Counted from the stretch's first letter, positions 1-64,000 are shown. The stretch: 64,000 nt of DNA from an uncultured Alphaproteobacteria bacterium (GCA_963721105.1 CAVRHY010000003.1:2509-66508), one strand, 5' to 3'. Numbers and translations are program-made. The notes: a model not told the origin generated them from the sequence alone.

Positions 1-839
1 ACATGGCCCTCGCCCAGAAGGTAGCACGGCTTTTGCCAGCCGAAGACGTTTCGCGTCGGCATTCCCCAGGGGGTGCACCGCATCTCGGTGTTGCCCATCA
101 GGAAGTCGAGGAACAGCGGCGAGTGCGTCAGGCTCCACTTCGATCCGCGATTTTTGCCGGTCGCCCAGACCTGGCGGAAGAATTCCTTGGTGCGCCGGCG
201 CGCCAGGAAGTGTTCCTGGTCGGGCGCGCGTTCATAGGCGAAACCCGGCGACAGCGAGATCCCGACGCCCAGCGATGTCGCGTAGTCCAGGAAATCGGCA
301 AGCTGGTCGGCGGGATAGCCCTCGAAGATCGTCGCGTTGACGTTCACCCGATGGCCTGCCGCCTGCGCCGCCTTGATGGCGCGCACGGCCTTGTCGAAGG
401 TGCCGGTCTGGTCGACGGCCTTGTCGTGGTGCTGCCTCAGCCCGTCCAGGTGGACGCTGAAGAACAGGTAGTCCGACGGCTCGAACAGGTGCAGCTTCTT
501 TTCCAGCAGCAGCGCGTTCGTGCAGAGCGAGACGTATTTCTTGCGCTCGACCAGGCCCTTGACGATCTGGTCGATCTCCTTGTGGATCAATGGCTCGCCG
601 CCCGGGATCGCCACCATCGGCGCGCCGCATTCCTCGGCCGCGTCCCAGCACTCCTGCGGGCTGAGGCGGCGGTTCAGGATGGCGCCGGGGTAGTCGATCT
701 TGCCGCAGCCGGGGCAGGCCAGGTTGCAGCGGAACAAGGGCTCGAGCATCAGCACGAGCGGGTAGCGCTTGTTCCCCTTCAGCTTCTGGCGGGCGATATA
801 GGCCCCGATGGCGAGCTGCTGGCGCAGAGGGACGCCCAT
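1..839 (-). CDS. hpnH: Adenosyl-hopene transferase HpnH (radical SAM), 3' end runs off the window
   Basis: Not in the ORF track (no stop inside the window). Manual translation from ATG at 839 (AGGAG SD upstream) gives MGVPLRQQLAIGAYIARQKLKGNKRYPLVLMLEPLFRCNLACPGCGKIDYP with the CxxxCxxC motif, and later CTPWGMPTRNVFGWQKPCYLLGEGH, typical of HpnH. Confidence 0.93.
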   Translation of the reverse strand, partial: MGVPLRQQLAIGAYIARQKLKGNKRYPLVLMLEPLFRCNLACPGCGKIDYPGAILNRRLSPQECWDAAEECGAPMVAIPGGEPLIHKEIDQIVKGLVERKKYVSLCTNALLLEKKLHLFEPSDYLFFSVHLDGLRQHHDKAVDQTGTFDKAVRAIKAAQAAGHRVNVNATIFEGYPADQLADFLDYATSLGVGISLSPGFAYERAPDQEHFLARRRTKEFFRQVWATGKNRGSKWSLTHSPLFLDFLMGNTEMRCTPWGMPTRNVFGWQKPCYLLGEGH

Positions 840-945
840 CGTATCTCCTTCCGGGCGCCTCTTCCGGGCGCCAACTGGACCGGTTCGAGGGCCGGTTGAC
901 CATAAGGGCACGCCGCCGTCAAGCAGCGAGCCCATCTTGTGTCTC

Positions 946-1534
946 TTACAGCGAGTGCTGCTGCATGTAGGACAGCAGCGCGTCGACGCCACCCTTGTCG
1001 ATCATCGACGTGAACTCATCGCGCTTCAGCAGCAGGAACGAGGTGCCGCCGACCATCACGTCGATTATCCGCGGGCCGTTGGCCCCGTCGCGCAGCCGCC
1101 AGTCGACCGGCAGGTTCTTGCCGCCCTCGCGCTTGAAGACCGCGCTGACCAGCACGTCCTTCCTCGCCGGCTTTGCCTCGCCGACCTCGGGCGGGGTGGC
1201 GAGGCCACGGTCGAACTGCTCATGGTAGAGGTAGGCCAGATAGCCGGGCAGGAGCTGGCGGAACTTGTCGCGCTGCTCGGGCGTGAACTTGGCGACGCGC
1301 GGCTCGCTCAGGAAGCGCTCCCATACGTCAAAGTCGAAGGCTTTCTCGATCGCGCTCCGCAGCGCCGCATTGTCGTTCGACGACAGCGCCTCGTGCGCCT
1401 GCGTGACCAATTGCTGCGTCGCGTCGCGTGCCTCGGCCTGCTTGTCCTGCGCCTGGGCGGGGCCGGCGCCGATGCGCCGCCGCGCTGATCGACAGGGCGA
1501 GCAGCGCGGTCGCGAGGCGGGTCAGGTATCTCAT
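946..1534 (-). CDS. hpnM: HpnM / MlaC (Ttg2D)-family periplasmic lipid shuttle; one apparent frameshift near 1480
   Basis: Signal peptide MRYLTRLATALLALS (1534) joins the 946..1410 ORF with AFDFDVWERF, VDWRL and IIDVMVGGTSFLLLKRDEFTSMIDKGGVDALL (MlaC/HpnM C-terminal signature); lies between hpnN and hpnH. Confidence 0.8.
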
Positions 1535-1643
1535 CGCTCGTCTCCGGTTTGCACTCCAGCCAGTTAATGGGCTGGGCGGGGGTTTCGATCCCTCGAGGTG
1601 ATGTCCGACGGCCCCGGCAGCGGGGCCCGGCGCGTAGAACGAG

Positions 1644-4232
1644 TCAGCGGCGCGACATCCAGCGCATGATTGCCGGCGTCAGCCCCAGCACCGACCCGAC
1701 CGCGGCGAGCACCGAGATCGACAGCAGCACCCCCATGCTCGCCGTGCCGCGATGATGGCTGAGCGCCAGTGTGCCGAAGGCGGCGATCGTCGTCAGCGCC
1801 GAGAACAGCACGGCGCGCGGCGTAGAGGTGGCGAAGACCGCGCCCGGCGCCTGGCGCTCGCGGAGCGCGATGTGAACGCCGCTGTCGACCCCCAGCCCCA
1901 GCATCAGCGGCAGCACGATCACGTTCGCGTAATTGAACGGCATGTTCAGCAGCACCGACGCCGCCGCCGTCACGGTGCCCGCGATCGCGAGCGGAAACAG
2001 GATCGCCACGGTGTCGCCGACGCGCCGGGTCGAGAGCCACGAAAGCACTGCGGTCATGAACGCCGCCAGCAGGGTGGCCAGCAGCACGGCGCGCGCGACG
2101 GTACTGCCGGCCGCCTCGAGCTGCACAGGGCCGCCGGCTGCCTCGGGCTCGATGCGCTCGACCGTCCGGGCGAAGTCGGCGACCTCGGCCGGCGTATCGA
2201 GATCCTGCTCGGGCAGCACCTCGACGCGGTAGATGCCGTCGGGGGAGACATAGCGGCGCCTGAGCGGCTCGGGCAGCGTCTCCTCGGTGACGACGTCGGC
2301 GTTCAGCATGGCCTGCAGCCGGCCGATCAGCAGCGGGAACGAGCGGAACAGGTCCTTTGTCAGCGCCGCGTCGCTCGCCGGCGTGCGTACGGCCTGGTAG
2401 CCGGCCAGTGCGGCGGCCAGCCGGCCGGCAGCGCCCGGCTGGCCCTCCAGCCGCTTCTGCAGCCGCCCGAGCGCCGCCGCCTTTGGATCGGTGTCGGAAA
2501 GCCGTGTCGGCGCCTCGCTGACGGCGTGTTCGATCGACGGCGCGGCGATGTCCAGCAACATCAGCTTCTGGTCCTGGTCGTGCGGGATCAGGGTCTGGAT
2601 CGTCACCGCCGAGGCGACGCCCGGCACGTCCCGGAAGCGCGCCGCGATCTCGCCCGCCGCCTCGGCCGAGGGCGCCAGCACGTTGGCCCTGTAGGGCGTG
2701 GTCTGCGGCGAGGCAGCGAGCATCCTGAAGGCCCGCACCGAGGGCGAGTTCGGGTCGCGCAGTGCCATTGGATCGGCGTCGAAGCGGACATGGATCGCCG
2801 GCCAGACCGCCGCCGCGCCGAGCAGCAGCACGACATAGGGCAGGGCGCGCATCCGCCTGACGGGGCGCAGCGGCTCGCGCCTCGACTCTACGGTGCCGGC
2901 GGTGCGCGGCCGGAAGGCGATGACGGCCGGGATCAGCGTCGCCGCCGTCAGGAAAGCGATGATCGTGCCGGCGCTGCCGATCAGTCCCAACTGCGCCATG
3001 CCGACGAAGTTCGTGATCGAGAAGGCAAGGAAGGACAGCGCGGTCGTCCCCGCGCTCAGGACCAGCGCCTTGCCGGTGCGCTGCCCTGTCAGCAGCACCG
3101 CCTCGGCCGGCGGCACGCCGCCGCGTCGCGTCTCGGCGATATGCGCCAGGATGTGGATGGCGAAGTCGATGCCCAGCCCCACCATCAGCACGACGAAGGC
3201 GACCGAGACGAGGTTCAGCGTCCCGATCGTCGCGGCTGCGAACCCGGCGGTCAGCGTCAGGCTGATCATCAGCGAGATCAGCGCGACGACCGAGCGGCCC
3301 GTGGCGCGCAGCGCGGCGCGCAGCAGCAGGGCGACGAGGATCAGCGACAGCGCGGTCGAGAGCTCGACGGTGCCGAAGACGCTCTGCAATTCCTCGGCGC
3401 GGAGTGCCGGCTCGCCGGTGACGCCGATCTCGACGCCGGCGGCGATGTCCGCCGGCAGTGCGGCGATGGCGGCCTGGATGGCGTCCAGAGCCGGCCGGGC
3501 GGGGCTGAGCCGACCGAGGTCCAGCTCGGGCGTCACCGTGACGACGCGCGTCGCGGGCCCGGCGGCCCCGTCCTGCCCGCCGCCTCCCCCCTCGAGCAAC
3601 GAGGTCCAGCCGAACATTCGGTGCCCGCCCGCGGCGTATGCCTCGAAGACGTTCGCCGCCTCACCGTACAGCGGGTCCAGTCCGCCGGGGCCGATCTCGG
3701 CATGCGCCGACAGCGCCGCCGCCTGGTCAAGCGCACCGAGGAAGCCGTCGAGCGTCTGGTCGGCGCGCAGCTCGGCGATCAGGTTCGACGACTTCGACAG
3801 CCGAACAAACAGCTGCTCGACCTGGGCGGCGTCGCGGTAGAGGAAGCCGTGCGCCACCATGAACGGGTTGGCCGACGGCGCGAACACCGACTGGATCCAG
3901 GTCGTGTCCTGCCGCAGCCGGTCGACCAGAGCGGTCACCGCCAGGTCGGCCGCCTCCGCCTGCGGCGCCCTGACGATCATGAGGATGGCCGAGCGCAGTT
4001 GTGGGAAGGCAGCGTTCAGCGCGGTCGCGCGCTGTTGCGCCGGCAGGTCGGCTGCAAGCATCTTCGATGAATCGGAATCGACGGCAAGGCGCGGCAGCGC
4101 CAGCGCCGCCAGGACCAGGAGGATGCCGAGGATCGCGACCGCCGTCTTCGGCCAGCGTCCGGCCGTGTCCATCCAGCGCGCGACGCCCCGGTTGAGGAGG
4201 GAGACGGGCTCGCCGCTGGGTGATCCTGCCAT
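1644..4232 (-). CDS. hpnN: MMPL/RND-family hopanoid transporter HpnN
   Basis: 862 aa with two TM bundles, GLGIDFAIH and GLGVDSGVH motifs, RFDADPMALRDPNSPSV and SHHRGTASMG; adjacent to hpnM/hpnH. Confidence 0.9.
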   Translation of the reverse strand: MAGSPSGEPVSLLNRGVARWMDTAGRWPKTAVAILGILLVLAALALPRLAVDSDSSKMLAADLPAQQRATALNAAFPQLRSAILMIVRAPQAEAADLAVTALVDRLRQDTTWIQSVFAPSANPFMVAHGFLYRDAAQVEQLFVRLSKSSNLIAELRADQTLDGFLGALDQAAALSAHAEIGPGGLDPLYGEAANVFEAYAAGGHRMFGWTSLLEGGGGGQDGAAGPATRVVTVTPELDLGRLSPARPALDAIQAAIAALPADIAAGVEIGVTGEPALRAEELQSVFGTVELSTALSLILVALLLRAALRATGRSVVALISLMISLTLTAGFAAATIGTLNLVSVAFVVLMVGLGIDFAIHILAHIAETRRGGVPPAEAVLLTGQRTGKALVLSAGTTALSFLAFSITNFVGMAQLGLIGSAGTIIAFLTAATLIPAVIAFRPRTAGTVESRREPLRPVRRMRALPYVVLLLGAAAVWPAIHVRFDADPMALRDPNSPSVRAFRMLAASPQTTPYRANVLAPSAEAAGEIAARFRDVPGVASAVTIQTLIPHDQDQKLMLLDIAAPSIEHAVSEAPTRLSDTDPKAAALGRLQKRLEGQPGAAGRLAAALAGYQAVRTPASDAALTKDLFRSFPLLIGRLQAMLNADVVTEETLPEPLRRRYVSPDGIYRVEVLPEQDLDTPAEVADFARTVERIEPEAAGGPVQLEAAGSTVARAVLLATLLAAFMTAVLSWLSTRRVGDTVAILFPLAIAGTVTAAASVLLNMPFNYANVIVLPLMLGLGVDSGVHIALRERQAPGAVFATSTPRAVLFSALTTIAAFGTLALSHHRGTASMGVLLSISVLAAVGSVLGLTPAIMRWMSRR

Positions 4233-4357
4233 GCCGGTCCTTCAGTTCCGCATGCGCACTAGCACTCACGGCGTCGGAGTTATATCGTCCAGCGCGCTTT
4301 CGGAATCAACGGAAGCCTCGCCCCCGCCCTAGTGGCACCACGATCCGGGAGAATTTG

Positions 4358-5204
4358 ATGGCGTTTCGATCCGCATCCAAGTGGACTGTCCCGGTTCTGG
4401 CTCCCGTCCTGGCCGCCATGTTGCTGACCGGATGCGCCACCGCCGAAGGGCAGCGCACCGGGCTGGCGGCGACCGACCCCTACGAGCCGTTCAACCGCGT
4501 CATGCTCCAGGGCAATACAAGGCTCGACCGATTCATGCTGCGCCCGGCCGCTCAGGCCTATGATTTCGCGGTGCCCCAGACGGTGAAGTTCGTCATCCAC
4601 AACGAACTCGATTACGTCTCTACTCCCGTGGACTTCTTCAACTACCTGCTGCAGGGCTCGTTCAGGAACGCCGGCACCTCGCTGGCCCGCTTTACGATGA
4701 ACACCGTTCTCGGCGGCGTCGGCTTGCTCGACCCGGCAACCGAGTTCGGCCTGCCGAAGGAGGAGACAGACTTTGGCATCACACTCGGCAGGTGGGGCGT
4801 GGCCGAGGGCCCGTATCTCGTTCTGCCGCTGCTGGGCCCATCCACGACGCGCGGGCTGCCGGGCTTCGTCGTCGACAGGGCGTTCAGCCCGCTGACCTAT
4901 GTTGGTCCCTTCACCACGCTCGATGGCCTTTCGCCGGCGTTTACCGCCGCGGGCCTGCTGGACACGCGGTCCGAGAATGCCGACCTGATCGACCAGCTTC
5001 TTTACGAGACCGAGGATCCGTACGTCACGCTGCGCGCCGCCTACCTGCAGCGCCGCCGCGCCCAGTTGGCCGGCGCCGAGGGCGCGGTCGACAACCTGCC
5101 CGACATCTTCGACGATGAATCAGCCCCGGCCGACGGAAGCGCGCCCGCGCAGGAGGCACGCCGCGCAGGCACCGCCCGCGCAGGAGGCACCGCCGGCGCA
5201 GTAG
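4358..5204 (+). CDS. mlaA: MlaA/VacJ outer-membrane lipoprotein; indel in the C-terminal Pro/Ala/Gln repeat, true stop probably TAG 5202-5204
   Basis: Lipobox LLTGC, DPYEPFNR, DFGITLGRWGVAEGPYLVLPLLGPSTTR and DPYVTLRAAYLQRR. The track ORF 4220..6163 fuses it artefactually to pcm across the tRNA. Confidence 0.88.
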
Positions 5205-5253
5205 GCGCCGGCCGCCGAGGCGGCGGCCGGCGTGATGTCATCCGGAAGAGGGG

Positions 5254-5327
5254 TGGAGGCGACGGCCGGAATCGAACCGGCGTGCACGGATTTGCAGTCC
5301 GCTGCGTAACCACTCCGCCACGTCGCC
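5254..5327 (-). tRNA. tRNA-Cys (GCA)
   Basis: Reverse complement GGCGACGTGGCGGAGTGGTTACGCAGCGGACTGCAAATCCGTGCACGCCGGTTCGATTCCGGCCGTCGCCTCCA: 74 nt cloverleaf, GCA anticodon, TTCGA T-loop, encoded CCA. Confidence 0.97.
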
Positions 5328-5509
5328 AGAGGAGCCCCGGACCCCCGCAAGGCCCCGGCACGTGGCGCGTCATTAGCGCCGGGCAGGGCGGATTGCAAGA
5401 CGGTCACAGGGTACCGCGCCGCCATCGTGGCGCGCCGGCTTTTCTTGCGCCGACGCGGGTGGTGTGGCAGAGAACATCAACGGCTTCGGAGTGGTTTCGG
5501 AACAGATGC

Positions 5510-6163
5510 ATGACGGATTTCGCTGCGGCGCGTGAGGCCATGGTCGATACGCAGGTCCGCACCTCGGACGTCACCAGGTACTCGGTCATCGACGCGATGC
5601 TCTGGTGCCCGCGCGAGGTGTTCGTGCCACGGGCGCGGCGCGACGTCGCTTATGCCGAGGCCGAGATCCCGCTGGCGCCCGGCCGTGCCATGCTGACCGC
5701 GCGCGCCTTCGCCAAGATGCTCGAGGCAGCCGGGATCGGCCCGGGCGACCTCGTGCTCGACCTCGCCCCGGGCACCGGGTACTCGACGGCCGTGATCTCG
5801 CGGCTGGCCGCCGCCGTCGTGGCGATCGAGCCAGACGCCGAGCTCGCCACGCAGGCCGCCGAGGCGCTTGAGAGGATCGAGGTCGTCAACGCCGTCGTCA
5901 GCCAGGGCGACCCGACCCGCGGCGATCCGGCGCACGGCCCGTACGACGTGATCTTCGTAAACGGCGCCGTCCAGCACCTGCCGGAAGCGCTGACCGACCA
6001 ACTCAAGGATGGCGGCCGGCTTGTCGCGATCTTCATCGACCGCGGCGTCGGCCAGTGCCGCGTCGTGCTGCGCGTCGGCGACACGCTGGCGCAGCGCATC
6101 GCCTTTGACATAAACGGCCCGCTCGTCCCTGGCTTCGAGGCGAAGCGGGCATTTGCATTCTGA
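5510..6163 (+). CDS. pcm: Protein-L-isoaspartate O-methyltransferase (alphaproteobacterial type)
   Basis: MTDFAAAREAMVDTQVRTSDV, VLDLAPGTGYSTAV SAM motif, PYDVIFVNGAV and QLKDGGRLV; conserved tRNA-Cys-pcm-tolC synteny. Confidence 0.9.
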   Translation: MTDFAAAREAMVDTQVRTSDVTRYSVIDAMLWCPREVFVPRARRDVAYAEAEIPLAPGRAMLTARAFAKMLEAAGIGPGDLVLDLAPGTGYSTAVISRLAAAVVAIEPDAELATQAAEALERIEVVNAVVSQGDPTRGDPAHGPYDVIFVNGAVQHLPEALTDQLKDGGRLVAIFIDRGVGQCRVVLRVGDTLAQRIAFDINGPLVPGFEAKRAFAF

Positions 6164-6219
6164 GGATCCCGCGTCCGGGGGTTCCGCGTAACCACAACGA
6201 CAACAAGGACGGAGTGGGC

Positions 6220-7610
6220 ATGGGCATGGGCAGGAAGGCAGCGCTTCTGCTGCTTGCGACCACGGCACTGTTGTCCGGCGCCGGCTGGGCCGGCGGCGCC
6301 CGCGCCGAGACGCTGGCCGATGCGATGGTCGCGGCGGTGCTGAACAGTCCCGAGCTGGAGCAGGCGCGGGCCAACGTCAAGGTCCTGGCCGAGCGCGCCA
6401 TCCAGGCCCGCTCGCAGGGGCGCCTCCAGGTCGACGGCACGGTCAACCTGACGGCGCGGTTCGTCGATCTGCAGGACTTCGCCTACCCGAACACGATGCA
6501 GCTCGACGTCATCCAGCCGCTCTACACGGGCGGTCAGGTCGCGAACGCCACCGAGGCGGCGAAGACCCGCATGACGGCGCAGGAGGCGCGGGTCGTCGCC
6601 ACCGAGCAGCAGGTGCTGCTGAACGCCGTGCTGGCCTACATGAACGTGCTGCGCGACGAGACGCTGGTCGACCTCAGCGAGAACAACCTGCGGGTGATCA
6701 GCGAGCAGCAGCGCGCCGCGCAGGAGCGCTTCGACGTCGGCGAGGTGACGCGCACCGACGTCGCCCAGGCCGAGGCGCGCCAGGCAGCGGCGCGCAGCCT
6801 GCTGGCCGCCCGCACCGGCCAGCTCAAGGCCTCGATCGAGAACTTCCGCCGCGCCGTCGGCGCCTATCCGGTCGACCTGCAGCCGCCGCCGCCGATCCCC
6901 GACCTGCCGGATGCGCTGGACCAGGCAGTCCAGATCGCGATGGTCGAGGATCCCGAGATCCTCGCCGCCCGGCTCGAGCGACTGGCCGCCGGCAACGACG
7001 TGCGCCAGGCGATCGGCGCGCTGCTGCCGCAGGTTTCGCTGCAGGGCAGATTGTCGCGCACCGACACGCATCAATATCGGCAGCGACACCAGTGGACCAG
7101 GCGACGGTCGGGCTGCAGATCACGCTGCCGTTCTACGATGGCGGCTTCAGCTACAGCCGCATCCGCGAGGCGCAGGCGATCGTCGAGGCGCAGGACGCCA
7201 GCGTCACGACGACGATGCGCGACACCGCCGAGCAGGTCGGCACCGCCTGGGCGGACCTGCAGGTAGCCAAGGCCTCGATCAAGGCCGGCGAACTCGAGGT
7301 GAAGGCCGCGCAGATCGCCTTCGAGGGCGTGCGCGAGGAGGCCAAGGTCGGCGCGCGCACGACGCTCGACGTGCTGAACGCCGAGCAGGAGCTTCTGAAC
7401 GCGCGCGGCGACCTGATCGTCTCGCGCCGCGACCTGGTCGTCGCCGCCTATACGCTGCTGTTCGCCATCGGCAAGCTCAGCGTCGAGCACCTCGGGCTCG
7501 ACGTCGGCGAGGTCATGCCGGTCGCGGACTACTACGCAGGCGTCAAGGATCGGAATTTCGGCTATGACCCGAGCGACGATACGGTCTGGACACTGTCATA
7601 CCGGCCGTGA
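6220..7610 (+). CDS. tolC: TolC-family outer membrane efflux protein; frameshift near 7070
   Basis: AETLADAMVAA, QPLYTGG and RFDVGEVTRTDVAQAEAR; second half has EAKVGARTTLDVLNAEQEL. Confidence 0.9.
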
Positions 7611-7653
7611 GAAACGTTGCTGGACTGCCGGGCGGGCGAGGCAAGAAGTTCCA

Positions 7654-8220
7654 ATGAGCAATGGTCAGGATCGCAAGTCGATGGACGACGTTTTGGCGTC
7701 GATCCGGCGTATTGTCCGCGCCGAGAAGGAGCCGGCCGCCGAGCCTGACTCCGCCACGGCGAAGGGGCCTGCCACCGGGCCGGATGCCGCGCCAACCCTC
7801 GGTCCACCCTTCGGACCGGCTGGCGACCGCGACCGACCGGGCGAGGCTCGCGCGGCAGAGGCCGAGCCGCTGGAGCTGACGCCGGATATGCGGCTGGCCG
7901 ACGAAGTCGATGACGATGATGATGACGGCGACGAGGTCGAGCCCGAGGCGATCGCCCGTCCGGCCGTGATGGCTCGTCACTCGCCGCCGCCCGCCGCCGT
8001 CCCCTCGCCGTCACGCGAGGCCCCGACGCCAGACCGGGAGACTCTGCGCCGGATGGTGCGCGAAATCCTGCTGGACGAGCTGGCCGACGGCGATGCCGAG
8101 GGCGCCGTGCGCAGCATCATCCGCGACGAACTGATGAACGGCCAGATCGGCGGTAACATCTCGCAGAACGTGCAGCGCCTGATCCAGTCCGAGATCGCCA
8201 AAGCTCTGGAAGAGCGCTGA
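7654..8220 (+). CDS. PopZ-like polar organizing protein (DUF2497-like, rhodobacteral-type C-terminus)
   Basis: N-terminal SMDDVLASIRRIV (PopZ helix-1-like), acidic/Pro-rich disordered middle (DDDDDD), helical C-terminus LRRMVREIL...ISQNVQRLIQSEIAKAL; occupies the popZ position between tolC and valS. Confidence 0.7.
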   Translation: MSNGQDRKSMDDVLASIRRIVRAEKEPAAEPDSATAKGPATGPDAAPTLGPPFGPAGDRDRPGEARAAEAEPLELTPDMRLADEVDDDDDDGDEVEPEAIARPAVMARHSPPPAAVPSPSREAPTPDRETLRRMVREILLDELADGDAEGAVRSIIRDELMNGQIGGNISQNVQRLIQSEIAKALEER

Positions 8221-8296
8221 GGCCGACCCGCGGCCGCGGCCTTCGGGCAGCCGACAACGATATTCGAACCTCGGGAAGCTGCCGGATGGCTGGAGG

Positions 8297-8749
8297 ATGC
8301 CTGGAGTGAAAACGCGCATAAAGTGGGTTGAGGGCCGAACCTTCCTCGGCGAATCCGGTAGCGGGCACTCGATTGTGCTCGGGACGGCAACGGCGCCGGG
8401 CGGCCCGACGCCGGGGCCGAGCCCGATGGAACTGGTCCTGATCGGCACCGGCGGTTGCTCGGCCTTGGACGTCGTCCACATCCTCGAGCGCGGCCGCGAG
8501 CCGGTCGAGGACTGCACCATCGAACTCGAGGCCGAGCGCGCGGCGGAGGACCCGAAGGTATTCACCCGCGTTCACATGCGCTTCATCGTAACGGGCCGCG
8601 GCCTGGCACGCGCCAAGGTCGAGCGCGCCGTCGACCTCTCGGTCGAAAAGTACTGCTCGGCCTCGGCGATGATCGCGAAGTCGGCGACCATGACGCGTGA
8701 GGTCGAGGTCATCGACACGGCGGCCTCGCCGGCCACGCCCGATCCGTAG
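8297..8749 (+). CDS. OsmC/YhfA-family protein
   Basis: GPSPMELVLIGTGGCSALDVVHIL and AVDLSVEKYCSAS with the two conserved Cys. Confidence 0.9.
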   Translation: MPGVKTRIKWVEGRTFLGESGSGHSIVLGTATAPGGPTPGPSPMELVLIGTGGCSALDVVHILERGREPVEDCTIELEAERAAEDPKVFTRVHMRFIVTGRGLARAKVERAVDLSVEKYCSASAMIAKSATMTREVEVIDTAASPATPDP

Positions 8750-9048
8750 GGCAGGGGTCCATCCCGCCAATCCCGCCAAGTGGACCGATCGAGTAGGCTG
8801 GCGTGCCAAGCGTCCGCCCTTGCAGACGCCGACAGTCGGCTCCCCTTGACGGGCTCGACGACTTGCCGATGGCTCGCAGCCCGGACGCCCCGTCCGGCCT
8901 TCACCACCACCTATTCGTGACCTTCCCCCCTCGATCGAGCCCGCAAGAGCAGGCCATTGGGCCGGGTGCCGCTTCCCACTCCGGGGTTCCCACCCCCCGG
9001 CGCGCGCGCTATGAGGGCGCCCGACCATTCCCCGACGGATCCGAGACG

Positions 9049-11969
9049 ATGGACAAGACCTTCGACGCCGCGGCCGCAGAGCCGCGCATCTACGCGCAAT
9101 GGGAAAAGGCCGGCGCTTTCGCCGCCGGCGCCAATGCCTCGCGTGATGAAACCTTCTGCATCGTCATCCCGCCGCCGAACGTCACCGGCTCGCTGCACAT
9201 GGGCCACGCGCTCAACAACACGCTGCAGGACATCCTCGTCCGGTGGAAGCGGATGCAGGGCTACGACGTGCTCTGGCAGCCCGGCACCGACCATGCCGGC
9301 ATCGCCACCCAGATGGTCGTCGAGCGGGCGCTTGCCGCCGAGGGCAAGAGCCGCCGCGAGATGACGCGCCCGGCCTTCGTCGAGCGGGTCTGGGAACAGA
9401 AGAAGGAGTCCGAGGGCACCATCCTCGGCCAGCTCAAGCGCCTCGGCGCCTCCTGCGACTGGTCGCGCACCCGCTTCACGATGGACGAGGGGCTTTCGGC
9501 CGCCGTCCTCAAGGTCTTCGTCACCCTCTACAACGAGGGGCTGATCTACCGCGACAAGCGGCTGGTGAACTGGGACCCGCAGTTCGAGACCGCGATCTCG
9601 GACCTCGAGGTCGAGCAGGTCGAGGAGAAGGGCAAGCTCTGGCGCTTTCGCTACGAGCTGGCCGATGGCGTCACCTACCGCCATCCGATCAAGGACGACG
9701 AGGGCACCGTCGTCGACCACCAGACGCGCAATTATCTCGTCGTCGCGACGACGCGCCCCGAGACGATGCTGGGCGACAGCGGCGTCGCCGTGAACCCCGA
9801 GGACGAGCGCTATCGCGACCTGATCGGCAAGCATGTCTGCCTGCCGCTGGTCGGCCGCCGCATCCCCATCGTCGCCGACGAGCACGCCGACCCCGAAAAG
9901 GGCACCGGCGCGGTCAAGATCACGCCCGCGCACGACTTCAACGACTTCCAGGTCGGCCAGCGCCACGGCCTCGCGCAGATCAACGTGATGAGCCCGCGCG
10001 CCGCCATCGCCATCGCCGACAACGCCGACTTCCTCGCCGACTGCGACCCCGAGCCCGAATGCATGATGCTGAACGGCCTCGACCGCTTCGAGGCCCGCAA
10101 GCGCGTCGTCCACCTGGCCGAGGTGCAGGAATGGCTGGACGGCATCGACGAGGAAATCCACGTCGTCCCGCACGGCGACCGCTCGGGCGTCCCCATCGAG
10201 CCCTACCTGACCGACCAGTGGTTCGTCGACGCCAAGAAGCTCGCGGTCGCCGCCATCGACAAGGTCCGCGACGGCACGACGAGTTTCGTCCCCGAGAACT
10301 GGACCCGCGTCTATTACAACTGGATGGAGAACATCGAGCCCTGGTGCATCAGTCGCCAGCTCTGGTGGGGCCATCAGGTGCCGGTTTGGTATGACGATCA
10401 CGGCAACGCGCACTGCGCGCACTCGATCGAGGAGGCGGCTGCGAGCGCCTTGCTGCCGCCGAGGCTCACTATGAGAAAGAACTCGGACTGGTCCGCGCAT
10501 CAACGTGATCGATCGGGATGCGACCCGGGCAGCTGATGAGCAAGCACGAGTGAGATGCACGCGAAAGGCGACGCGGTTCCGAACTCGGTCCTGCGGTGAT
10601 CGTGCTTTCGAATGACGGCGACGAGAGCGTGTCCGTCCCGTTCAACATCGTCCGCGACCCCGACGTCCTCGACACCTGGTTCTCGTCCGCCCTCTGGCCG
10701 TTCTCGACGCTCGGCTGGCCGGACAGACGCCCGAGCTCGCCCGCTACTACCCGACCGACGTGCTGGTCACCGGCTTCGACATCATCTTCTTCTGGGTCGC
10801 CCGGATGATGATGGACGGGCTGCACTTCCTCGACCGCGAGCCGTTCCACACCGTCTACATCAACTCGATCGTCGTCGACGCCCACGGCAAGAAGATGTCG
10901 AAGTCGCCAGGGCAACGTCATCGACCCGCTCCAGCTCATCGACGAGTACGGCGCCGACGCGCTCCGCTACACGCTGGCGGCGCAGGAGGTGCAGGGCCGC
11001 CGGCAGCTCCGGCTGGCCGTCGACGCCGTGCAGGGCGGCCGCAACTTCGGCACCAAGCTGTGGAACGCCGCCCGCTTCGCCGAGATGAACGGTTGCCACG
11101 GCCAGGGCGCCTCTGCGGAGACGCCGGAGGCCAGCCAAACCGTCAATCGCTGGATCATCGGCGAGACCGCGCGCACCGCCGCGGCCGTCGACAAGGCACT
11201 GTCGGCCTACCGGTTCAACGAGGCCGCCAGCGCGCTCTACGACCACATCTGGAAGGTGTTCTGCGACTGGTATGTCGAATTCGCCAAGCCCCTGCTGCAG
11301 GGCGACGATGCCGAGGCGAAGGCGGAAACCCAGCGCACCATGGCCTGGGCTCTGGACCAGTGCGTGATCCTGCTGCACCCAATCATGCCGTTCCTGACCG
11401 AAGCGCTGTGGGGCGAGCTGGCCACCCGCAACACGCCGCTGATCCACGCCGCCTGGCCGGTGCTGACCCCGGCCGACGCGGCCGATCCGGCGGCCGATGC
11501 CGAGATAAACTGGGTGATCCGCCTGATCGACGGCATCCGCTCGGCCCGGGCCGAGTTGAACGTGCCGCCCAGGGCGCAGATCGACATGGTCCTGACCGTC
11601 CACGCGCCCGAGGTCGCCGACCGCCTGCGGCGGAATGCGCCTCTGATCGAGCGGCTGGCTGGCCTCTCCGGATCCGCGGTCGCGGACGAGGCGCCGTCCG
11701 GCTCGATCACGCTGGCGCTCGATGACTGCGCGGTGAACCTGCAGGTTGCCGGGGTCATCGACATCGCCGCCGAGCGGGCGCGACTGGAAAAGTCGCTCGG
11801 CAAGGTCCGCAAGGACGCTGTCGGGCTGGAGAAGAAGCTGGGCAACGAGAACTTCCTCGCCAAGGCGCCCGACGAGATCGTCGAGGAACAGCGCGAGCGG
11901 CTGGCCGCGGCGCGCTCGGAAGCCGCGAAGCTGGAGGGTGCCCTGGCGCGGCTGGCCTCGCTGGGGTGA
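9049..11969 (+). CDS. valS: Valyl-tRNA synthetase; apparent frameshifts at ~10440-10590, ~10725 and ~10908
   Basis: [48 protein letters not shown] and a C-terminal coiled coil (NENFLAKAP). Confidence 0.96.
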
Positions 11970-12130
11970 GGGGGCGTCGGCTCTCGCGCGTTCCGCGCGA
12001 CGGCGAGCTTTGCGATCGGCGGACTTTGCGATCGGCGGGCTGACAACCCGCTCTTCAGGCGCGTCGCGAGGGTAGCGCGGCCTTTCGATCCGCCCTCCGC
12101 TCCACGCGGTTATCCGTTCGCCCCGCGCAG

Positions 12131-13052
12131 TCAGGCAGGCGCCCGCGCTTCCTCCCGCGGTGGCCCGAAGGGTGCCCAGGGGCTGAGCACGAAGGCAAGC
12201 AGCAGCGCCGTCGTCGCGAGGTCGACGATCATCAGCCCCGGCATGTCGTCGGCGGGAAACAGGAACAGCTGCGCCCCGGACAGCACGCCCTCGCTGCCAA
12301 CCAGGGTCAGCCCGATGACGTTGAACCCGAGGTGGAGACCGATCGAAGCCCACAGGCTGCCGGTGCGCCAGACCAGCGCCGCCAGTGAAAGCCCCATAAG
12401 GAAGGTGGTGCCGACATAGAGCAGGCCAGCCCCGCCTGCCAGGCCTCCCGAGTAGTGCAGCGCGCCGAACAGCGCCGAGGGCAGCACGGCCCAGACCAGC
12501 GGGTTGCGGCTGCGCAGCGCCAGCTGCTGGAGCAGGTAGCCGCGGAACATCAGCTCCTCGGCCGTCGCCTGCACGAAGATCAGCGCCGCGATCGGCAGCA
12601 GCGCGGCCAGCCATGCCGGCAGCGGCAGACCCGACCCGTCCGGCCGGACCAGTAGCAGCGAGACCGAAACCGAGGCTGCCGTGAAGGCGGCAGCGATCAG
12701 CAGGCCCTTGGCGAAATCGCCGGTCCGCACGCGCCGCTCGGGCGCGAACAGGCTGCGGAAGGACTGCCGGTGCAGCAGCCGCACTGCCAGCATCACCCCC
12801 GGCCAGATGCCGGCGAAGGTCAGCAGCATGACGGCGACGATCGCGGGACTGCCGCCTGGTTCGGCGCCGGCGACCCGGTGCAGCGCGCCGCCGGTGTCAC
12901 CGAGCCGCGCGGTCTCGAGCGCGCCCCAAAGGTACAGCACGGCGAACGTGCCGCCGATCCAGAAGCCGGCGATGATGATGATCCCGGCTAGCACGCGCCA
13001 CAGCACCCCGGCAGCGCCCGCCCGAGTCGACGTATCGCTCGAAGGCGGTCAT
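12131..13052 (-). CDS. CPBP/CAAX (Abi) intramembrane metalloprotease; probable frameshift near 13015
   Basis: QATAEELMFRGYL, FGALH and SLWASIGLHLGFN motifs; multiple TM segments; likely start MTAFERYVD at 13052. Confidence 0.88.
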
Positions 13053-13088
13053 GCAGCCGGGACGGCGCTGTTCCTGCGTTGCCGTCAA

Positions 13089-13292
13089 TCAGTCGTGGCG
13101 GCCGCGCTCGCGGCTGAGGAATTCGCTCGTCCGACGGCTCCCGGCCGTCGTCGTCCCCGAAGGCCGGCGCCGCAGCGTCGCTATGGCGGCATGCGGTCCG
13201 CCGGTGCGCTGCTCGCGCTCGATGCGGGTGAATTCGCGGGTCCGCGTGCCCTCCGCGCGGTCGCGTTGCTGGTCGGCGATGTGCTTGCCCAT
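13089..13292 (-). CDS. Small hypothetical protein (67 aa, basic)
   Basis: AGGGAG SD 7 nt before the ATG; MGKHIADQQRDRAEGTRTREFTRIEREQ...; no recognisable family. Confidence 0.4.
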   Translation of the reverse strand: MGKHIADQQRDRAEGTRTREFTRIEREQRTGGPHAAIATLRRRPSGTTTAGSRRTSEFLSRERGRHD

Positions 13293-13463
13293 CCGGCATC
13301 TCCCTGTCGTCATCCGTCTGGCCAAGGTGGCGACTTCCGGCCGGCATTTCCAGTCCCCGGATGGCCGTGGCGTAGCGCTACATCCGCGCTGGAAACGCAC
13401 CCGCCGGCTCGTTAGGGTCGCGCAGCCACGAGTCAGCAAGAGCGCAAAGGAGGGCGCCGGCGC

Positions 13464-15222
13464 ATGGATGCCAGGGTTTTCGACAAGAACAAGCTGCCCA
13501 GCCGGCATGTGACCGAGGGTCCGTCGCGCGCGCCGCACCGCTCGTACTATTACGCGATGGGCCTGACGGACGAGGAGATCCACCGCCCCTTCGTCGGCGT
13601 CGCGACCTGCTGGAACGAGGCAGCGCCCTGCAACATCGCGCTGAGCCGGCAGGCCCAGGCCGTCAAGCTGGGCGTCAAGGAGGCGCTGGGCACGCCGCGC
13701 GAGTTCACGACCATCACCGTGACCGACGGCATCGCCATGGGGCACGAGGGCATGCGCTCGTCGCTGGCCAGCCGCGAGGCGATCGCCGACACGGTCGAGC
13801 TGACGATGCGCGGGCACGCCTATGACGCGCTGGTCGGGCTGGCGGGCTGCGACAAGTCGCTGCCGGGCATGATGATGGCGATGGTCCGGCTGAACGTGCC
13901 GTCGGTCTTCATCTATGGCGGCTCGATCCTGCCCGGCCGCGCGCCGCACAGCAAGGAGATCCCCGAGGACTTCGCCAACCGCGACCTGACGGTTCAGGAC
14001 ATGTTCGAGGCCGTTGGCCGGAACCAGAACGGCACCATGTCGGACGCCGCGCTTGCGTTGCTCGAGCGGGTCGCCTGTCCGTCGGCAGGGGCGTGCGGCG
14101 GCCAGTTCACGGCGAACACCATGGCCTGCGTCAGCGAGGCGATCGGCCTGGCGTTGCCGCAGTCGGCCGGCGCGCCTGCGCCCTATGAAAGCCGCGACGC
14201 CTTCTCGGAAGCTTCGGGCCGGGCGGTCATGAACCTGCTGGCGAACGGCATCCGCGCCCGCGACGTCGTCACCCGCAAGGCGCTGGAAAACGCCGCCCGC
14301 GTCGTCGCCTGCACGGGCGGCTCGACGAATGCCGGGCTGCACCTGCCGGCGATCGCGCACGAGGCGGGGATCGACTTCAACCTGCAGGACGTGTGCGACA
14401 TCTTCCGCGAGACGCCATACTTCGTCGACCTGAAGCCGGGCGGGAAGTACGTGGCCAAGGACCTCTACGAATCCGGCGGCATTCCGGTCGTCATGAAGGA
14501 GTTGCTTGCGTGCCGGCCTGCTGCACGGCGACTGCATCACCGCGACCGGCAAGACCATCGCCGAGAACCTGGCCCTGATCGACGGCGAGCCGGACAATCG
14601 CGTCATCTACCCGGTCGACAAGCCGCTGACCAAGACCGGCGGCGTCGTCGGGCTGATCGGCAACCTGGCGCCCGAGGGCGCCATCGTGAAGGTCGCCGGC
14701 ATGAAGAAGCAGAAGTTCGAGGGCCCGGCCCGCGTCTTCGAATGCGAGGAGGACGCCTTCGCCGCCGTCCAGCGCCGCGAGTACAAGGAGGGCGAGGTCA
14801 TCGTCATCCGCAACGAGGGGCCGAAGGGTGGCCCCGGCATGCGCGAGATGCTCTCCACCACCGCCGCGATCTCGGGGCAGGGCATGGGCAGCAAGGTCGC
14901 GCTGATCACGGACGGGCGCTTCTCGGGTGCGACGCGCGGCTTCTGCGTCGGCCATGTCGGGCCCGAGGCCGCGGTCGGCGGCCCGATCGGGCTGCTGAAG
15001 GACGGCGACATCATCCAGATCGACGCCAAGAAGGGCACCATCAAGGTCAAGCTGTCCGCCAAGGAGCTGAAGGACCGTCGCAAGGAGTGGAAGGGCCCGC
15101 GCGAAACGATCTATGGCGCAGGCGCCCTCTGGAAATACGCCCAGACCGTCGGGGGCGCGCAGCAGGGCGCCGTGACGCACCCGGGCGGAAAGGGAGAGCG
15201 GCACAGCTATCCAGACCTCTGA
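13464..15222 (+). CDS. ilvD: Dihydroxy-acid dehydratase; frameshift near 14509
   Basis: [49 protein letters not shown] and [11 protein letters not shown]. Confidence 0.96.
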
Positions 15223-16551
15223 TGGACCGACGCGCCACATTCTCGCTGCCCCGTCCCGGACGTGCTGCCCGGGCGGTCCTGCTCGGCGGCGGAATACTGG
15301 CGCTGCTGGCCGGCTGCGAGCCCGGCCAGTTCGGCTTCAGCGGGCGCGACGCGGAGTGGGCGCGGACACATGCCTTCTCGGTCGTCTCTGCCACCCCCCG
15401 GCGCGCCGTGCTGTCGGCCGAGGGCAACCAGGTGGCGGTCGAGCCGCCGCCCGGCTTTTGCCTGGCGGACGACGAGATCGAGACCTCGGCGCGCTCGGCC
15501 TTCGTGCTGATCGGCGACTGCGTGATGGATGCCGGGTCAGGGTGGCGGCGTGCTGCAATCGGACGGGAGCGCGCTGGACCTGCCGCCCGGTATGCCCGGG
15601 ATCATCTCGGTGGGGCTGTCGGGCGACCCGGGCTTCGGGCGCGCCAGCGCCGGGGATCGCGGTCTCTCCCGCTTGGAGTCCTACCTGCAGACGCCCGAGG
15701 GCCAGGCCCTGCTGGGCCGCGGCGGCGACGGCTCGCAGGTGTCGGTGATCGAGACGCGGCGGCAGGGGGACATTCTCTATGTGCTGGTCGAGGATCGCGA
15801 CGCCGCGGCGGTCCCCGTGCTGGCGCCGCGCTTCTGGCGCGCCTTCGTCGAGCTGAACGATCGCCTGGCGGTCGTCACCGTCAGCGGCTTCCGCGACGTG
15901 CCGATGGACGAGGACGAGATGCTGAGCCACCTGGGCGACCAGGTGCGGCAGCTTCAGGTGGCGAACGCGGTGCCCATCGACGAGGCGCCGATACAGGTCG
16001 CCAAGGCGCGGCCGCGCCGCGCCGAGACCGGGACGGGCGACGAGCCGCCGGAGGAAGGCGAGCTGGCCGCGGTCACCCCCGTGGAGGCGGCGACGCCCGC
16101 GTCGCTGCCGGGCGATCCCGCGTGGCAGTCGTTCGCTGCGGCACGCGCGGACGAGGCAGAACCGGATGGTGCTGCCGGGCTGGCGGGCGGCGACTCGGCT
16201 CGGGTCGCGGCCATTGGCGGGCCGGAGCTGGGCGATGTGACGGCCGACGGCGAGACCGCCGCAGCGACGCTGGCCGAGGAGCCGGTCAGGACCCGCCCGC
16301 TGGTCGTCGCCTCGACCGGGACGGGCAGGCAGGGCGTGTGGCCGATGCCGTCGAAGCGGCCCGGCGCCCCAGGTGCCTGGACATCGACCGCGGGGTCCGC
16401 GGCAGCGACGGGTCGGGCGGCGCCGCAGGCGGCTGCGGCGGCCGGCGTTCCGATGCCGGCGCCGCGGCTGAATAACCCGGCCGGGCGGGCGTCAGGGCAG
16501 GCGCTCGCCCCCGTGGCGGCGGTGCCGCTGCCGCCGCGAAAGCGTCCCTGA
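15222..16551 (+). CDS. Hypothetical lipoprotein coupled to ilvD; frameshift near 15527
   Basis: TGATG overlap with the ilvD stop; lipobox LLAGC; PPGFC...AFVLIGDC, LESYLQTPEGQALLGR and FWRAFVELNDRL; Ala/Pro-rich C-terminus. Confidence 0.7.
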
Positions 16552-16769
16552 GAGGGGCAGTCTGATGTGGTCGCACGCGTGAGACCCTCGCCATATCATT
16601 GAAAATCAGTGGTTTTCCGATATCTGTTCAGGGTTTGGAAACGCGGGATTTCGATCCGGTGAACGCCGGATTGAAGAGACTGGGCTCGCCGACGTCGGGG
16701 CTTCGCCCGGCCCAGGGAAATGCCCGGCCGGGTCGGGCGTGACGTGGCCTTGCGCGGCGGGGGGCGGGG

Positions 16770-17552
16770 TCAGACGTCGAGTTCTACCCAGGCGGGGACG
16801 TGGTCGGACGGTTTTTCGCGGCCGCGCACGGCCTTGTCGATGCCGGCGCCGGACAGGCGGTCGGCGGCCTGCGGGCCGAGCAGGAGGTGGTCGATGCGGA
16901 TGCCGTTGTTCTTCTGCCAGGCGCCGGCCTGGTAGTCCCAGAAGGTGTAGATCTCGGCATCCTGGCAGCATTCGCGGATCGCGTCGGTGTAGCCGAGGTT
17001 GACGATGCGGCGGAAGGCGGCGCGGGTCGGCGGCAGGAACAGCGCGTCTTCGCGCCATTTCTCGGGAAAGCGGACGTCGCGCGGCTCGGGGATGACGTTG
17101 TAGTCGCCGGCCAGCACGACGGGCTCCTCGGTTTCCAGCAGCTCGGCGGCGCGCAGGCGCATCCGCTCCATCCAGGCGAGCTTGTAGTCGTAGCGGGGCC
17201 CCGGCGCCGGGTTGCCGTTCGGCAGATAGAGGCCACAGACGCGCGCGGCCATACGGTCGCCCGTGACGGTCGCCTCGATCCAGCGCGCCTCGGCGTCGTC
17301 GTCTGCGCCGGGCAGGCCGCGCCGCACGTCGTCGAGCGGGCGCTTCGACAGGATGGCGACGCCGTTGAAGCCCTTCTGGCCGTGCGTCTCGATGTTGTAG
17401 CCCAGCTCCTCGATCTCGAGGCGCGGGAAAGCGTCGTCCTCGCACTTGATCTCCTGCAGGAGGGCGACGTCGGGGGTCGCCTCGCGCAGCCAGACCAGCA
17501 GCGCGGGCAGGCGGGCGCGGACGCCGTTGATGTTGAAAGTCGCGATCTTCAT
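16770..17552 (-). CDS. xth: Exodeoxyribonuclease III
   Basis: MKIATFNINGV, LQEIK, YLPNGNP, GDYN, YTFWDYQAGAW, RIDH and SDHVP. Confidence 0.96.
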   Translation of the reverse strand: MKIATFNINGVRARLPALLVWLREATPDVALLQEIKCEDDAFPRLEIEELGYNIETHGQKGFNGVAILSKRPLDDVRRGLPGADDDAEARWIEATVTGDRMAARVCGLYLPNGNPAPGPRYDYKLAWMERMRLRAAELLETEEPVVLAGDYNVIPEPRDVRFPEKWREDALFLPPTRAAFRRIVNLGYTDAIRECCQDAEIYTFWDYQAGAWQKNNGIRIDHLLLGPQAADRLSGAGIDKAVRGREKPSDHVPAWVELDV

Positions 17553-17563
17553 GGGTGCGAGGC

Positions 17564-19628
17564 TTATGCGTCCTCGCCGAGGACAGCAAGGAAGGCGTCG
17601 GCGAAGCGCTCGGCCTTCTGCGCGTCCATGCCGGGCACGCGCTCGAGCGCCGCGCGGTCCTGGGGGCGGGCCTCGGCGATCTTCGCGAGCGTCGTCGTCG
17701 TGCAGGCGAGGTAGCGGTCGGTGCCGCCGGTGCCGCGCAGCAGGTCGGACTGCGCGGCGCGGAGCCGGTCCATCAGCGCCCCTTGAGGCCGGCCGGCGTT
17801 GCGGGCGCGGGCCGGGTGGACGCGCTCGGTCGTGCCGGCGCGGAGGACGCCGAGGAAGGCGTCGCCGAACTCGGCCAGCTTCTTGGCGCCGACGCCGTGG
17901 CAGGCGGCCAGCCCGTCGAGGTCCATGGGCTTGCGCTCGGCCATGTCGATCAGCGTCGCGTCGGAGAAGACGACATAGGCCGGCACGTTCCGCGCCCGGG
18001 CGAGGTCCGTGCGGAGGGCGCGGAGCGAATCGAACAGCTCCTGGTCCTCGGGCGCCAGGCCGACGGCGCGGGACTGCCTGGCCTCGCGCGGGCGGCGGCG
18101 CTCCTGCTCGCGGCGGAGCATGACCTCCGTCTCGCCGCGCAGCACGGCGCGGCCGTCGGGCGTGACGCTCCAGCCGCCGCGCTCGTCGATGGCAGCGTGG
18201 CCGAGCGCGTAGAGCTGGCGGAAGACGCTTCGCCAGGGGCCAGCGTCGAGGTCGGCGCCGACGCCGAAGGTCTTGATCCTGTCGTGGCCCATCTGGCGGA
18301 TGCGGTCGCTGGCCTCGCCGCGGAGCACGGCGACGAGGTGCTCGACGCCGAAGCGCTCGCCGGTGCGCAGCATGGCCGAGAGCGCCTTCTGCACCGGCAC
18401 GGTGCCGTCATAGAGCTCGGGCGGGGCGAGGCAGGTGTCGCAGTTGCCGCAGCTCTCGGGCGCCTCCTCGCCGAAATAGCGCGAGCAGCGTGCGGCGGCG
18501 GCAGCCGGGCGCCTCGGCCAGCGCCAGGAGCGCGTTCAGGCGGGCATGGTCGGCCCGCTTCGACTCGGCCGAGCCGTCGGACTGGTCGATCTGGCTGCGG
18601 CGAAGGCGGATGTCCTCCATGCCGTAGAGCGTCAGCGTGTCGGCGGGCGCGCCGTCGCGGCCGGCGCGGCCGATCTCCTGGTAGTAGGACTCGATGGTCT
18701 TGGGCAGGTCGGTGTGGATGACGAAGCGGACGTCCGGCTTGTCGATCCCCATGCCGAAGGCGACGGTCGCGGCCATCACGACGCCGTCCTCTCGCGTGAA
18801 CCGGTCCTGGCGCTCGCTGCGCAGCGCGGCGTCGAGGCCGGCATGGTAGGCCATCGCCTTGACGCCCGTGCCGGCGAGCTGGGTGGCGACCGCCTCGGCC
18901 CGCTTGCGCGAGGCGCAGTAGACGATGCCGCTCTGGCCCTGCCGCGCGCGGACGAAATCGGCGATGCGGGCGCGCGGGTTCTGCTTGGGCTCGAAGGCCA
19001 GCCGCAGGTTGGGGCGGTCGAAGCCGCGCAGGAACTCGTCGGGCGGGCTCTCGCCGAAGAGGCGCGCGACGATCTCGCGCCGGGTCGCCTCGTCGGCGGT
19101 GGCGGTGAAGGCGGCGGTCTGGATGCCGCCGAGCGCGGCGCGGAGCTCGCCGATGCGCAGGTAGTCGGGGCGGAAGTCGTGGCCCCACTGGCTGACGCAG
19201 TGCGCCTCGTCGACCGCCAGCAGGCTGGCGTCGGACCGGCGAAGGAGGCCGGTCGTCGCCGGGTTCCCCAGCCGCTCGGGCGCCATGTAGAGCAGCTTGA
19301 GGCTGCCCGCGTCGAGCGCGTCGAAGACGCGCTCGGTCTCGAACGGGTCGTTGGCCGAGGTCAGCGCGCCGGCCTCGACGCCTGCCTGGCGGAGCGCCGC
19401 CACCTGGTCGCGCATCAGTGCGATCAGCGGCGAGATGACGACCGTCAGGCCGGGGCGGAGCAGGGCGGGGAGCTGGTAGCAGAGCGACTTGCCGCCGCCC
19501 GTCGGCATGATCGCCAGCACGTCGCGCCCGGCGAGGATGGCGCCGACGATTTCCTCTTGTCCGGGTCGGAAGGCGTCGTAGCCGAAGACCGTCTTCAGGC
19601 GCTCCAGCGCCGCCGCCATGCCGTCCAC
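17564..19628 (-). CDS. recQ: ATP-dependent DNA helicase RecQ with two HRDC-like domains; frameshift near 18480
   Basis: MPTGGGKSLCYQ, DEAHCVSQWGHDFRPDY, GMGIDKPDVR, QEIGRAGRDG and VPAYVVFSDATL. Confidence 0.95.
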
Positions 19629-19729
19629 GCGACTCCCCTCGACCATCCCGGGCGGAGATTAGGCCGCCGACCGAGTGTCGGGCAAGCCGGATGCGGCGTG
19701 CGGGGGGCGGACGGGCGCCCCGCACGCGG

Positions 19730-20971
19730 TCAGCGGATGACGCTGTCGGGCGCCGGCTGCGAAGGAATGTGCAGATGCGCCGTCGGGATGCGGGCCTCTG
19801 TCGCGCCGGCGAGGCCGGTCCCGCTGCCGCCCGGCGCCGATGCGCGGATGTCGCCGGCGATGGGGGCGGGCGCCCCGCTGCCGAGCGCCAGGACGGTCAC
19901 GGCGGTCGTGATCACAAGCGCGAACACCGTCAGCGGCAGCATCGCGAGCCCGAGCCCGATCCGCCGGTTCACCGGGCGGACGAGCATGCGGAGCTCGTTG
20001 GCGGTCTGGGGGAATTCCAGCGCGGCGGAGTTCGAGGCCGTCCAGCGGCCGCGGCGTGCCCAGCGGCGCTCCTCGAACCGGTTCCAGCCGTTGAAGACGA
20101 TCAGGAGCGCGATCAGGCTCATCATGCTCATCGGCTGCCAGATCAGGAAGCCGCCGGCCTTTTCGTCCGAGAGCGGCGCGAAGTCGAAGAGCCGGCCGTG
20201 CAGGTCGTAGGCGTCGTAGAGCACGACGGATTTCAGCGTCGTCAGCGAGCCGAGCAGGATATTCGACAGGATCGTCCCGATCAGCATCAGCTGGCGGATG
20301 CCATATCGGATGCCCTTGGGCGGGTCGCGCGGGTCGAAGATCACCCAGAAGAACAGCACGCCCGCCGCCAGCATGGTGACGTGCATGAGGTAGTGCACCG
20401 CCGGGTCGAGGATCGCGGCATTGTGAAGGGCCGGGACCTGCCAGGCGTAGAGCGAGCCGACGAAGACGAGGAAAGCCGGGGCTGGCCGGGCGAGCCAGCC
20501 GACGATCGAGCGGCAGGTCCGGCTGTGCAGCAGCGGCCGGACCAGGCCGCGCCGGAGCATCCGGGGGGCGCCGGCGAACATCGCCGCCTGCGGCGCGGCA
20601 AGCATGATCAGCATCGGCCCGGCGATGCGCAGCAGCATGTGCTGGATCTGGTGGACCCAGAACAGCCGCTCGGCGACGGCGTCGAGGGGCGAGAGCAGCG
20701 CCAGCGCGACCAGCGCCAGCCCGGCGGCGAAGGCGGTGTGCCGCCAGCGCCCGATCGGCCGGCCCGTGCGTCGGCGCCGGAGCGCGCCGCGGAAGTAGAT
20801 GATTGCGGCCAGCGTGGTGAGGCCGACCAGCAGCGGGTCGAACGACCACGCCCGCAGCGCCTCCGCCGCGGTGAGATCCTCTCCGCCATGCGCGAGGGCG
20901 GGCGTCGCCAGCGAGATGAGGATCACGGCGAGCGCGGCGACGCGGCAGGGGCGTCGGCGTTCGGGCCGCAT
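19730..20971 (-). CDS. Caa3-type CtaG cytochrome c oxidase assembly factor
   Basis: Signal-like N-terminus (ALAHGG), WSFDP, LSPLDAVAERLFWVHQIQHMLL, WQVPALHNAA, HYLMH and DEKAGGFLIW. Confidence 0.85.
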   Translation of the reverse strand: MRPERRRPCRVAALAVILISLATPALAHGGEDLTAAEALRAWSFDPLLVGLTTLAAIIYFRGALRRRRTGRPIGRWRHTAFAAGLALVALALLSPLDAVAERLFWVHQIQHMLLRIAGPMLIMLAAPQAAMFAGAPRMLRRGLVRPLLHSRTCRSIVGWLARPAPAFLVFVGSLYAWQVPALHNAAILDPAVHYLMHVTMLAAGVLFFWVIFDPRDPPKGIRYGIRQLMLIGTILSNILLGSLTTLKSVVLYDAYDLHGRLFDFAPLSDEKAGGFLIWQPMSMMSLIALLIVFNGWNRFEERRWARRGRWTASNSAALEFPQTANELRMLVRPVNRRIGLGLAMLPLTVFALVITTAVTVLALGSGAPAPIAGDIRASAPGGSGTGLAGATEARIPTAHLHIPSQPAPDSVIR

Positions 20972-21202
20972 GGTTCGGTTGCGTTCGTTCGCCTCGGCCA
21001 GATCGGTTCCGAGCGCCGTCCTGTCGCGCATCCTGCCCCCGGCGGCACAGCCGCTTGTCGATTGGAATGCGGGGACCCTATGGCCTTGGCGCCGCGGACT
21101 CAATTGAGCCAATAGGTCGCTGTCGCAGCGACAGGGCCGGTGAGGAAGCTGCCTCATGCCCGGAGCCGGCGGCCGTCAGTACGAGGCGGAGTATGCCCCG
21201 GT

Positions 21203-21931
21203 CTACTGCTTGCGCTGCTTGCGGCGGGCGAAGGTGTTCAGGACCTCGACCAGCCCGGAGAAGGCCATCGCGGCGTAGATGTAGCCCTTGGGCACGTGCA
21301 TGCCGAAGCCGTCGGCGATGAGGACCATGCCGATCATCAGGAGGAAGCTGAGCGCCAGCATGACGACGGTCGGATTCGCCTCGATGAAGCGCGACAGCGG
21401 GCCCGAGGCGAACGCCATGCAGGCGACCGCGATGACGACCGCGATGCACATGATCGCCAGGTGATCGGTCATGCCGACGGCGGTGATGATGCTGTCGATC
21501 GAGAACACCAGGTCCAGCAGCAGGATCTGCACGATCGCCGAGGCGACGCCCATTCCGGCCCCGCCGGCGGCATCCTCGGGCGCCTCGTCCGGGTCGACAT
21601 GGGTGTGGATCTCGCGGGTCGCCTTCCAGACCAGGAACAGGCCGCCGGCCAGCATGATCAGGTCCTTCCACGAGAAGCCGTGGTTGAACAGGTCGAAGAC
21701 CGGGTAGGTCAGCGTGACGATCCAGGCGATGACCGAGAGCAGCGCCAGCCGCAGTCCCAGAGCGCCGCCGAGACCGATGAAGCGCGCCCGCTTGCGGTGC
21801 TCGGCCGGCAGCTTGTTCGTCAGGATCGAGATGAAGACCAGGTTGTCGATGCCGAGCACGATCTCCATCACGACCAGCGTGACGAGCGCGATCCAAGCCT
21901 CCGGGCTGGCAATCAGCGCGGCGATGTCCAT
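21203..21931 (-). CDS. TerC-family membrane protein
   Basis: [29 protein letters not shown] and [12 protein letters not shown]. Confidence 0.92.
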
Positions 21932-21968
21932 GAAGCCCCCTCGGCAGCCCGGCTAAAGGTCGGAAACC

Positions 21969-22394
21969 TCAGATGGCGAACGAGGTTCCACAGCCGCAGG
22001 TCGATGTGGCGTTCGGGTTCTCGACGGCGAAGCGGGCGCCGATCAGCTCGTCGCGGAAATCGACGACGGAGCCGGCAAGGAAGGGCAGAGATTCCGGGTC
22101 GACCAGCACGCGCTGGCCGTTCGCCTCGATCACGGTGTCGCCCTCGGCGGGAGCGTCCGCCAGCTCGAACTCGTACTGGAAGCCCGAGCAGCCGCCGCCC
22201 AGCACGGCGACGCGGAGCGCCTTGCGCTCGCCCGAATCCTCGGCGATCTCGGCCAGCCGCGCGAAGGCACGCTCGGTCACGCTGACGGCGGCCACCGTCG
22301 CGGCGGTCGCCGACTCGGGTGTGGAGTCGGCCGTCGGAGCCGTCGCGGCGGACTTCAGGTCGGGAACAGCCTTCATTTCGGGCGCGGCTCGCAT
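21969..22394 (-). CDS. erpA: A-type Fe-S carrier ErpA/HesB
   Basis: GGGCSGFQY and NPNATSTCGCGTSF; divergent from dgt as in other alphaproteobacteria. Confidence 0.9.
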   Translation of the reverse strand: MRAAPEMKAVPDLKSAATAPTADSTPESATAATVAAVSVTERAFARLAEIAEDSGERKALRVAVLGGGCSGFQYEFELADAPAEGDTVIEANGQRVLVDPESLPFLAGSVVDFRDELIGARFAVENPNATSTCGCGTSFAI

Positions 22395-22477
22395 TTTCCT
22401 GACCCTCTCCTTGGGTTATAGGCACCTGAAATGTATCCATCGCACGCCCGCAGACAAGAGGCGGGCCCGGAGGGGAT

Positions 22478-23659
22478 ATGGACGCCCGCCTCGCGCCCTA
22501 CGCGGCGCACCCGGAAAATAGCCGCGGCCGGCTGCACGCCGAGCCGGAGAGCGCGCATCGCTCGCCGTTCCAGCGCGACCGCGACCGGATCATCCATTCC
22601 TCGGCCTTTCGCCGACTGAAGCACAAGACGCAGGTCTTCGTCGAGCACGAAGGCGACTATTACCGCACGCGGCTGACGCATTCGATCGAGGTGGCGCAGA
22701 TCGCGCGCACCATGGCTCGCACGCTGCGGCTGAACGAGGACCTGGCCGAGGCGGTGGCGCTGGCGCACGACCTGGGCCACACGCCGTTCGGCCATACGGG
22801 CGAGGATGCGCTGGCCGAGTGCATGGGCCAGTTCGGCGGCTTTGACCACAACGCGCAGGCACTGAAGATCGTCACCGAGCTGGAGCGGCACTACGCCGAT
22901 TTCGACGGGCTGAACCTGACATGGGAGACGCTGGAGGGCATCGCCAAGCATAACGGGCCACTCTTGCCCACGCGCGACGCGCCCGGCGACTCGCTGCCGC
23001 TGGCGATCGCCGACTACGTCCGCCGGCACGACCTGGAGCTGCACGGCCAGGCCAGTGCCGAGGCGCAGGTGGCGGCGCTGTCGGACGACATCGCCTATGT
23101 CAACCACGACCTGCATGACGGGCTGCAGGCCGGGCTTTTCGCGGTCGAGGACATCACCGGGCTGCCGCTGGTCGCCGGCTGCTTCGCCGAGGTTGACCGG
23201 CAGTGGCCAGGGCTGGATCCGACGCGGCGCCGGCACGAAGCACTGCGCCGCGTCTTCGGCCTGATGGTCGAGGACGCGCTGGCCTGCTCGGCGGCGCGGC
23301 TGGCCGAGGCGGCGCCGGGCTCGCTGGCCGAGGTGCAGGCGCTGACGGGGCCGGTCATCGCGTTCCGGGACGAGACGGCGGCCGGGATCGCCGAGATCAA
23401 GGCGTTCCTTTTCGTCCGCATGTACCGCCACCACCGCGTCAAGCGGATGCGCGTCAAGGCGGTGCGCGTCGTGCGCGACCTGTTCGGCGTATTCCTGGCC
23501 GATCCTGGCGTGCTGCCCGACGGGTGGCGCGAGGCCGTGGAGGCGGCCGGGAGCGAGACGTTGCGTGCGCGCATCGTCGCCGACTATATCGCCGGCATGA
23601 CAGACCGCTTCGCGCTCGATGAACACCGGGCGCTGACCGACCCCCTTGCCCGCGCCTGA
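22478..23659 (+). CDS. dgt: dGTP triphosphohydrolase (HD domain)
   Basis: [41 protein letters not shown] and DYIAGMTD. Confidence 0.95.
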
Positions 23660-23729
23660 ACGCGCGGCCAGCCTTGGATTGGCCTGCCCGCTGGCTGGCC
23701 CGCCCGAAACTCCCGAAAGGAGCTATCCC

Positions 23730-25469
23730 GTGAACCTGTTCGCCGAGGTCAAGCAGGACGTCGACCGCGCGCTCGCCGCGCTGGTCGCGCGCGGGACGCT
23801 GCCCGAGGAAATCGCAACCGGCGCCGTCACGGTCGAACCGCCGCGCGACCCGGCGCATGGCGACATGGCGACGAATGCCGCGATGGTGCTGGCCAGGCCC
23901 GCCGGGGCAAAGCCGCGCGAACTGGCCGAGGCGCTGGCGGGCGTGCTGCGCGACAGCGGGCGGTTTGCCGAGGTGACGGTCGCCGGGCCCGGCTTCATCA
24001 ACCTGCGCCTCGCCGCGCCGGAGTGGCACCGCGTCCTCGCCGCGGCGCTGCGGGCCGATGCCGACTATGGCCGCGCGCCGGCGGGGCAGGGCAGGGTGAA
24101 CGTCGAGTTCGTCTCGGCCAATCCGACCGGGCCCCTGCATGTCGGCCACACGCGCGGCGCCGTCTTCGGCGACGCGCTGGCCAACCTTCTGGCGTTCGCC
24201 GGCTGGGAGGTCACCCGCGAGTACTACGTCAACGATGGCGGCGGCCAGGTCGACGTGCTCGCCCGCTCGGCCTACTACCGGTACCGCGAGGCCAATGGCG
24301 AGGCGATCGAGATCGGCGCCGGCCTCTATCCCGGCGACTACCTGGTCCCTGTCGGCCGTGCGCTGAAGGAGACCTTCGGCGACACGCTGATGGACGTGCC
24401 CGAGGACGAGTGGCTGCCCCGCGTCCGCGACTTTGCCATCCAGGCGATGATGGAGCTGATTCGCGAGGACCTGGGCGCGCTGGGCGTCCGCATGGACGAA
24501 TTCTACTCCGAGCGCTCGCTCTACGGCACCGGCCGGATCGAGGCGACGCTGGAGGACCTGACGGCGCGCGGCCTGATCTACACCGGCGTGCTGGAGCCGC
24601 CGAAGGGCAAGGCGCCCGAGGACTGGGAGCCGCGGCCGCAGACGCTGTTCCGCTCGACCGCGCATGGCGACGACGTCGACCGGCCGATCCGCAAGGCGGA
24701 CGGGGCGTGGACCTACTTCGCCCCCGACATCGCCTACCACAAGGACAAGATCGACCGCGGCTACGACCTGCTGATCGACGTGCTGGGCGCCGACCATGGC
24801 GGCTATGTCAAGCGGATGAAGGCGGCGGTCTCGGCGCTGTCGGACGGGCGGGTGCCGCTGGACATCAAGCTGTGCCAGCTCGTGCGCCTGTTCAAGGGGG
24901 GCGCCGAGTTCAAGATGTCCAAGCGGGCTGGCACCTTCGTCACGCTTCGTGATGTGCTGGACGAGGTCGGACCGGACGTTACGCGCTTTACGATGCTGAC
25001 CCGGCGCAACGACGCGCCGCTGGATTTCGACTTCAGCAAGGCGCTGGAACAGGCCAAGGAAAATCCCGTCTGGTACGTCCAGTACGCCAATGCGCGGACC
25101 CATTCCGCCTTCCGCAAGGCGGCCGAGGAGGGCGTCGCGCCCGACCCGTCCGGGTTGGCCGAGGCCGACCTTTCGGCGCTGACGGACACGGGCGAGCTCG
25201 ACATCATGCGCCGCATCGCCGAGTGGCCGCGCCAGGTCGAGACCGCGGCGGCGCAGCACGAGCCGCACCGGATCACCTTCTACCTCTACGATCTCGCCTC
25301 GGCGTTCAACGCGCAGTGGAACCGCGGCCAGGACGAGCCCGCCCTGCGCTTCGTCCGGTCGGACGACGCGCAGGCGACGCGCGCGAGACTCGCGCTGGTG
25401 ATGGCCGTCAGAGTTGTTATTTCCTCGGGTCTTGCTATTCTCGGCGTGGCTCCGATGCACGAAATGTAA
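23730..25469 (+). CDS. argS: Arginyl-tRNA synthetase
   Basis: GTG start after AAAGGAG; [32 protein letters not shown] and YVQYANAR. Confidence 0.96.
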
Positions 25470-25535
25470 TCAGAGATCCCACAAGGGACGGTATCGGCGC
25501 CGGGCAGTTCCCCAAGAGAAGGGGCGGGGCAGGCA

Positions 25536-26650
25536 ATGAGACCGGATCTATCGCTCGACGAGTTCGAGCCGTTCGAGGACGAACCCTCGCGCCTGTCGCG
25601 TATCAGGCGCGGGCTGTCGACAGCGATCGGCGCCTGCGTGGCGGTGGCGCTTCTGGTGGGGCTGGGCGTCTGGTTCTATCGCCTCGGCGCGCGCGACGCC
25701 GAGAACGTGCCGATCATCCGCGCCTCGACCGAGCCGGCCAAGACCCGGCCCGATGATCCGGGCGGGGCCGTCGCGCCACACCAGGACATCACCAGCTACA
25801 GCGTCGCCGAGAGCAAACCGGCGCAGGCCACCGCCGCCGTCATCGCGCCGCCGCCGCCCGAGCCGAAGCGCGAGGACGTGGCGATGGGCACGCTGCCGCC
25901 CGAGCCGATCGAGCGTCCGGCGACCCCTGCGCCGCCTGTGAGCGCCACGCAGCCGCGGGTCGGCCAGTCCACGGCCGACCAGCCCGCTCCGCTGGCCCGG
26001 CCGACCGCAGCGGAGGCCGCTGCCGCCATCGCCAGCGGCGCGGTTCGCGCCCGGGCCGAGGCGAGCCGGGCCGCCGAGCCTGAGCCCGCGCCCGCCCGGG
26101 CAGAGACGCCGGAGGGCGGGGCGGTGCTGGCCCTCGCCGAGACGCCCGTGGCTGGCGCGACCGCGCAAACTGCCGAGAGCGCCGGGTCCGGGGGAGACCT
26201 GGTCTCGCGTACCGGGCCAGAGCCTGCGCCTGCCGAGTCGGTCTGCGGCCGGTGCTGGACCCGGTGCCGGACGCGTCGGAGTACGCGCCGCCGCTGACGC
26301 CGCTCGCCCGCCCCCGCCCGCCGGACCTGAAGGAGCGCATGGTGGCGGCTGTCGAGGCCGCCGAGCAGAGCGCCAGCGACCTCGTCCGGCGCGCCGCCGA
26401 ATCGGCGGTCCAGGTGCAACTGGCCGCCGACCCCTCCGAGGACGTGGTGCGCGCGATGTGGCGCCGCATCAGCCACGCCAATGCCGACATCCTGCACGAC
26501 CGCGAACTCGCCGTGCAAACCACCGTATCGGGGGGCACCAAGTTCTACAGGCTGCGCGTTGGCCCGTTCGCCGGCGTGTCCGAGGCGCGCGCCGTCTGCC
26601 AGGCGCTGAAGGCGCGCGGCCAGGACTGCATCGTCGCCCGGAACGGCTGA
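25536..26650 (+). CDS. SPOR-domain membrane-anchored protein; frameshift near 26245
   Basis: N-terminal TM helix, Pro/Ala-rich linker, C-terminal VQLAA...FYRLRVGPF...CQALKARGQDC SPOR motif; argS-SPOR-nagZ synteny. Confidence 0.88.
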
Positions 26651-26653
26651 GCG

Positions 26654-27676
26654 ATGGCCACCAGCGCCATCCTCGGGCTGTCCGGGCCCGGGCTGACTCC
26701 ACAGGAGGCCGCGTTCTTCCGCGAGGTCGATCCTTGGGGGTTTATCCTGTTCGCCCGCAACGTCGCCGACCCGGCGCAGCTGACGCGCCTGACCGCGAGC
26801 TTGCGCGAAACCGTCGGGCGCGACGCGCCGGTGCTGGTCGACCAGGAGGGCGGGCGCGTCCAGCGCCTCCGGCCGCCGCACTGGCGCCGCTGGCGGGACG
26901 TGCTTGCGCTGTTCGACGGCCCTCATGCAGACGGCGTCGACGAGGCGCGCGCTCTGGAGGCGGCACGCCTGCGCTACCGCATCATCGCCGACGAGCTGGC
27001 ATCGGTCGGCATCGACGTCGACTGCGCCCCAGTGCTGGACGTGCCGGCGCCCGATGGCCACGCGATCATCGGTGCGCGCGCGCTCGGCCAGGCGGCCGAG
27101 GACGTGGCGCGCCGGGGCCGGGCAGTCTGCGAAGGGTTGCTGGCCGGCGGCGTGCTGCCTGTCATCAAGCACATCCCCGGGCATGGCCGCGCCCCGGTCG
27201 ATTCGCATCACGCGCTGCCGCGGGTGGCGGCCGTGCGGTCCGAGCTGGAGCGCGTCGACTTCGTCCCGTTCCGCGCGCTGGCCGACCAGGCGCTGGGGAT
27301 GACGGCGCATGTCGTCTACGAGGCGATCGACCCGGAGCGCTGCGCGACGCTGTCGCCGGCCGTCGTCGAGGTCATCCGCCGCGACATCGGCTTCGACGGC
27401 CTGCTGATGACGGACGACCTGTCGATGCGGGCGCTCTCCGGCCCTATGGATCTGCGAGTCCGTGACGCCTTGGCGGCCGGCTGCGACGTCATTCTGCACT
27501 GCAACGGCGAATTGGCCGAGATGCAGGCGGTCGCCGGCGCCGTCCCGCCGCTCTCCGGCCGCGCGGCCGAGCGCGCCGGGCGCGCCGAGGCAGCGCGCCG
27601 CGCCCCAGATCGCGTCGACATCGCCGCCGCCGAGGCGCGTTACCAGGAGCTGACGGGAGAGGCGCTGCATGGCTGA
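26654..27676 (+). CDS. nagZ: Beta-N-acetylhexosaminidase (GH3)
   Basis: DQEGGRVQRL, KHIPGHGRAPVDSH and MTDDLSM. Confidence 0.95.
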   Translation: MATSAILGLSGPGLTPQEAAFFREVDPWGFILFARNVADPAQLTRLTASLRETVGRDAPVLVDQEGGRVQRLRPPHWRRWRDVLALFDGPHADGVDEARALEAARLRYRIIADELASVGIDVDCAPVLDVPAPDGHAIIGARALGQAAEDVARRGRAVCEGLLAGGVLPVIKHIPGHGRAPVDSHHALPRVAAVRSELERVDFVPFRALADQALGMTAHVVYEAIDPERCATLSPAVVEVIRRDIGFDGLLMTDDLSMRALSGPMDLRVRDALAAGCDVILHCNGELAEMQAVAGAVPPLSGRAAERAGRAEAARRAPDRVDIAAAEARYQELTGEALHG

Positions 27677-28520
27677 GACCGCCTTCATCGAGCCCGAACC
27701 CTTCGACACGCCGCCGCGCGATGCCGCGGTCCGCGACGACGCGGCGATCGAGGCCGAGACGCTGCTGGTCGCCGTCGACGGCTTCGAGGGGCCGCTCGAC
27801 CTTTTGCTGACGCTGGCCCGCACGCAGAAGGTGGATCTCGCGAAGATCTCGGTGCTGAAGCTGGCCGAGCAGTATCTGGCCTTCGTCGAGCAGGCACGCG
27901 AGCTGCGCATCGAGCTGGCCGCCGACTACCTGGTGATGGCCGCCTGGCTCGCCTTCCTGAAATCGCGCCTGCTGCTGCCGAAGCCCGCCGAGGAGGACGG
28001 CCCGTCGGGCGAGGAACTGGCCGCCCGCCTGGCCTTTCAGCTTGAGCGCCTCTCGGCGATGCGCGAGGCGGCGGCGCAGCTGATGGCGCGCGACCAGCTC
28101 GGCCGCGACTTTTTCGCCCGCGGCGCGCCCGAGGCGATCGCCGTCGACCGCCAGGTCGAGTGGAGCGTCTCGCTGGCCGACCTTCTGCGCGGTTATGCGC
28201 GCGTGATGACGCGCGACGAGTACCGCCCGCTGGCCGTCGAGCGCCCGGCCGTGTTCTCGATCGAGGCGGCCGTCACGCGCCTTCGCGGCGTTATCGGCGC
28301 CTCGGCAGACTGGTCGCGCCTCGTCGCCTTCCTGCCCGATGGGTGGCGCGACCAGCCGGTGCGCCGCCGATCGGCGGTCGCCAGCTCGTTCTCGGCGATG
28401 CTGGAACTGGCCAAGCTGGGCGAGCTGGAAATCCGCCAGGAAGGCGTCTTTGCCCCGATCTTCCTGCGAAGGCGGCAGGATGGCGCGGTCCGGGGCGACG
28501 ACGGGCTGGCGGCGGGGTGA
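27669..28520 (+). CDS. scpA: Segregation and condensation protein A
   Basis: FEGPLDLLL and AADYLVMAAWLAFLKSRLLLP. Confidence 0.95.
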   Translation: MAETAFIEPEPFDTPPRDAAVRDDAAIEAETLLVAVDGFEGPLDLLLTLARTQKVDLAKISVLKLAEQYLAFVEQARELRIELAADYLVMAAWLAFLKSRLLLPKPAEEDGPSGEELAARLAFQLERLSAMREAAAQLMARDQLGRDFFARGAPEAIAVDRQVEWSVSLADLLRGYARVMTRDEYRPLAVERPAVFSIEAAVTRLRGVIGASADWSRLVAFLPDGWRDQPVRRRSAVASSFSAMLELAKLGELEIRQEGVFAPIFLRRRQDGAVRGDDGLAAG

Positions 28521-29206
28521 GCGAGCCGCCCGAGAAGCCCGAGACTCGCGGGGCCACCGTCCACGCGCTGTTCGAGGGGCCGGCCGGCGGTGAGGTCGAG
28601 CGAATGGTCGAGGCGCTGCTGTTCGCCAGCGCCGAGCCGCTGGCGCAGCCCGCCATCCAGGAGCGGCTGCCCGAGGGCAGCGACGCCACCCAGGCGCTGG
28701 AGGCGCTGCGCCGGCGCTATCAGGGCAGGGGAGTCAACCTGGTCCGCGTCGGCGCCGGCTGGGCCTTCCGCACCGCGCCCGATCTCGGCTGGCTGATGCG
28801 GCGCGAGGCGCAGGAGTCGAAGCGTTTGTCGCGCGCCGCCACCGAGACGCTGGCGATCATCGCCTATCACCAGCCGGTCACGCGCGCCGAGATCGAGGAG
28901 ATCCGCGGCGTCTCGGTGTCACGCGGCACGCTCGACCTGCTGCTCGAGCTGGACTGGATCAGGCTCGGCCGCCGGCGCGAGACGCCGGGGCGTCCGGCCA
29001 CGTTCGTCGTGACGCAGGCCTTTCTCGACCATTTCGGCCTCGAGAGCGCGCGCGACCTGCCCGGGCTGAAGGAACTGCGCGCTGCCGGTCTGCTCGACAG
29101 CGCCGTCCCGACGGGAGAGGCCGGGCCGGACGGCGAGGACACACCCGACATGTTTGGCGAGGAGCCCAGCGACGACGCCGGCGACGGGCAGGATCGCGAG
29201 GCGTAG
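28517..29206 (+). CDS. scpB: Segregation and condensation protein B
   Basis: GTGA overlap with scpA; VEALLFAS, LSRAATETLAIIAYHQPVTRAEIEEIRGV and FLDHFGL. Confidence 0.95.
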   Translation: MSEPPEKPETRGATVHALFEGPAGGEVERMVEALLFASAEPLAQPAIQERLPEGSDATQALEALRRRYQGRGVNLVRVGAGWAFRTAPDLGWLMRREAQESKRLSRAATETLAIIAYHQPVTRAEIEEIRGVSVSRGTLDLLLELDWIRLGRRRETPGRPATFVVTQAFLDHFGLESARDLPGLKELRAAGLLDSAVPTGEAGPDGEDTPDMFGEEPSDDAGDGQDREA

Positions 29207-29332
29207 ACGCAATCGACCAGACGATGTGGCGTCTGGAGGCCGATGAACCGCCGATCCTTTCGGCCCATGCGCGACGCGGCCCTCGGCGGGCGGCGCCCAG
29301 GAACCCCGGTCGGTAGGGTCGGGCAGCGCCCA

Positions 29333-29358
29333 GGAACCCCGCCAGGTGACGGAGCGTT
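29333..29358 (+). promoter_or_regulatory. EcfG (general stress response) sigma-type promoter
   Basis: GGAAC-N17-CGTT about 55 nt upstream of the yqaE/pmp3 start. Confidence 0.65.
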
Positions 29359-29411
29359 GGCTTGCCAAGCTGGCGCGCGCGGCGCGCCGACAGTCACTTG
29401 TCGGAGGCACC

Positions 29412-29570
29412 ATGGACATTCTTCGCATCATCGTGGCGATCATTCTGCCGCCGCTCGGGGTATTCCTGCAGGTCGGCTTTGGCGGCCAGTTCTGGCTGAA
29501 CATCCTGCTGACGCTGCTGGGCTACATTCCCGGCATCGTTCACGCGCTCTACATCATCCTCAGCCGGTAG
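29412..29570 (+). CDS. YqaE/Pmp3-family small membrane protein
   Basis: GGAGG SD; MDILRIIVAIILPPLGVFLQVGFGGQFWLNILLTLLGYIPGIVHALYII. Confidence 0.95.
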   Translation: MDILRIIVAIILPPLGVFLQVGFGGQFWLNILLTLLGYIPGIVHALYIILSR

Positions 29571-29725
29571 ACTGTCATTCGCGCGGGAACCATCGGCCGC
29601 GAACCAGCACGACCAGGCTCAGGGTCCGACCGCCGTCGCCTGCGACCCCGCTCGCCGCGGCGCGGCCGCCGATCCTGCGCCTTCAAAAACCGCAGCGTCA
29701 GCCGGCGCGCTGGGCGACGCGAACC

Positions 29726-30211
29726 TCAGCCGAGGCCAGAGGGCGGCCGGTTCGGCCGTCCGGGCGCCGCCGGCTCGTCCCGGCCGCCCCGGGCCGGAGC
29801 GGGCGGCTCTTCGCGATCGGCAGAAAGCGTCATGCGCCCGCCTTGTCGTCCGCCGGGCGCTTCGGCGCGGCCTGCATCGCGCGCGTCGCCCGGGTGCTCG
29901 GTCGGGCGCTCGGGCTGGGGAGCGGTGTCGATACCCCCAGCGCGCAGGCGGCCGGGCGGCACGAAACGCGGCTCGGGCTCGAGCTCGCGGCGGAAGACGA
30001 GGACTGCGCGGTGTACCTCGTGCGCGCGGCTGAAGATCCCGCGCTTTTCCTCGACGGGTACCAGGTCGGTGCGCTGGTACTCCCAGCCATCGACGGCCTC
30101 GGCGCCGATGATTTCCTGCATCGCCAGCGCCACCCGGTCGGAGCGCCCGCGCACGCCGCGCTGCCGCTTCGGCCGCTCCGGAGCGCCCACGCACTTGTAC
30201 TCGAACCCCAT
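29726..30211 (-). CDS. DUF4177-like protein
   Basis: MGFEYKCVGAP...GAEAVDGWEYQRTD...VLVFRR, then a low-complexity tail. Confidence 0.7.
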   Translation of the reverse strand: MGFEYKCVGAPERPKRQRGVRGRSDRVALAMQEIIGAEAVDGWEYQRTDLVPVEEKRGIFSRAHEVHRAVLVFRRELEPEPRFVPPGRLRAGGIDTAPQPERPTEHPGDARDAGRAEAPGGRQGGRMTLSADREEPPAPARGGRDEPAAPGRPNRPPSGLG

Positions 30212-30420
30212 CTCGCCCCTCGCCTGTCGCGGCACGATTCGCCGGTTCCGCGGAATTTCCCCGAAGGCGGCCGGGGGCACAAGGGCCGTCCGGTGCCCGG
30301 GTCGAAAGGTTTCATGTCCTGGCGGCAAACGCGCCCGGCTCGGCGACCTGCACGCGTGCGCCGTGGGCGGCAGACCTGCGCCGGGGCGGCCACTTGCGCG
30401 GGCGTTTCGCCGCGCCACCT

Positions 30421-30446
30421 GCAACACTTGCCGCCACGGCTGCGTT
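30421..30446 (+). promoter_or_regulatory. Possible EcfG-type promoter
   Basis: GCAAC-N17-CGTT (one mismatch to GGAAC) 47 nt upstream of the ATG at 30493. Confidence 0.45.
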
Positions 30447-30492
30447 AGATGGCGCTGGCGGCATCGGCCGCGGTCCCTGTCAGGAAGAGTCC

Positions 30493-31485
30493 ATGAAGAT
30501 TTTCCAGTGCCCGGCCTGCGGCGAGGCCCTTTTCTTTGAAAACGCCACCTGCTCCTGCGGCGCCGAGGTCGGCTACGACCCCGACCGCGCCGACTTTACC
30601 ACCCAGTTCGTCCCCTGCGCCAACCGGCAGGTAATCGGCTGCAACTGGATCGTCGAGGCCGGCGGCACGCTCTGCCGCGCCTGCGCGATGACCGAGGTCA
30701 TCCCCGACACGTTTCACGCCGAGAACCGCGAGCACTGGGCCGAGGCCGAGCAGGCCAAGCGCTGGGTGCTGGCGAACCTTGGCCGCTGGGGATGGTTCGG
30801 CCCGGGCGACCCGGGGCCGCGCCCGGTCTTTCGCCTGCTGGCCGAGCAGACCGCGGCCGGTGCGGTGCAGGTCATGATGGGCCATGACGAGGGCGTCGTC
30901 ACCATAAACGTCACCGAGGCCGATCCGGCCGAGCGCGTCCGGCGTCGCGTCGAGCTGCACGAGCCGATGCGCACGATGATCGGTCACTTCCGGCACGAGC
31001 TCGGGCACTTCTTCTTCACCCGGCTGGCAGCGGACCCGCAGTTTCCCGAGGCCTTCCGCGCGCTCTTCGGCGACGAGCGGGCCGATTACGGCGAGGCGCT
31101 GCAGCGCCATTACGCCCAGGGCGCCCCGGCGAACTGGCAGCGGAGCTATATCTCGGCCTACTCGACCGCGCACCCGCACGAGGACTGGGCGGAGTGCTTT
31201 GCGCACCTCTTGCACCTGGCGGACATCACCGACAGCTTCATGGCCTCGGGCCTCAGCTCGAACGACGCGCCGGATCCGGACTACGATCCCTATGCCGAGA
31301 CCGATCCGCAGCGCCTGATCACCTTCGGCGCCGAGCTCGGCATCGCGCTGAACCACGTCAACCGCTCGATGGGACTGTCGGACATCTACCCCTTCGTCCT
31401 GTCGCCGCCGATCCGCGACAAGCTCGGCTTCGTCCACCGCTGGATGCACCGCGCCCGCCCGGTCGAGGCCCGCGGCGCCGCCTGA
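30493..31485 (+). CDS. Putative zinc-binding metallopeptidase (DUF2248-like) with N-terminal zinc ribbon
   Basis: CPAC...CSC...CRAC ribbon, GHFRHELGH (HExxH), HPHEDWAECFAHLLH and NRSMGLSDIYPFVL. Confidence 0.88.
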   Translation: MKIFQCPACGEALFFENATCSCGAEVGYDPDRADFTTQFVPCANRQVIGCNWIVEAGGTLCRACAMTEVIPDTFHAENREHWAEAEQAKRWVLANLGRWGWFGPGDPGPRPVFRLLAEQTAAGAVQVMMGHDEGVVTINVTEADPAERVRRRVELHEPMRTMIGHFRHELGHFFFTRLAADPQFPEAFRALFGDERADYGEALQRHYAQGAPANWQRSYISAYSTAHPHEDWAECFAHLLHLADITDSFMASGLSSNDAPDPDYDPYAETDPQRLITFGAELGIALNHVNRSMGLSDIYPFVLSPPIRDKLGFVHRWMHRARPVEARGAA

Positions 31486-31669
31486 GCGAACTACGCCCGG
31501 TTGGAGATCCACCCTGCCGATTCGGCCAGACGCGAGCCGGCGCTGTGCGCGCCTGGCTCATCGACCTCCTACCGTTGCCCCTGTTGTAACTGTCACATGT
31601 GGCGGCTACGCTCAGACTGTCGGGGCGCTCGGATTCCGTGCGCGCCGCCCAACAGGGGGAGTCACAATA

Positions 31670-33721
31670 ATGAAGCTGCAAAGATACGCATGGGTATCCG
31701 CGGTCGCGCTGGCCGCGCTCACCGCGGGGTCGGCATACGCCGCCGACTGTCCCGGGATAACCGTCGACGACAACAAGGGGCTCACGAGCGAGTACCCGTA
31801 CCAGTTCGAGCTGTCCGAGTTCGAAAAGGCCGCCGACTGCACGATGACCTTCGAGGAAAACCCGGCGATCGGCGACATGAACGCCCGTATCCAGGGCAAC
31901 CCGAAGGAGCTGGCGCCGGTCGCCGAGCGCCTGCCCGACGAGCCGCTGGTCGTCGTGCCCTACCACGAGGTCGGCCATTACGGCGGCACGCTGCGCGCGC
32001 TGTCGAACGCCAACGAGGCGGGCACCTCGGACTTCCTGTCGATCCGGCACGTCAACCTGGTGCGCTATTCGGACGATCTGAAGACGATCGTGCCGATGGT
32101 CGCCAAGAGCTGGAAGTGGAACGACGACTACACCGAGCTGACCTTCACGCTGCGCAAGGGTCACAAGTGGTCGGACGGCGAGCCCTTCACCGCCGAGGAC
32201 GTCAAGTTCTGGTACGACCTCGAGATGGACACGAACATCATGGAGAAGCCGAAGGACTATGTCCTGGTCGGCGGCGAGCCCATGACGGTCGAGGTCGTCG
32301 ATCCGCAGACGGTCGTGTTCAAGCTGCCGGCGCCGAAACCCGGCCTGCTGGCGCACTTTGCCACCCATTTCGGCCAGGGCTTCCAGCCGAAGCACTTCCT
32401 CGGGCAGTTCGACCCGAACGTGAACCCTGACGCCGACAAGGCCGCGCAGGATCTGGGCTTCGAGAACGGCTATGCCGCGATCAAGGCCTATTTCGGCAAC
32501 TCGGACTGGACCGACACCGGTACGCCGATGCTGAACAGCCCGGACAAGGTGAAATCGCTGCCCAAGGCCGCGATGCCGACGCTTGAGAGCCATTTCGTCG
32601 TCGCCGAGTCGACCGAGGGTCGGCACTTCGTCGCCAACCCTTACTTCTTCGAGGTCGACACGACCGGCCAGCAACTGCCCTACATCAACGAACTGGACGA
32701 GGTCTTCATCAACGACCACGAGGTCCGGCTACTGAAGCTGGTCAACGCCGAGGTCGACTACAAGTCGCAGTCGCTGCAGCTGGCCGACGCGCCGATCCTG
32801 CTGCAGAATCAGGAGAAGGGCGACTACACGATCGACCTGAAGCCCGGCATCGCCATCCACGCCTTCTCGTTCAACACGACCGACGAGGACATGGAGAAGC
32901 GGAAGGTCTTCGACGACGTCCGCTTCCGCGAGGCGATGTCGATCGCGATCAACCGCGACGAGCTGAACGAGGTCGCTTATTTCGGCCAGGGCGAGCCGCG
33001 CCAGTACATCGGCTTCTCGCCGGCGCCGGAGTTCGTCGATCCCAAGTGGCTGAAGTACAAGACCGAGTACGATCCCGACCAGGCCAAGAAGCTGCTGGAC
33101 GACATCGGCATGAAGGACACCGACGGCGACGGTTTCCGCGAGCTGCCGAACGGCGATCAGTTCATCCTGAACATGCAGTTCGCGACGCAGGGCATCGCAG
33201 GCCAGGTGGTCGAGCTTGTCGGACAGTACTGGAAGGACGTCGGCATCAACACCACCGTCAAGGAGGTGACGCCCGACGAGTACCGCTCGGCGCAGTCGTC
33301 GAACCAGCTTGATATCGGCCTGTGGGAGAAGGGCCAGCCGCTGTCGATCGTGCTGGCGAACAACGAGCTGTTCGTGCCTCCCTTCGAGAACTATTTCGGC
33401 CACCGGACCGGCATGCTGTGGGCCGAATGGGTCGACACGAAGGGCGAGAAGGGCGTCGAGCCGCCGGACTACGTCAAGCAGATGATGGACGACATCAACG
33501 GCTTCCAGTCGGCCGAGGTCGGCTCGGACGAGTTCAACAAGCTGGGTGCCCGGCTGGTTGAGAACATGACGAAGAACCTGCTGTTCATCGGCACGGTGAT
33601 TTCGCCGAATCCGATCTACCATCGGAACGCGCTGAAGAACTTCGTCCCGTTCAAGACCGCGTCCTACGAGTACTACCGAACCTACCCCTACCGGCCGCAG
33701 CAGTGGTTCTTCGCCGAATAG
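31670..33721 (+). CDS. ABC transporter family-5 substrate-binding protein (sugar/oligosaccharide-type clade)
   Basis: Signal peptide; VAERLPDEPLVV, LRKGHKWSDGEPFTAEDV, NPYFFEVDTTGQQLPYI and DTDGDGFRELPNG. Confidence 0.9.
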   Translation: MKLQRYAWVSAVALAALTAGSAYAADCPGITVDDNKGLTSEYPYQFELSEFEKAADCTMTFEENPAIGDMNARIQGNPKELAPVAERLPDEPLVVVPYHEVGHYGGTLRALSNANEAGTSDFLSIRHVNLVRYSDDLKTIVPMVAKSWKWNDDYTELTFTLRKGHKWSDGEPFTAEDVKFWYDLEMDTNIMEKPKDYVLVGGEPMTVEVVDPQTVVFKLPAPKPGLLAHFATHFGQGFQPKHFLGQFDPNVNPDADKAAQDLGFENGYAAIKAYFGNSDWTDTGTPMLNSPDKVKSLPKAAMPTLESHFVVAESTEGRHFVANPYFFEVDTTGQQLPYINELDEVFINDHEVRLLKLVNAEVDYKSQSLQLADAPILLQNQEKGDYTIDLKPGIAIHAFSFNTTDEDMEKRKVFDDVRFREAMSIAINRDELNEVAYFGQGEPRQYIGFSPAPEFVDPKWLKYKTEYDPDQAKKLLDDIGMKDTDGDGFRELPNGDQFILNMQFATQGIAGQVVELVGQYWKDVGINTTVKEVTPDEYRSAQSSNQLDIGLWEKGQPLSIVLANNELFVPPFENYFGHRTGMLWAEWVDTKGEKGVEPPDYVKQMMDDINGFQSAEVGSDEFNKLGARLVENMTKNLLFIGTVISPNPIYHRNALKNFVPFKTASYEYYRTYPYRPQQWFFAE

Positions 33722-33822
33722 GGGACTGAGACCGGGCCGGGCGCGCGTGGCGCCCGGTCCATTGCCTGCCCGGGCGCGGTGCCGTCGCGACGGGTCGGGC
33801 CGGGGGTGACGGGAAGCGGCCG

Positions 33823-34836
33823 ATGGTCCAGTTCGCGAACTTCGTGCTGATGCGCGCGGCGATGGCGCTGTTCACGCTGTTCCTCGTCTCTCTCATCGTA
33901 TTCACGCTGATGGAGTTGGTGCCCGGCGACTGCGCCGAGCGCTACCTCGCCTTCAAGAACACGCAAGGGTCCGGCATCTCGGTCGCCGATATCCAGGCCG
34001 AGCGCGTCCGGCTGGGGCTGGACAAGCCGTTCCTCGAGCGCTGGGGAGGCTGGATCGGCAACGTCATGATCCATGGCGAGTTCGGCGAGAGCTGCATCTT
34101 GCGCGTCGACATCAACCAGCTTCTGGGCGACAAGTTCCTGATTTCTCTGGGCATCTGCCTGACGTCGCTGTTCCTGGCATATCTCATAGCCGTTCCTGTC
34201 GGGATGATCGCCGCCAGCGTGAAAAGTCCGACTCTCAACAATTCGCTGCGCTTCGTCAGTTACCTGGGGCTGGCTCTGCCGAACTTCCTGCTGGCACTGA
34301 TCATCATGCTCTGCTCGACGATTTGGTTCGGCGACAGCCTGACGGGGCTGTTCTCGGCGGCCTATCGCGACGCGCCGTGGTCATGGGCCAAGCTGGCCGA
34401 TTTCCTCAGCCGCGCCTGGTTGCCGGTGTTCATCCTCGGCTGGTCGGCGACCGCCTTCGCGCTGCAGACCGTCCGCGCGCTGATGTCGGACGAGATCGGC
34501 AAGCTCTACGTCACCGCCGCGGCGGCGCGCGGCATTTCGGGGCCGGCGCTGATCTGGCGCTATCCGGCGCGGCACGCGCTGGGGCCGGTCGTCAACTCGC
34601 TGGGCTTCGACCTCAACCGAATCTTCAACGAGCTGCCGATCGTCGCGCTGATCATGACGCTGACCGAGGCCGGCGCGCTGCTGATCGAGAGCCTCGCGCG
34701 GTCGAACGACCAGCAGTTGGCGGGTGCGATCATCTTCCTGCTGACCGCGTCCATCGTGACGCTGAACTTCCTGACCGACATCCTGCTGGCGCTGCTTGAC
34801 CCGCGCATCCGCAAGGGCGTGATGGGAACGGCGTGA
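33823..34836 (+). CDS. ABC transporter permease (OppB/DppB-like)
   Basis: ELVPGD, LGLDKPFLER, ALPNFLL and DILLALLDPRIR. Confidence 0.9.
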   Translation: MVQFANFVLMRAAMALFTLFLVSLIVFTLMELVPGDCAERYLAFKNTQGSGISVADIQAERVRLGLDKPFLERWGGWIGNVMIHGEFGESCILRVDINQLLGDKFLISLGICLTSLFLAYLIAVPVGMIAASVKSPTLNNSLRFVSYLGLALPNFLLALIIMLCSTIWFGDSLTGLFSAAYRDAPWSWAKLADFLSRAWLPVFILGWSATAFALQTVRALMSDEIGKLYVTAAAARGISGPALIWRYPARHALGPVVNSLGFDLNRIFNELPIVALIMTLTEAGALLIESLARSNDQQLAGAIIFLLTASIVTLNFLTDILLALLDPRIRKGVMGTA

Positions 34837-34912
34837 GGACGGAACACGCGATGCCGGGGGGCAGAACGGAACGGATGCGGAGCGGACGGGGACCTATGGG
34901 ACGGGGGATTGC

Positions 34913-36113
34913 ATGACCGAGGTTGCAGGCACGATCCCCGCCGCGACGGACGAGGTGCGCCGCAAGAAGGAGGCGTATTTCACAGCCTCGCAGTCGCAGC
35001 TGATCTGGGCGCGCTTCAAGCGCAACCGCTCGGCGATGATCGCGTTGGTGGCGCTGGTGACGATGGTCCTGATGGGGTTCTTCGCGCCGTTCCTGTCGCC
35101 CTACGACCCCACCGTCGCCGGGCGCGACCCGACCTACGAGAACGGCGCGCCGCAGATCCCGCGGTTCTGGGACGAGAACGGCTTCTCGTTCCGCCCCTTC
35201 GTCTACGGCACCGAACGCATGCGCTCGATCGAGACGAACTTTCGCTGGGTGACGACGATCAACCGCGCCGACCGGCGCTATATCCACTTCTTCGTCGACG
35301 GCTGGACCTACAGCATGATCGACAGCCGCATCGCGCTGCCGATCATCGAGGTCGACCTAAACCTGCGCGCGCTGACCTTCCACACCCACTTGTTCGGCGC
35401 GGACGAGGGGCAGGTCCATCTGTTCGGCACCGAGGCCTCGGGCAAGGACATCTTCAGCCGCACGCTGCACGCGATCTGGACCTCGCTGGCGGTCGGCACG
35501 ATCGGCGTCTTCCTGTCCTTCGTGCTGGCGTTGGTGATCGGCGGGGTGTCGGGCTATTTCGGCGGCTGGATTGACGGCATCATCCAGATGGTCACCGACG
35601 CCATCCGCACGGTGCCCGTGATTCCGCTGTTCATGGCGATCGCCGCCTTCATCCCGCAGACCTGGAGCTCGGAGACGCAGGTTCTTCTTCATCTCCTGCG
35701 TCATCGGGTTGCTGAACTGGCCGACGCTGGCCCGGCGAATACGCACGCACCTGCTGACCGAGCGCAGCCAGGAATACGTGCTGGCAGCGCAGCTTTCGGG
35801 CGCATCGTCAGCGCACATCATCCGCCGCCATCTGCTGCCCAGCTTCACCAGCTACATCATCGTCGACCTGATGATCTCGTTCCCCTACATGGTCCGCGCC
35901 GAAACGGCGCTCAGCTTCATCGGGCTGGGGCTGAAGGATCCGGTGAACTCGCTGGGATCGCTGCTGCAGAACGTGTCGAAGGCGGACGTGCTGCTGAACT
36001 ATCAGTGGTACATGATCCCGGTCTTCTTCTTCGTCGCGCTGGTGCTGGCCTTCGTCTATGTCGGCGACGGGCTGCGCGACGCCGCCGATCCCTACGCCAA
36101 GTCCGGAAAGTGA
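34913..36113 (+). CDS. ABC transporter permease (OppC/DppC-like); frameshift near 35680
   Basis: HLFGTEASGKDIFSR, EYVLAAQLSGAS, ETALSFIGLG and GDGLRDAADPY. Confidence 0.9.
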
Positions 36114-36117
36114 AGCC

Positions 36118-37119
36118 GTGAGCCTGCTCAAGGTCGAGAACCTGACGGTCCAGTTCAAGACCGACGAAGGCCGCATCGTCGCGGTCGACGACGTGTCCTT
36201 CGAGCTCGAGCCCGGCAAGGTGATGGGGCTGGTCGGCGAGTCCGGCTCGGGCAAGTCGGTGACGGCCAAGGCGCTGATGCAGCTGAACCCGGACAACACC
36301 GTCTATGCGCCGGGCAGCCGCATCACGCTGGAGCTCGACGGAGACCGCGTCGACGTGCTGAAGCTGCGCTCTAACCGCGAGCTGCGCGTCGTCCGCGGTG
36401 GCGCCGTCTCGATGATCTTCCAGGAGCCGATGGCCAGCTTCGCGCCCGCCATCACGATCGGCGACCAGATGGTCGAGCAGTTGGTGCTCCACAAGCGCGT
36501 TACCAAGCGCGAGGCGCGCGACCATTCGATCCACATGCTCGAGCGGGTAGGCATCTCGGACGCCCCGAAACGCTTCAACCAGTATGCGTTCGAGCTGTCG
36601 GGCGGCATGCGCCAGCGTGCGATGATCGCCATGGCGCTGTCGACGCAGCCGAAGCTGCTGATCGCCGACGAGCCCACGACGGCGCTGGACGTCACGATCC
36701 AGGCGCAGGTGATCGACCTGATGAAGGACCTCGTCGCCGAGTTTCACATGGGCATCATCTTCATCACGCACGACCTTGGCGTGATCGCCCAGACCGCCGA
36801 CACGGTCGCCGTCATGTATCTCGGCCGCATCGTCGAGCAGGGGCCGGTGCGCGACGTCATCCGCAACCCGGCGCACCCCTACACCAAGGGCCTGCTGCAC
36901 GCGCTACCGGATCTGGAGAACCTCGATGCGCCGCTGACGCCGGTGCCGGGCGACATCCCGAGCCCCCTGGAGCGCCCGCCCGGCTGCGTCTTCCACACCC
37001 GCTGCCCTGAGGTCATCCGCGGTCGCTGCAACGTCGCCGTGCCGCGAATGGCGATGCTGAAGCAAGGCCACACCGCCGCCTGCTTCGCTGTCGAGGACGC
37101 GCTGGTGCCCCAGGCATGA
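36118..37119 (+). CDS. ABC transporter ATP-binding protein (OppD-like)
   Basis: GESGSGKS, LSGGMRQR, ADEPTTALD and GCVFHTRC. Confidence 0.93.
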   Translation: MSLLKVENLTVQFKTDEGRIVAVDDVSFELEPGKVMGLVGESGSGKSVTAKALMQLNPDNTVYAPGSRITLELDGDRVDVLKLRSNRELRVVRGGAVSMIFQEPMASFAPAITIGDQMVEQLVLHKRVTKREARDHSIHMLERVGISDAPKRFNQYAFELSGGMRQRAMIAMALSTQPKLLIADEPTTALDVTIQAQVIDLMKDLVAEFHMGIIFITHDLGVIAQTADTVAVMYLGRIVEQGPVRDVIRNPAHPYTKGLLHALPDLENLDAPLTPVPGDIPSPLERPPGCVFHTRCPEVIRGRCNVAVPRMAMLKQGHTAACFAVEDALVPQA

Positions 37120-38126
37120 CCCAGAAACCCATCATGGCGGTCCGCGACCTTGCGGTGCATTTCCCGATCGGGGGCGGCCTGTTCGGCGCGAAATCGGTCG
37201 TGCAAGCGGTCGAGGGCGTGACCCTCGACATCCCGCGCGGCTCGTTCTTCGGGCTGGTCGGGGAATCCGGCTCGGGCAAGACGACGCTGGGCCGCGCCAT
37301 GCTGAAGGCGGCGCCGATCACGCGCGGCCACGTGAACTACGTGGACAGCGAGGTCGCCTACGACCTCGCCACGATCACCAGGGCCGAGCTCAAGGACTAT
37401 CGCAAGCGCGCACAGCTTATCTTCCAGGACCCCTACGCGGCGCTGAGCCCGCGCATGACCGTGCGCGACATCATCGCCGAGCCGCTGGAGGTGATGGGCA
37501 TCACGAAGGGCCGCGAGGCGACAGACCGCCGCGTTCGCGAGATCGCCGCCAAGTGCCGGCTGAACCTCGAACACCTGCGCCGCTTCCCGCACGCCTTCTC
37601 GGGTGGGCAGCGCCAGCGCATCTCGATCGCCCGGGCGCTGGTGGCCAGCCCCCGCTTCGTCGTCGCCGACGAATCGGTAGCGGCGCTGGACGTCTCGATC
37701 CAGGCCGACGTGCTGAACCTGCTGAAGGAGCTGAAGCGCGATCTCGGCCTGACCATCCTGTTCATCAGCCACGACCTCAGCGTCGTTGCGCACATCTGCG
37801 ACCACGTCGCGGTGATGTACCTGGGCCGGCTGGTCGAGACGGCGCCGACTCGCCAGCTCTTCGCAATGCCGCGGCACCCCTACACAAAGGCGCTTCTGTC
37901 GGCGATTCCGTCGCTGGACCCGGACGACCGCGGCAAGCTGCAAAAACTGGAAGGCGAGATCCCCAGCCCGACGAACCCGCCTCCGGGCTGCAAGTTCCAC
38001 ACGCGCTGCCCGCACGCCATCGACATATGCCGCACCGTCGAGCCCGAGTTGGAGATCGACGCCGGCGAGCGCGCCGTCTCCTGCCACCGCTGGCGCGAAC
38101 TGGCCGAGGCGGTCCCGGCGGAGTGA
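37116..38126 (+). CDS. ABC transporter ATP-binding protein (OppF-like)
   Basis: GESGSGKT, FSGGQRQR and GCKFHTRC. Confidence 0.93.
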   Translation: MTQKPIMAVRDLAVHFPIGGGLFGAKSVVQAVEGVTLDIPRGSFFGLVGESGSGKTTLGRAMLKAAPITRGHVNYVDSEVAYDLATITRAELKDYRKRAQLIFQDPYAALSPRMTVRDIIAEPLEVMGITKGREATDRRVREIAAKCRLNLEHLRRFPHAFSGGQRQRISIARALVASPRFVVADESVAALDVSIQADVLNLLKELKRDLGLTILFISHDLSVVAHICDHVAVMYLGRLVETAPTRQLFAMPRHPYTKALLSAIPSLDPDDRGKLQKLEGEIPSPTNPPPGCKFHTRCPHAIDICRTVEPELEIDAGERAVSCHRWRELAEAVPAE

Positions 38127-38201
38127 CGCGGCGCGGGCGGCACAGACGCCGTGGCTTCGCGGCCGATACACATTCTGGCCGAACCGGGCTATGACGCCGG
38201 G

Positions 38202-39446
38202 ATGCAGGTGGACAAGACATCCCCGGCTCGCGCGGCCGATGACGACCCGGTCCGCCGGCAATACGAGGCGCTGCCCTATCCGCAGCGCGACCCGGCCGAC
38301 GAGGCCCGGCGGCTGGTCGAGGGTTCGCCCTCGCACCCGGTCGAGATCGACCATTTCCTGTTCCGCGGCCGGCGCGACTGGACCCGGCCGTTCCGCGCGC
38401 TGGTCGGCGGCGGCGGCACGGGCGACGGGCTGGTCATGCTGGCGCAGAAGCTGGCCGATATCGGCTGCCCGGCCGAGCTGACCTATCTGGACCTCTCCGA
38501 GGCCAGCCGGGCGGTCGCCGAGGCGCGCATGGCCGCGCGCGGCCTGTCGGCCCGGTTCCTGACCGGCGACCTGCTGTCGGCGCCGGAGCTTGGGCCGTTC
38601 GACTACATCGACTGCTGCGGCGTGCTGCATCACCTGGCCGATCCCGACGCCGGGTTCCGCGCGCTGGCGCAGGCGCTTGGGCCACAGGGTGGCATCGGCC
38701 TGATGGTCTATGCCCCCTATGGCCGGACCGGCGTCTACCCGTTGCAGGCGGCCTTTGGTGCGCTCTTCGCCGGCGACGACCCGGCCGGGAAGGTGCGCCT
38801 CGCCCGGGCGGCGCTGGCCACGCTGCCGGCGGGCCACCCGTTCCTGAGGAACGAGGTGCTGGGCGACCACCGCGCCTCGGATGCCGGGCTGCACGATCTG
38901 CTCCTTCACGCCCGCGACCGGGCCTACACGGTCACCGAGCTCTGCGCCGCGCTGGACCGCGCCGGGCTGGATCTGGTCTCGTTCGTCGAGCCGGCGCGCT
39001 ACGACCCGCTGCGCTACCTGCCGGAAAGCGCGGATTTCGCCCGGCGCGCCGCTGCGCTGGACCCGGTGGCGCGCATGGGCGTGGCCGAGCAGCTGGCCGG
39101 CAACATCAAGACGCATGTCGCCTATGCCGTGCCCCATGGCCGGGGACCGGCCGAGGCGCGGCCGACCGCGCCCGAGCTGGTCCCGCACCTCGCCCGCATC
39201 GCCGCCGGGCCGCTGGCGCAACAGGTAAAGGCGAAGGGCGGCGTCACCGTCACCTGCGACGGCGCCCCGTTCCGCCTCGCGCTGCCGCGCGAGGCGGCGC
39301 CTCTCATTGCCCGCATCGATGGCCGCCGGACGCTGGGCCAGATCGCCGGCCGTGACTGGCTTGCCGCCGGCACGGCCTGGGCGCCCGTTCACCGGGCGCT
39401 GACGGGCTTCAACCTGATGCATTACTCGACCGGAGCGCGCCGGTGA
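38202..39446 (+). CDS. Class I SAM-dependent methyltransferase with C-terminal extension, substrate unknown
   Basis: QYEALPYP, LVGGGGTG (motif I), YLDLSEAS and FDYIDCCGVLHHLADP. Confidence 0.85.
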   Translation: MQVDKTSPARAADDDPVRRQYEALPYPQRDPADEARRLVEGSPSHPVEIDHFLFRGRRDWTRPFRALVGGGGTGDGLVMLAQKLADIGCPAELTYLDLSEASRAVAEARMAARGLSARFLTGDLLSAPELGPFDYIDCCGVLHHLADPDAGFRALAQALGPQGGIGLMVYAPYGRTGVYPLQAAFGALFAGDDPAGKVRLARAALATLPAGHPFLRNEVLGDHRASDAGLHDLLLHARDRAYTVTELCAALDRAGLDLVSFVEPARYDPLRYLPESADFARRAAALDPVARMGVAEQLAGNIKTHVAYAVPHGRGPAEARPTAPELVPHLARIAAGPLAQQVKAKGGVTVTCDGAPFRLALPREAAPLIARIDGRRTLGQIAGRDWLAAGTAWAPVHRALTGFNLMHYSTGARR

Positions 39447-40321
39447 TACTCGACCATGCCCCCTACACGCCGTTCATGGAGCCCCGCACAGCGCACCCGC
39501 CGGGGCTGGCGCCGCTCGACATGCGCGAGTGGACCGTGCGCCACGCCGATTTCGAGGGGCAGATGGCGGAGCGCCGACGACTGCTGGCCGAGCACCCGGA
39601 TACCGTCCTCGGCGCGCTCCACGAGGGCGAGGATCCCGGCGAGGAACTGCTGGAGATGCTGCTGGCCCATCTCGGCGACGCGCGGCCACTGACGCTGGAG
39701 GAGAAGTTCTGCCAGCTCACCGCCATCGGGCGGCTGGTCTGCGAGGATTTCTGCCTGCTGGTGCCGGATGACGCCTCCGGCGAGTACCGGCTGGCGGCGG
39801 CCGTGCTTTGCTTCCCCTCGCGCTGGCTGCTGTCGGAAAAGCTGGGCCGCCCGCTGACGCCCATCCACACGCCGGTGCCGGACTATGCCGGCGATCTCGC
39901 GCGCCGCGTCAACCGCGTCTTCGAGGCGCTGCGCCCCGAGCGCCCGCTGGTGCGCGTCAACTGGTCTGTCCACCCGACGCCCGAGCTGTTTCTGCCGCAG
40001 AGCGAGAGCGAGAAGATCGCGCCCTTCCGCCCCGGCGACGAGGCGCGGTTCTACCTGCGCACCGAGCGCCAGACGCTCGTCCGCCTGCCGCGCACGGGCG
40101 CGGTCGCTTTCGGCATCAAGACCTCGGTGACGCCCGTCGAGCGGCTGGCGCCGGCGGTGGCGCAGGGCCTCGCCGGGGCGCTGCGCGGGCTGGGCGACGG
40201 CATGGTCGGCTACAAGGGCGGCCGCGCCCGCGTCGATGCCGCCATCGCCCGGCTGGAGGCGCTGGCTTGCGCCGATGCCGGGCAGGATACACATCAACAG
40301 CGGGTTTCAGGAGGAGACTGA
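39443..40321 (+). CDS. DUF3445 / heme-dependent oxidative N-demethylase alpha-subunit-like protein
   Basis: PPGLAPLD, VCEDFCLL, AAVLCFPSRWLLSEKLGRPLTPIHTPVP, RVNWS and RTERQTLVRLPRTGAVAFGI; GTGA overlap with the methyltransferase. Confidence 0.85.
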   Translation: MILDHAPYTPFMEPRTAHPPGLAPLDMREWTVRHADFEGQMAERRRLLAEHPDTVLGALHEGEDPGEELLEMLLAHLGDARPLTLEEKFCQLTAIGRLVCEDFCLLVPDDASGEYRLAAAVLCFPSRWLLSEKLGRPLTPIHTPVPDYAGDLARRVNRVFEALRPERPLVRVNWSVHPTPELFLPQSESEKIAPFRPGDEARFYLRTERQTLVRLPRTGAVAFGIKTSVTPVERLAPAVAQGLAGALRGLGDGMVGYKGGRARVDAAIARLEALACADAGQDTHQQRVSGGD

Positions 40322-40323
40322 CC

Positions 40324-41493
40324 ATGTCCGTCGTCATCGTCGGCGCCGCGCGCACCCCCATGGGCGGCTTCCAGGGCGAACTGTCGCCCGCCACCGCGCC
40401 GGAACTCGGCGCGACCGCGATCAGATCCGCGCTCGACCGGGCCGGCGTCGCGGCCGAGTCCGTCGACGAGGTGCTGATGGGCTGCGTGCTGGCGGCCGGC
40501 CAGGGTCAGGCGCCGGCGCGGCAGGCGGCCTTCGGTGCCGGACTGCCCGACAGCGTGCCGTGCTCGACCGTCAACAAGATGTGCGGCTCCGGCATGAAGA
40601 CCGTGATGATGGGCATGGATTCGCTCCGCGCCGGCGAGGGGCGGATCGTGATCGCTGGCGGCATGGAGAGCATGACGAACGCCCCCTACATCGCGCCCAA
40701 GATGCGCGGGGGCGCGCGGCTTGGTCACGCGCAGATGCTCGACCACATGTTCCTCGACGGATTGGAGGACGCATACGACAAGGGCCGCCTGATGGGCACC
40801 TTCGCCGAGGACTGCGCCGAGCAGTACCAGTTTACGCGCGAGAGCCAGGACGAATACGCGCTGGCCTCGCTGGACGGCGCGCTGCGCGCGCAGTCTGAGG
40901 GCTGGTTCGACCGCGAGATCGCGCCCGTGACGGTGACGGGGCGCAAGGGTTCTGACGAGATTGCCACTGACGAGCAGCCGCGCAACGCCCGGCCCGACAA
41001 GATCCCGACGCTGAAGCCCGCCTTCCGCAAGGACGGTACGGTTACTGCGGCGAACTCGTCGTCGATCTCGGACGGCGCGGCCGCGCTGGTCCTGATGCGC
41101 GAGGCGGACGCGAACGGCCATGAGATTCGCGCCCGCATCGTCGCGCACGCCAGCCACGCGCAGAAGCCGTCGCTGTTCACCACCGCGCCGGTCGCCGCGA
41201 TCCGCAAGGTGCTGGACAAGGCCGGCTGGGAGATTTGCGACGTCGACCTCTGGGAGATCAACGAGGCGTTCGCCGTCGTCCCGATGGCGGCGATGCGCGA
41301 GCTCGGCATCCCGCGCGAGAAGCTGAACGTCAATGGCGGCGCCTGCGCGCTCGGCCACCCGATCGGCGCCTCGGGCGCGCGCATCATCGTGACTCTCCTG
41401 CACGAGATGGAGCGCCGTGGCGTGATGAAGGGCGTCGCCAGCCTGTGCATCGGCGGCGGCGAGGGCACGGCTGTCGCCATCGAGCGCCGCTGA
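40324..41493 (+). CDS. Acetyl-CoA C-acyltransferase (thiolase)
   Basis: ARTPMG, NKMCGSGM, EINEAF, GHPIGASGAR and CIGGGEG. Confidence 0.95.
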   Translation: MSVVIVGAARTPMGGFQGELSPATAPELGATAIRSALDRAGVAAESVDEVLMGCVLAAGQGQAPARQAAFGAGLPDSVPCSTVNKMCGSGMKTVMMGMDSLRAGEGRIVIAGGMESMTNAPYIAPKMRGGARLGHAQMLDHMFLDGLEDAYDKGRLMGTFAEDCAEQYQFTRESQDEYALASLDGALRAQSEGWFDREIAPVTVTGRKGSDEIATDEQPRNARPDKIPTLKPAFRKDGTVTAANSSSISDGAAALVLMREADANGHEIRARIVAHASHAQKPSLFTTAPVAAIRKVLDKAGWEICDVDLWEINEAFAVVPMAAMRELGIPREKLNVNGGACALGHPIGASGARIIVTLLHEMERRGVMKGVASLCIGGGEGTAVAIERR

Positions 41494-41495
41494 TC

Positions 41496-42155
41496 GTGGC
41501 GCTGCGCATCGCGGAGCGGCCGGACTGGGTCTACCTGCTGCGCGAGATCAAGGAACTCTACCGCCGTTCGGGCGCGGGCGGCAGCGCCAGGATCGGCGCG
41601 CACCAGAGGCAGGTGCGCGACACGGTCGGCCGGTTGATCGGGGCGAACCCGGCCCTACTCGAGCGGGTCACCGAGGACAAGCCGGTGACGACCCATTTGC
41701 GCCGCGCGCTGGACAATGGGCGGCAGGAATCGACCCAGTCCGTGCTGCGCGCGCTGGAGCCGGTATTGCCGGCGCTGAGTTGGCTCTTCGGCTACGAGAA
41801 GGTGCCACGCGGGCTGGCCTCGAAATACGCCTATGCCGAGATCGCAGGACCGCATGGGCCGGTCGAGAGCGCCGATATCATCCTGGGGCTGGTGCTGTTC
41901 GGTCCGAAATGCACCTATCCGGCGCATTCGCACCAAGGGTTGACCGAGAGCTACTACATTCTGTCGGGCGCCGTCAGCGAGAACGACGAGGGCGTCTATG
42001 CGCCCGGATCGCTGATCTTCAACCCGCCCGGCCGGATGCACCGGATCACGGTCAGCAACCGCGAGCCGGCGCTGCTCGCATATGCTTGGGCCGGCCCTCG
42101 CGATAAGCTGGCAGATCAGAAGATGGAATTCTCCCGCAAGAGGAAGACGGAATAG
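41496..42155 (+). CDS. dddL: DMSP lyase DddL-family cupin
   Basis: PDWVYLLRE...GAGGS, KPVTTHLRRALD, WLFGYEKVPRGLASKYAYAE, GLVLFGPKCTYPAHSHQGLTESY, SENDEGVYAPGSLIFN and HRIT...PALLAYAW are colinear with rhodobacteral DddL as I recall it; the cupin HxHx4ExY motif and distal His are intact. Confidence 0.85.
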   Translation: MALRIAERPDWVYLLREIKELYRRSGAGGSARIGAHQRQVRDTVGRLIGANPALLERVTEDKPVTTHLRRALDNGRQESTQSVLRALEPVLPALSWLFGYEKVPRGLASKYAYAEIAGPHGPVESADIILGLVLFGPKCTYPAHSHQGLTESYYILSGAVSENDEGVYAPGSLIFNPPGRMHRITVSNREPALLAYAWAGPRDKLADQKMEFSRKRKTE

Positions 42156-42318
42156 GGCACGCCAAGGACATGGTGGGCCAGCACGCCCCGGCCGAGAAGC
42201 TGAAGGCTATCTTCGGGCAGGAGGACGTCACCTTTGTCGACTTCCGGGACATGGTGCGCTACTCAGCGCGCTCGCGGCTGCGCCCGCGGCGCGCGCGAGA
42301 AGGCGGGCGCCATCGAGC
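42152..42318 (+). pseudogene. Decayed duplicate: rhodanese 5' part fused by deletion to an acyl-CoA dehydrogenase 5' fragment
   Basis: 42152-42250 aligns to 44032-44148 (start ATG changed to ATA, short internal deletion); 42243-42318 aligns to 44452-44532. Confidence 0.85.
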
Positions 42319-42319
42319 A

Positions 42320-42761
42320 GCCTTCCGCAAGGACGGCACGTTGACGGCAGCGAACTCGTCGTAGATCTCGGACGGCGCGTCCGCGCTGGTCCTGATGCGC
42401 GAGGCGGATGCGGACGGTCATGAGATTCGCGCCCGCATCGTCGCGCACGTCAGCTACGCGCAGAAACCGTCGGTGTTCGCCACGGCGCTGGTCGCCGCGG
42501 TCCGCAAGGTGCTGGACGAGGCCGGCTGAGAGATCGGCGATGATTTCGCCGTCGTTCCGATGGCGGCGATGCGCAAGCTTGGAATCCCGCGCGAAAAGCG
42601 GTAGGTCGATGTCGGCGCCTGCGCGCTCGGCCACCCGATCGGCGCCTCGGCCGCGTGCATCATCGTCACGCTCCTGCACGAGAGGGATCGCCGTGACGTT
42701 ACGAAGAGCGTCGCGAGCCTGTGCATCGGCGGCAGCGAGGACACGGTCGTGGCGATCGAGC
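42320..42761 (+). pseudogene. Decayed duplicate of the thiolase 3' region
   Basis: Aligns to 41020-41486 (GCCTTCCGCAAGGACGG...GCGATCGAGC) with premature stops (TCG>TAG at 42362, TGG>TGA near 42527) and small deletions. Confidence 0.9.
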
Positions 42762-42844
42762 AGATGTGGGGCCACAGGCTCTGTTGCTGTTGGTCCTGAA
42801 ACTCCCTACTGTTCAGCAGAGGTCATTGATTTTAGGGATTAGAA

Positions 42845-43805
42845 GTGGACAGCGGGACGGTTTTAAGCGTCGGGAATGCTGGAGCAGTCCTTGACAATCC
42901 ACAGGCACGGTCGGCCGAGCGAAACGGAAGTTTCGATGTCTTGCGCTTTGTCGGTGCGGTCGGCATCGTCTGGTTCCATACCGGCGCGCCCGGGTCGGAG
43001 TATGCCGGCGGGGCCATGTTGATGTTCGTTGCTTTGACGGTGTGCTTCGGCCTCCGGAACGCTTCACGGCTCTCGCCCGGCGGGCTGATCGCAATGCGTG
43101 CCCGTAGGCTGCTGGCGCCCTGGCTGGTCTGGTCGTTGATCTATGGGTTGTGGATTGGCCAGCACGCGGTCCGCTCCGGAATACCCCTGCTGGACGTCTT
43201 CGAACCCCGGATGATCCTGACCGGGACCGCACCTCACCTTTGGTTTCTTCCATTCGCCTTCGTCGCCACGGTGGTCGGGGGCGCCATTCTTCGCTTCATC
43301 CCCGACAAGGCGCCAGGCTTCGCTTTGACTGTCGGGGCCTACATCGTTGTCATGATAGCCGGCGCACTCGCCTTCGAAATGTTCAGCATCCCGAAGCCGT
43401 TCGCGACATGGCTGAGCGCCACTCCCGCCGTTCTGCTGGGTCTCGCACTGCTGCGCGCGGACGGCTCGAACTCTGGCTCTCGGCCTGATTCTGCTGGCCG
43501 TTGTGCTCGTCTGTGCCGGGCTGAGGGCAGCCGGCATGGTCTACGGCACGATCCCCTACACGGTTGCGGCCGTCCTGATGGTGGCCGGAGCCGCGTTCCC
43601 CACCCCGCCGCGCGAGTGGAAGCACGTGCTCTCGCGGCTGTCCGTGGGTGTCTATCTTCTGCACCCGATCATCACAGGTCTCATCCTGTTCCGGATCCCC
43701 GCACTTCCGGACGGGACGCCGGAGAAGGCCCTGTTCGCGATCATCCTCTCCGCCCTGACGGCTGCGGCCTTCTGGCGAACGCCGATTCTGCGGCGGATCG
43801 TTTAG
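42845..43805 (+). CDS. OafA/YrhL (acyltransferase-3) family membrane acyltransferase; frameshift near 43480
   Basis: FDVLRFVGAVGIVWFH, RARRLLAPWLVWS, HLWFLPFAF and SVGVYLLHPII; many TM segments; sampled lines are 57-58% GC, below the flanks. Confidence 0.82.
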
Positions 43806-43851
43806 CGCCTGTCGGCACCGGGCGCTGCCAGGAGGCTGCGTGCAACGGGTG

Positions 43852-44035
43852 GGTCAGCGATAGCGAGCAGGGCGTCGATGCGCCCGGATCGCCGATCATC
43901 AACCCGCCGTAACCGATGCACAGGATCACGGCCAGCAACCGCGAGCCGGCGCCGCCGGCCTATGCTTGGGCGGGCCAGCGCGATAAGCTGGCCAATCAGA
44001 AGGTGGAATTCTCCCGCACGAGGAAGACGGAATGA
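43852..44035 (+). pseudogene. Decayed duplicate of the dddL 3' end
   Basis: GTCAGCGA...GGCGTCGATGCGCCCGGATCG...GGAATTCTCCCGCACGAGGAAGACGGAATGA aligns to 41973-42155, with a TAA at 43910 interrupting it; weaker similarity may extend back to ~43806. Confidence 0.88.
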
Positions 44036-44427
44036 AGCACGTCAAGGACATGGTGGCCGAGGCCAACCGGACCGTCGAACATGCCCCGGCCGAAAAGCTG
44101 AAGGCGATGCACGGGCAGGAGGGCGTCACCTTTGTCGACCTCCGCGACGTTCGCGAGCTGGAGCGCGACGGCATGATCGAGGGCGCCTTCCACTGCCCGC
44201 GCGGGATGCTGGAATTCTGGATCGACCCGGAAAGCCCTTACGCCAAGCCGCAGTTCCAGTCGGGCGACAGGTTTATCTTCTACTGCGCCAGCGGCTGGCG
44301 CTCGGCGCTGTCGGCCAAGGCGGCGCAGGACATGGGCCTGCCGAACGTCAGCCACATCGAGGACGGCTTCAGCGGCTGGAAGAAGGCCGGCGGACCGGTG
44401 GCGGAGCGGCAGAAAAAGGACGCCTGA
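44032..44427 (+). CDS. Single-domain rhodanese/sulfurtransferase-like protein
   Basis: VDLRDVREL, GAFHCPRGMLEFWIDP, YCASGWRSALS active-site loop and GFSGWK. Confidence 0.9.
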   Translation: MKHVKDMVAEANRTVEHAPAEKLKAMHGQEGVTFVDLRDVRELERDGMIEGAFHCPRGMLEFWIDPESPYAKPQFQSGDRFIFYCASGWRSALSAKAAQDMGLPNVSHIEDGFSGWKKAGGPVAERQKKDA

Positions 44428-45554
44428 TGCTCACCGACGAGCAGTTAATGATCCGGGACATGGCGCGCGACTACGCGCGCTCGCGGCTGGCGCCCACGGC
44501 GCGCGCGCGCGAGAAGGCGGGTGCCATCGAGCCCGAGATCGTCGGCGAGCTGGGCGAACTCGGCTTCCTCGGCATGACCATCGACCCGGACTGGGGCGGG
44601 GCGGGCGCGGACTATACCAGCTACGCGCTGGCGCTGATGGAGATCGCCGCGGGCGACGGGTCGGTCTCGACGATGGTCTCGGTGCACAACGCGCCGGTCT
44701 GCGCGGTGTTGGACAGGTTCGCCAGCGACGAGCAGAAGGCGCGCTGGCTGACGCCGCTGGCGTCGGGCGAGCGCATCGGGTCGTTCGCCCTGACCGAGGC
44801 TCAGGCGGGATCGGACGCGGCCAACCTGAAGAGCCGTGCCGTCCGCTCGAACGAGGGCTACACGGTCAACGGCACAAAGCAGTTCATCTCGTCGGCGCGC
44901 ATCGGCAGGACCACCGTCCTGTTCGCGATGACGGACCCTGAGAAGGGCAAGAAGGGGATGTCCTGCTTCGTCGTCGACAACGCGACGCCGGGGTTCTCGG
45001 TCGTGCGTGTCGAGGAGAAACTGGGGCAGAAGGCCAGCGACAGCTGCGCGCTGGCCTTCGAGGACATGAAGGTGCCCTTCGAGGATCGCATCGGCGAGGA
45101 GGGGCAGGGCTATTCCATCGCGCTCTCGTCGCTGGAATCGGGCCGCATCGGCATCGCGGCGCAGGCGACCGGGCTGGCGCAGGCGGCCTATGAGCGGGCG
45201 CTCGACTACGCAAAGGAGCGAACAGCCTTCGGCGAGCCGATCTTCCAGCTCCAGGCCGTCCAGTTCCGGCTGGCCGAGATGGCGACGGACCTGGAGGCCG
45301 CGCGCGCGCTGGTGTTGAACGCCGCCGCGATGAAGGACCGCGGCGATCCCTGCCTGAAGGAGGCGTGCATGGCCAAGCTGTTCTGCGCGCAGGCGGCCGA
45401 ACGCATCACCTCCGAGGCGATCCAGGTGCTGGGCGGCTATGGCTACCTGGCCGACTACGAGGTGGAGCGGATGTACCGCGATCAGAAGGTCTGCCAGATC
45501 TATGAGGGCACCAACGACATCCAGAAACTGATCATCGCGCGGCAGATCAAATGA
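44427..45554 (+). CDS. Acyl-CoA dehydrogenase (short/branched-chain type)
   Basis: FALTEAQAGSDA, NGTKQFIS, GRIGIAAQ, QVLGGYGY and IYEGTNDIQ; TGATG overlap with the rhodanese. Confidence 0.94.
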   Translation: MLTDEQLMIRDMARDYARSRLAPTARAREKAGAIEPEIVGELGELGFLGMTIDPDWGGAGADYTSYALALMEIAAGDGSVSTMVSVHNAPVCAVLDRFASDEQKARWLTPLASGERIGSFALTEAQAGSDAANLKSRAVRSNEGYTVNGTKQFISSARIGRTTVLFAMTDPEKGKKGMSCFVVDNATPGFSVVRVEEKLGQKASDSCALAFEDMKVPFEDRIGEEGQGYSIALSSLESGRIGIAAQATGLAQAAYERALDYAKERTAFGEPIFQLQAVQFRLAEMATDLEAARALVLNAAAMKDRGDPCLKEACMAKLFCAQAAERITSEAIQVLGGYGYLADYEVERMYRDQKVCQIYEGTNDIQKLIIARQIK

Positions 45555-46655
45555 AAGTCACCATCGTCGGCGGTGGGATCGTCGGGCTGTCGACGGCCTA
45601 CTGGCTGACGAAGGCCGGCATCGGCGTGACGGTGATCGAGCAGGGGCCGATCCCGAATCCGGTGGCGGCCTCGGCCGATCATCACCGGATGATCCGCTTC
45701 GCCTATGGCGACCGCGCCGGCTATGCCGCGCGGGTACCGCAGGCGTTCGCCGCCTGGCGCGCCGTCTGGGCCGACCTGCCGCGACCCGAGGGGCATTACT
45801 ATGTCGAGACCGGCGTGCTGAGCGTCTCGACAGAGCAGGGCGACGGCGCCGATCTCTCGCGCAAGCACACTGGAGGCGCTCGGCCTCGCTTACGAGTGGC
45901 TGGAGGGCGGGGCGCTGGCGAAGCGCCTGCCGTTCCTGGAGCCCGACGGCGTGCGATACGCGCTGCTGACCAAGGGCGGGGCGCTGATGGCGAACCGCAT
46001 CCTGGTGGACTTGGCCGACTGGCTGCGCCGCAACGGCGCCTCGGTGCTGGAGCACGCGCCGGTGACCTCGGTCGACCCGGCCGCCGGCAAGGTGACGCTG
46101 GCCGACGGGCGCACGATCGCCTCGGACACAGTCGTCGTCGCGGCCGGGATCGAGACGGCGCGGCTGATGCCTGACCTGGCGGTGCCGCTGGAGCCGCGGC
46201 GCTCGGTGGTGGTCTATGCCGACCCGCCTGCCGAGCTGATCGCCGCCTATGCCGGCGCGCCCTGCTGGACTCAGCTTGGTGGCGGCAGCGATCTCTGGGG
46301 CCTGGCCTCGGTCGAGGGGCTGCCGATGAAGCTGGGCAACGGCGCGCTGGGCCGGCCGGGCGACCCGGACGCGCCGGACGGACGGCGCATGGCGGCCGAC
46401 GAGGTCGTGACGGTGCTGGACGCCTATCGCGGCCGTTTTCGCGGCATCGACCGGTTCCACGTCCGCTGGCACCAGGCGAACTGGTGGACGCTGGCGCCGG
46501 AGGCGCGCTTCCTACTGTGCCGGCAGGACCGGGCAGTGATCGTCTCGGCCTGCTCGGCCCACGGCTTCAAGTTCGGCGCGCTCAGCGGGCGCGACGTCGC
46601 CGGGGCGCTGACCGGGGCACAGTTCGAGGCGGTGGCCGAGCGGATGGCGGGGTAG
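45551..46655 (+). CDS. FAD-dependent oxidoreductase, monomeric sarcosine oxidase (SolA)-like; frameshift near 45865
   Basis: GGGIVG Rossmann motif, ASADHHRMIRFAYG and SACSAHGFKFG; ATGA overlap with the acyl-CoA dehydrogenase. Confidence 0.85.
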
Positions 46656-46879
46656 GGGGCCGACCGACCCCGGCGGGTCGCCGTTGGCGGCGGGACGGTA
46701 CGCGACCAAGTCTCCCGCATGAGACCACGATCAAACGAATAAGTAAAAATAGAAATACAAAGGTTGAAACCTGGTGAATGGTCGGCGGCCGCTGTTAACG
46801 CGCAGAATGACGCTGCTGGCGTGCGCGCCTGCCGAGCGGCCGGCTCCTGGGCGGGGAGGTGAAACCGCGCCAGTGGGCG

Positions 46880-47702
46880 TCAGCTAAGCCAGCGCTTGCG
46901 ACGGCGATATGAGCGGACGTCGCGGAAGGACTTGCGGCCGCTCTCGGACATGCCGAGGTAGAATTCCTTGACGTCGGAGTTCTCGCGCAGCTTGTCGGCT
47001 GGGCCGTCCATCACCACGCGACCTGACTCCAGGATGTAGCCGTAATGCGCGAAGCGGAGCGCGATGTTCGTGTTCTGCTCGGCAAGCAGAAAGGTCACCC
47101 CCTGCTCCTCGTTCAGTCGCTTGACGATGTCGAAGATCTGCTCGACGAGTTGCGGCGCCAGGCCCATGGAGGGCTCGTCCAGCAGGATCGTCTCGGGCTT
47201 GCTCATCAGGGCGCGTCCGATAGCGCACATCTGCTGCTCGCCGCCCGAGGTATAGCCCGCCTGCGAGCGTGCGCCGCTCCTTCAGCCGGGGGAAATAGGT
47301 GTAGACCATGTCGAGGTCCTTGCGGACCTCGGCGCCGCCGTCCTTGCGGGTGAAGGCGCCGGTCAGGAGGTTTTCTTCGATGGTCAGGTGCTCGAAGCAG
47401 TGACGCCCCTCCATCACCTGGATGACGCCCCGCGCCACCAGCGCCGAGGGGTTCAGCTCGGCGATCAACTCGCCGCGATATCGGATGGTGCCCTTGGTGA
47501 CCTCGCCGCGCTCGGATTGCAGCAGGTTCGAGATCGCCTTGAGCGTCGTCGTCTTGCCGGCGCCGTTGCCACCCAGCAGCGCGGTGATGCCTCCCTTGGG
47601 CACGCCCAGGCTGACGCCTTTCAGCACCAGGATGACGGAGTTGTAGATGACCTCGACATTGCTGACTTCCAGCAGCGTTTCGGCATTCTGCGTGTCGAGC
47701 AT
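46880..47702 (-). CDS. LivF-type ABC ATP-binding protein; frameshift near 47265
   Basis: GGNGAGKTT, LLDEPSMGLAP and C-terminal SYRRRKRWLS. Confidence 0.9.
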
Positions 47703-47721
47703 CGGCGGCTCATCTCCAGAC

Positions 47722-47768
47722 GGCATCACCCCCCACCCTGGCCCTCCCCCGGAGGGGGAGGGGATGCC
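47722..47768. repeat. Short palindromic REP-like element
   Basis: GGCATC-ACCCCCCACCCTGG-CCCTCCCCC-GGA-GGGGGAGGG-GATGCC: a 9-bp hairpin preceded by CCCCACCC; resembles dispersed alphaproteobacterial palindromic repeats; single copy here. Confidence 0.5.
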
Positions 47769-47798
47769 AGCGGCGGGGGCCGGCAACAGAGGTCGCGG

Positions 47799-47824
47799 CG
47801 GGCGGCGCCCGAAGGCGCCGCCCG
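47799..47824 (-). terminator. Strong stem-loop after the SBP gene (mRNA stabiliser/attenuator, no U-tract)
   Basis: Minus strand CGGGCGGCGCC-TTCG-GGCGCCGCCCG: perfect 11-bp stem with a C(UUCG)G tetraloop, just past the SBP stop at 47833. Confidence 0.6.
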
Positions 47825-47832
47825 GGATCACG

Positions 47833-49122
47833 TCACGGGCATTCGCGCGGCGTGATGTTGTTCTCCTTGGCGTAGGCCGTGGAGTCCTCGACGATCAGCG
47901 GATCGACGACGTCGCGGTCGGCCGCGATGAAGTCGGTGACCAGCTTCCACTCCTTGGCCCCGGCATCCCATTGCTGGATAGCGCCCAGGCCCGGCGCACC
48001 GTGGTTCTCGCAGCTGATCTTCACCGCCGGCGCAAAGTCCGGCAGCCCCAGCTCGGCCCAGCGGTCGGCGCTGATCTCCAGCGCCTCCATGCCGTCGCGC
48101 ATCTGCTCGGGCGTGATGTCCTTGTTGCCGGACAGTTCCTGCGCCTTGCGGATCGCCTCGGTCGTGGCGATCGCCGCCCACAGCCCGCGGTTATACAGCA
48201 CCTCGCCGTGATGGCTGCCATCGCCGGCCGACTTGCCCGCGTCATAGACGAACTTCTTCAGGTCGTCGTAGAGCGGGAAGTTCATGCCCGGATTGTGCCA
48301 GGTCGCCGCCTTGTAGCCGTTCGCCCCGGCACCCGCCGGGATCACGTCCGGCTCGGCGCCCGACCACCAGACACCGATGAAGTGATCCATCGGGAAGCGG
48401 ATGTTCGAGGCCTCCTGCACGGCGACCTGGTTCATCACGCCCCAGCCCCACATCACGACATAGTCGGGCTTGTCGCGCCGGATCTGCAGCCACTGCGACT
48501 TCTGCTCCTGGCCCGGATGGTCGACCGGGATCGCGGTGAACTCGAAGCCGTGCTTCTTCGACAGCTCTTCCAGCGTCCGGATCGGCTCCTTGCCATAGGC
48601 CGAATTGTGGTAGAGCAGCGTGATCTTCTTGCCCTTCAGGTCGCCGCCCTCCTGGTCGAGGATGTGCTTGACCATGATCGAGGCGACGTCCCAGTAGGTG
48701 CCCGGGTAGTTGAAAATCCACGGGAACACCTTGCCGTTGGCGGCCGAGGTGCGGCCGTAGCCGACCGAGTGCACCGGGATGTGGTCGGCGGTCGCCTTGG
48801 GGATGAGCTGGTAGGTGATGCCCGTCGACTGCGGGATGAACACGAGCGCGCCGTCGCCCTTGAGCGACTCGTAGCACTCGACGCCCTTCTCGGTGTTGTA
48901 GGCCGTCTCGCACTCGCGCTGGTCGATCTTGACGCCGCCGACGCCGCCGTCGCGCTCGTTCAGCAGCGTCAGGTAGTCGGAGTAGCCGTCGGCATAGGGG
49001 ATGCCGTTCGGCGCGTAGGGCCCCGTCCGGTAGTTCAGCTCGGGTATGACCAGATCGGCCATCGCCGGAGCCGCGAGCAGCGTGCCCGCAAGCGCCAGCG
49101 CCGTGAGTTTCGCGAAGTTCAT
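47833..49122 (-). CDS. Liv-type ABC substrate-binding protein (fatty acid/carboxylate-type cluster)
   Basis: Signal peptide; YRTGPYAPNG, CETAYNTEKGVECYE and WGWGVMN. Confidence 0.9.
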   Translation of the reverse strand: MNFAKLTALALAGTLLAAPAMADLVIPELNYRTGPYAPNGIPYADGYSDYLTLLNERDGGVGGVKIDQRECETAYNTEKGVECYESLKGDGALVFIPQSTGITYQLIPKATADHIPVHSVGYGRTSAANGKVFPWIFNYPGTYWDVASIMVKHILDQEGGDLKGKKITLLYHNSAYGKEPIRTLEELSKKHGFEFTAIPVDHPGQEQKSQWLQIRRDKPDYVVMWGWGVMNQVAVQEASNIRFPMDHFIGVWWSGAEPDVIPAGAGANGYKAATWHNPGMNFPLYDDLKKFVYDAGKSAGDGSHHGEVLYNRGLWAAIATTEAIRKAQELSGNKDITPEQMRDGMEALEISADRWAELGLPDFAPAVKISCENHGAPGLGAIQQWDAGAKEWKLVTDFIAADRDVVDPLIVEDSTAYAKENNITPRECP

Positions 49123-49170
49123 GTGGTTCCTCCCAATTGTCCCGTTTTCCCCGGGGTTGACGTGCCGATC

Positions 49171-50247
49171 CTAGTACGGGAACGGCCACGAGCGAAGCTT
49201 CTCCTTCGCGGTGCGCCAGAGCTGCGCCAGTCCGTGCGGCTCGAGGATCAGGAAGAAGATGATCAGAGCGCCGACGATGATCAGCTCGAAATGCGCCGCC
49301 AGGTCGGTGGGCCAGCCCAGCATGTTGACCATCAGCATCTTGAGCACGACCGGCAGCAGCGAGATGAAGGCAGCGCCGACGAACGAGCCGAAGAGCGAGC
49401 CCAGCCCGCCGATGATGATCATGAAGAGCACGCGGAAGGACTGGTTGATGCCGAAGGCCTCGGTCACCTCGACGGCGCCGAACCAGACCGAGAAGTAGAG
49501 CGCCCCGGCGATGCCGATGAAGAAGGACGAGACCGCGAACGAGGTCAGCTTGGCCTTCAGCGGATTCACGCCGATGATTTCGGCGGCGATGTCCATGTCG
49601 CGGATCGCCATCCAGGCGCGCCCGACGCGGCCGCGCGTCAGGTTGCGCGCCATCCAGGCCAGCGCCACGACAAAGCAGAGAACGAAGAGATACTGCGCCT
49701 GGGGCGAGGCGCGCGGGCCGGTGATCTGAAAGCCGAAGATGTCGCTGGGGATGACGCTGATCTGGCCGGAGGCCGAGTAGTTGTAGAACCACGGCACCTT
49801 GTTGAAGAGCCAGACCAGGAAGAACTGCGCCGCCAGCGTCGCGACGGCGAGATAGAAGCCCTTGATGCGGAGCGAGGGCAGGCCGAAAAGCACGCCGACC
49901 GCGGCGGTGACGACGCCCGAGAGGATGATGCAGAAGATGATGTTCAGCTCGTCAAAGCCGGTCATCAGCTTGTAGCAGGCATAGGCGCCCACCGCCATGA
50001 AGCCGCCGGTGCCGAGCGAGACCAGCCCGGTGAAGCCCGTCAGGATGTTCAGCCCCAGCGCCGCGATCGAGTAGATCAGGAACGGCAGCATGATCGACTT
50101 GGAGTAATAGTCGTTGATCACGAACGGGATGACCAGGAAGGCTATCGCCAGCACCGCCCAGTAGCGCCAGCGGTCGAAGGCGATCGGAAACGTCGCGCTG
50201 TCGGCGCGGTAGCTGGTCTTGAAGTCGCCTGCCTCGCGGTAGAGCAT
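49171..50247 (-). CDS. LivM-type ABC permease
   Basis: MLYREAGDFKTSY, GLNILTGFTGLVSLG, RIKGFYLAVATLA and IIGGLGS. Confidence 0.9.
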   Translation of the reverse strand: MLYREAGDFKTSYRADSATFPIAFDRWRYWAVLAIAFLVIPFVINDYYSKSIMLPFLIYSIAALGLNILTGFTGLVSLGTGGFMAVGAYACYKLMTGFDELNIIFCIILSGVVTAAVGVLFGLPSLRIKGFYLAVATLAAQFFLVWLFNKVPWFYNYSASGQISVIPSDIFGFQITGPRASPQAQYLFVLCFVVALAWMARNLTRGRVGRAWMAIRDMDIAAEIIGVNPLKAKLTSFAVSSFFIGIAGALYFSVWFGAVEVTEAFGINQSFRVLFMIIIGGLGSLFGSFVGAAFISLLPVVLKMLMVNMLGWPTDLAAHFELIIVGALIIFFLILEPHGLAQLWRTAKEKLRSWPFPY

Positions 50248-51232
50248 CAGACCCTCTCGATCAGCTTCTCGCCGAACAGGCCCTGCGGCCTGAAGACGAG
50301 GAAGAGCAGCGCCAGCATGTAGGCGAACCAGTTCTCGGTGGCGCCGCCGATCAGCGGGCCGATCTCGTACTCGAACAGCTTCTCGCCCACGCCGATGATC
50401 AGCCCGCCGACGATGGCGCCGGGGATCGAGGTGAAGCCGCCCAGCATCAGCACCGGCAGCGCCTTGAGCGCGATCAGGACTGAGCGAGAACTGCACGCCC
50501 GACTTCGAGCCCCAGACGATGCCGGCGACCAGCGCCACCATGCCGGCGATCGACCAGACGATGACCCAGATGGCGCGGAGCGAGATGCCGACCGAGCAGC
50601 GCCGCCTGGTGGTCGTCGGCCACGGCGCGGAGCGCCCGGCCGACGCGCGTGTACTGGCTGAAGATCATCAGCCCGATCACGAGCAGCGCCGCCACGATTG
50701 TCGCCGTGACATCCAGCTTGTCGATGTACATGCCGTAGCCGAAGGCGTTGAAGGTCGCCTCGTCCAGTGTCTCGACGATGCCCTGCTGGATGCCGACGTC
50801 CAGCGTCTTGATCTGCGAGGTCCACATCAGGTCACCGAAGCCCTCCATGAAGAAGGCAAGCCCGATGGTGGCCATGAACAGGATGATCGGCTCCTGGTTG
50901 ACGAGATGGCGCAGGATCAGCCGCTCGACCAGCCAAGCGAAGAGCACCATGATCGCGATCGTCAGGATGATGGCGAGGACCGAGGGCATGGTCCAGCCGA
51001 AATGGTCGACCTCGTGCCCGGTGATGGCGCGGATCAGGTGCGGAAACGGCACCTGCCCGGTCTGCAGGCCGACCAGCGTCATCGCCGCGAACAGCGCCAT
51101 GACGCCCTGCGCGTAGTTGAAGACGCCGGACGCCTTGAAGATCAGCACGAAGCCGAGCGCCACCAGCGAGTAGAGGATGCCGGCCATCAGGCCGTTCAGC
51201 GTGACCTCGAGGAGGATCAGGACCTCAGTCAT
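50247..51232 (-). CDS. LivH-type ABC permease; frameshifts near 50600 and 50480
   Basis: YSLVALGFVLIFKASGVFNYAQG, GRALRAVADD and FRPQGLFGEKLIERV. Confidence 0.88.
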
Positions 51233-52084
51233 GAGCCACCCCGAGATAGGCGTCGATGACCGCCTGGTTGCCGCGCACCTCGTCCGGCGTGCCGTCGCCG
51301 ATCTTCTGGCCGTAGTCGAGCACGACGACGCGGTCGGCCAGGTCCATGACGACTCCCATGTCGTGTTCGATCAGCGCGATGGTCGTGCCGAACTCGTCGT
51401 TCACGTCCAGGATGAAGCGGCACATGTCCTCCTTCTCCTCGACGTTCATGCCGGCCATCGGCTCGTCGAGCAGCAGGAGCTTCGGCTCGGCGGCCAGCGC
51501 GCGGCCGAGCTCGACGCGCTTTTGCAGGCCGTAGGGCAGGCGGCCGACCGGGGTCTTGCGGATCGCCTGGATCTCGAGGAAGTCGATGATCTTCTCGGCG
51601 AACGCCCGGTGCTCGATCTCCTCGCGCTCGGCCGGGCCCCACCAGAGCGCGTGCCAGGCCATCGCTGCGCCGCATGTGGATCAGCCGGCCGGTCATGATG
51701 TTGTCGAGCGTCGTCATGCCCGCGGAACAGCGCGATGTTCTGGAAGGTGCGCGCGATGCCCTGACGCGCGATGTCGTGCGGATTGAGGCTGCCGCGCTTC
51801 TCGCCGCGGAAGAAGATCTCGCCCTCCTGAGGGTGATAGAAGCCGTTGATGACGTTCAGCATCGACGACTTGCCGGCGCCGTTCGGGCCGATGATGGCGC
51901 GGATCTCGCCCTCGCGGATGTCGAAGCTGACACCCTTGAGCGCGGTGACGCCGCCGAAACGCAGCGTGATGTCGCGGATGTCCATCATCACGCCGCCGAT
52001 GCGGCGCGGCGAGACGCCGTGCGCCTCCTCCTTCGCGACATATTCGGCGTCGGTCGCGGCTGCCTCGGCAACCTGGTGGCTCAT
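51225..52084 (-). CDS. LivG-type ABC ATP-binding protein; frameshifts near 51720 and 51665
   Basis: GPNGAGKS, IARTFQN, LPYGLQKRVELGRAL, DEPMAGM and YLGVAH. Confidence 0.9.
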
Positions 52085-52094
52085 GCGCCCCTCC

Positions 52095-54074
52095 TCAGGC
52101 TGCCCGGGCAGCCGCTTCCGCCGGTGCGCGGGCAAAAACCTTCACGTCGCGGATCTCGAGCGTCGCCGAGATGCTGCCGCGCCGCCCGTCCTCGTAGGTT
52201 ACTTCGGTCTCGGCGAACACCGTGTCCGAGCCGTCGTAGAGCGCGTCGATCAGTGGCTTGTAGCGCTCCGAAATCGTGCCGCGCCGGACCTTTCGGGTGC
52301 GCGTCAGCTCGCCGTCGTCGGCGTCGAGCTCCTTGTGCAATACGAGGAAGCGGTGGATCTGGCAGCCGGACAGTATCTTGTCCTGCGCCAGCGAGGCGTT
52401 CACCTCCTCGACATGACCCTGGATCATCTCGTAGACGCGCGGATGGGCCGCCAACTCCTGGTAGGAGGCATAGGACACGTTGTTGCGCTCGGCCCACGAC
52501 CCGACGGCGCCGAGGTCGATGTTGACGAAGGCGGTGGACATCTCGCGCCCGTCGCCGAAGACGACGGCCTCGAGGATGTTCGGGTAGAACTTGAGCTTGT
52601 TCTCGACGAATTTCGGCGCGAACAGGCTGCCATCGGCCATCTTGCCGACGTCCTTGGCGCGGTCGATGATGCGGAGATGCCCGGTGCCGTCCTCGATGTA
52701 GCCGGCATCGCCTGTGTCGACCCAGCCTTCGGGGTCCTTGGTCTCGGCGGTCTTTGCCGGCTCCTTGTAGTATTCCTGGAAGACACCGGGGCTGCGGTAC
52801 CAGACGCGGCCGTCGTCATCGATGCGAATTTCGACGCCGGGCGAGGGGACGCCCACGGTGTCGTCGCGGACCTGGCCATCCGGCTGCTGCGTGATGAAGA
52901 CGGACGCCTCGGTCTGGCCGTAGAGCTGCTTGAGGTTGATGCCGAGCGAGCGATAAAAGGAGAAGATCTCGGGCCCGATCGCCTCGCCGGCCGTGTAGCC
53001 GAGCCGGATGCGCGACATGCCGAGCGTGTTCTTCAGCGGCCCGTAGATCAGCAGGTTGCCGAGCCAGTAGGTCAGCCGACGCCCGGCCCCGACCGGCCTG
53101 CCGTCCAGAATGTCGCCTCCGACCCGGCGGGCGAAGCGGATGTAGCGGTGGAACAACCCGCGCATCCAGCCGGGCGCGTCCTCCATGCGGATCATCACGG
53201 TCGTCAGGAGTGTCTCGTAGATCCTTGGCGGCGCGAAGAAATAGGTCGGTCCGATCTCCTTCAGGTCGGAGAGCATCGTGTCCGGGCTTTCCGGGCACGA
53301 GACGCAGTACCCGGCCCAGTAGGATTGGCCGATCGAGAAGATGAAGTCGCCGACCCAGGCCATCGGCAGGTAGGCCAGCGTCTCGTCCTTTTCGGTCAGA
53401 TGATCGAACTCGCAGGACGACGCGGCGGCGAAGATGACGTTGCCGTTGGTCAGCACGACGCCCTTGGGGTTGCCCGTCGTGCCCGAGGTATAGAGCATGA
53501 CGCAGACGTCCTCGGGCCCGCCGGCCGCGATGCGCCGGTCCAGCTCGGCGCCGTGACGGTCCGCATTGTCGCGGCCGAGCTGCTGCACGTCGCTCAGCGC
53601 GTGCAGCGCGGTGTGGTCATAGTTCCGCAGGCCGCGCGGGTCGCGGTAGACGACGTGGCGGAGCGACGGGATGCGATCCTTCAGAGACAGGACCTTGTCG
53701 ACCTGCTCCTGGTCCTCGGCGACGATGAACGTCACTTCGGCGTGCTGCAGGACAAAGACCATCTCCTCGGCGACCGAGTCCTGGTACATCGGCACCGGCA
53801 CGGCGCCGACCATCTGGGCAGCGACCATCGACCAGTAGAGCGGCGGCCGGTTGGTGCCGACGATCGCCATGCGCTCGCCCGGGGCGAGGCCCAGCTCCAT
53901 CAGGCCCAGCGCGATCGCGCGGGTTTCCTCGGCGACCTGCGTCCATAACCAGGCCCGCCAGATGCCGTACATCTTCTCGCGGCTGGCGGGGCGGTCGGCA
54001 AAGCGTTGCGCGTTCAGCGCCAACAGCTTCGGGATCGTGTCGCGGCCAGGGGCCACCCACTTGTTCTCGCCCAC
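52095..54074 (-). CDS. Long-chain acyl-CoA synthetase (AMP-binding)
   Basis: YTSGTTGNPKG, LYGQTE, TGDAG, IIDRAKD and ELTRTRKVRR. Confidence 0.92.
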   Translation of the reverse strand: MGENKWVAPGRDTIPKLLALNAQRFADRPASREKMYGIWRAWLWTQVAEETRAIALGLMELGLAPGERMAIVGTNRPPLYWSMVAAQMVGAVPVPMYQDSVAEEMVFVLQHAEVTFIVAEDQEQVDKVLSLKDRIPSLRHVVYRDPRGLRNYDHTALHALSDVQQLGRDNADRHGAELDRRIAAGGPEDVCVMLYTSGTTGNPKGVVLTNGNVIFAAASSCEFDHLTEKDETLAYLPMAWVGDFIFSIGQSYWAGYCVSCPESPDTMLSDLKEIGPTYFFAPPRIYETLLTTVMIRMEDAPGWMRGLFHRYIRFARRVGGDILDGRPVGAGRRLTYWLGNLLIYGPLKNTLGMSRIRLGYTAGEAIGPEIFSFYRSLGINLKQLYGQTEASVFITQQPDGQVRDDTVGVPSPGVEIRIDDDGRVWYRSPGVFQEYYKEPAKTAETKDPEGWVDTGDAGYIEDGTGHLRIIDRAKDVGKMADGSLFAPKFVENKLKFYPNILEAVVFGDGREMSTAFVNIDLGAVGSWAERNNVSYASYQELAAHPRVYEMIQGHVEEVNASLAQDKILSGCQIHRFLVLHKELDADDGELTRTRKVRRGTISERYKPLIDALYDGSDTVFAETEVTYEDGRRGSISATLEIRDVKVFARAPAEAAARAA

Positions 54075-54300
54075 GATGCACCTCCCCGCCGTCCGCCCGC
54101 TGGTCGGGCGCTGACGTCTCGCGCGCTCTGGACTTTTTCAGTCAGCCTTCTGGCACCATGAGCGAGCGTCGGCCCAGTAAGCCCCGATTGCGAGTGGGAA
54201 TCAAGCGTTAACCCATCGCGCCCCCGTGACACCGGCGACCTGACACAGGTGACTCGATGCCAGTGACGAGAGGTCCGGACGCCCGCGATGCTGGCTGGCG

Positions 54301-55023
54301 CTACATCGTGTCGGCCATCGCGGCGAGCGTCGGGAAGCGAAAGTCGACATCCGGCCTCTCGGCGACCGGCGCGGTCATGCCCCAGCCGCCGCCCTCGGCC
54401 AGGCGCTGGCGGTCGATCCAGGCGTTCGCCAGGCCGAAGGCGCGCGCCTGCACGTGGTCGTGGAACAGGCTCTGCGCGGTGTGCAGCACGGCCGATTTCG
54501 GAATGCCGAGGTCGTCGTTCAGCCGCTTCAGCATGTACTCGAAGTTCCGCGGGTCCGGCTTGTAGCTGCCGATGTCCTCGGCCGTGTAGACGGCGTCGAA
54601 GGCGACCCCCAGCTTGCGGGCCGAGGCGGCGAAACCGTCGCGGTGGACGTTCGACAGCACGACCAGCCTGAAGCGCTTCTTCAACCGGCGCAGCGCATCG
54701 GCGCTGTCCGGAAAGGCCGGCCAGTGAGGCAGCGAGGCGCCGTAGGCACGGTCGAGGTTGATCGTCGTCTTCAGCCCGAAGCGCTTTGCCAGCCCGCGGT
54801 GCACCTGCTCGAGGATCCGGCTGTAGAGCATCCCCGGCATCTCGGCCTGCTGCGCGGACTCCAGCTCGGCGACAACGGCCAGCGCTTCGGCGCGCGTCAC
54901 CGTGTCCGTTCCGTTCTCCATCAGCAGCGGCTGAAGCGCGTCCCAGAGGCCGGTCTCCCAGTCGATCAGCGTGCCGTAGCAGTCGAAGGTCAGCACCTGG
55001 AAATCGGTCAGCGCGTGCGCCAT
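54301..55023 (-). CDS. HAD-superfamily hydrolase (haloacid dehalogenase type II-like)
   Basis: FDCYGTLIDWETG, LSN, YKPD and HTAQSLFHDH. Confidence 0.9.
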   Translation of the reverse strand: MAHALTDFQVLTFDCYGTLIDWETGLWDALQPLLMENGTDTVTRAEALAVVAELESAQQAEMPGMLYSRILEQVHRGLAKRFGLKTTINLDRAYGASLPHWPAFPDSADALRRLKKRFRLVVLSNVHRDGFAASARKLGVAFDAVYTAEDIGSYKPDPRNFEYMLKRLNDDLGIPKSAVLHTAQSLFHDHVQARAFGLANAWIDRQRLAEGGGWGMTAPVAERPDVDFRFPTLAAMADTM

Positions 55024-55206
55024 GCGTGTGGCCTCCGAGTCGGAGTTTCTTTTGAATCAAAGACCTGGGTGCCTTTGCACTTGTGCGAACCCGGCTTTAG
55101 CGGGCGGCGGCTGCGATCCCGACGCGATGATGCGGTGGCAGGTGGCGGAGGGTCCCCATGCCGGGCACTTTATCCGGCGGCGGAGATTTGGGAAGGACCG
55201 GAATCG

Positions 55207-55236
55207 AAAAAGCCCGCCCCGGTGACGGGACGGGCT
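55207..55236 (-). terminator. Rho-independent terminator of ibpA
   Basis: Minus strand AGCCCGTCCC-GTCACC-GGGGCGGGCT followed by a T run, just after the ibpA stop. Confidence 0.75.
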
Positions 55237-55258
55237 GGGCAGTCTCGGGTGGAAGAGG

Positions 55259-55729
55259 TCAGGCCTCGATGGCCTTGCTCTCGACGGTCTGGCCGCCGGT
55301 CGCGCCCTTGATCGCGATGGTGCGGGGCTTCAGCTCCTCGGGCACCTCGCGGACCAGGTCGACGTGCAGCAGGCCGTTGACCAGCTCAGCGCCTTCGACG
55401 CGGACGTGATCGGCAAGCTGGAAGCGGCGCTCGAAGCCGCGCTCGGCGATGCCGCGGTGCAGGTAGGCGGGCTTGCTCTCGCCCTCGGCCTCGCGCTTCG
55501 ACGCGGTGATGGTGAGCTGCTGGTTCTTGACCTCGACGGTCAGATCGTCCTCGCCGAACCCGGCCACCGCCACGGTGATGCGGTAGGCGTTCTCGCCGGT
55601 CTTCTCGATGTTGTAGGGCGGGTAGGTCGGCGCCGGCGCATCGCCGGCCATCAGCTGGTCCAGCATCCCCGCGAGACGGTCGAAGCCGACGGTCTGGCGA
55701 TACAGCGGGCTGAGATCGAAGTTACGCAT
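55259..55729 (-). CDS. ibpA: Small heat shock protein IbpA/Hsp20
   Basis: DLSPLYRQTVGFDR, YPPYNIEK, YLHRGIAERGFER and NGLLHVDL. Confidence 0.95.
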   Translation of the reverse strand: MRNFDLSPLYRQTVGFDRLAGMLDQLMAGDAPAPTYPPYNIEKTGENAYRITVAVAGFGEDDLTVEVKNQQLTITASKREAEGESKPAYLHRGIAERGFERRFQLADHVRVEGAELVNGLLHVDLVREVPEELKPRTIAIKGATGGQTVESKAIEA

Positions 55730-55815
55730 CTTGATCCTCCGTGTGAGCGATACGTGCGATGTGTGGCCCCCCGAATCCGGGCGGGCCGGGAAATGCCGGA
55801 GCCGGTCTGGCCTCC
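55727..55815 (-). promoter_or_regulatory. ROSE-like RNA thermometer in the ibpA 5' UTR
   Basis: Minus strand ...TATCGCTCACACGGAGGATCAAGATG has the U(U/C)GCU motif immediately 5' of the GGAGGA SD. Confidence 0.6.
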
Positions 55816-55825
55816 GACACTCGGA

Positions 55826-55854
55826 ATGTGGGAAACGGGCCGATTTCCGTCAAG
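55826..55854 (-). promoter_or_regulatory. RpoH (sigma32)-type promoter for ibpA
   Basis: Minus strand CTTGAC-N16-CCCACAT. Confidence 0.65.
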
Positions 55855-55859
55855 GGTGG

Positions 55860-56609
55860 TCAGGGTGCCGCCGCCTGGTCCCGGGGGGCGAGCCCGGGCA
55901 GCAGGTTGCGCACTGCCGCGTCCGCTTCGATCGCATAGGTGGCCGGCGGTCCGCCGCCTGTCCTGACCGCCACGACGACGGCGACCTGGCGCGGCTCGCC
56001 ATCGACCTCGATGAAGACCGGGGCGCCCGACGCGCCCGAGGTGGCAGCGCAGCCGAGCACCAGGATCGGTCCGCTCCGCTCATCGTATCTGCAGTCGTCC
56101 TGGTAGGTCAGCGCGTGCGGGCGGTCGCGGCGGTAGCTGAGAACCGTCACCAGCCCGCCCGGATTGGGCGCGGGCGTGGTCGCGAAGGGTTGGGCGGCCT
56201 CGGGCGGCAGCGGATCGCGGAGACGGATCAGCGCGACGTCGTGGGACAGGTTATCGGCCTCCGGCGAGCCGGGCTGGTAGAACGGATGCACGGAGACCGC
56301 GGCGGCGGTGCTGTGGCCGGTCATCTCGCCGTGGTACCAGCCGGTGACGAAGTGGATGCGGTAGAGCGGCTGGAACCGTTTCGTCTTCCGGTTCGTGACG
56401 CAATGCGCGGCCGTCAGCACGAGGTCCGGCGCGATCAGGGTGCCGGTGCAGGTTCCGCGCGTGCTGACCCCGCCGATGTTGATGCGCCCGACGCCACGCC
56501 AGGGCACCGCCTGCTCGGCGTCGAGCATTGTCTCGGGACCGATCTCGGCGGCCCTGGCGCCGAACGCCAGCAAGAACGCGATCAATGCGATGCGGCTATG
56601 CCGCCGCAA
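55860..56609 (-). CDS. Secreted trypsin-like (V8/Glu-endopeptidase-like) serine protease
   Basis: Signal peptide; CTGTLIAPDLVLTAAHC, DVALIRL and GASGAP catalytic-triad motifs. Confidence 0.9.
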   Translation of the reverse strand: MRRHSRIALIAFLLAFGARAAEIGPETMLDAEQAVPWRGVGRINIGGVSTRGTCTGTLIAPDLVLTAAHCVTNRKTKRFQPLYRIHFVTGWYHGEMTGHSTAAAVSVHPFYQPGSPEADNLSHDVALIRLRDPLPPEAAQPFATTPAPNPGGLVTVLSYRRDRPHALTYQDDCRYDERSGPILVLGCAATSGASGAPVFIEVDGEPRQVAVVVAVRTGGGPPATYAIEADAAVRNLLPGLAPRDQAAAP

Positions 56610-57897
56610 GCGCCGTCTCCGCCAGCGTCGGGGGAACCGGACCGCCGGTCGCCCAGTCGAGCAGCTCGGCCGTGTGCACGACGGGCAGGTGCGTGCCGCC
56701 GCCGATCTGCATCATGCAGCCGATGTTGCCTGCGGCGATGAGCTGCGGCCCGGTCGCCTCGAGCGTCGCGACCTTGCGGCGCTTCAGCTCGGCGGAGATC
56801 TCGGGCTGCAGCAGGTTGTAGGTGCCGGCCGAGCCGCAGCAGAGATGCGCGTCGCGCGGCTCGACGACCTCGAAGCCGGCTTCCGCCAGCAGCTGCTTGG
56901 GTGCGCGCGTCACCTTCTGGCCGTGCTGCAGCGAGCAGGCCGCGTGGTAGGCGACCCGAAGGGGCGGTGCGGACGGTTCGTGCAGGCCGATCTCCGCCAT
57001 GAACTCGGTCACGTCCTTCGCCAGCGTCGAGACGCGCGCTGCGTCGTCGGCCAGCGCAACGTCCGCGAACATGTGGCCGTAGTCCTTGATCGTCGTGCCG
57101 CAGCCAGAGGTATTGATGATGATGGCGTCGAGGCCGTCGCCGTCGGCCTCCCGCGTCCAGGCGCGGATGTTGTCGGCGGCGAAGGCGTGGCTCTCGTCGG
57201 TCTTGCCCATGTGGTGGGGCAGGGCACCGCAGCAGCCGGCGCCGCGCGCGATCACCACGTCGCAGCCGTGCCGGGTCAGAAGGCGGATCGTCGCCGCGTT
57301 GATGTCGTTGTTAAGTGCCCGCTGAGCACAGCCGGTCATCAACGCGACGCGGAATTTCCGCTCGCCAACCGCACGGTGGACCTGCGGCTCGTCGTGGCGG
57401 GCGGGCGGCGCGATCGGCGTGCCGGCCATGTCGAGCATAGCGCGCAGCCTTGACGGGAGGAGGCCGCGGAAGGGGCGGGCCAGTTTCGCGCCTGCCATCG
57501 CCAGCCGGAAGCGACCGGGATGGGGCAGGATCTGCACCAGCAGCCAGCGAAGCGCTCGGTCGGGCAGGGGCCGGGTGTAGGTGCGCTCGATATGCGCGCG
57601 GGCGTGGTCCGAGAGGTGCATGTAGTGCACGCCCGAGGGGCAGGTCGTCATGCAGGCGAAGCAGGACAGGCAGCGGTCGAGATGCTTGACGGTCTTCTCG
57701 TCGGCCGGCCGGTCGTTCTCCAGCATGTCCTTGATCAGGTAGATGCGGCCGCGCGGGCTGTCGAGCTCGTCTCCCAGCACCTGGTAGCTGGGGCAGGTCG
57801 CGGTGCAGAACCCGCAATGCACACAGGCGCGCAGGATCTGGTTGGCGCGGGCGATGCCGGGGTCGCGCAGCTGCTCCTCGGTGAAGTTCGTCTGCAT
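56596..57897 (-). CDS. glcF: Glycolate oxidase Fe-S subunit
   Basis: CVHCGFCTATCP, CLSCFACMTTCP and two CCG motifs. Confidence 0.95.
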   Translation of the reverse strand: MQTNFTEEQLRDPGIARANQILRACVHCGFCTATCPSYQVLGDELDSPRGRIYLIKDMLENDRPADEKTVKHLDRCLSCFACMTTCPSGVHYMHLSDHARAHIERTYTRPLPDRALRWLLVQILPHPGRFRLAMAGAKLARPFRGLLPSRLRAMLDMAGTPIAPPARHDEPQVHRAVGERKFRVALMTGCAQRALNNDINAATIRLLTRHGCDVVIARGAGCCGALPHHMGKTDESHAFAADNIRAWTREADGDGLDAIIINTSGCGTTIKDYGHMFADVALADDAARVSTLAKDVTEFMAEIGLHEPSAPPLRVAYHAACSLQHGQKVTRAPKQLLAEAGFEVVEPRDAHLCCGSAGTYNLLQPEISAELKRRKVATLEATGPQLIAAGNIGCMMQIGGGTHLPVVHTAELLDWATGGPVPPTLAETALAAA

Positions 57898-59082
57898 TCA
57901 GGCCCTCATGCGGCCGGGGTTCAGGATGCCGTGCGGGTCGAACTTCGCGCGCAGGCCGGCGGCGATGCGGGCGAGCGGCGCGGGGTCGGGCTCGAAGACC
58001 TCGACGGCGGCGCGGGTGGCGGCGGAGGCGCGCACCAGCGTGGCGTGGCCGCCGAGGCGCGCGGTCTGGGCGCGGATCGCGGCGGCGCCGGCGTCGCCGG
58101 GTTCCTCGACCAGCAGCCACACCAGGCCGCCACCCCAGTCGTAGAACGCGGCGATCAGTGGCGCGGCCTCGCGGACGGCGGCGACCATCGCCGGGGCGAC
58201 GGAGGGTTTCGTCGAGACGCGCCAGACGGCGCCCTCGCGGCCGGCAAATGCCTCGACATTGCGCACGCGTGCCCAGTCGGCGGCACCGTCGGAAGCGGTG
58301 TCCAGTTCGGCCGGGCGGTGGCGGGCAAGGCGCTTCTTCAGCGCCTCGGTGCGGTGCGTGACGGAGCCGGGCAGGCCCTCGACGCGGATCATGGTCAGCG
58401 GCCCGCCATCAGCCTCGGGCAGGTGGGCGGCGCCGGCGACGTCGAAGGGCGAGCCGAGGGCGTCGGACATCGCGGCGACGGCGGCGGTGTCGCAGAGACC
58501 GTGCAGCAGCACCGTCGCGGTCGCCTGCGGCGCAGGCAGCACCTTGAAGCCGACCTGCGTGACAACGCCGAGCGTGCCGTAGCTGCCAGCCATCAGCTTC
58601 ACGAGGTCGAGGCCGGTGACGTTCTTCATGACCCGGCCGCCATTGGCGATGGCCTGGCCCTGGCCGTCGACGAAGCGCACGCCGATCATCGAATCCCGGC
58701 AGGCGCCGCGCTGGATGCGGCGCGGGCCGGAGGCGTTGACGGCGACGGCGCCGCCGATCGTCGGCTCGCCCTCGGTGCCGAGCAGGGCGCGGTGGTCGAG
58801 CGGCTCGAAGGGCAGCATCTGGTTTTCCGTGGCCAGCGCCGCCTCGATCTCTGCGACGGTCGTGCCGGCACCGACGACCAACGTCAGCGCGCCCGGCTCG
58901 TAGAGGCGGATGCCCGACAGGCCGCGCGTCGAAAGCGTCCGGTCGGCCTGCACGGGCCGGCCGAGCGCGGCGCGCGTGCCGCCGCCCCGGATCTCGAGCG
59001 GCATCTTCGCGGCCGCGGCCTCGGCGATGGCGGTCGAGAGCTCGCCATCGCCGGCGGGCGATAAGTTGGACATCATCGCCAT
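57898..59082 (-). CDS. glcE: Glycolate oxidase FAD-binding subunit
   Basis: GGGTR, YEPGALTL, SGPRRI, GGRVMKNVTGLDL and KFDPHGILNPGRM. Confidence 0.95.
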   Translation of the reverse strand: MAMMSNLSPAGDGELSTAIAEAAAAKMPLEIRGGGTRAALGRPVQADRTLSTRGLSGIRLYEPGALTLVVGAGTTVAEIEAALATENQMLPFEPLDHRALLGTEGEPTIGGAVAVNASGPRRIQRGACRDSMIGVRFVDGQGQAIANGGRVMKNVTGLDLVKLMAGSYGTLGVVTQVGFKVLPAPQATATVLLHGLCDTAAVAAMSDALGSPFDVAGAAHLPEADGGPLTMIRVEGLPGSVTHRTEALKKRLARHRPAELDTASDGAADWARVRNVEAFAGREGAVWRVSTKPSVAPAMVAAVREAAPLIAAFYDWGGGLVWLLVEEPGDAGAAAIRAQTARLGGHATLVRASAATRAAVEVFEPDPAPLARIAAGLRAKFDPHGILNPGRMRA

Positions 59083-59117
59083 GCCTTTGATGCCCCTTTA
59101 TGTTTGACCCTAAGCAC

Positions 59118-59378
59118 CTAGGAAAAAATCCATGTTAATAGCCACGTTAGGAACGTGAATATCAGAGCAAGCTTTGCAACCTGCTCTATCACTCTGATTA
59201 GAGTGATCCCCAATAAATAATGTAGGATATGGGTCACAAATTCCACACGTGGAAAGTAGAAAGAACTGTAATTAGTCAACCCCGTATCCTTGTTGATGAT
59301 CTCTTTCCACTCGGAGTACCCCCTGGCGGAGTGGACCTCGTCGTGTTCATTCCGCGTTCCTAACTTGCCGCCAGCCAT
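59118..59378 (-). CDS. AT-rich orphan ORF (86 aa, hydrophobic C-terminus) between glcD and glcE
   Basis: MAGGKLGTRNEHDE...LALIFTFLTWLLTWIFS; line 59161-59220 is 40% GC versus about 70% in the flanks; same strand as glc. Confidence 0.5.
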   Translation of the reverse strand: MAGGKLGTRNEHDEVHSARGYSEWKEIINKDTGLTNYSSFYFPRVEFVTHILHYLLGITLIRVIEQVAKLALIFTFLTWLLTWIFS

Positions 59379-59398
59379 CTTGTTTTTCCGGGGCCAGA

Positions 59399-60835
59399 TC
59401 AGGCGGCGCGCCGTCCCGCCGAGGATGCCAGCGGGAAGACCTTGGCCGGGTTGAGCATCCAGCGCGGGTCCCAGACGTCCTTCACGTCCATCTGCGCGGT
59501 GAGATCGGCGGGCGTGTACTGGTTTCCCATCAGGTCGCGCTTCTCGACGCCTACGCCGTGCTCGCCGGTCAGGCATCCGCCGACCTCGACGCAGAGGCGC
59601 AGGATGTCGGCACCCAGCGCCTCGGCCTTCTCCAGCTCGCCCGGCGCGTTGGCGTCATGAATGATGAGCGGGTGCAGGTTGCCATCCCCGGCGTGAAAGA
59701 CGTTGGCGACCCGCAGCCCGTAGGAGTTCGCCAGCTCTCCCATGCGGTGGAGGACCTCGGGCAGGGTCGATGTCGGCACCGTGCCGTCGAGGCAGATATA
59801 GTCGCCGAGCTGGCCCATCGCTCCGAAGGCCGATTTGCGGCCGAGCCAGATGGCGGCGGCCTCGGCCTCGGTCTGGGCCTCGCGCAACACCATGGGCGCA
59901 TGGCGGTTGGCAACTTCCTCGATGGCGGTCAGCTGTTCGCGAATCTCGGTCTCGCTGCCCTCGACCTCGACAATCAGCAGCGCCTCGACATCGAGCGGGT
60001 AGCCGGCGTGAGCGTGGGCCTCGGTCGCGTGGATGCAGGGGCGGTCCATGAACTCGATGGCGACGGGGATGACGCCCGACTTGATGATGTCGGCGACGCA
60101 GGCGCCGGCGCTTTCGGAGGAGTCGAAACCCATCAGCACGGGGCGGGCGCCCTCGGGCTTTGCCAGGATGCGCAGCCATGCCTCGGTGACGATGCCGAGC
60201 TGGCCCTCGGAGCCGCAGATCAGGCCGAGCAGGTCATAACCGGGCGCGTCCAGGTGCGGGCCCCCGATCTGGACGATCTCGCCCTCGGCCGTGACCAGTG
60301 TCACGCCCATCAGGTTGTTCGTCGTCACGCCGTATTTCAGGCAGTGCGCGCCGCCCGAGTTCATCGCGATGTTGCCGGCGATGGCGCAGGCGAGCTGGCT
60401 GGAGGGGTCGGGCGCGTAGAAGAAACCGTCGCCCTGGACCCAGCCGGTGACGGCCAGGTTGGTGATGCCGGTCTGCACGTGGATGACGCGGTTCGGGTAG
60501 TCGACGTCGAGCACCCGGTTCATGCGCGAGACACCCAGCAGCACGCAGTCGGCCGTTGGCAGCGAGCCGCCGGCCAGCGAGGTGCCGGCGCCGCGCGGCA
60601 CGATGGGAACGCCCTCGTCGGCGCAGATGCGCACGCAGGCGGCGACCTCCTCGGTCGTGCGGGGCAGGCAGACGGCCAGCGGCGGGCAGCGATAGGCGGT
60701 GAGCGCGTCGCACTCGTAGGCGCGCACCTCCTCTGGCGTCCAGATGACCGCCTCGGCTCCCAGCGCGCCCTCGAGCCGGGCGACGATCTGGTCGCGACGG
60801 GCGATCACACGGGCGCTGGGGACGGGCATTTCCAT
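59399..60835 (-). CDS. glcD: Glycolate oxidase subunit D
   Basis: YECDALTAY, PRGAGTSLAGG, GGAHCLKYG, FHAGDGNLH and GEHGVG. Confidence 0.95.
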   Translation of the reverse strand: MEMPVPSARVIARRDQIVARLEGALGAEAVIWTPEEVRAYECDALTAYRCPPLAVCLPRTTEEVAACVRICADEGVPIVPRGAGTSLAGGSLPTADCVLLGVSRMNRVLDVDYPNRVIHVQTGITNLAVTGWVQGDGFFYAPDPSSQLACAIAGNIAMNSGGAHCLKYGVTTNNLMGVTLVTAEGEIVQIGGPHLDAPGYDLLGLICGSEGQLGIVTEAWLRILAKPEGARPVLMGFDSSESAGACVADIIKSGVIPVAIEFMDRPCIHATEAHAHAGYPLDVEALLIVEVEGSETEIREQLTAIEEVANRHAPMVLREAQTEAEAAAIWLGRKSAFGAMGQLGDYICLDGTVPTSTLPEVLHRMGELANSYGLRVANVFHAGDGNLHPLIIHDANAPGELEKAEALGADILRLCVEVGGCLTGEHGVGVEKRDLMGNQYTPADLTAQMDVKDVWDPRWMLNPAKVFPLASSAGRRAA

Positions 60836-60902
60836 GGCGGGCCTCTCGATTGGCTGGCGCCAATGTGCCCCCTTGGCCGCGGCGCCGCAAGGCGCGGCGG
60901 GC

Positions 60903-61322
60903 TCAGAAGCTGAGGCGCACCGAGAAGCTGGCGCCGAGCCCGCCGCCGCCCAGATTGCCGCCGGCGATGAAGCTGACCGACTCGCGGGGCGACCAGGCGA
61001 GGCCCCTGATCTTCGGCTCGCCCGACCGGGACGAGTTGACGGCCACGCCCAGCCGGCCGACCGAGGCGATGAAGCCGCGTGGCGTTTCCTGCCGCCCGGC
61101 CAGGCCAATGGCGTGGCTGGCGCGCCAGTCCTGCGCCTCATAGGATGTCTCGAGGCCCGTCTCGTAGAGCGGCCGGATCCTCGTCAGCGGCTGCTGCGTG
61201 CTGACCGCCATGGCGTCCTGCGGCGTCATCGGACCGGCCGATGAGGGTGCGACGAAAGGCAGCGTGGAGAGGCTTCCCGCCAGAACCGCCAGCTCCGCGA
61301 TCCGATGCAAGTTGCTGCACAT
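60903..61322 (-). CDS. Hypothetical exported protein, possibly beta-strand/outer-membrane type
   Basis: Hydrophobic N-terminus, alternating beta-strand-like pattern and C-terminal ...GASFSVRLSF ending in Phe; start uncertain. Confidence 0.5.
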   Translation of the reverse strand: MCSNLHRIAELAVLAGSLSTLPFVAPSSAGPMTPQDAMAVSTQQPLTRIRPLYETGLETSYEAQDWRASHAIGLAGRQETPRGFIASVGRLGVAVNSSRSGEPKIRGLAWSPRESVSFIAGGNLGGGGLGASFSVRLSF

Positions 61323-61330
61323 GCAGGGCT

Positions 61331-61355
61331 AACGAGAAAACCCGGTCCGGGTTTC
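61331..61355 (-). promoter_or_regulatory. Possible ECF/EcfG-type promoter
   Basis: Minus strand GAAAC-N16-CGTT directly upstream of the 61322 ORF. Confidence 0.4.
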
Positions 61356-61386
61356 ATCGGCTGACGCATTTTGTAGCCGGATGTGA

Positions 61387-63646
61387 CTAGACGAGCGCGG
61401 GCGCCTGTTCGGCCAGCCTGCGAAGCCGAGCTCGGGCCGAGCTGTCGCCTTCGGCGCGGGCCTGCTCGATGGCGGCGCGCACCTCGTCGAGGTCGGCGCG
61501 GAGAAGCGCCTGCTTGACCGGCCCGATCGAGGCCGAGCGCATCGAGAGCTCGCGAAAGCCGATGGCGGCCAGCGCCAGCGCGTCGACCGGGCGGCCCGCC
61601 GCCTCGCCGCAGAAGCAGAGTCTGGTGCCCGAGCGCTCGCAGCGCTCGACGATCTGGCAGAGGAAGTCGAGGAAGGAGAGGTTCAGCGTGTCGTAGCGCC
61701 GGCGCACACGCTCGTTCTCGCGGTCGGCAGCATAGTAGAACTGCAGCAGGTCGTTGCCGCCGACCGATACGAAGTCCGCCGCCTGGAACAGCCGGTCGGG
61801 CGCGTGCACCAGCGACGGCACCTCGAACATGAATCCGACAGCCAGCGCGCCGGGCGGGGTGTGGCCGTGCGACTCGAGCCGGGCGATCTCGGTCTCGACC
61901 ATGTCGCGGGCCTCGAAGAACTCGGAGGCCTCGGCGATCATCGGGAACATGACCGAGAGCGGGCGGCCCCTCGCGCCACGGACCAGCGCCTGGATCTGCA
62001 TGCGGAACAAGAGCGGCCGGTCGAGTCCGACGCGGATCGCCCGCCAGCCGAGCGCCGGGTTCGGCTCGCGCCGGCGCGGCATGTAGGGCAGCACCTTGTC
62101 CGAGCCGATGTCGAGCGTGCGGAAGCAGACCTCGGCGCCCTCGGCGGCGTCAAGGATGCGGCTGTAGAGGTCGGCCTGGGCGCTGCGGCCCGGCATGCGC
62201 TCGCGCACCATGAACTGCAGCTCGGTGCGGTAGAGGCCGACGCCCTCGGCGCCCGAGCGGGACAGCGAGGGCAGGTCGGCCAGCACGCCGGCGTTCATCT
62301 TCAGTGAGACCGTCGTCGCGTCACGCGTCGTCGCCGGCCGGCCGACCAGCCCGCGATAGACCGCCTGCGCCTGGGCGGCGTGGGCGATCCGGCCGCGGTA
62401 GTGCTCGAGGATCGCCGAGTCGGGGCGAAGCTCGACCCGGCCCGTCTCGCCGTCGACGACGATCTCGTCTCCGGGGTTGGCGTCGCGGGTGATCTTGTCG
62501 GCCTGGACGACCATCGGGATCCCCAGCGCGCGGGCGACGATGGCGCTGTGCGAGGAGAGCGAGCCTTCCTCGAGCACCACCGCCGAGATGCGGTGCGCGT
62601 GGTCCATCAGCGCGCCGGGGCCGAGGTTGCGCGCGACCAGCACGGCGCCGTGCGGAATTTCCGCGCGGGTGTCCTCGCCCGGATTGATCAGGTGGCGCAG
62701 CAGCCGGTTGGCCACGTCGTCGAGGTCGTGCAGCCGCTCGCGCAGGTAGGGATCGGCGACGCGCTCCATGCGCGAGCGGACGTCGGACTGGACCTTCTCG
62801 ACGGCGACCTCGGCCGAGAGGCCGGAGTTCGATCGCCTCGGTCAGCCGCCGGCTCCACCCCTTGTCGTAGGCGACCATGCGGTAGGCCTCGAAGATGTCG
62901 CGCTGCTCGGCGCCGCGGGCATCGTCGGCGCGGGCGATCAGCCGGTCGGCGTCGCCGCGTAGCGCGTCCATCGCCTCGGTCAGCCGGCGGCCCTCGGTCG
63001 TCGGGTCCTCGGCGATCGGGTCGAAGACAACCATGCGCGGCTCGTGCAGGTGGACGGGGCCGATGGCGATGCCTTCGTTCGCCGCACTGCCTTGGATACG
63101 CAGCGGGCCGCGTCGGCGGCCTGGGCCGGCGGCGAGCCCCGCCGAACCGAGGAAGGCGCCGGATTCGGCCATCTCGGCGATGATCATGGCGACGATCTCG
63201 AGCGCCTCGACGTCGTCCTCCTGGAAGACCCTCGGCGCCTCGTTCTGCACGACCAGAACGCCCATGATCTCGCCAAGGCGCTGGATCGGCACGCCGACGA
63301 ATGAGCGATAGCGTTCCTCGCCCGTCTCGGGCAGGTAGCGGAAGCCCGGCGCGTTCGGCGCGTCGTCGGTGGCGAAGGGCTCGGCGCGTTCAGCGATGCG
63401 GCCGACGAGGCCCTGGCCGATGCGCAGCCGCGCAGAGTGGACGGAATCGGCGCGCAGGCCCTCGGTGGCGCAGAGCTCGAGCGTCTGCTCGTCGCGCTTG
63501 AGATAGATCGAGCAGACCTCGGCAACCATGTTCGAGGCGACCAGGCGGACGATCTTGTCCAGGCGCTGCTGCCCGTCGCCGGCGCCCGCCATCACGGAAC
63601 GCAGCGTCCTCAGGAGCGCACGTGAGCCTCCCTTGGTCGCGGGCAT
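61387..63646 (-). CDS. ptsP: PTS enzyme I-Ntr (GAF domain + PEP-utilising domain); frameshift near 62829
   Basis: NMVAEVCSIYL...ATEGL GAF domain, SHSAIVARALGIP phospho-His site, GVGLYRTE and EPNPALGWRAIR. Confidence 0.95.
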
Positions 63647-63695
63647 GTGCGCCCTCCCTCTTGCCTGGTGGCGCGCCCGGTCCGGGGCGCGGCCG

Positions 63696-64000
63696 TCACT
63701 CCGCCTCCAGCCCGAACGCCTTGTGCAGCGACTGGACGGCCAGTTCCAAGTACCGCCGGTCGATCAGCACGCTGACCTTGATCTCGGAGGTGGTGATCAC
63801 CTTGATGTTGATGCCGTCTCCGGCCAGCGCGGAAAACATCTTTTGTGCGACGCCGGCGTGACTTCTCATCCCGATACCGACGATCGAGACCTTCGAGACG
63901 TCGTCGTCGATGATGATGTCGCGATAGCCGATGGCCTCGCGCGCGCCTTCCAAGGCCTGGCGGGCCAGCGCGATCTCGTCGGTTGCCAGGCTGAAGGTCA
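63696..64000 (-). CDS. lysC: Aspartate kinase, C-terminal ACT domain (5' part outside the window)
   Basis: KVSIVGIGMRSHAGVA, INIKVITTSEIKVSVLI and LHKAFGL; lysC-ptsP synteny. Confidence 0.93.
   Translation of the reverse strand, partial: TFSLATDEIALARQALEGAREAIGYRDIIIDDDVSKVSIVGIGMRSHAGVAQKMFSALAGDGINIKVITTSEIKVSVLIDRRYLELAVQSLHKAFGLEAE

What the first reader, a model, noticed from the sequence alone, without database searches (positions are those of the whole stretch)
38202..46655. DMSP lyase DddL inside a translationally coupled methyl-onium/acyl-CoA operon lacking acuI/acuR: candidate undescribed catabolic system
Seen: seven same-strand genes with overlapping or near-abutting junctions. 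The order is SAM methyltransferase (GTGA overlap) DUF3445 (2 nt) thiolase (2 nt) dddL, then rhodanese (TGATG) acyl-CoA dehydrogenase (ATGA) SolA-like flavoprotein. The ancestral dddL/rhodanese ATGA overlap is preserved in the duplicate at 44032. Known: DddL cleaves DMSP to DMS + acrylate and in Rhodobacter sphaeroides lies in acuR-acuI-dddL, where AcuI removes toxic acryloyl-CoA. DUF3445 and SolA-family enzymes include N-demethylases. Inference: here the acyl-CoA dehydrogenase and thiolase may stand in for AcuI in handling the C3 product, and the rhodanese may handle sulfur. The two demethylase-like genes raise the possibility that the substrate is a DMSP analogue such as an N-methylated beta-alanine or betaine. 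I do not recall this gene set being described, but could not search for it.
Basis: partly seen in the sequence, partly recalled or inferred. Interest (0 to 1): 0.78.

Follow-up and report, generated by a model that had tools for sequence, protein, structure and literature searches.

The report
dddL lodged in acyl-CoA oxidation operon
A genuine DMSP-lyase gene (dddL) sits among fatty-acid-type breakdown genes in this marine alphaproteobacterium. Relatives show it was inserted once into an older operon, so the cluster is a patchwork inherited by descent rather than a new DMSP pathway.

Summary
Two things were missed. The run is broken by 1.9 kb of dead gene fragments plus a frame-broken acyltransferase (42156-44031). 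The last gene (DAO) is also frameshifted.

The cupin is a true DddL-family protein. It is 60% identical, without gaps, to the Sulfitobacter pontiacus-cluster DddL, and all metal and Tyr residues are present.

The gene order recurs in about 20 loci from several Paracoccaceae genera, so the cluster is conserved and, as far as I could search, undescribed. It is a mosaic of three parts:

- **MT-DUF3445.** Across 200 genera of the family this pair is normally the divergent neighbour of dddP, and it often lies far from dddL.
- **Thiolase, rhodanese, ACAD and an SDR.** These form an older short/branched-chain acyl-CoA module. It occurs without dddL, as thiolase-rhodanese-SDR, or as thiolase-ACAD-SDR next to branched-chain keto-acid dehydrogenase genes or an acyl-CoA synthetase.
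- **dddL.** It entered that module once; the ACAD clade "with dddL" has 97% branch support.

A good acuI orthologue lies elsewhere in the genome, which is the published norm for dddL strains. Nothing shows that ACAD/thiolase replace AcuI or that rhodanese serves DMSP.

Other first-reader notes on this same window cover the fossil duplication and the acyltransferase. None reports this cluster on other DNA.

The parts
38202..39446 (+). Class I SAM-dependent methyltransferase (414 aa) with a C-terminal extension. Substrate unknown.
   Evidence: Pfam Methyltransf_12/25/11. Full-length match to PDB 8HKR, the M. tuberculosis Rv2067c methyltransferase, E=3e-29. Found in 47 of 200 sampled genera, next to DUF3445 in 19 and within 4 kb of dddP in 16.
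39443..40321 (+). DUF3445 / HODM alpha-subunit-like protein (292 aa). GTGA overlap with the methyltransferase.
   Evidence: PF11927 199 bits. PDB 5LTE E=5e-13. Single copy in 133 of 200 sampled genera and within 6 kb of dddP in 83 of the 96 that have both.
40324..41493 (+). Acetyl-CoA C-acetyl/acyltransferase (thiolase, 389 aa).
   Evidence: Thiolase_N/C. NF005404 625 bits, cut-off 687. Orthologues lie next to ACAD, rhodanese and SDR with or without dddL.
41496..42155 (+). dddL, a cupin DMSP lyase (219 aa, GTG start, TAG stop). Intact.
   Evidence: PF16867 134 bits. 60% identity over 209 aa without gaps to P0361 of the Sulfitobacter pontiacus cluster. H144, H146, E151 and Y153 are invariant and H182 is at least 90% conserved in 38 homologues. 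It is the only PF16867 hit in the genome.
42158..42318 (+). Remnants of a rhodanese 5' end (42158-42253, start lost) and an ACAD 5' end (42243-42318).
   Evidence: Direct repeats D3, D4, D6 and D9 at 83-97% identity to 44032-44532. tblastn. ATA in place of ATG.
42314..42763 (+). Thiolase 3' remnant (aa 231-388, 75% identity) with 3 in-frame stops and an 8-aa deletion.
42845..43912 (+). Acyltransferase-3 family membrane-protein ORF. Only the first ~200 aa are in frame with the family; the C-terminal part lies in another frame (43503-43805).
   Evidence: Pfam Acyl_transf_3, residues 28-202 only. ORF list.
43841..44031 (+). dddL 3' remnant (aa 156-219, 70% identity, one in-frame stop). Its stop overlaps the rhodanese start (ATGA).
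44032..44427 (+). Single-domain rhodanese (131 aa) with the active-site loop CASGWR.
   Evidence: PF00581. PDB 2HHG, R. palustris RPA3614, E=5e-44. Orthologues at 70-77% identity sit in thiolase-rhodanese-SDR blocks that lack dddL.
44427..45554 (+). Short/branched-chain type acyl-CoA dehydrogenase (375 aa). The catalytic-base motif YEGT is present.
   Evidence: Acyl-CoA_dh_N/M/1. Best PDB matches are unnamed ACADs, then SCAD, butyryl-CoA DH and SBCAD. NCBIfam AcrC 412 bits, below the 640 cut-off.
45551..46655 (+). Sarcosine-oxidase/MTOX-like FAD oxidase in two frames (45551-~45865 and ~45870-46655). Either a pseudogene or an assembly indel.
   Evidence: DAO Pfam on both halves. tblastn against the intact L006 orthologue shows the frame change. 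The intact orthologue matches monomeric sarcosine oxidase 7EXS at E=3.5e-24.

Best explanation
The locus is an inherited mosaic of three unrelated modules on one strand, not a dedicated DMSP or methyl-onium pathway.

**Module 1: MT-DUF3445.** In this bacterial family this two-gene unit normally lies divergently next to the DMSP lyase gene dddP. Its function is unknown.

**Module 2: thiolase, rhodanese, ACAD (plus an SDR in relatives).** This is an older short/branched-chain acyl-CoA oxidation module. In dddL-less genomes it is fed by a branched-chain keto-acid dehydrogenase or an acyl-CoA synthetase, so 2-methylbutyryl- or butyryl-CoA-type substrates are the likely ones (inferred).

**Module 3: dddL.** It was inserted once between thiolase and rhodanese in an ancestor of a Paracoccaceae sub-clade and has been passed on since. 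It most likely cleaves DMSP to DMS plus acrylate (inferred from family membership).

Acrylate is probably handled by the unlinked acuI, which lies near an SDR and a propionyl-CoA carboxylase beta-subunit gene.

In this genome a tandem duplication of thiolase-dddL-rhodanese-ACAD later decayed reciprocally and left 1.9 kb of debris in the middle.

The tight junctions suggest co-transcription of dddL with its neighbours, but this has not been shown. Shared expression does not imply a shared pathway.
For: **DddL membership.**

**Synteny.**
- MT-DUF3445-THL-dddL-RHD-ACAD is found in L004, L005, L006/L063, L032, L033 and L061, and in L012, which is cut short after dddL.
- THL-dddL-(RHD)-ACAD(-SDR) is found in L010/L035, L017, L022 and L036-L039.

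**Single insertion.**
- In the ACAD tree the 17 'with dddL' rows form one side of a branch (97*). They are nested among thiolase-ACAD pairs that lack dddL.
- All cluster-linked DddLs fall in one clade (99/97*).

**Pre-existing module without dddL.**
- L040 and L041: Lrp | THL-ACAD-SDR-BCKDH E1alpha ... E3.
- L042 and L044: AraC | acyl-CoA synthetase-SDR-THL-ACAD.
- G110 has THL-RHD-SDR, G070 has THL-RHD and G100 has RHD-SDR.

**MT-DUF3445 is independent of dddL.** In G003, G062 and G119 the MT-DUF3445 pair lies on a different contig from the dddL block; in G156 both genes do too, but on two separate contigs. DUF3445 is within 6 kb of dddP in 83 of 96 genera.

**Unrelated genes are tolerated between the members.** YceI, DoxX, GST and a reverse-strand methyltransferase occur there.

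**Any partner can be lost.** Thiolase is missing in L002 and L007; rhodanese is missing in L036 and L038.

**acuI is elsewhere.**. This fits PMC3338564.
Against: - Linkage of dddL to thiolase and ACAD has persisted in every sampled member of the clade. That includes 5 of 5 members found through ACAD alone, across DddL divergence down to 63% identity.
- In compact versions such as L063 all junctions overlap or abut, which could reflect selection for co-expression.
- In the Limibaculum-like subgroup dddP and dddL lie within 4 kb, which looks like a DMSP island.
- No BCKDH E1alpha orthologue was found in this genome (best hit 29% identity, genome 88.7% complete). The module's feed here is therefore unknown.
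- No expression or enzyme data exist.
Confidence: 0.62

Rival explanations
1. The block is an integrated catabolic operon for DMSP or a longer sulfonium/onium acid. DddL releases DMS. The ACAD, the thiolase (with an SDR in relatives) and the rhodanese process the acyl-CoA and sulfur products. MT, DUF3445 and the sarcosine-oxidase-like enzyme act on methyl groups.
For: - dddL is retained inside the block in all 17 clade members, and the junctions are translationally coupled.
- dddP lies next to the block in L061, L063, L004, L012 and L032.
- A homologous DAO lies divergently beside dddL in Roseibium (L023, L025), a different DddL clade.
- The DUF3445/MT link to dddP across 83 of 96 genera suggests some DMSP-related role for that pair.
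Against: - Each neighbour module exists without dddL.
- The block has no CoA ligase or transferase and no enoyl-CoA hydratase to make or hydrate acryloyl-CoA.
- The ACAD keeps the ordinary SCAD/SBCAD signature and scores below every specific NCBIfam cut-off.
- acuI is present elsewhere.
- Unrelated genes are inserted between members, and members are lost singly.
- Outside this family, 8 of 10 genomes with a full-length dddP orthologue have no DUF3445, and in the other 2 it is far away. DddP therefore does not need it.
Confidence: 0.2
2. In this particular genome the locus is decaying and no longer works as one unit. The fossil duplication, the frame-broken acyltransferase and the frameshifted DAO interrupt it, and only some genes (dddL, thiolase, rhodanese, ACAD) may still be used.
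For: - The remnants carry stops and deletions.
- DAO is split, and so is the genome's dddP on C5.
- The dddP that precedes MT in relatives is replaced here by a Dpp-type ABC transporter.
Against: - All six core genes are full length and align end to end with orthologues.
- valS, an essential gene, is also split. The single-base frameshifts may therefore be assembly errors, not decay.
- No terminator-like site above background was found in the debris.
Confidence: 0.15

Closest known systems
[quoted passage not shown]
   Same: dddL is the promoter-distal or internal gene of a multigene operon. The lyase family is the same.
   Different: There is no acuR or acuI in the locus; acuI is on another contig. 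The neighbours are a thiolase, a rhodanese and an ACAD. According to PMC3338564 the R. sphaeroides linkage is the exception among dddL strains.
DddL of Sulfitobacter sp. EE-36 / S. pontiacus (EE36_11918 is the ratified enzyme; P0361 belongs to the S. pontiacus cluster)
   Same: 60% identity over 209 aa without gaps, the same length class, and the same cupin motifs HxHx4Ex6G and Gx5PxGx2H (motifs as given in PMC4437653).
   Different: It belongs to the sister clade of the DddL tree. In Sulfitobacter none of these neighbours is present (L029). That accession EAP83768.1 is the EE-36 protein rests on my memory and was not verified.
Branched-chain (isoleucine-type) acyl-CoA oxidation operons linked to bkd genes
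   Same: Orthologous thiolase, ACAD and SDR lie in one operon with an Lrp-type regulator and BCKDH E1alpha/E3 in L040 and L041. The ACAD is of SCAD/SBCAD type.
   Different: In the window the SDR has moved next to acuI. No BCKDH E1alpha orthologue was found. A rhodanese and dddL are embedded.
dddU-acu cluster of Amylibacter cionae H-12 (PMC11497337)
   Same: A cupin DMSP lyase is embedded among acyl-CoA enzymes.
   Different: That cluster has a CoA-transferase, an enoyl-CoA hydratase, a CoA ligase, a LysR regulator and an ABC transporter, and it is DMSP-induced. Here there is no ligase, transferase, hydratase or regulator. DddU is under 15% identical to DddL.
Haem-dependent oxidative N-demethylase (HODM) of Pseudomonas mendocina, alpha subunit (PDB 5LTE)
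   Same: The DUF3445 protein shares the PF11927 domain.
   Different: The match covers only the C-terminal ~170 aa at E=5e-13. No reductase, ferredoxin or folate-binding partner genes are adjacent. The conserved neighbours are dddP and a methyltransferase.

Membership tests
DddL (cupin DMSP lyase, PF16867) | Family HMM match above the curated cut-off | tested here: met
   PF16867 scores 133.9 bits against a cut-off of 27. PF16867 also covers DddQ-like proteins (PDB 4B29 is the best solved match), so this alone does not separate DddL from DddQ.
DddL (cupin DMSP lyase, PF16867) | Close full-length similarity to an experimentally ratified DddL | tested here: met
   60% identity over 209 aa with no gaps to P0361 of the Sulfitobacter pontiacus cluster. 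Two ratified DddLs share only 50% with each other (10.1101/161257). That P0361 is the EE-36 protein is not verified.
DddL (cupin DMSP lyase, PF16867) | Cupin metal ligands (3 His + Glu) and the motif-1 Tyr | tested here: met
   H144, H146, E151 and Y153 are invariant and H182 is at least 90% conserved in 38 homologues. The motifs are as described in PMC4437653.
DddL (cupin DMSP lyase, PF16867) | DMSP-dependent DMS and acrylate release | not testable with these tools
   Needs expression and an assay.
acu-ddd operon (R. sphaeroides type) | acuI (YhdH-family acryloyl-CoA reductase) co-transcribed with dddL | tested here: not met
   The only TIGR02823 hit above the cut-off is at C12:22062-23036; the window is on C3.
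acu-ddd operon (R. sphaeroides type) | TetR-type acuR at the head of the operon | tested here: not met
   No regulator lies among the ORFs 38202-46655. Upstream are Dpp-type ABC transporter genes, read from the ORF translations only.
HODM (haem-dependent oxidative N-demethylase) system | Alpha-subunit domain PF11927 | tested here: met
   199 bits. PDB 5LTE E=5e-13.
HODM (haem-dependent oxidative N-demethylase) system | Adjacent partner subunits (reductase, ferredoxin-like, folate-binding) | tested here: not met
   The neighbours are a methyltransferase and a thiolase here, and dddP in relatives.
Short/branched-chain acyl-CoA beta-oxidation module | Orthologous thiolase + ACAD + 3-hydroxyacyl-CoA-type SDR in one operon, independent of dddL | tested here: met
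   Met in relatives: L040-L042, L044, L045, L051 and G110. In the window the SDR orthologue is unlinked, at C12:23712-24473.
Monomeric sarcosine oxidase / MTOX family | Intact FAD oxidase of about 370-390 aa | tested here: not met
   The window copy is in two frames. The intact orthologue in L063 matches 7EXS at E=3.5e-24 and MTOX 2UZZ at 3e-15. NCBIfam NF008425 scores 71 bits against a cut-off of 257.

The most novel reading that the evidence does not exclude
In Limibaculum-like Paracoccaceae, dddP, the methyltransferase, the HODM-like haem protein, dddL and sometimes a sarcosine-oxidase-like oxidase would form a real DMSP/onium-compound island. The DUF3445 protein and the methyltransferase, which are dddP's conserved neighbours in most Rhodobacteraceae genera, would carry out a still unknown methyl-group or oxidative step on DMSP, DMS or an analogue. 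The thiolase-rhodanese-ACAD module would have been co-opted for the resulting acyl-CoA.
Probability: 0.12. Interest if true: 0.75.

Novelty: new member of a known kind. Interest (0 to 1): 0.33.

Why it matters
DddL is one of the enzymes that release the climate-active gas DMS, and its genomic context was reported as not conserved. This work shows a clade in which the context is conserved and explains it: one insertion into an older acyl-CoA operon. That guards against reading a new acrylate or onium pathway from gene order alone.

A by-product may be more useful to DMSP researchers. The unstudied DUF3445 haem-PAS-like gene, and often a methyltransferase, is the divergent neighbour of dddP in most sampled Rhodobacteraceae genera. 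This gives a concrete, testable candidate for an accessory or regulatory function around dddP, whose regulators are still unknown (PMC12992908).

Tried and rejected
- **Public sequencing runs** for 38202-46655: none was listed, and no RNA holder was listed. Co-transcription could not be examined.
- **Promoter/terminator scan** of 37500-47500: 0 promoter-like sites, and 4 terminator-like sites against 3.4 expected. Uninformative.
- **Upstream Dpp-type ABC transporter** as part of the cluster: rejected. It is not conserved with the cluster; an orthologous transporter appears only in G077, about 4 kb from a 56%-identical ACAD.
- **DddU instead of DddL**: rejected. DddU is under 15% identical to DddL, whereas this protein is 60% identical to a Sulfitobacter DddL.
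- **ACAD as 3-sulfinopropionyl-CoA desulfinase, AcrC or a DmdC analogue**: all the specific NCBIfam models score far below their cut-offs, and the YEGT catalytic-base motif is ordinary.
- **dddP-DUF3445 link as universal**: rejected. Outside the family, 8 of 10 dddP genomes lack PF11927 and 2 have it far away.
- **Literature searches** for dddL+thiolase+rhodanese, DUF3445, dddP neighbours and HODM found no description of this cluster or of the dddP-DUF3445 pair.
- **A Pfam call on the remnants** failed because of stops. I replaced it with tblastn.
- **Complex prediction, structure prediction and fold search** were not used, because no claim here depends on them.

Full report
**1. What is in the sequence**

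The window has about 69% G+C. On the plus strand, Pfam assigns these genes:
- 38202-39446: a class I SAM methyltransferase.
- 39443-40321: an HODM_asu-like/DUF3445 protein.
- 40324-41493: a thiolase.
- 41496-42155: a DMSP_lyase (PF16867) cupin.
- 44032-44427: a rhodanese.
- 44427-45554: an acyl-CoA dehydrogenase (ACAD).
- 45551-46655: a DAO-family oxidase.

Two things were left out.

First, 42156-44031 is not intergenic filler. It contains diverged copies (81-97% DNA identity) of the following:
- a rhodanese 5' end, with its start mutated to ATA;
- an ACAD 5' end;
- a thiolase 3' end with three in-frame stops and an 8-aa deletion;
- an Acyl_transf_3 ORF that matches its family only over the first ~200 residues;
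- a dddL 3' end with one in-frame stop.

This is the fossil of a tandem duplication of thiolase-dddL-rhodanese-ACAD followed by reciprocal decay. Other first-reader notes on this window had noticed it.

Second, the DAO gene changes frame near 45860-45875 when compared with the intact 370-aa orthologue in L006/L063.

valS in the same window is split into several ORFs, and the genome's dddP-like gene is also in two frames. Single-base assembly errors are therefore a serious alternative to pseudogenisation.

**2. Is the cupin a DddL?**

Yes, as far as sequence can show.
- It has more than 1000 homologues at E <= 0.001. The best listed ones are 63-76% identical, come mostly from Paracoccaceae-like MAGs and isolates, and are named dimethylpropiothetin dethiomethylase or DMSP lyase family protein by their sources.
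- It is 60% identical, without a gap, over 209 residues to P0361 of the Sulfitobacter pontiacus cluster, named DddL by its sources. Two ratified DddLs, from R. sphaeroides and Sulfitobacter EE-36, share only 50% (10.1101/161257).
- H144, H146, E151 and Y153 are invariant and H182 is nearly so in 38 family members. These fit the cupin motifs described for DddL, DddQ and DddW (PMC4437653).
- It is not DddU, which is under 15% identical to DddL (PMC11497337).
- It is the only PF16867 gene in the 4.7-Mb, 88.7%-complete genome.

**3. Is the gene order conserved?**

Yes, within one clade. From 33 dddL loci in species-representative genomes, plus loci fetched through the ACAD and through identical proteins:
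- MT-DUF3445-thiolase-dddL-rhodanese-ACAD occurs in Limibaculum, Thermohalobaculum and related MAGs (L004, L005, L006/L063, L032, L033, L061, and L012, which is cut short after dddL). DAO follows only in L006/L063 and in the window.
- Thiolase-dddL-(rhodanese)-ACAD-SDR occurs in Rhodovulum sp. DZ06, Monaibacterium marinum and four unnamed genera (L017, L022, L036-L039). L010/L035 has thiolase-dddL-rhodanese-ACAD; no SDR orthologue was detected there.
- L002 and L007 lack the thiolase. L036 and L038 lack the rhodanese.
- More distant DddLs (Sulfitobacter, Roseobacter, Roseibium, Cohaesibacter, Devosiaceae and others) share none of these neighbours.

In the DddL tree all cluster-linked proteins form one clade (99/97*). 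A nested group, Geminicoccaceae and others, left the cluster.

**4. Where did the neighbours come from?**

*Thiolase and ACAD.* In the 200-genus sample of the family, the ACAD orthologue was found in 17 genera (18 including the window's own genome).
- Those 67-88% identical to the window's ACAD all carry dddL between thiolase and ACAD.
- Those 51-62% identical mostly have thiolase directly next to ACAD, with no dddL.
- In the ACAD tree the 17 'with dddL' sequences are one side of a branch (97*), nested among the dddL-less pairs. This indicates a single insertion.

The dddL-less operons are informative.
- L040 and L041, the sister group, read Lrp | thiolase-ACAD-SDR-BCKDH E1alpha ... lipoamide dehydrogenase.
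- L042 and L044 read AraC | acyl-CoA synthetase-SDR-thiolase-ACAD.
- The ACAD's nearest solved relatives are short-chain, butyryl- and short/branched-chain dehydrogenases.

This is an ordinary short/branched-chain acyl-CoA oxidation module.

*Rhodanese.* Orthologues occur in 92 of the 200 sampled genera. The closest ones outside the dddL clade (70-77% identical) lie in thiolase-rhodanese-SDR (G110), thiolase-rhodanese (G070) and rhodanese-SDR (G100) blocks. None of these has dddL. The rhodanese therefore belongs to the acyl-CoA module, not to dddL.

*MT and DUF3445.*
- DUF3445 homologues occur in 133 of 200 genera, and the methyltransferase in 47.
- The M24 gene that lies divergently upstream of MT in L061 and L063 is DddP: 620 and 571 bits, full length, to PDB 4RZY, and a match to 4B28. 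That 4RZY and 4B28 are the Ruegeria lacuscaerulensis and Roseobacter denitrificans DddP structures is from my knowledge of those entries.
- DddP occurs in 126 of the 200 genera.
- By coordinates, DUF3445 lies within 6 kb of dddP in 83 of the 96 genera that have both. The methyltransferase lies next to DUF3445 in 19 genera and within 4 kb of dddP in 16, in either order.
- In G003, G062 and G119 the MT-DUF3445 pair lies on a different contig from the thiolase-dddL block; in G156 both genes do too, but on two separate contigs.

So MT-DUF3445 is a dddP-linked unit that became juxtaposed to the thiolase-dddL block only in the Limibaculum-like subgroup. In the window itself dddP is not upstream; a Dpp-type ABC transporter is.

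The dddP-DUF3445 link is confined to this family. Of ten genomes from other alphaproteobacterial families with full-length DddP orthologues, eight have no PF11927 gene and two have it far away.

**5. acuI**

A YhdH/AcuI orthologue (TIGR02823, 456 bits against a cut-off of 297) lies at C12:22062-23036. Two genes upstream of the orthologue of the module's SDR, and near a propionyl-CoA carboxylase beta-subunit gene.

Todd et al. reported that all dddL strains have acuI somewhere, but that it is linked to dddL only in R. sphaeroides (PMC3338564). 'Lacking acuI/acuR' is therefore the rule and calls for no substitute.

**6. Most likely working**

Shown:
- dddL is intact and is a family member.
- It is embedded, by one ancestral insertion, in a pre-existing acyl-CoA module.
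- The junctions are compact.

Inferred:
- DddL cleaves DMSP to DMS and acrylate.
- Acrylate goes through a CoA ligase and AcuI to propionyl-CoA.
- Thiolase, ACAD, SDR and rhodanese keep their ancestral role on short or branched acyl-CoAs.
- dddL is co-transcribed with them without sharing a pathway.

I give this 0.62.

The integrated-pathway reading (0.20) is kept alive by three observations. Linkage has been retained without exception in the clade. dddP and dddL lie close together in the subgroup. A homologous DAO sits beside dddL in Roseibium. Against it stand the independent existence of every module, the lack of a CoA-activating enzyme or a hydratase in the block, the unrelated genes found between members (YceI, DoxX, GST), and the single losses of members.

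A third reading (0.15) is that the locus is decaying in this genome.

**7. Novelty and score**

The enzyme is a new member of a known family. The conserved context is, to my searches, undescribed, but it is best explained as inheritance of one insertion.

The dddP-DUF3445(-MT) synteny is a lead worth a bench test. It is, however, family-restricted, and kin are not independent.

Interest 0.33.

Noticed in passing
Relatives: e.g. L061:5159-8772, L063:2250-5801; G163 C19:43133-45374: dddP and a DUF3445/HODM-like gene are divergent neighbours in 83 of the 96 sampled Rhodobacteraceae-family genera that have both. A Rv2067c-like methyltransferase often joins them, in either order. I found no paper that mentions this. 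Outside the family the link is absent.
   Followed up: partly
G110 C10 (L081:7923-10256); G070 C3 (L082:5107-6660); G100 C1 (L083:8384-9539): A single-domain rhodanese (2HHG/RPA3614-like) is embedded in thiolase-rhodanese-SDR acyl-CoA operons that lack dddL. The role of a sulfurtransferase in such a module is unexplained.
   Followed up: partly
own genome C5:35394-36675 (L068:8395-9676, minus strand): The genome's dddP orthologue (59-66% identical to the Limibaculum DddP) is split between two frames. It is followed by a 493-aa DAO-family gene. It is not next to MT-DUF3445, unlike in most relatives.
   Followed up: partly
window 8803-12000: valS appears broken into several ORFs (8803-10536, 10760-11725, 10989-11969). 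For an essential gene this points to indel errors in the assembly and weakens every 'pseudogene' call in this window.
   Followed up: partly
own genome C12:22062-24473 (L067:8063-10477): acuI is followed by an RsmD-like gene and by the orthologue (60% identity) of the SDR that follows the ACAD in relatives' dddL blocks. A propionyl-CoA carboxylase beta-subunit gene lies just upstream on the other strand.
   Followed up: partly
L010 / L035 (WNWL01000002.1, G003): A record titled Oceanobacillus sp. HTM 045 (Bacillaceae) carries the alphaproteobacterial thiolase-dddL-rhodanese-ACAD block, with an ACAD 88% identical to the window's. G003 also falls in the window's family. The record is probably mislabelled or contaminated.
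   Followed up: no
L023:8690-9760 and L025:8730-9776 (minus strand): In two Roseibium MAGs a DAO/sarcosine-oxidase-like gene, 38-52% identical to the window's DAO, lies divergently next to dddL, which belongs to a different DddL clade. This may be chance or a second independent association.
   Followed up: no
window 31670-38126: A complete Opp/Dpp-type ABC transporter (binding protein, two permeases, two ATPases; read from the ORF translations, no family search run) ends 76 bp before the methyltransferase on the same strand. It occupies the place where relatives have dddP.
   Followed up: partly
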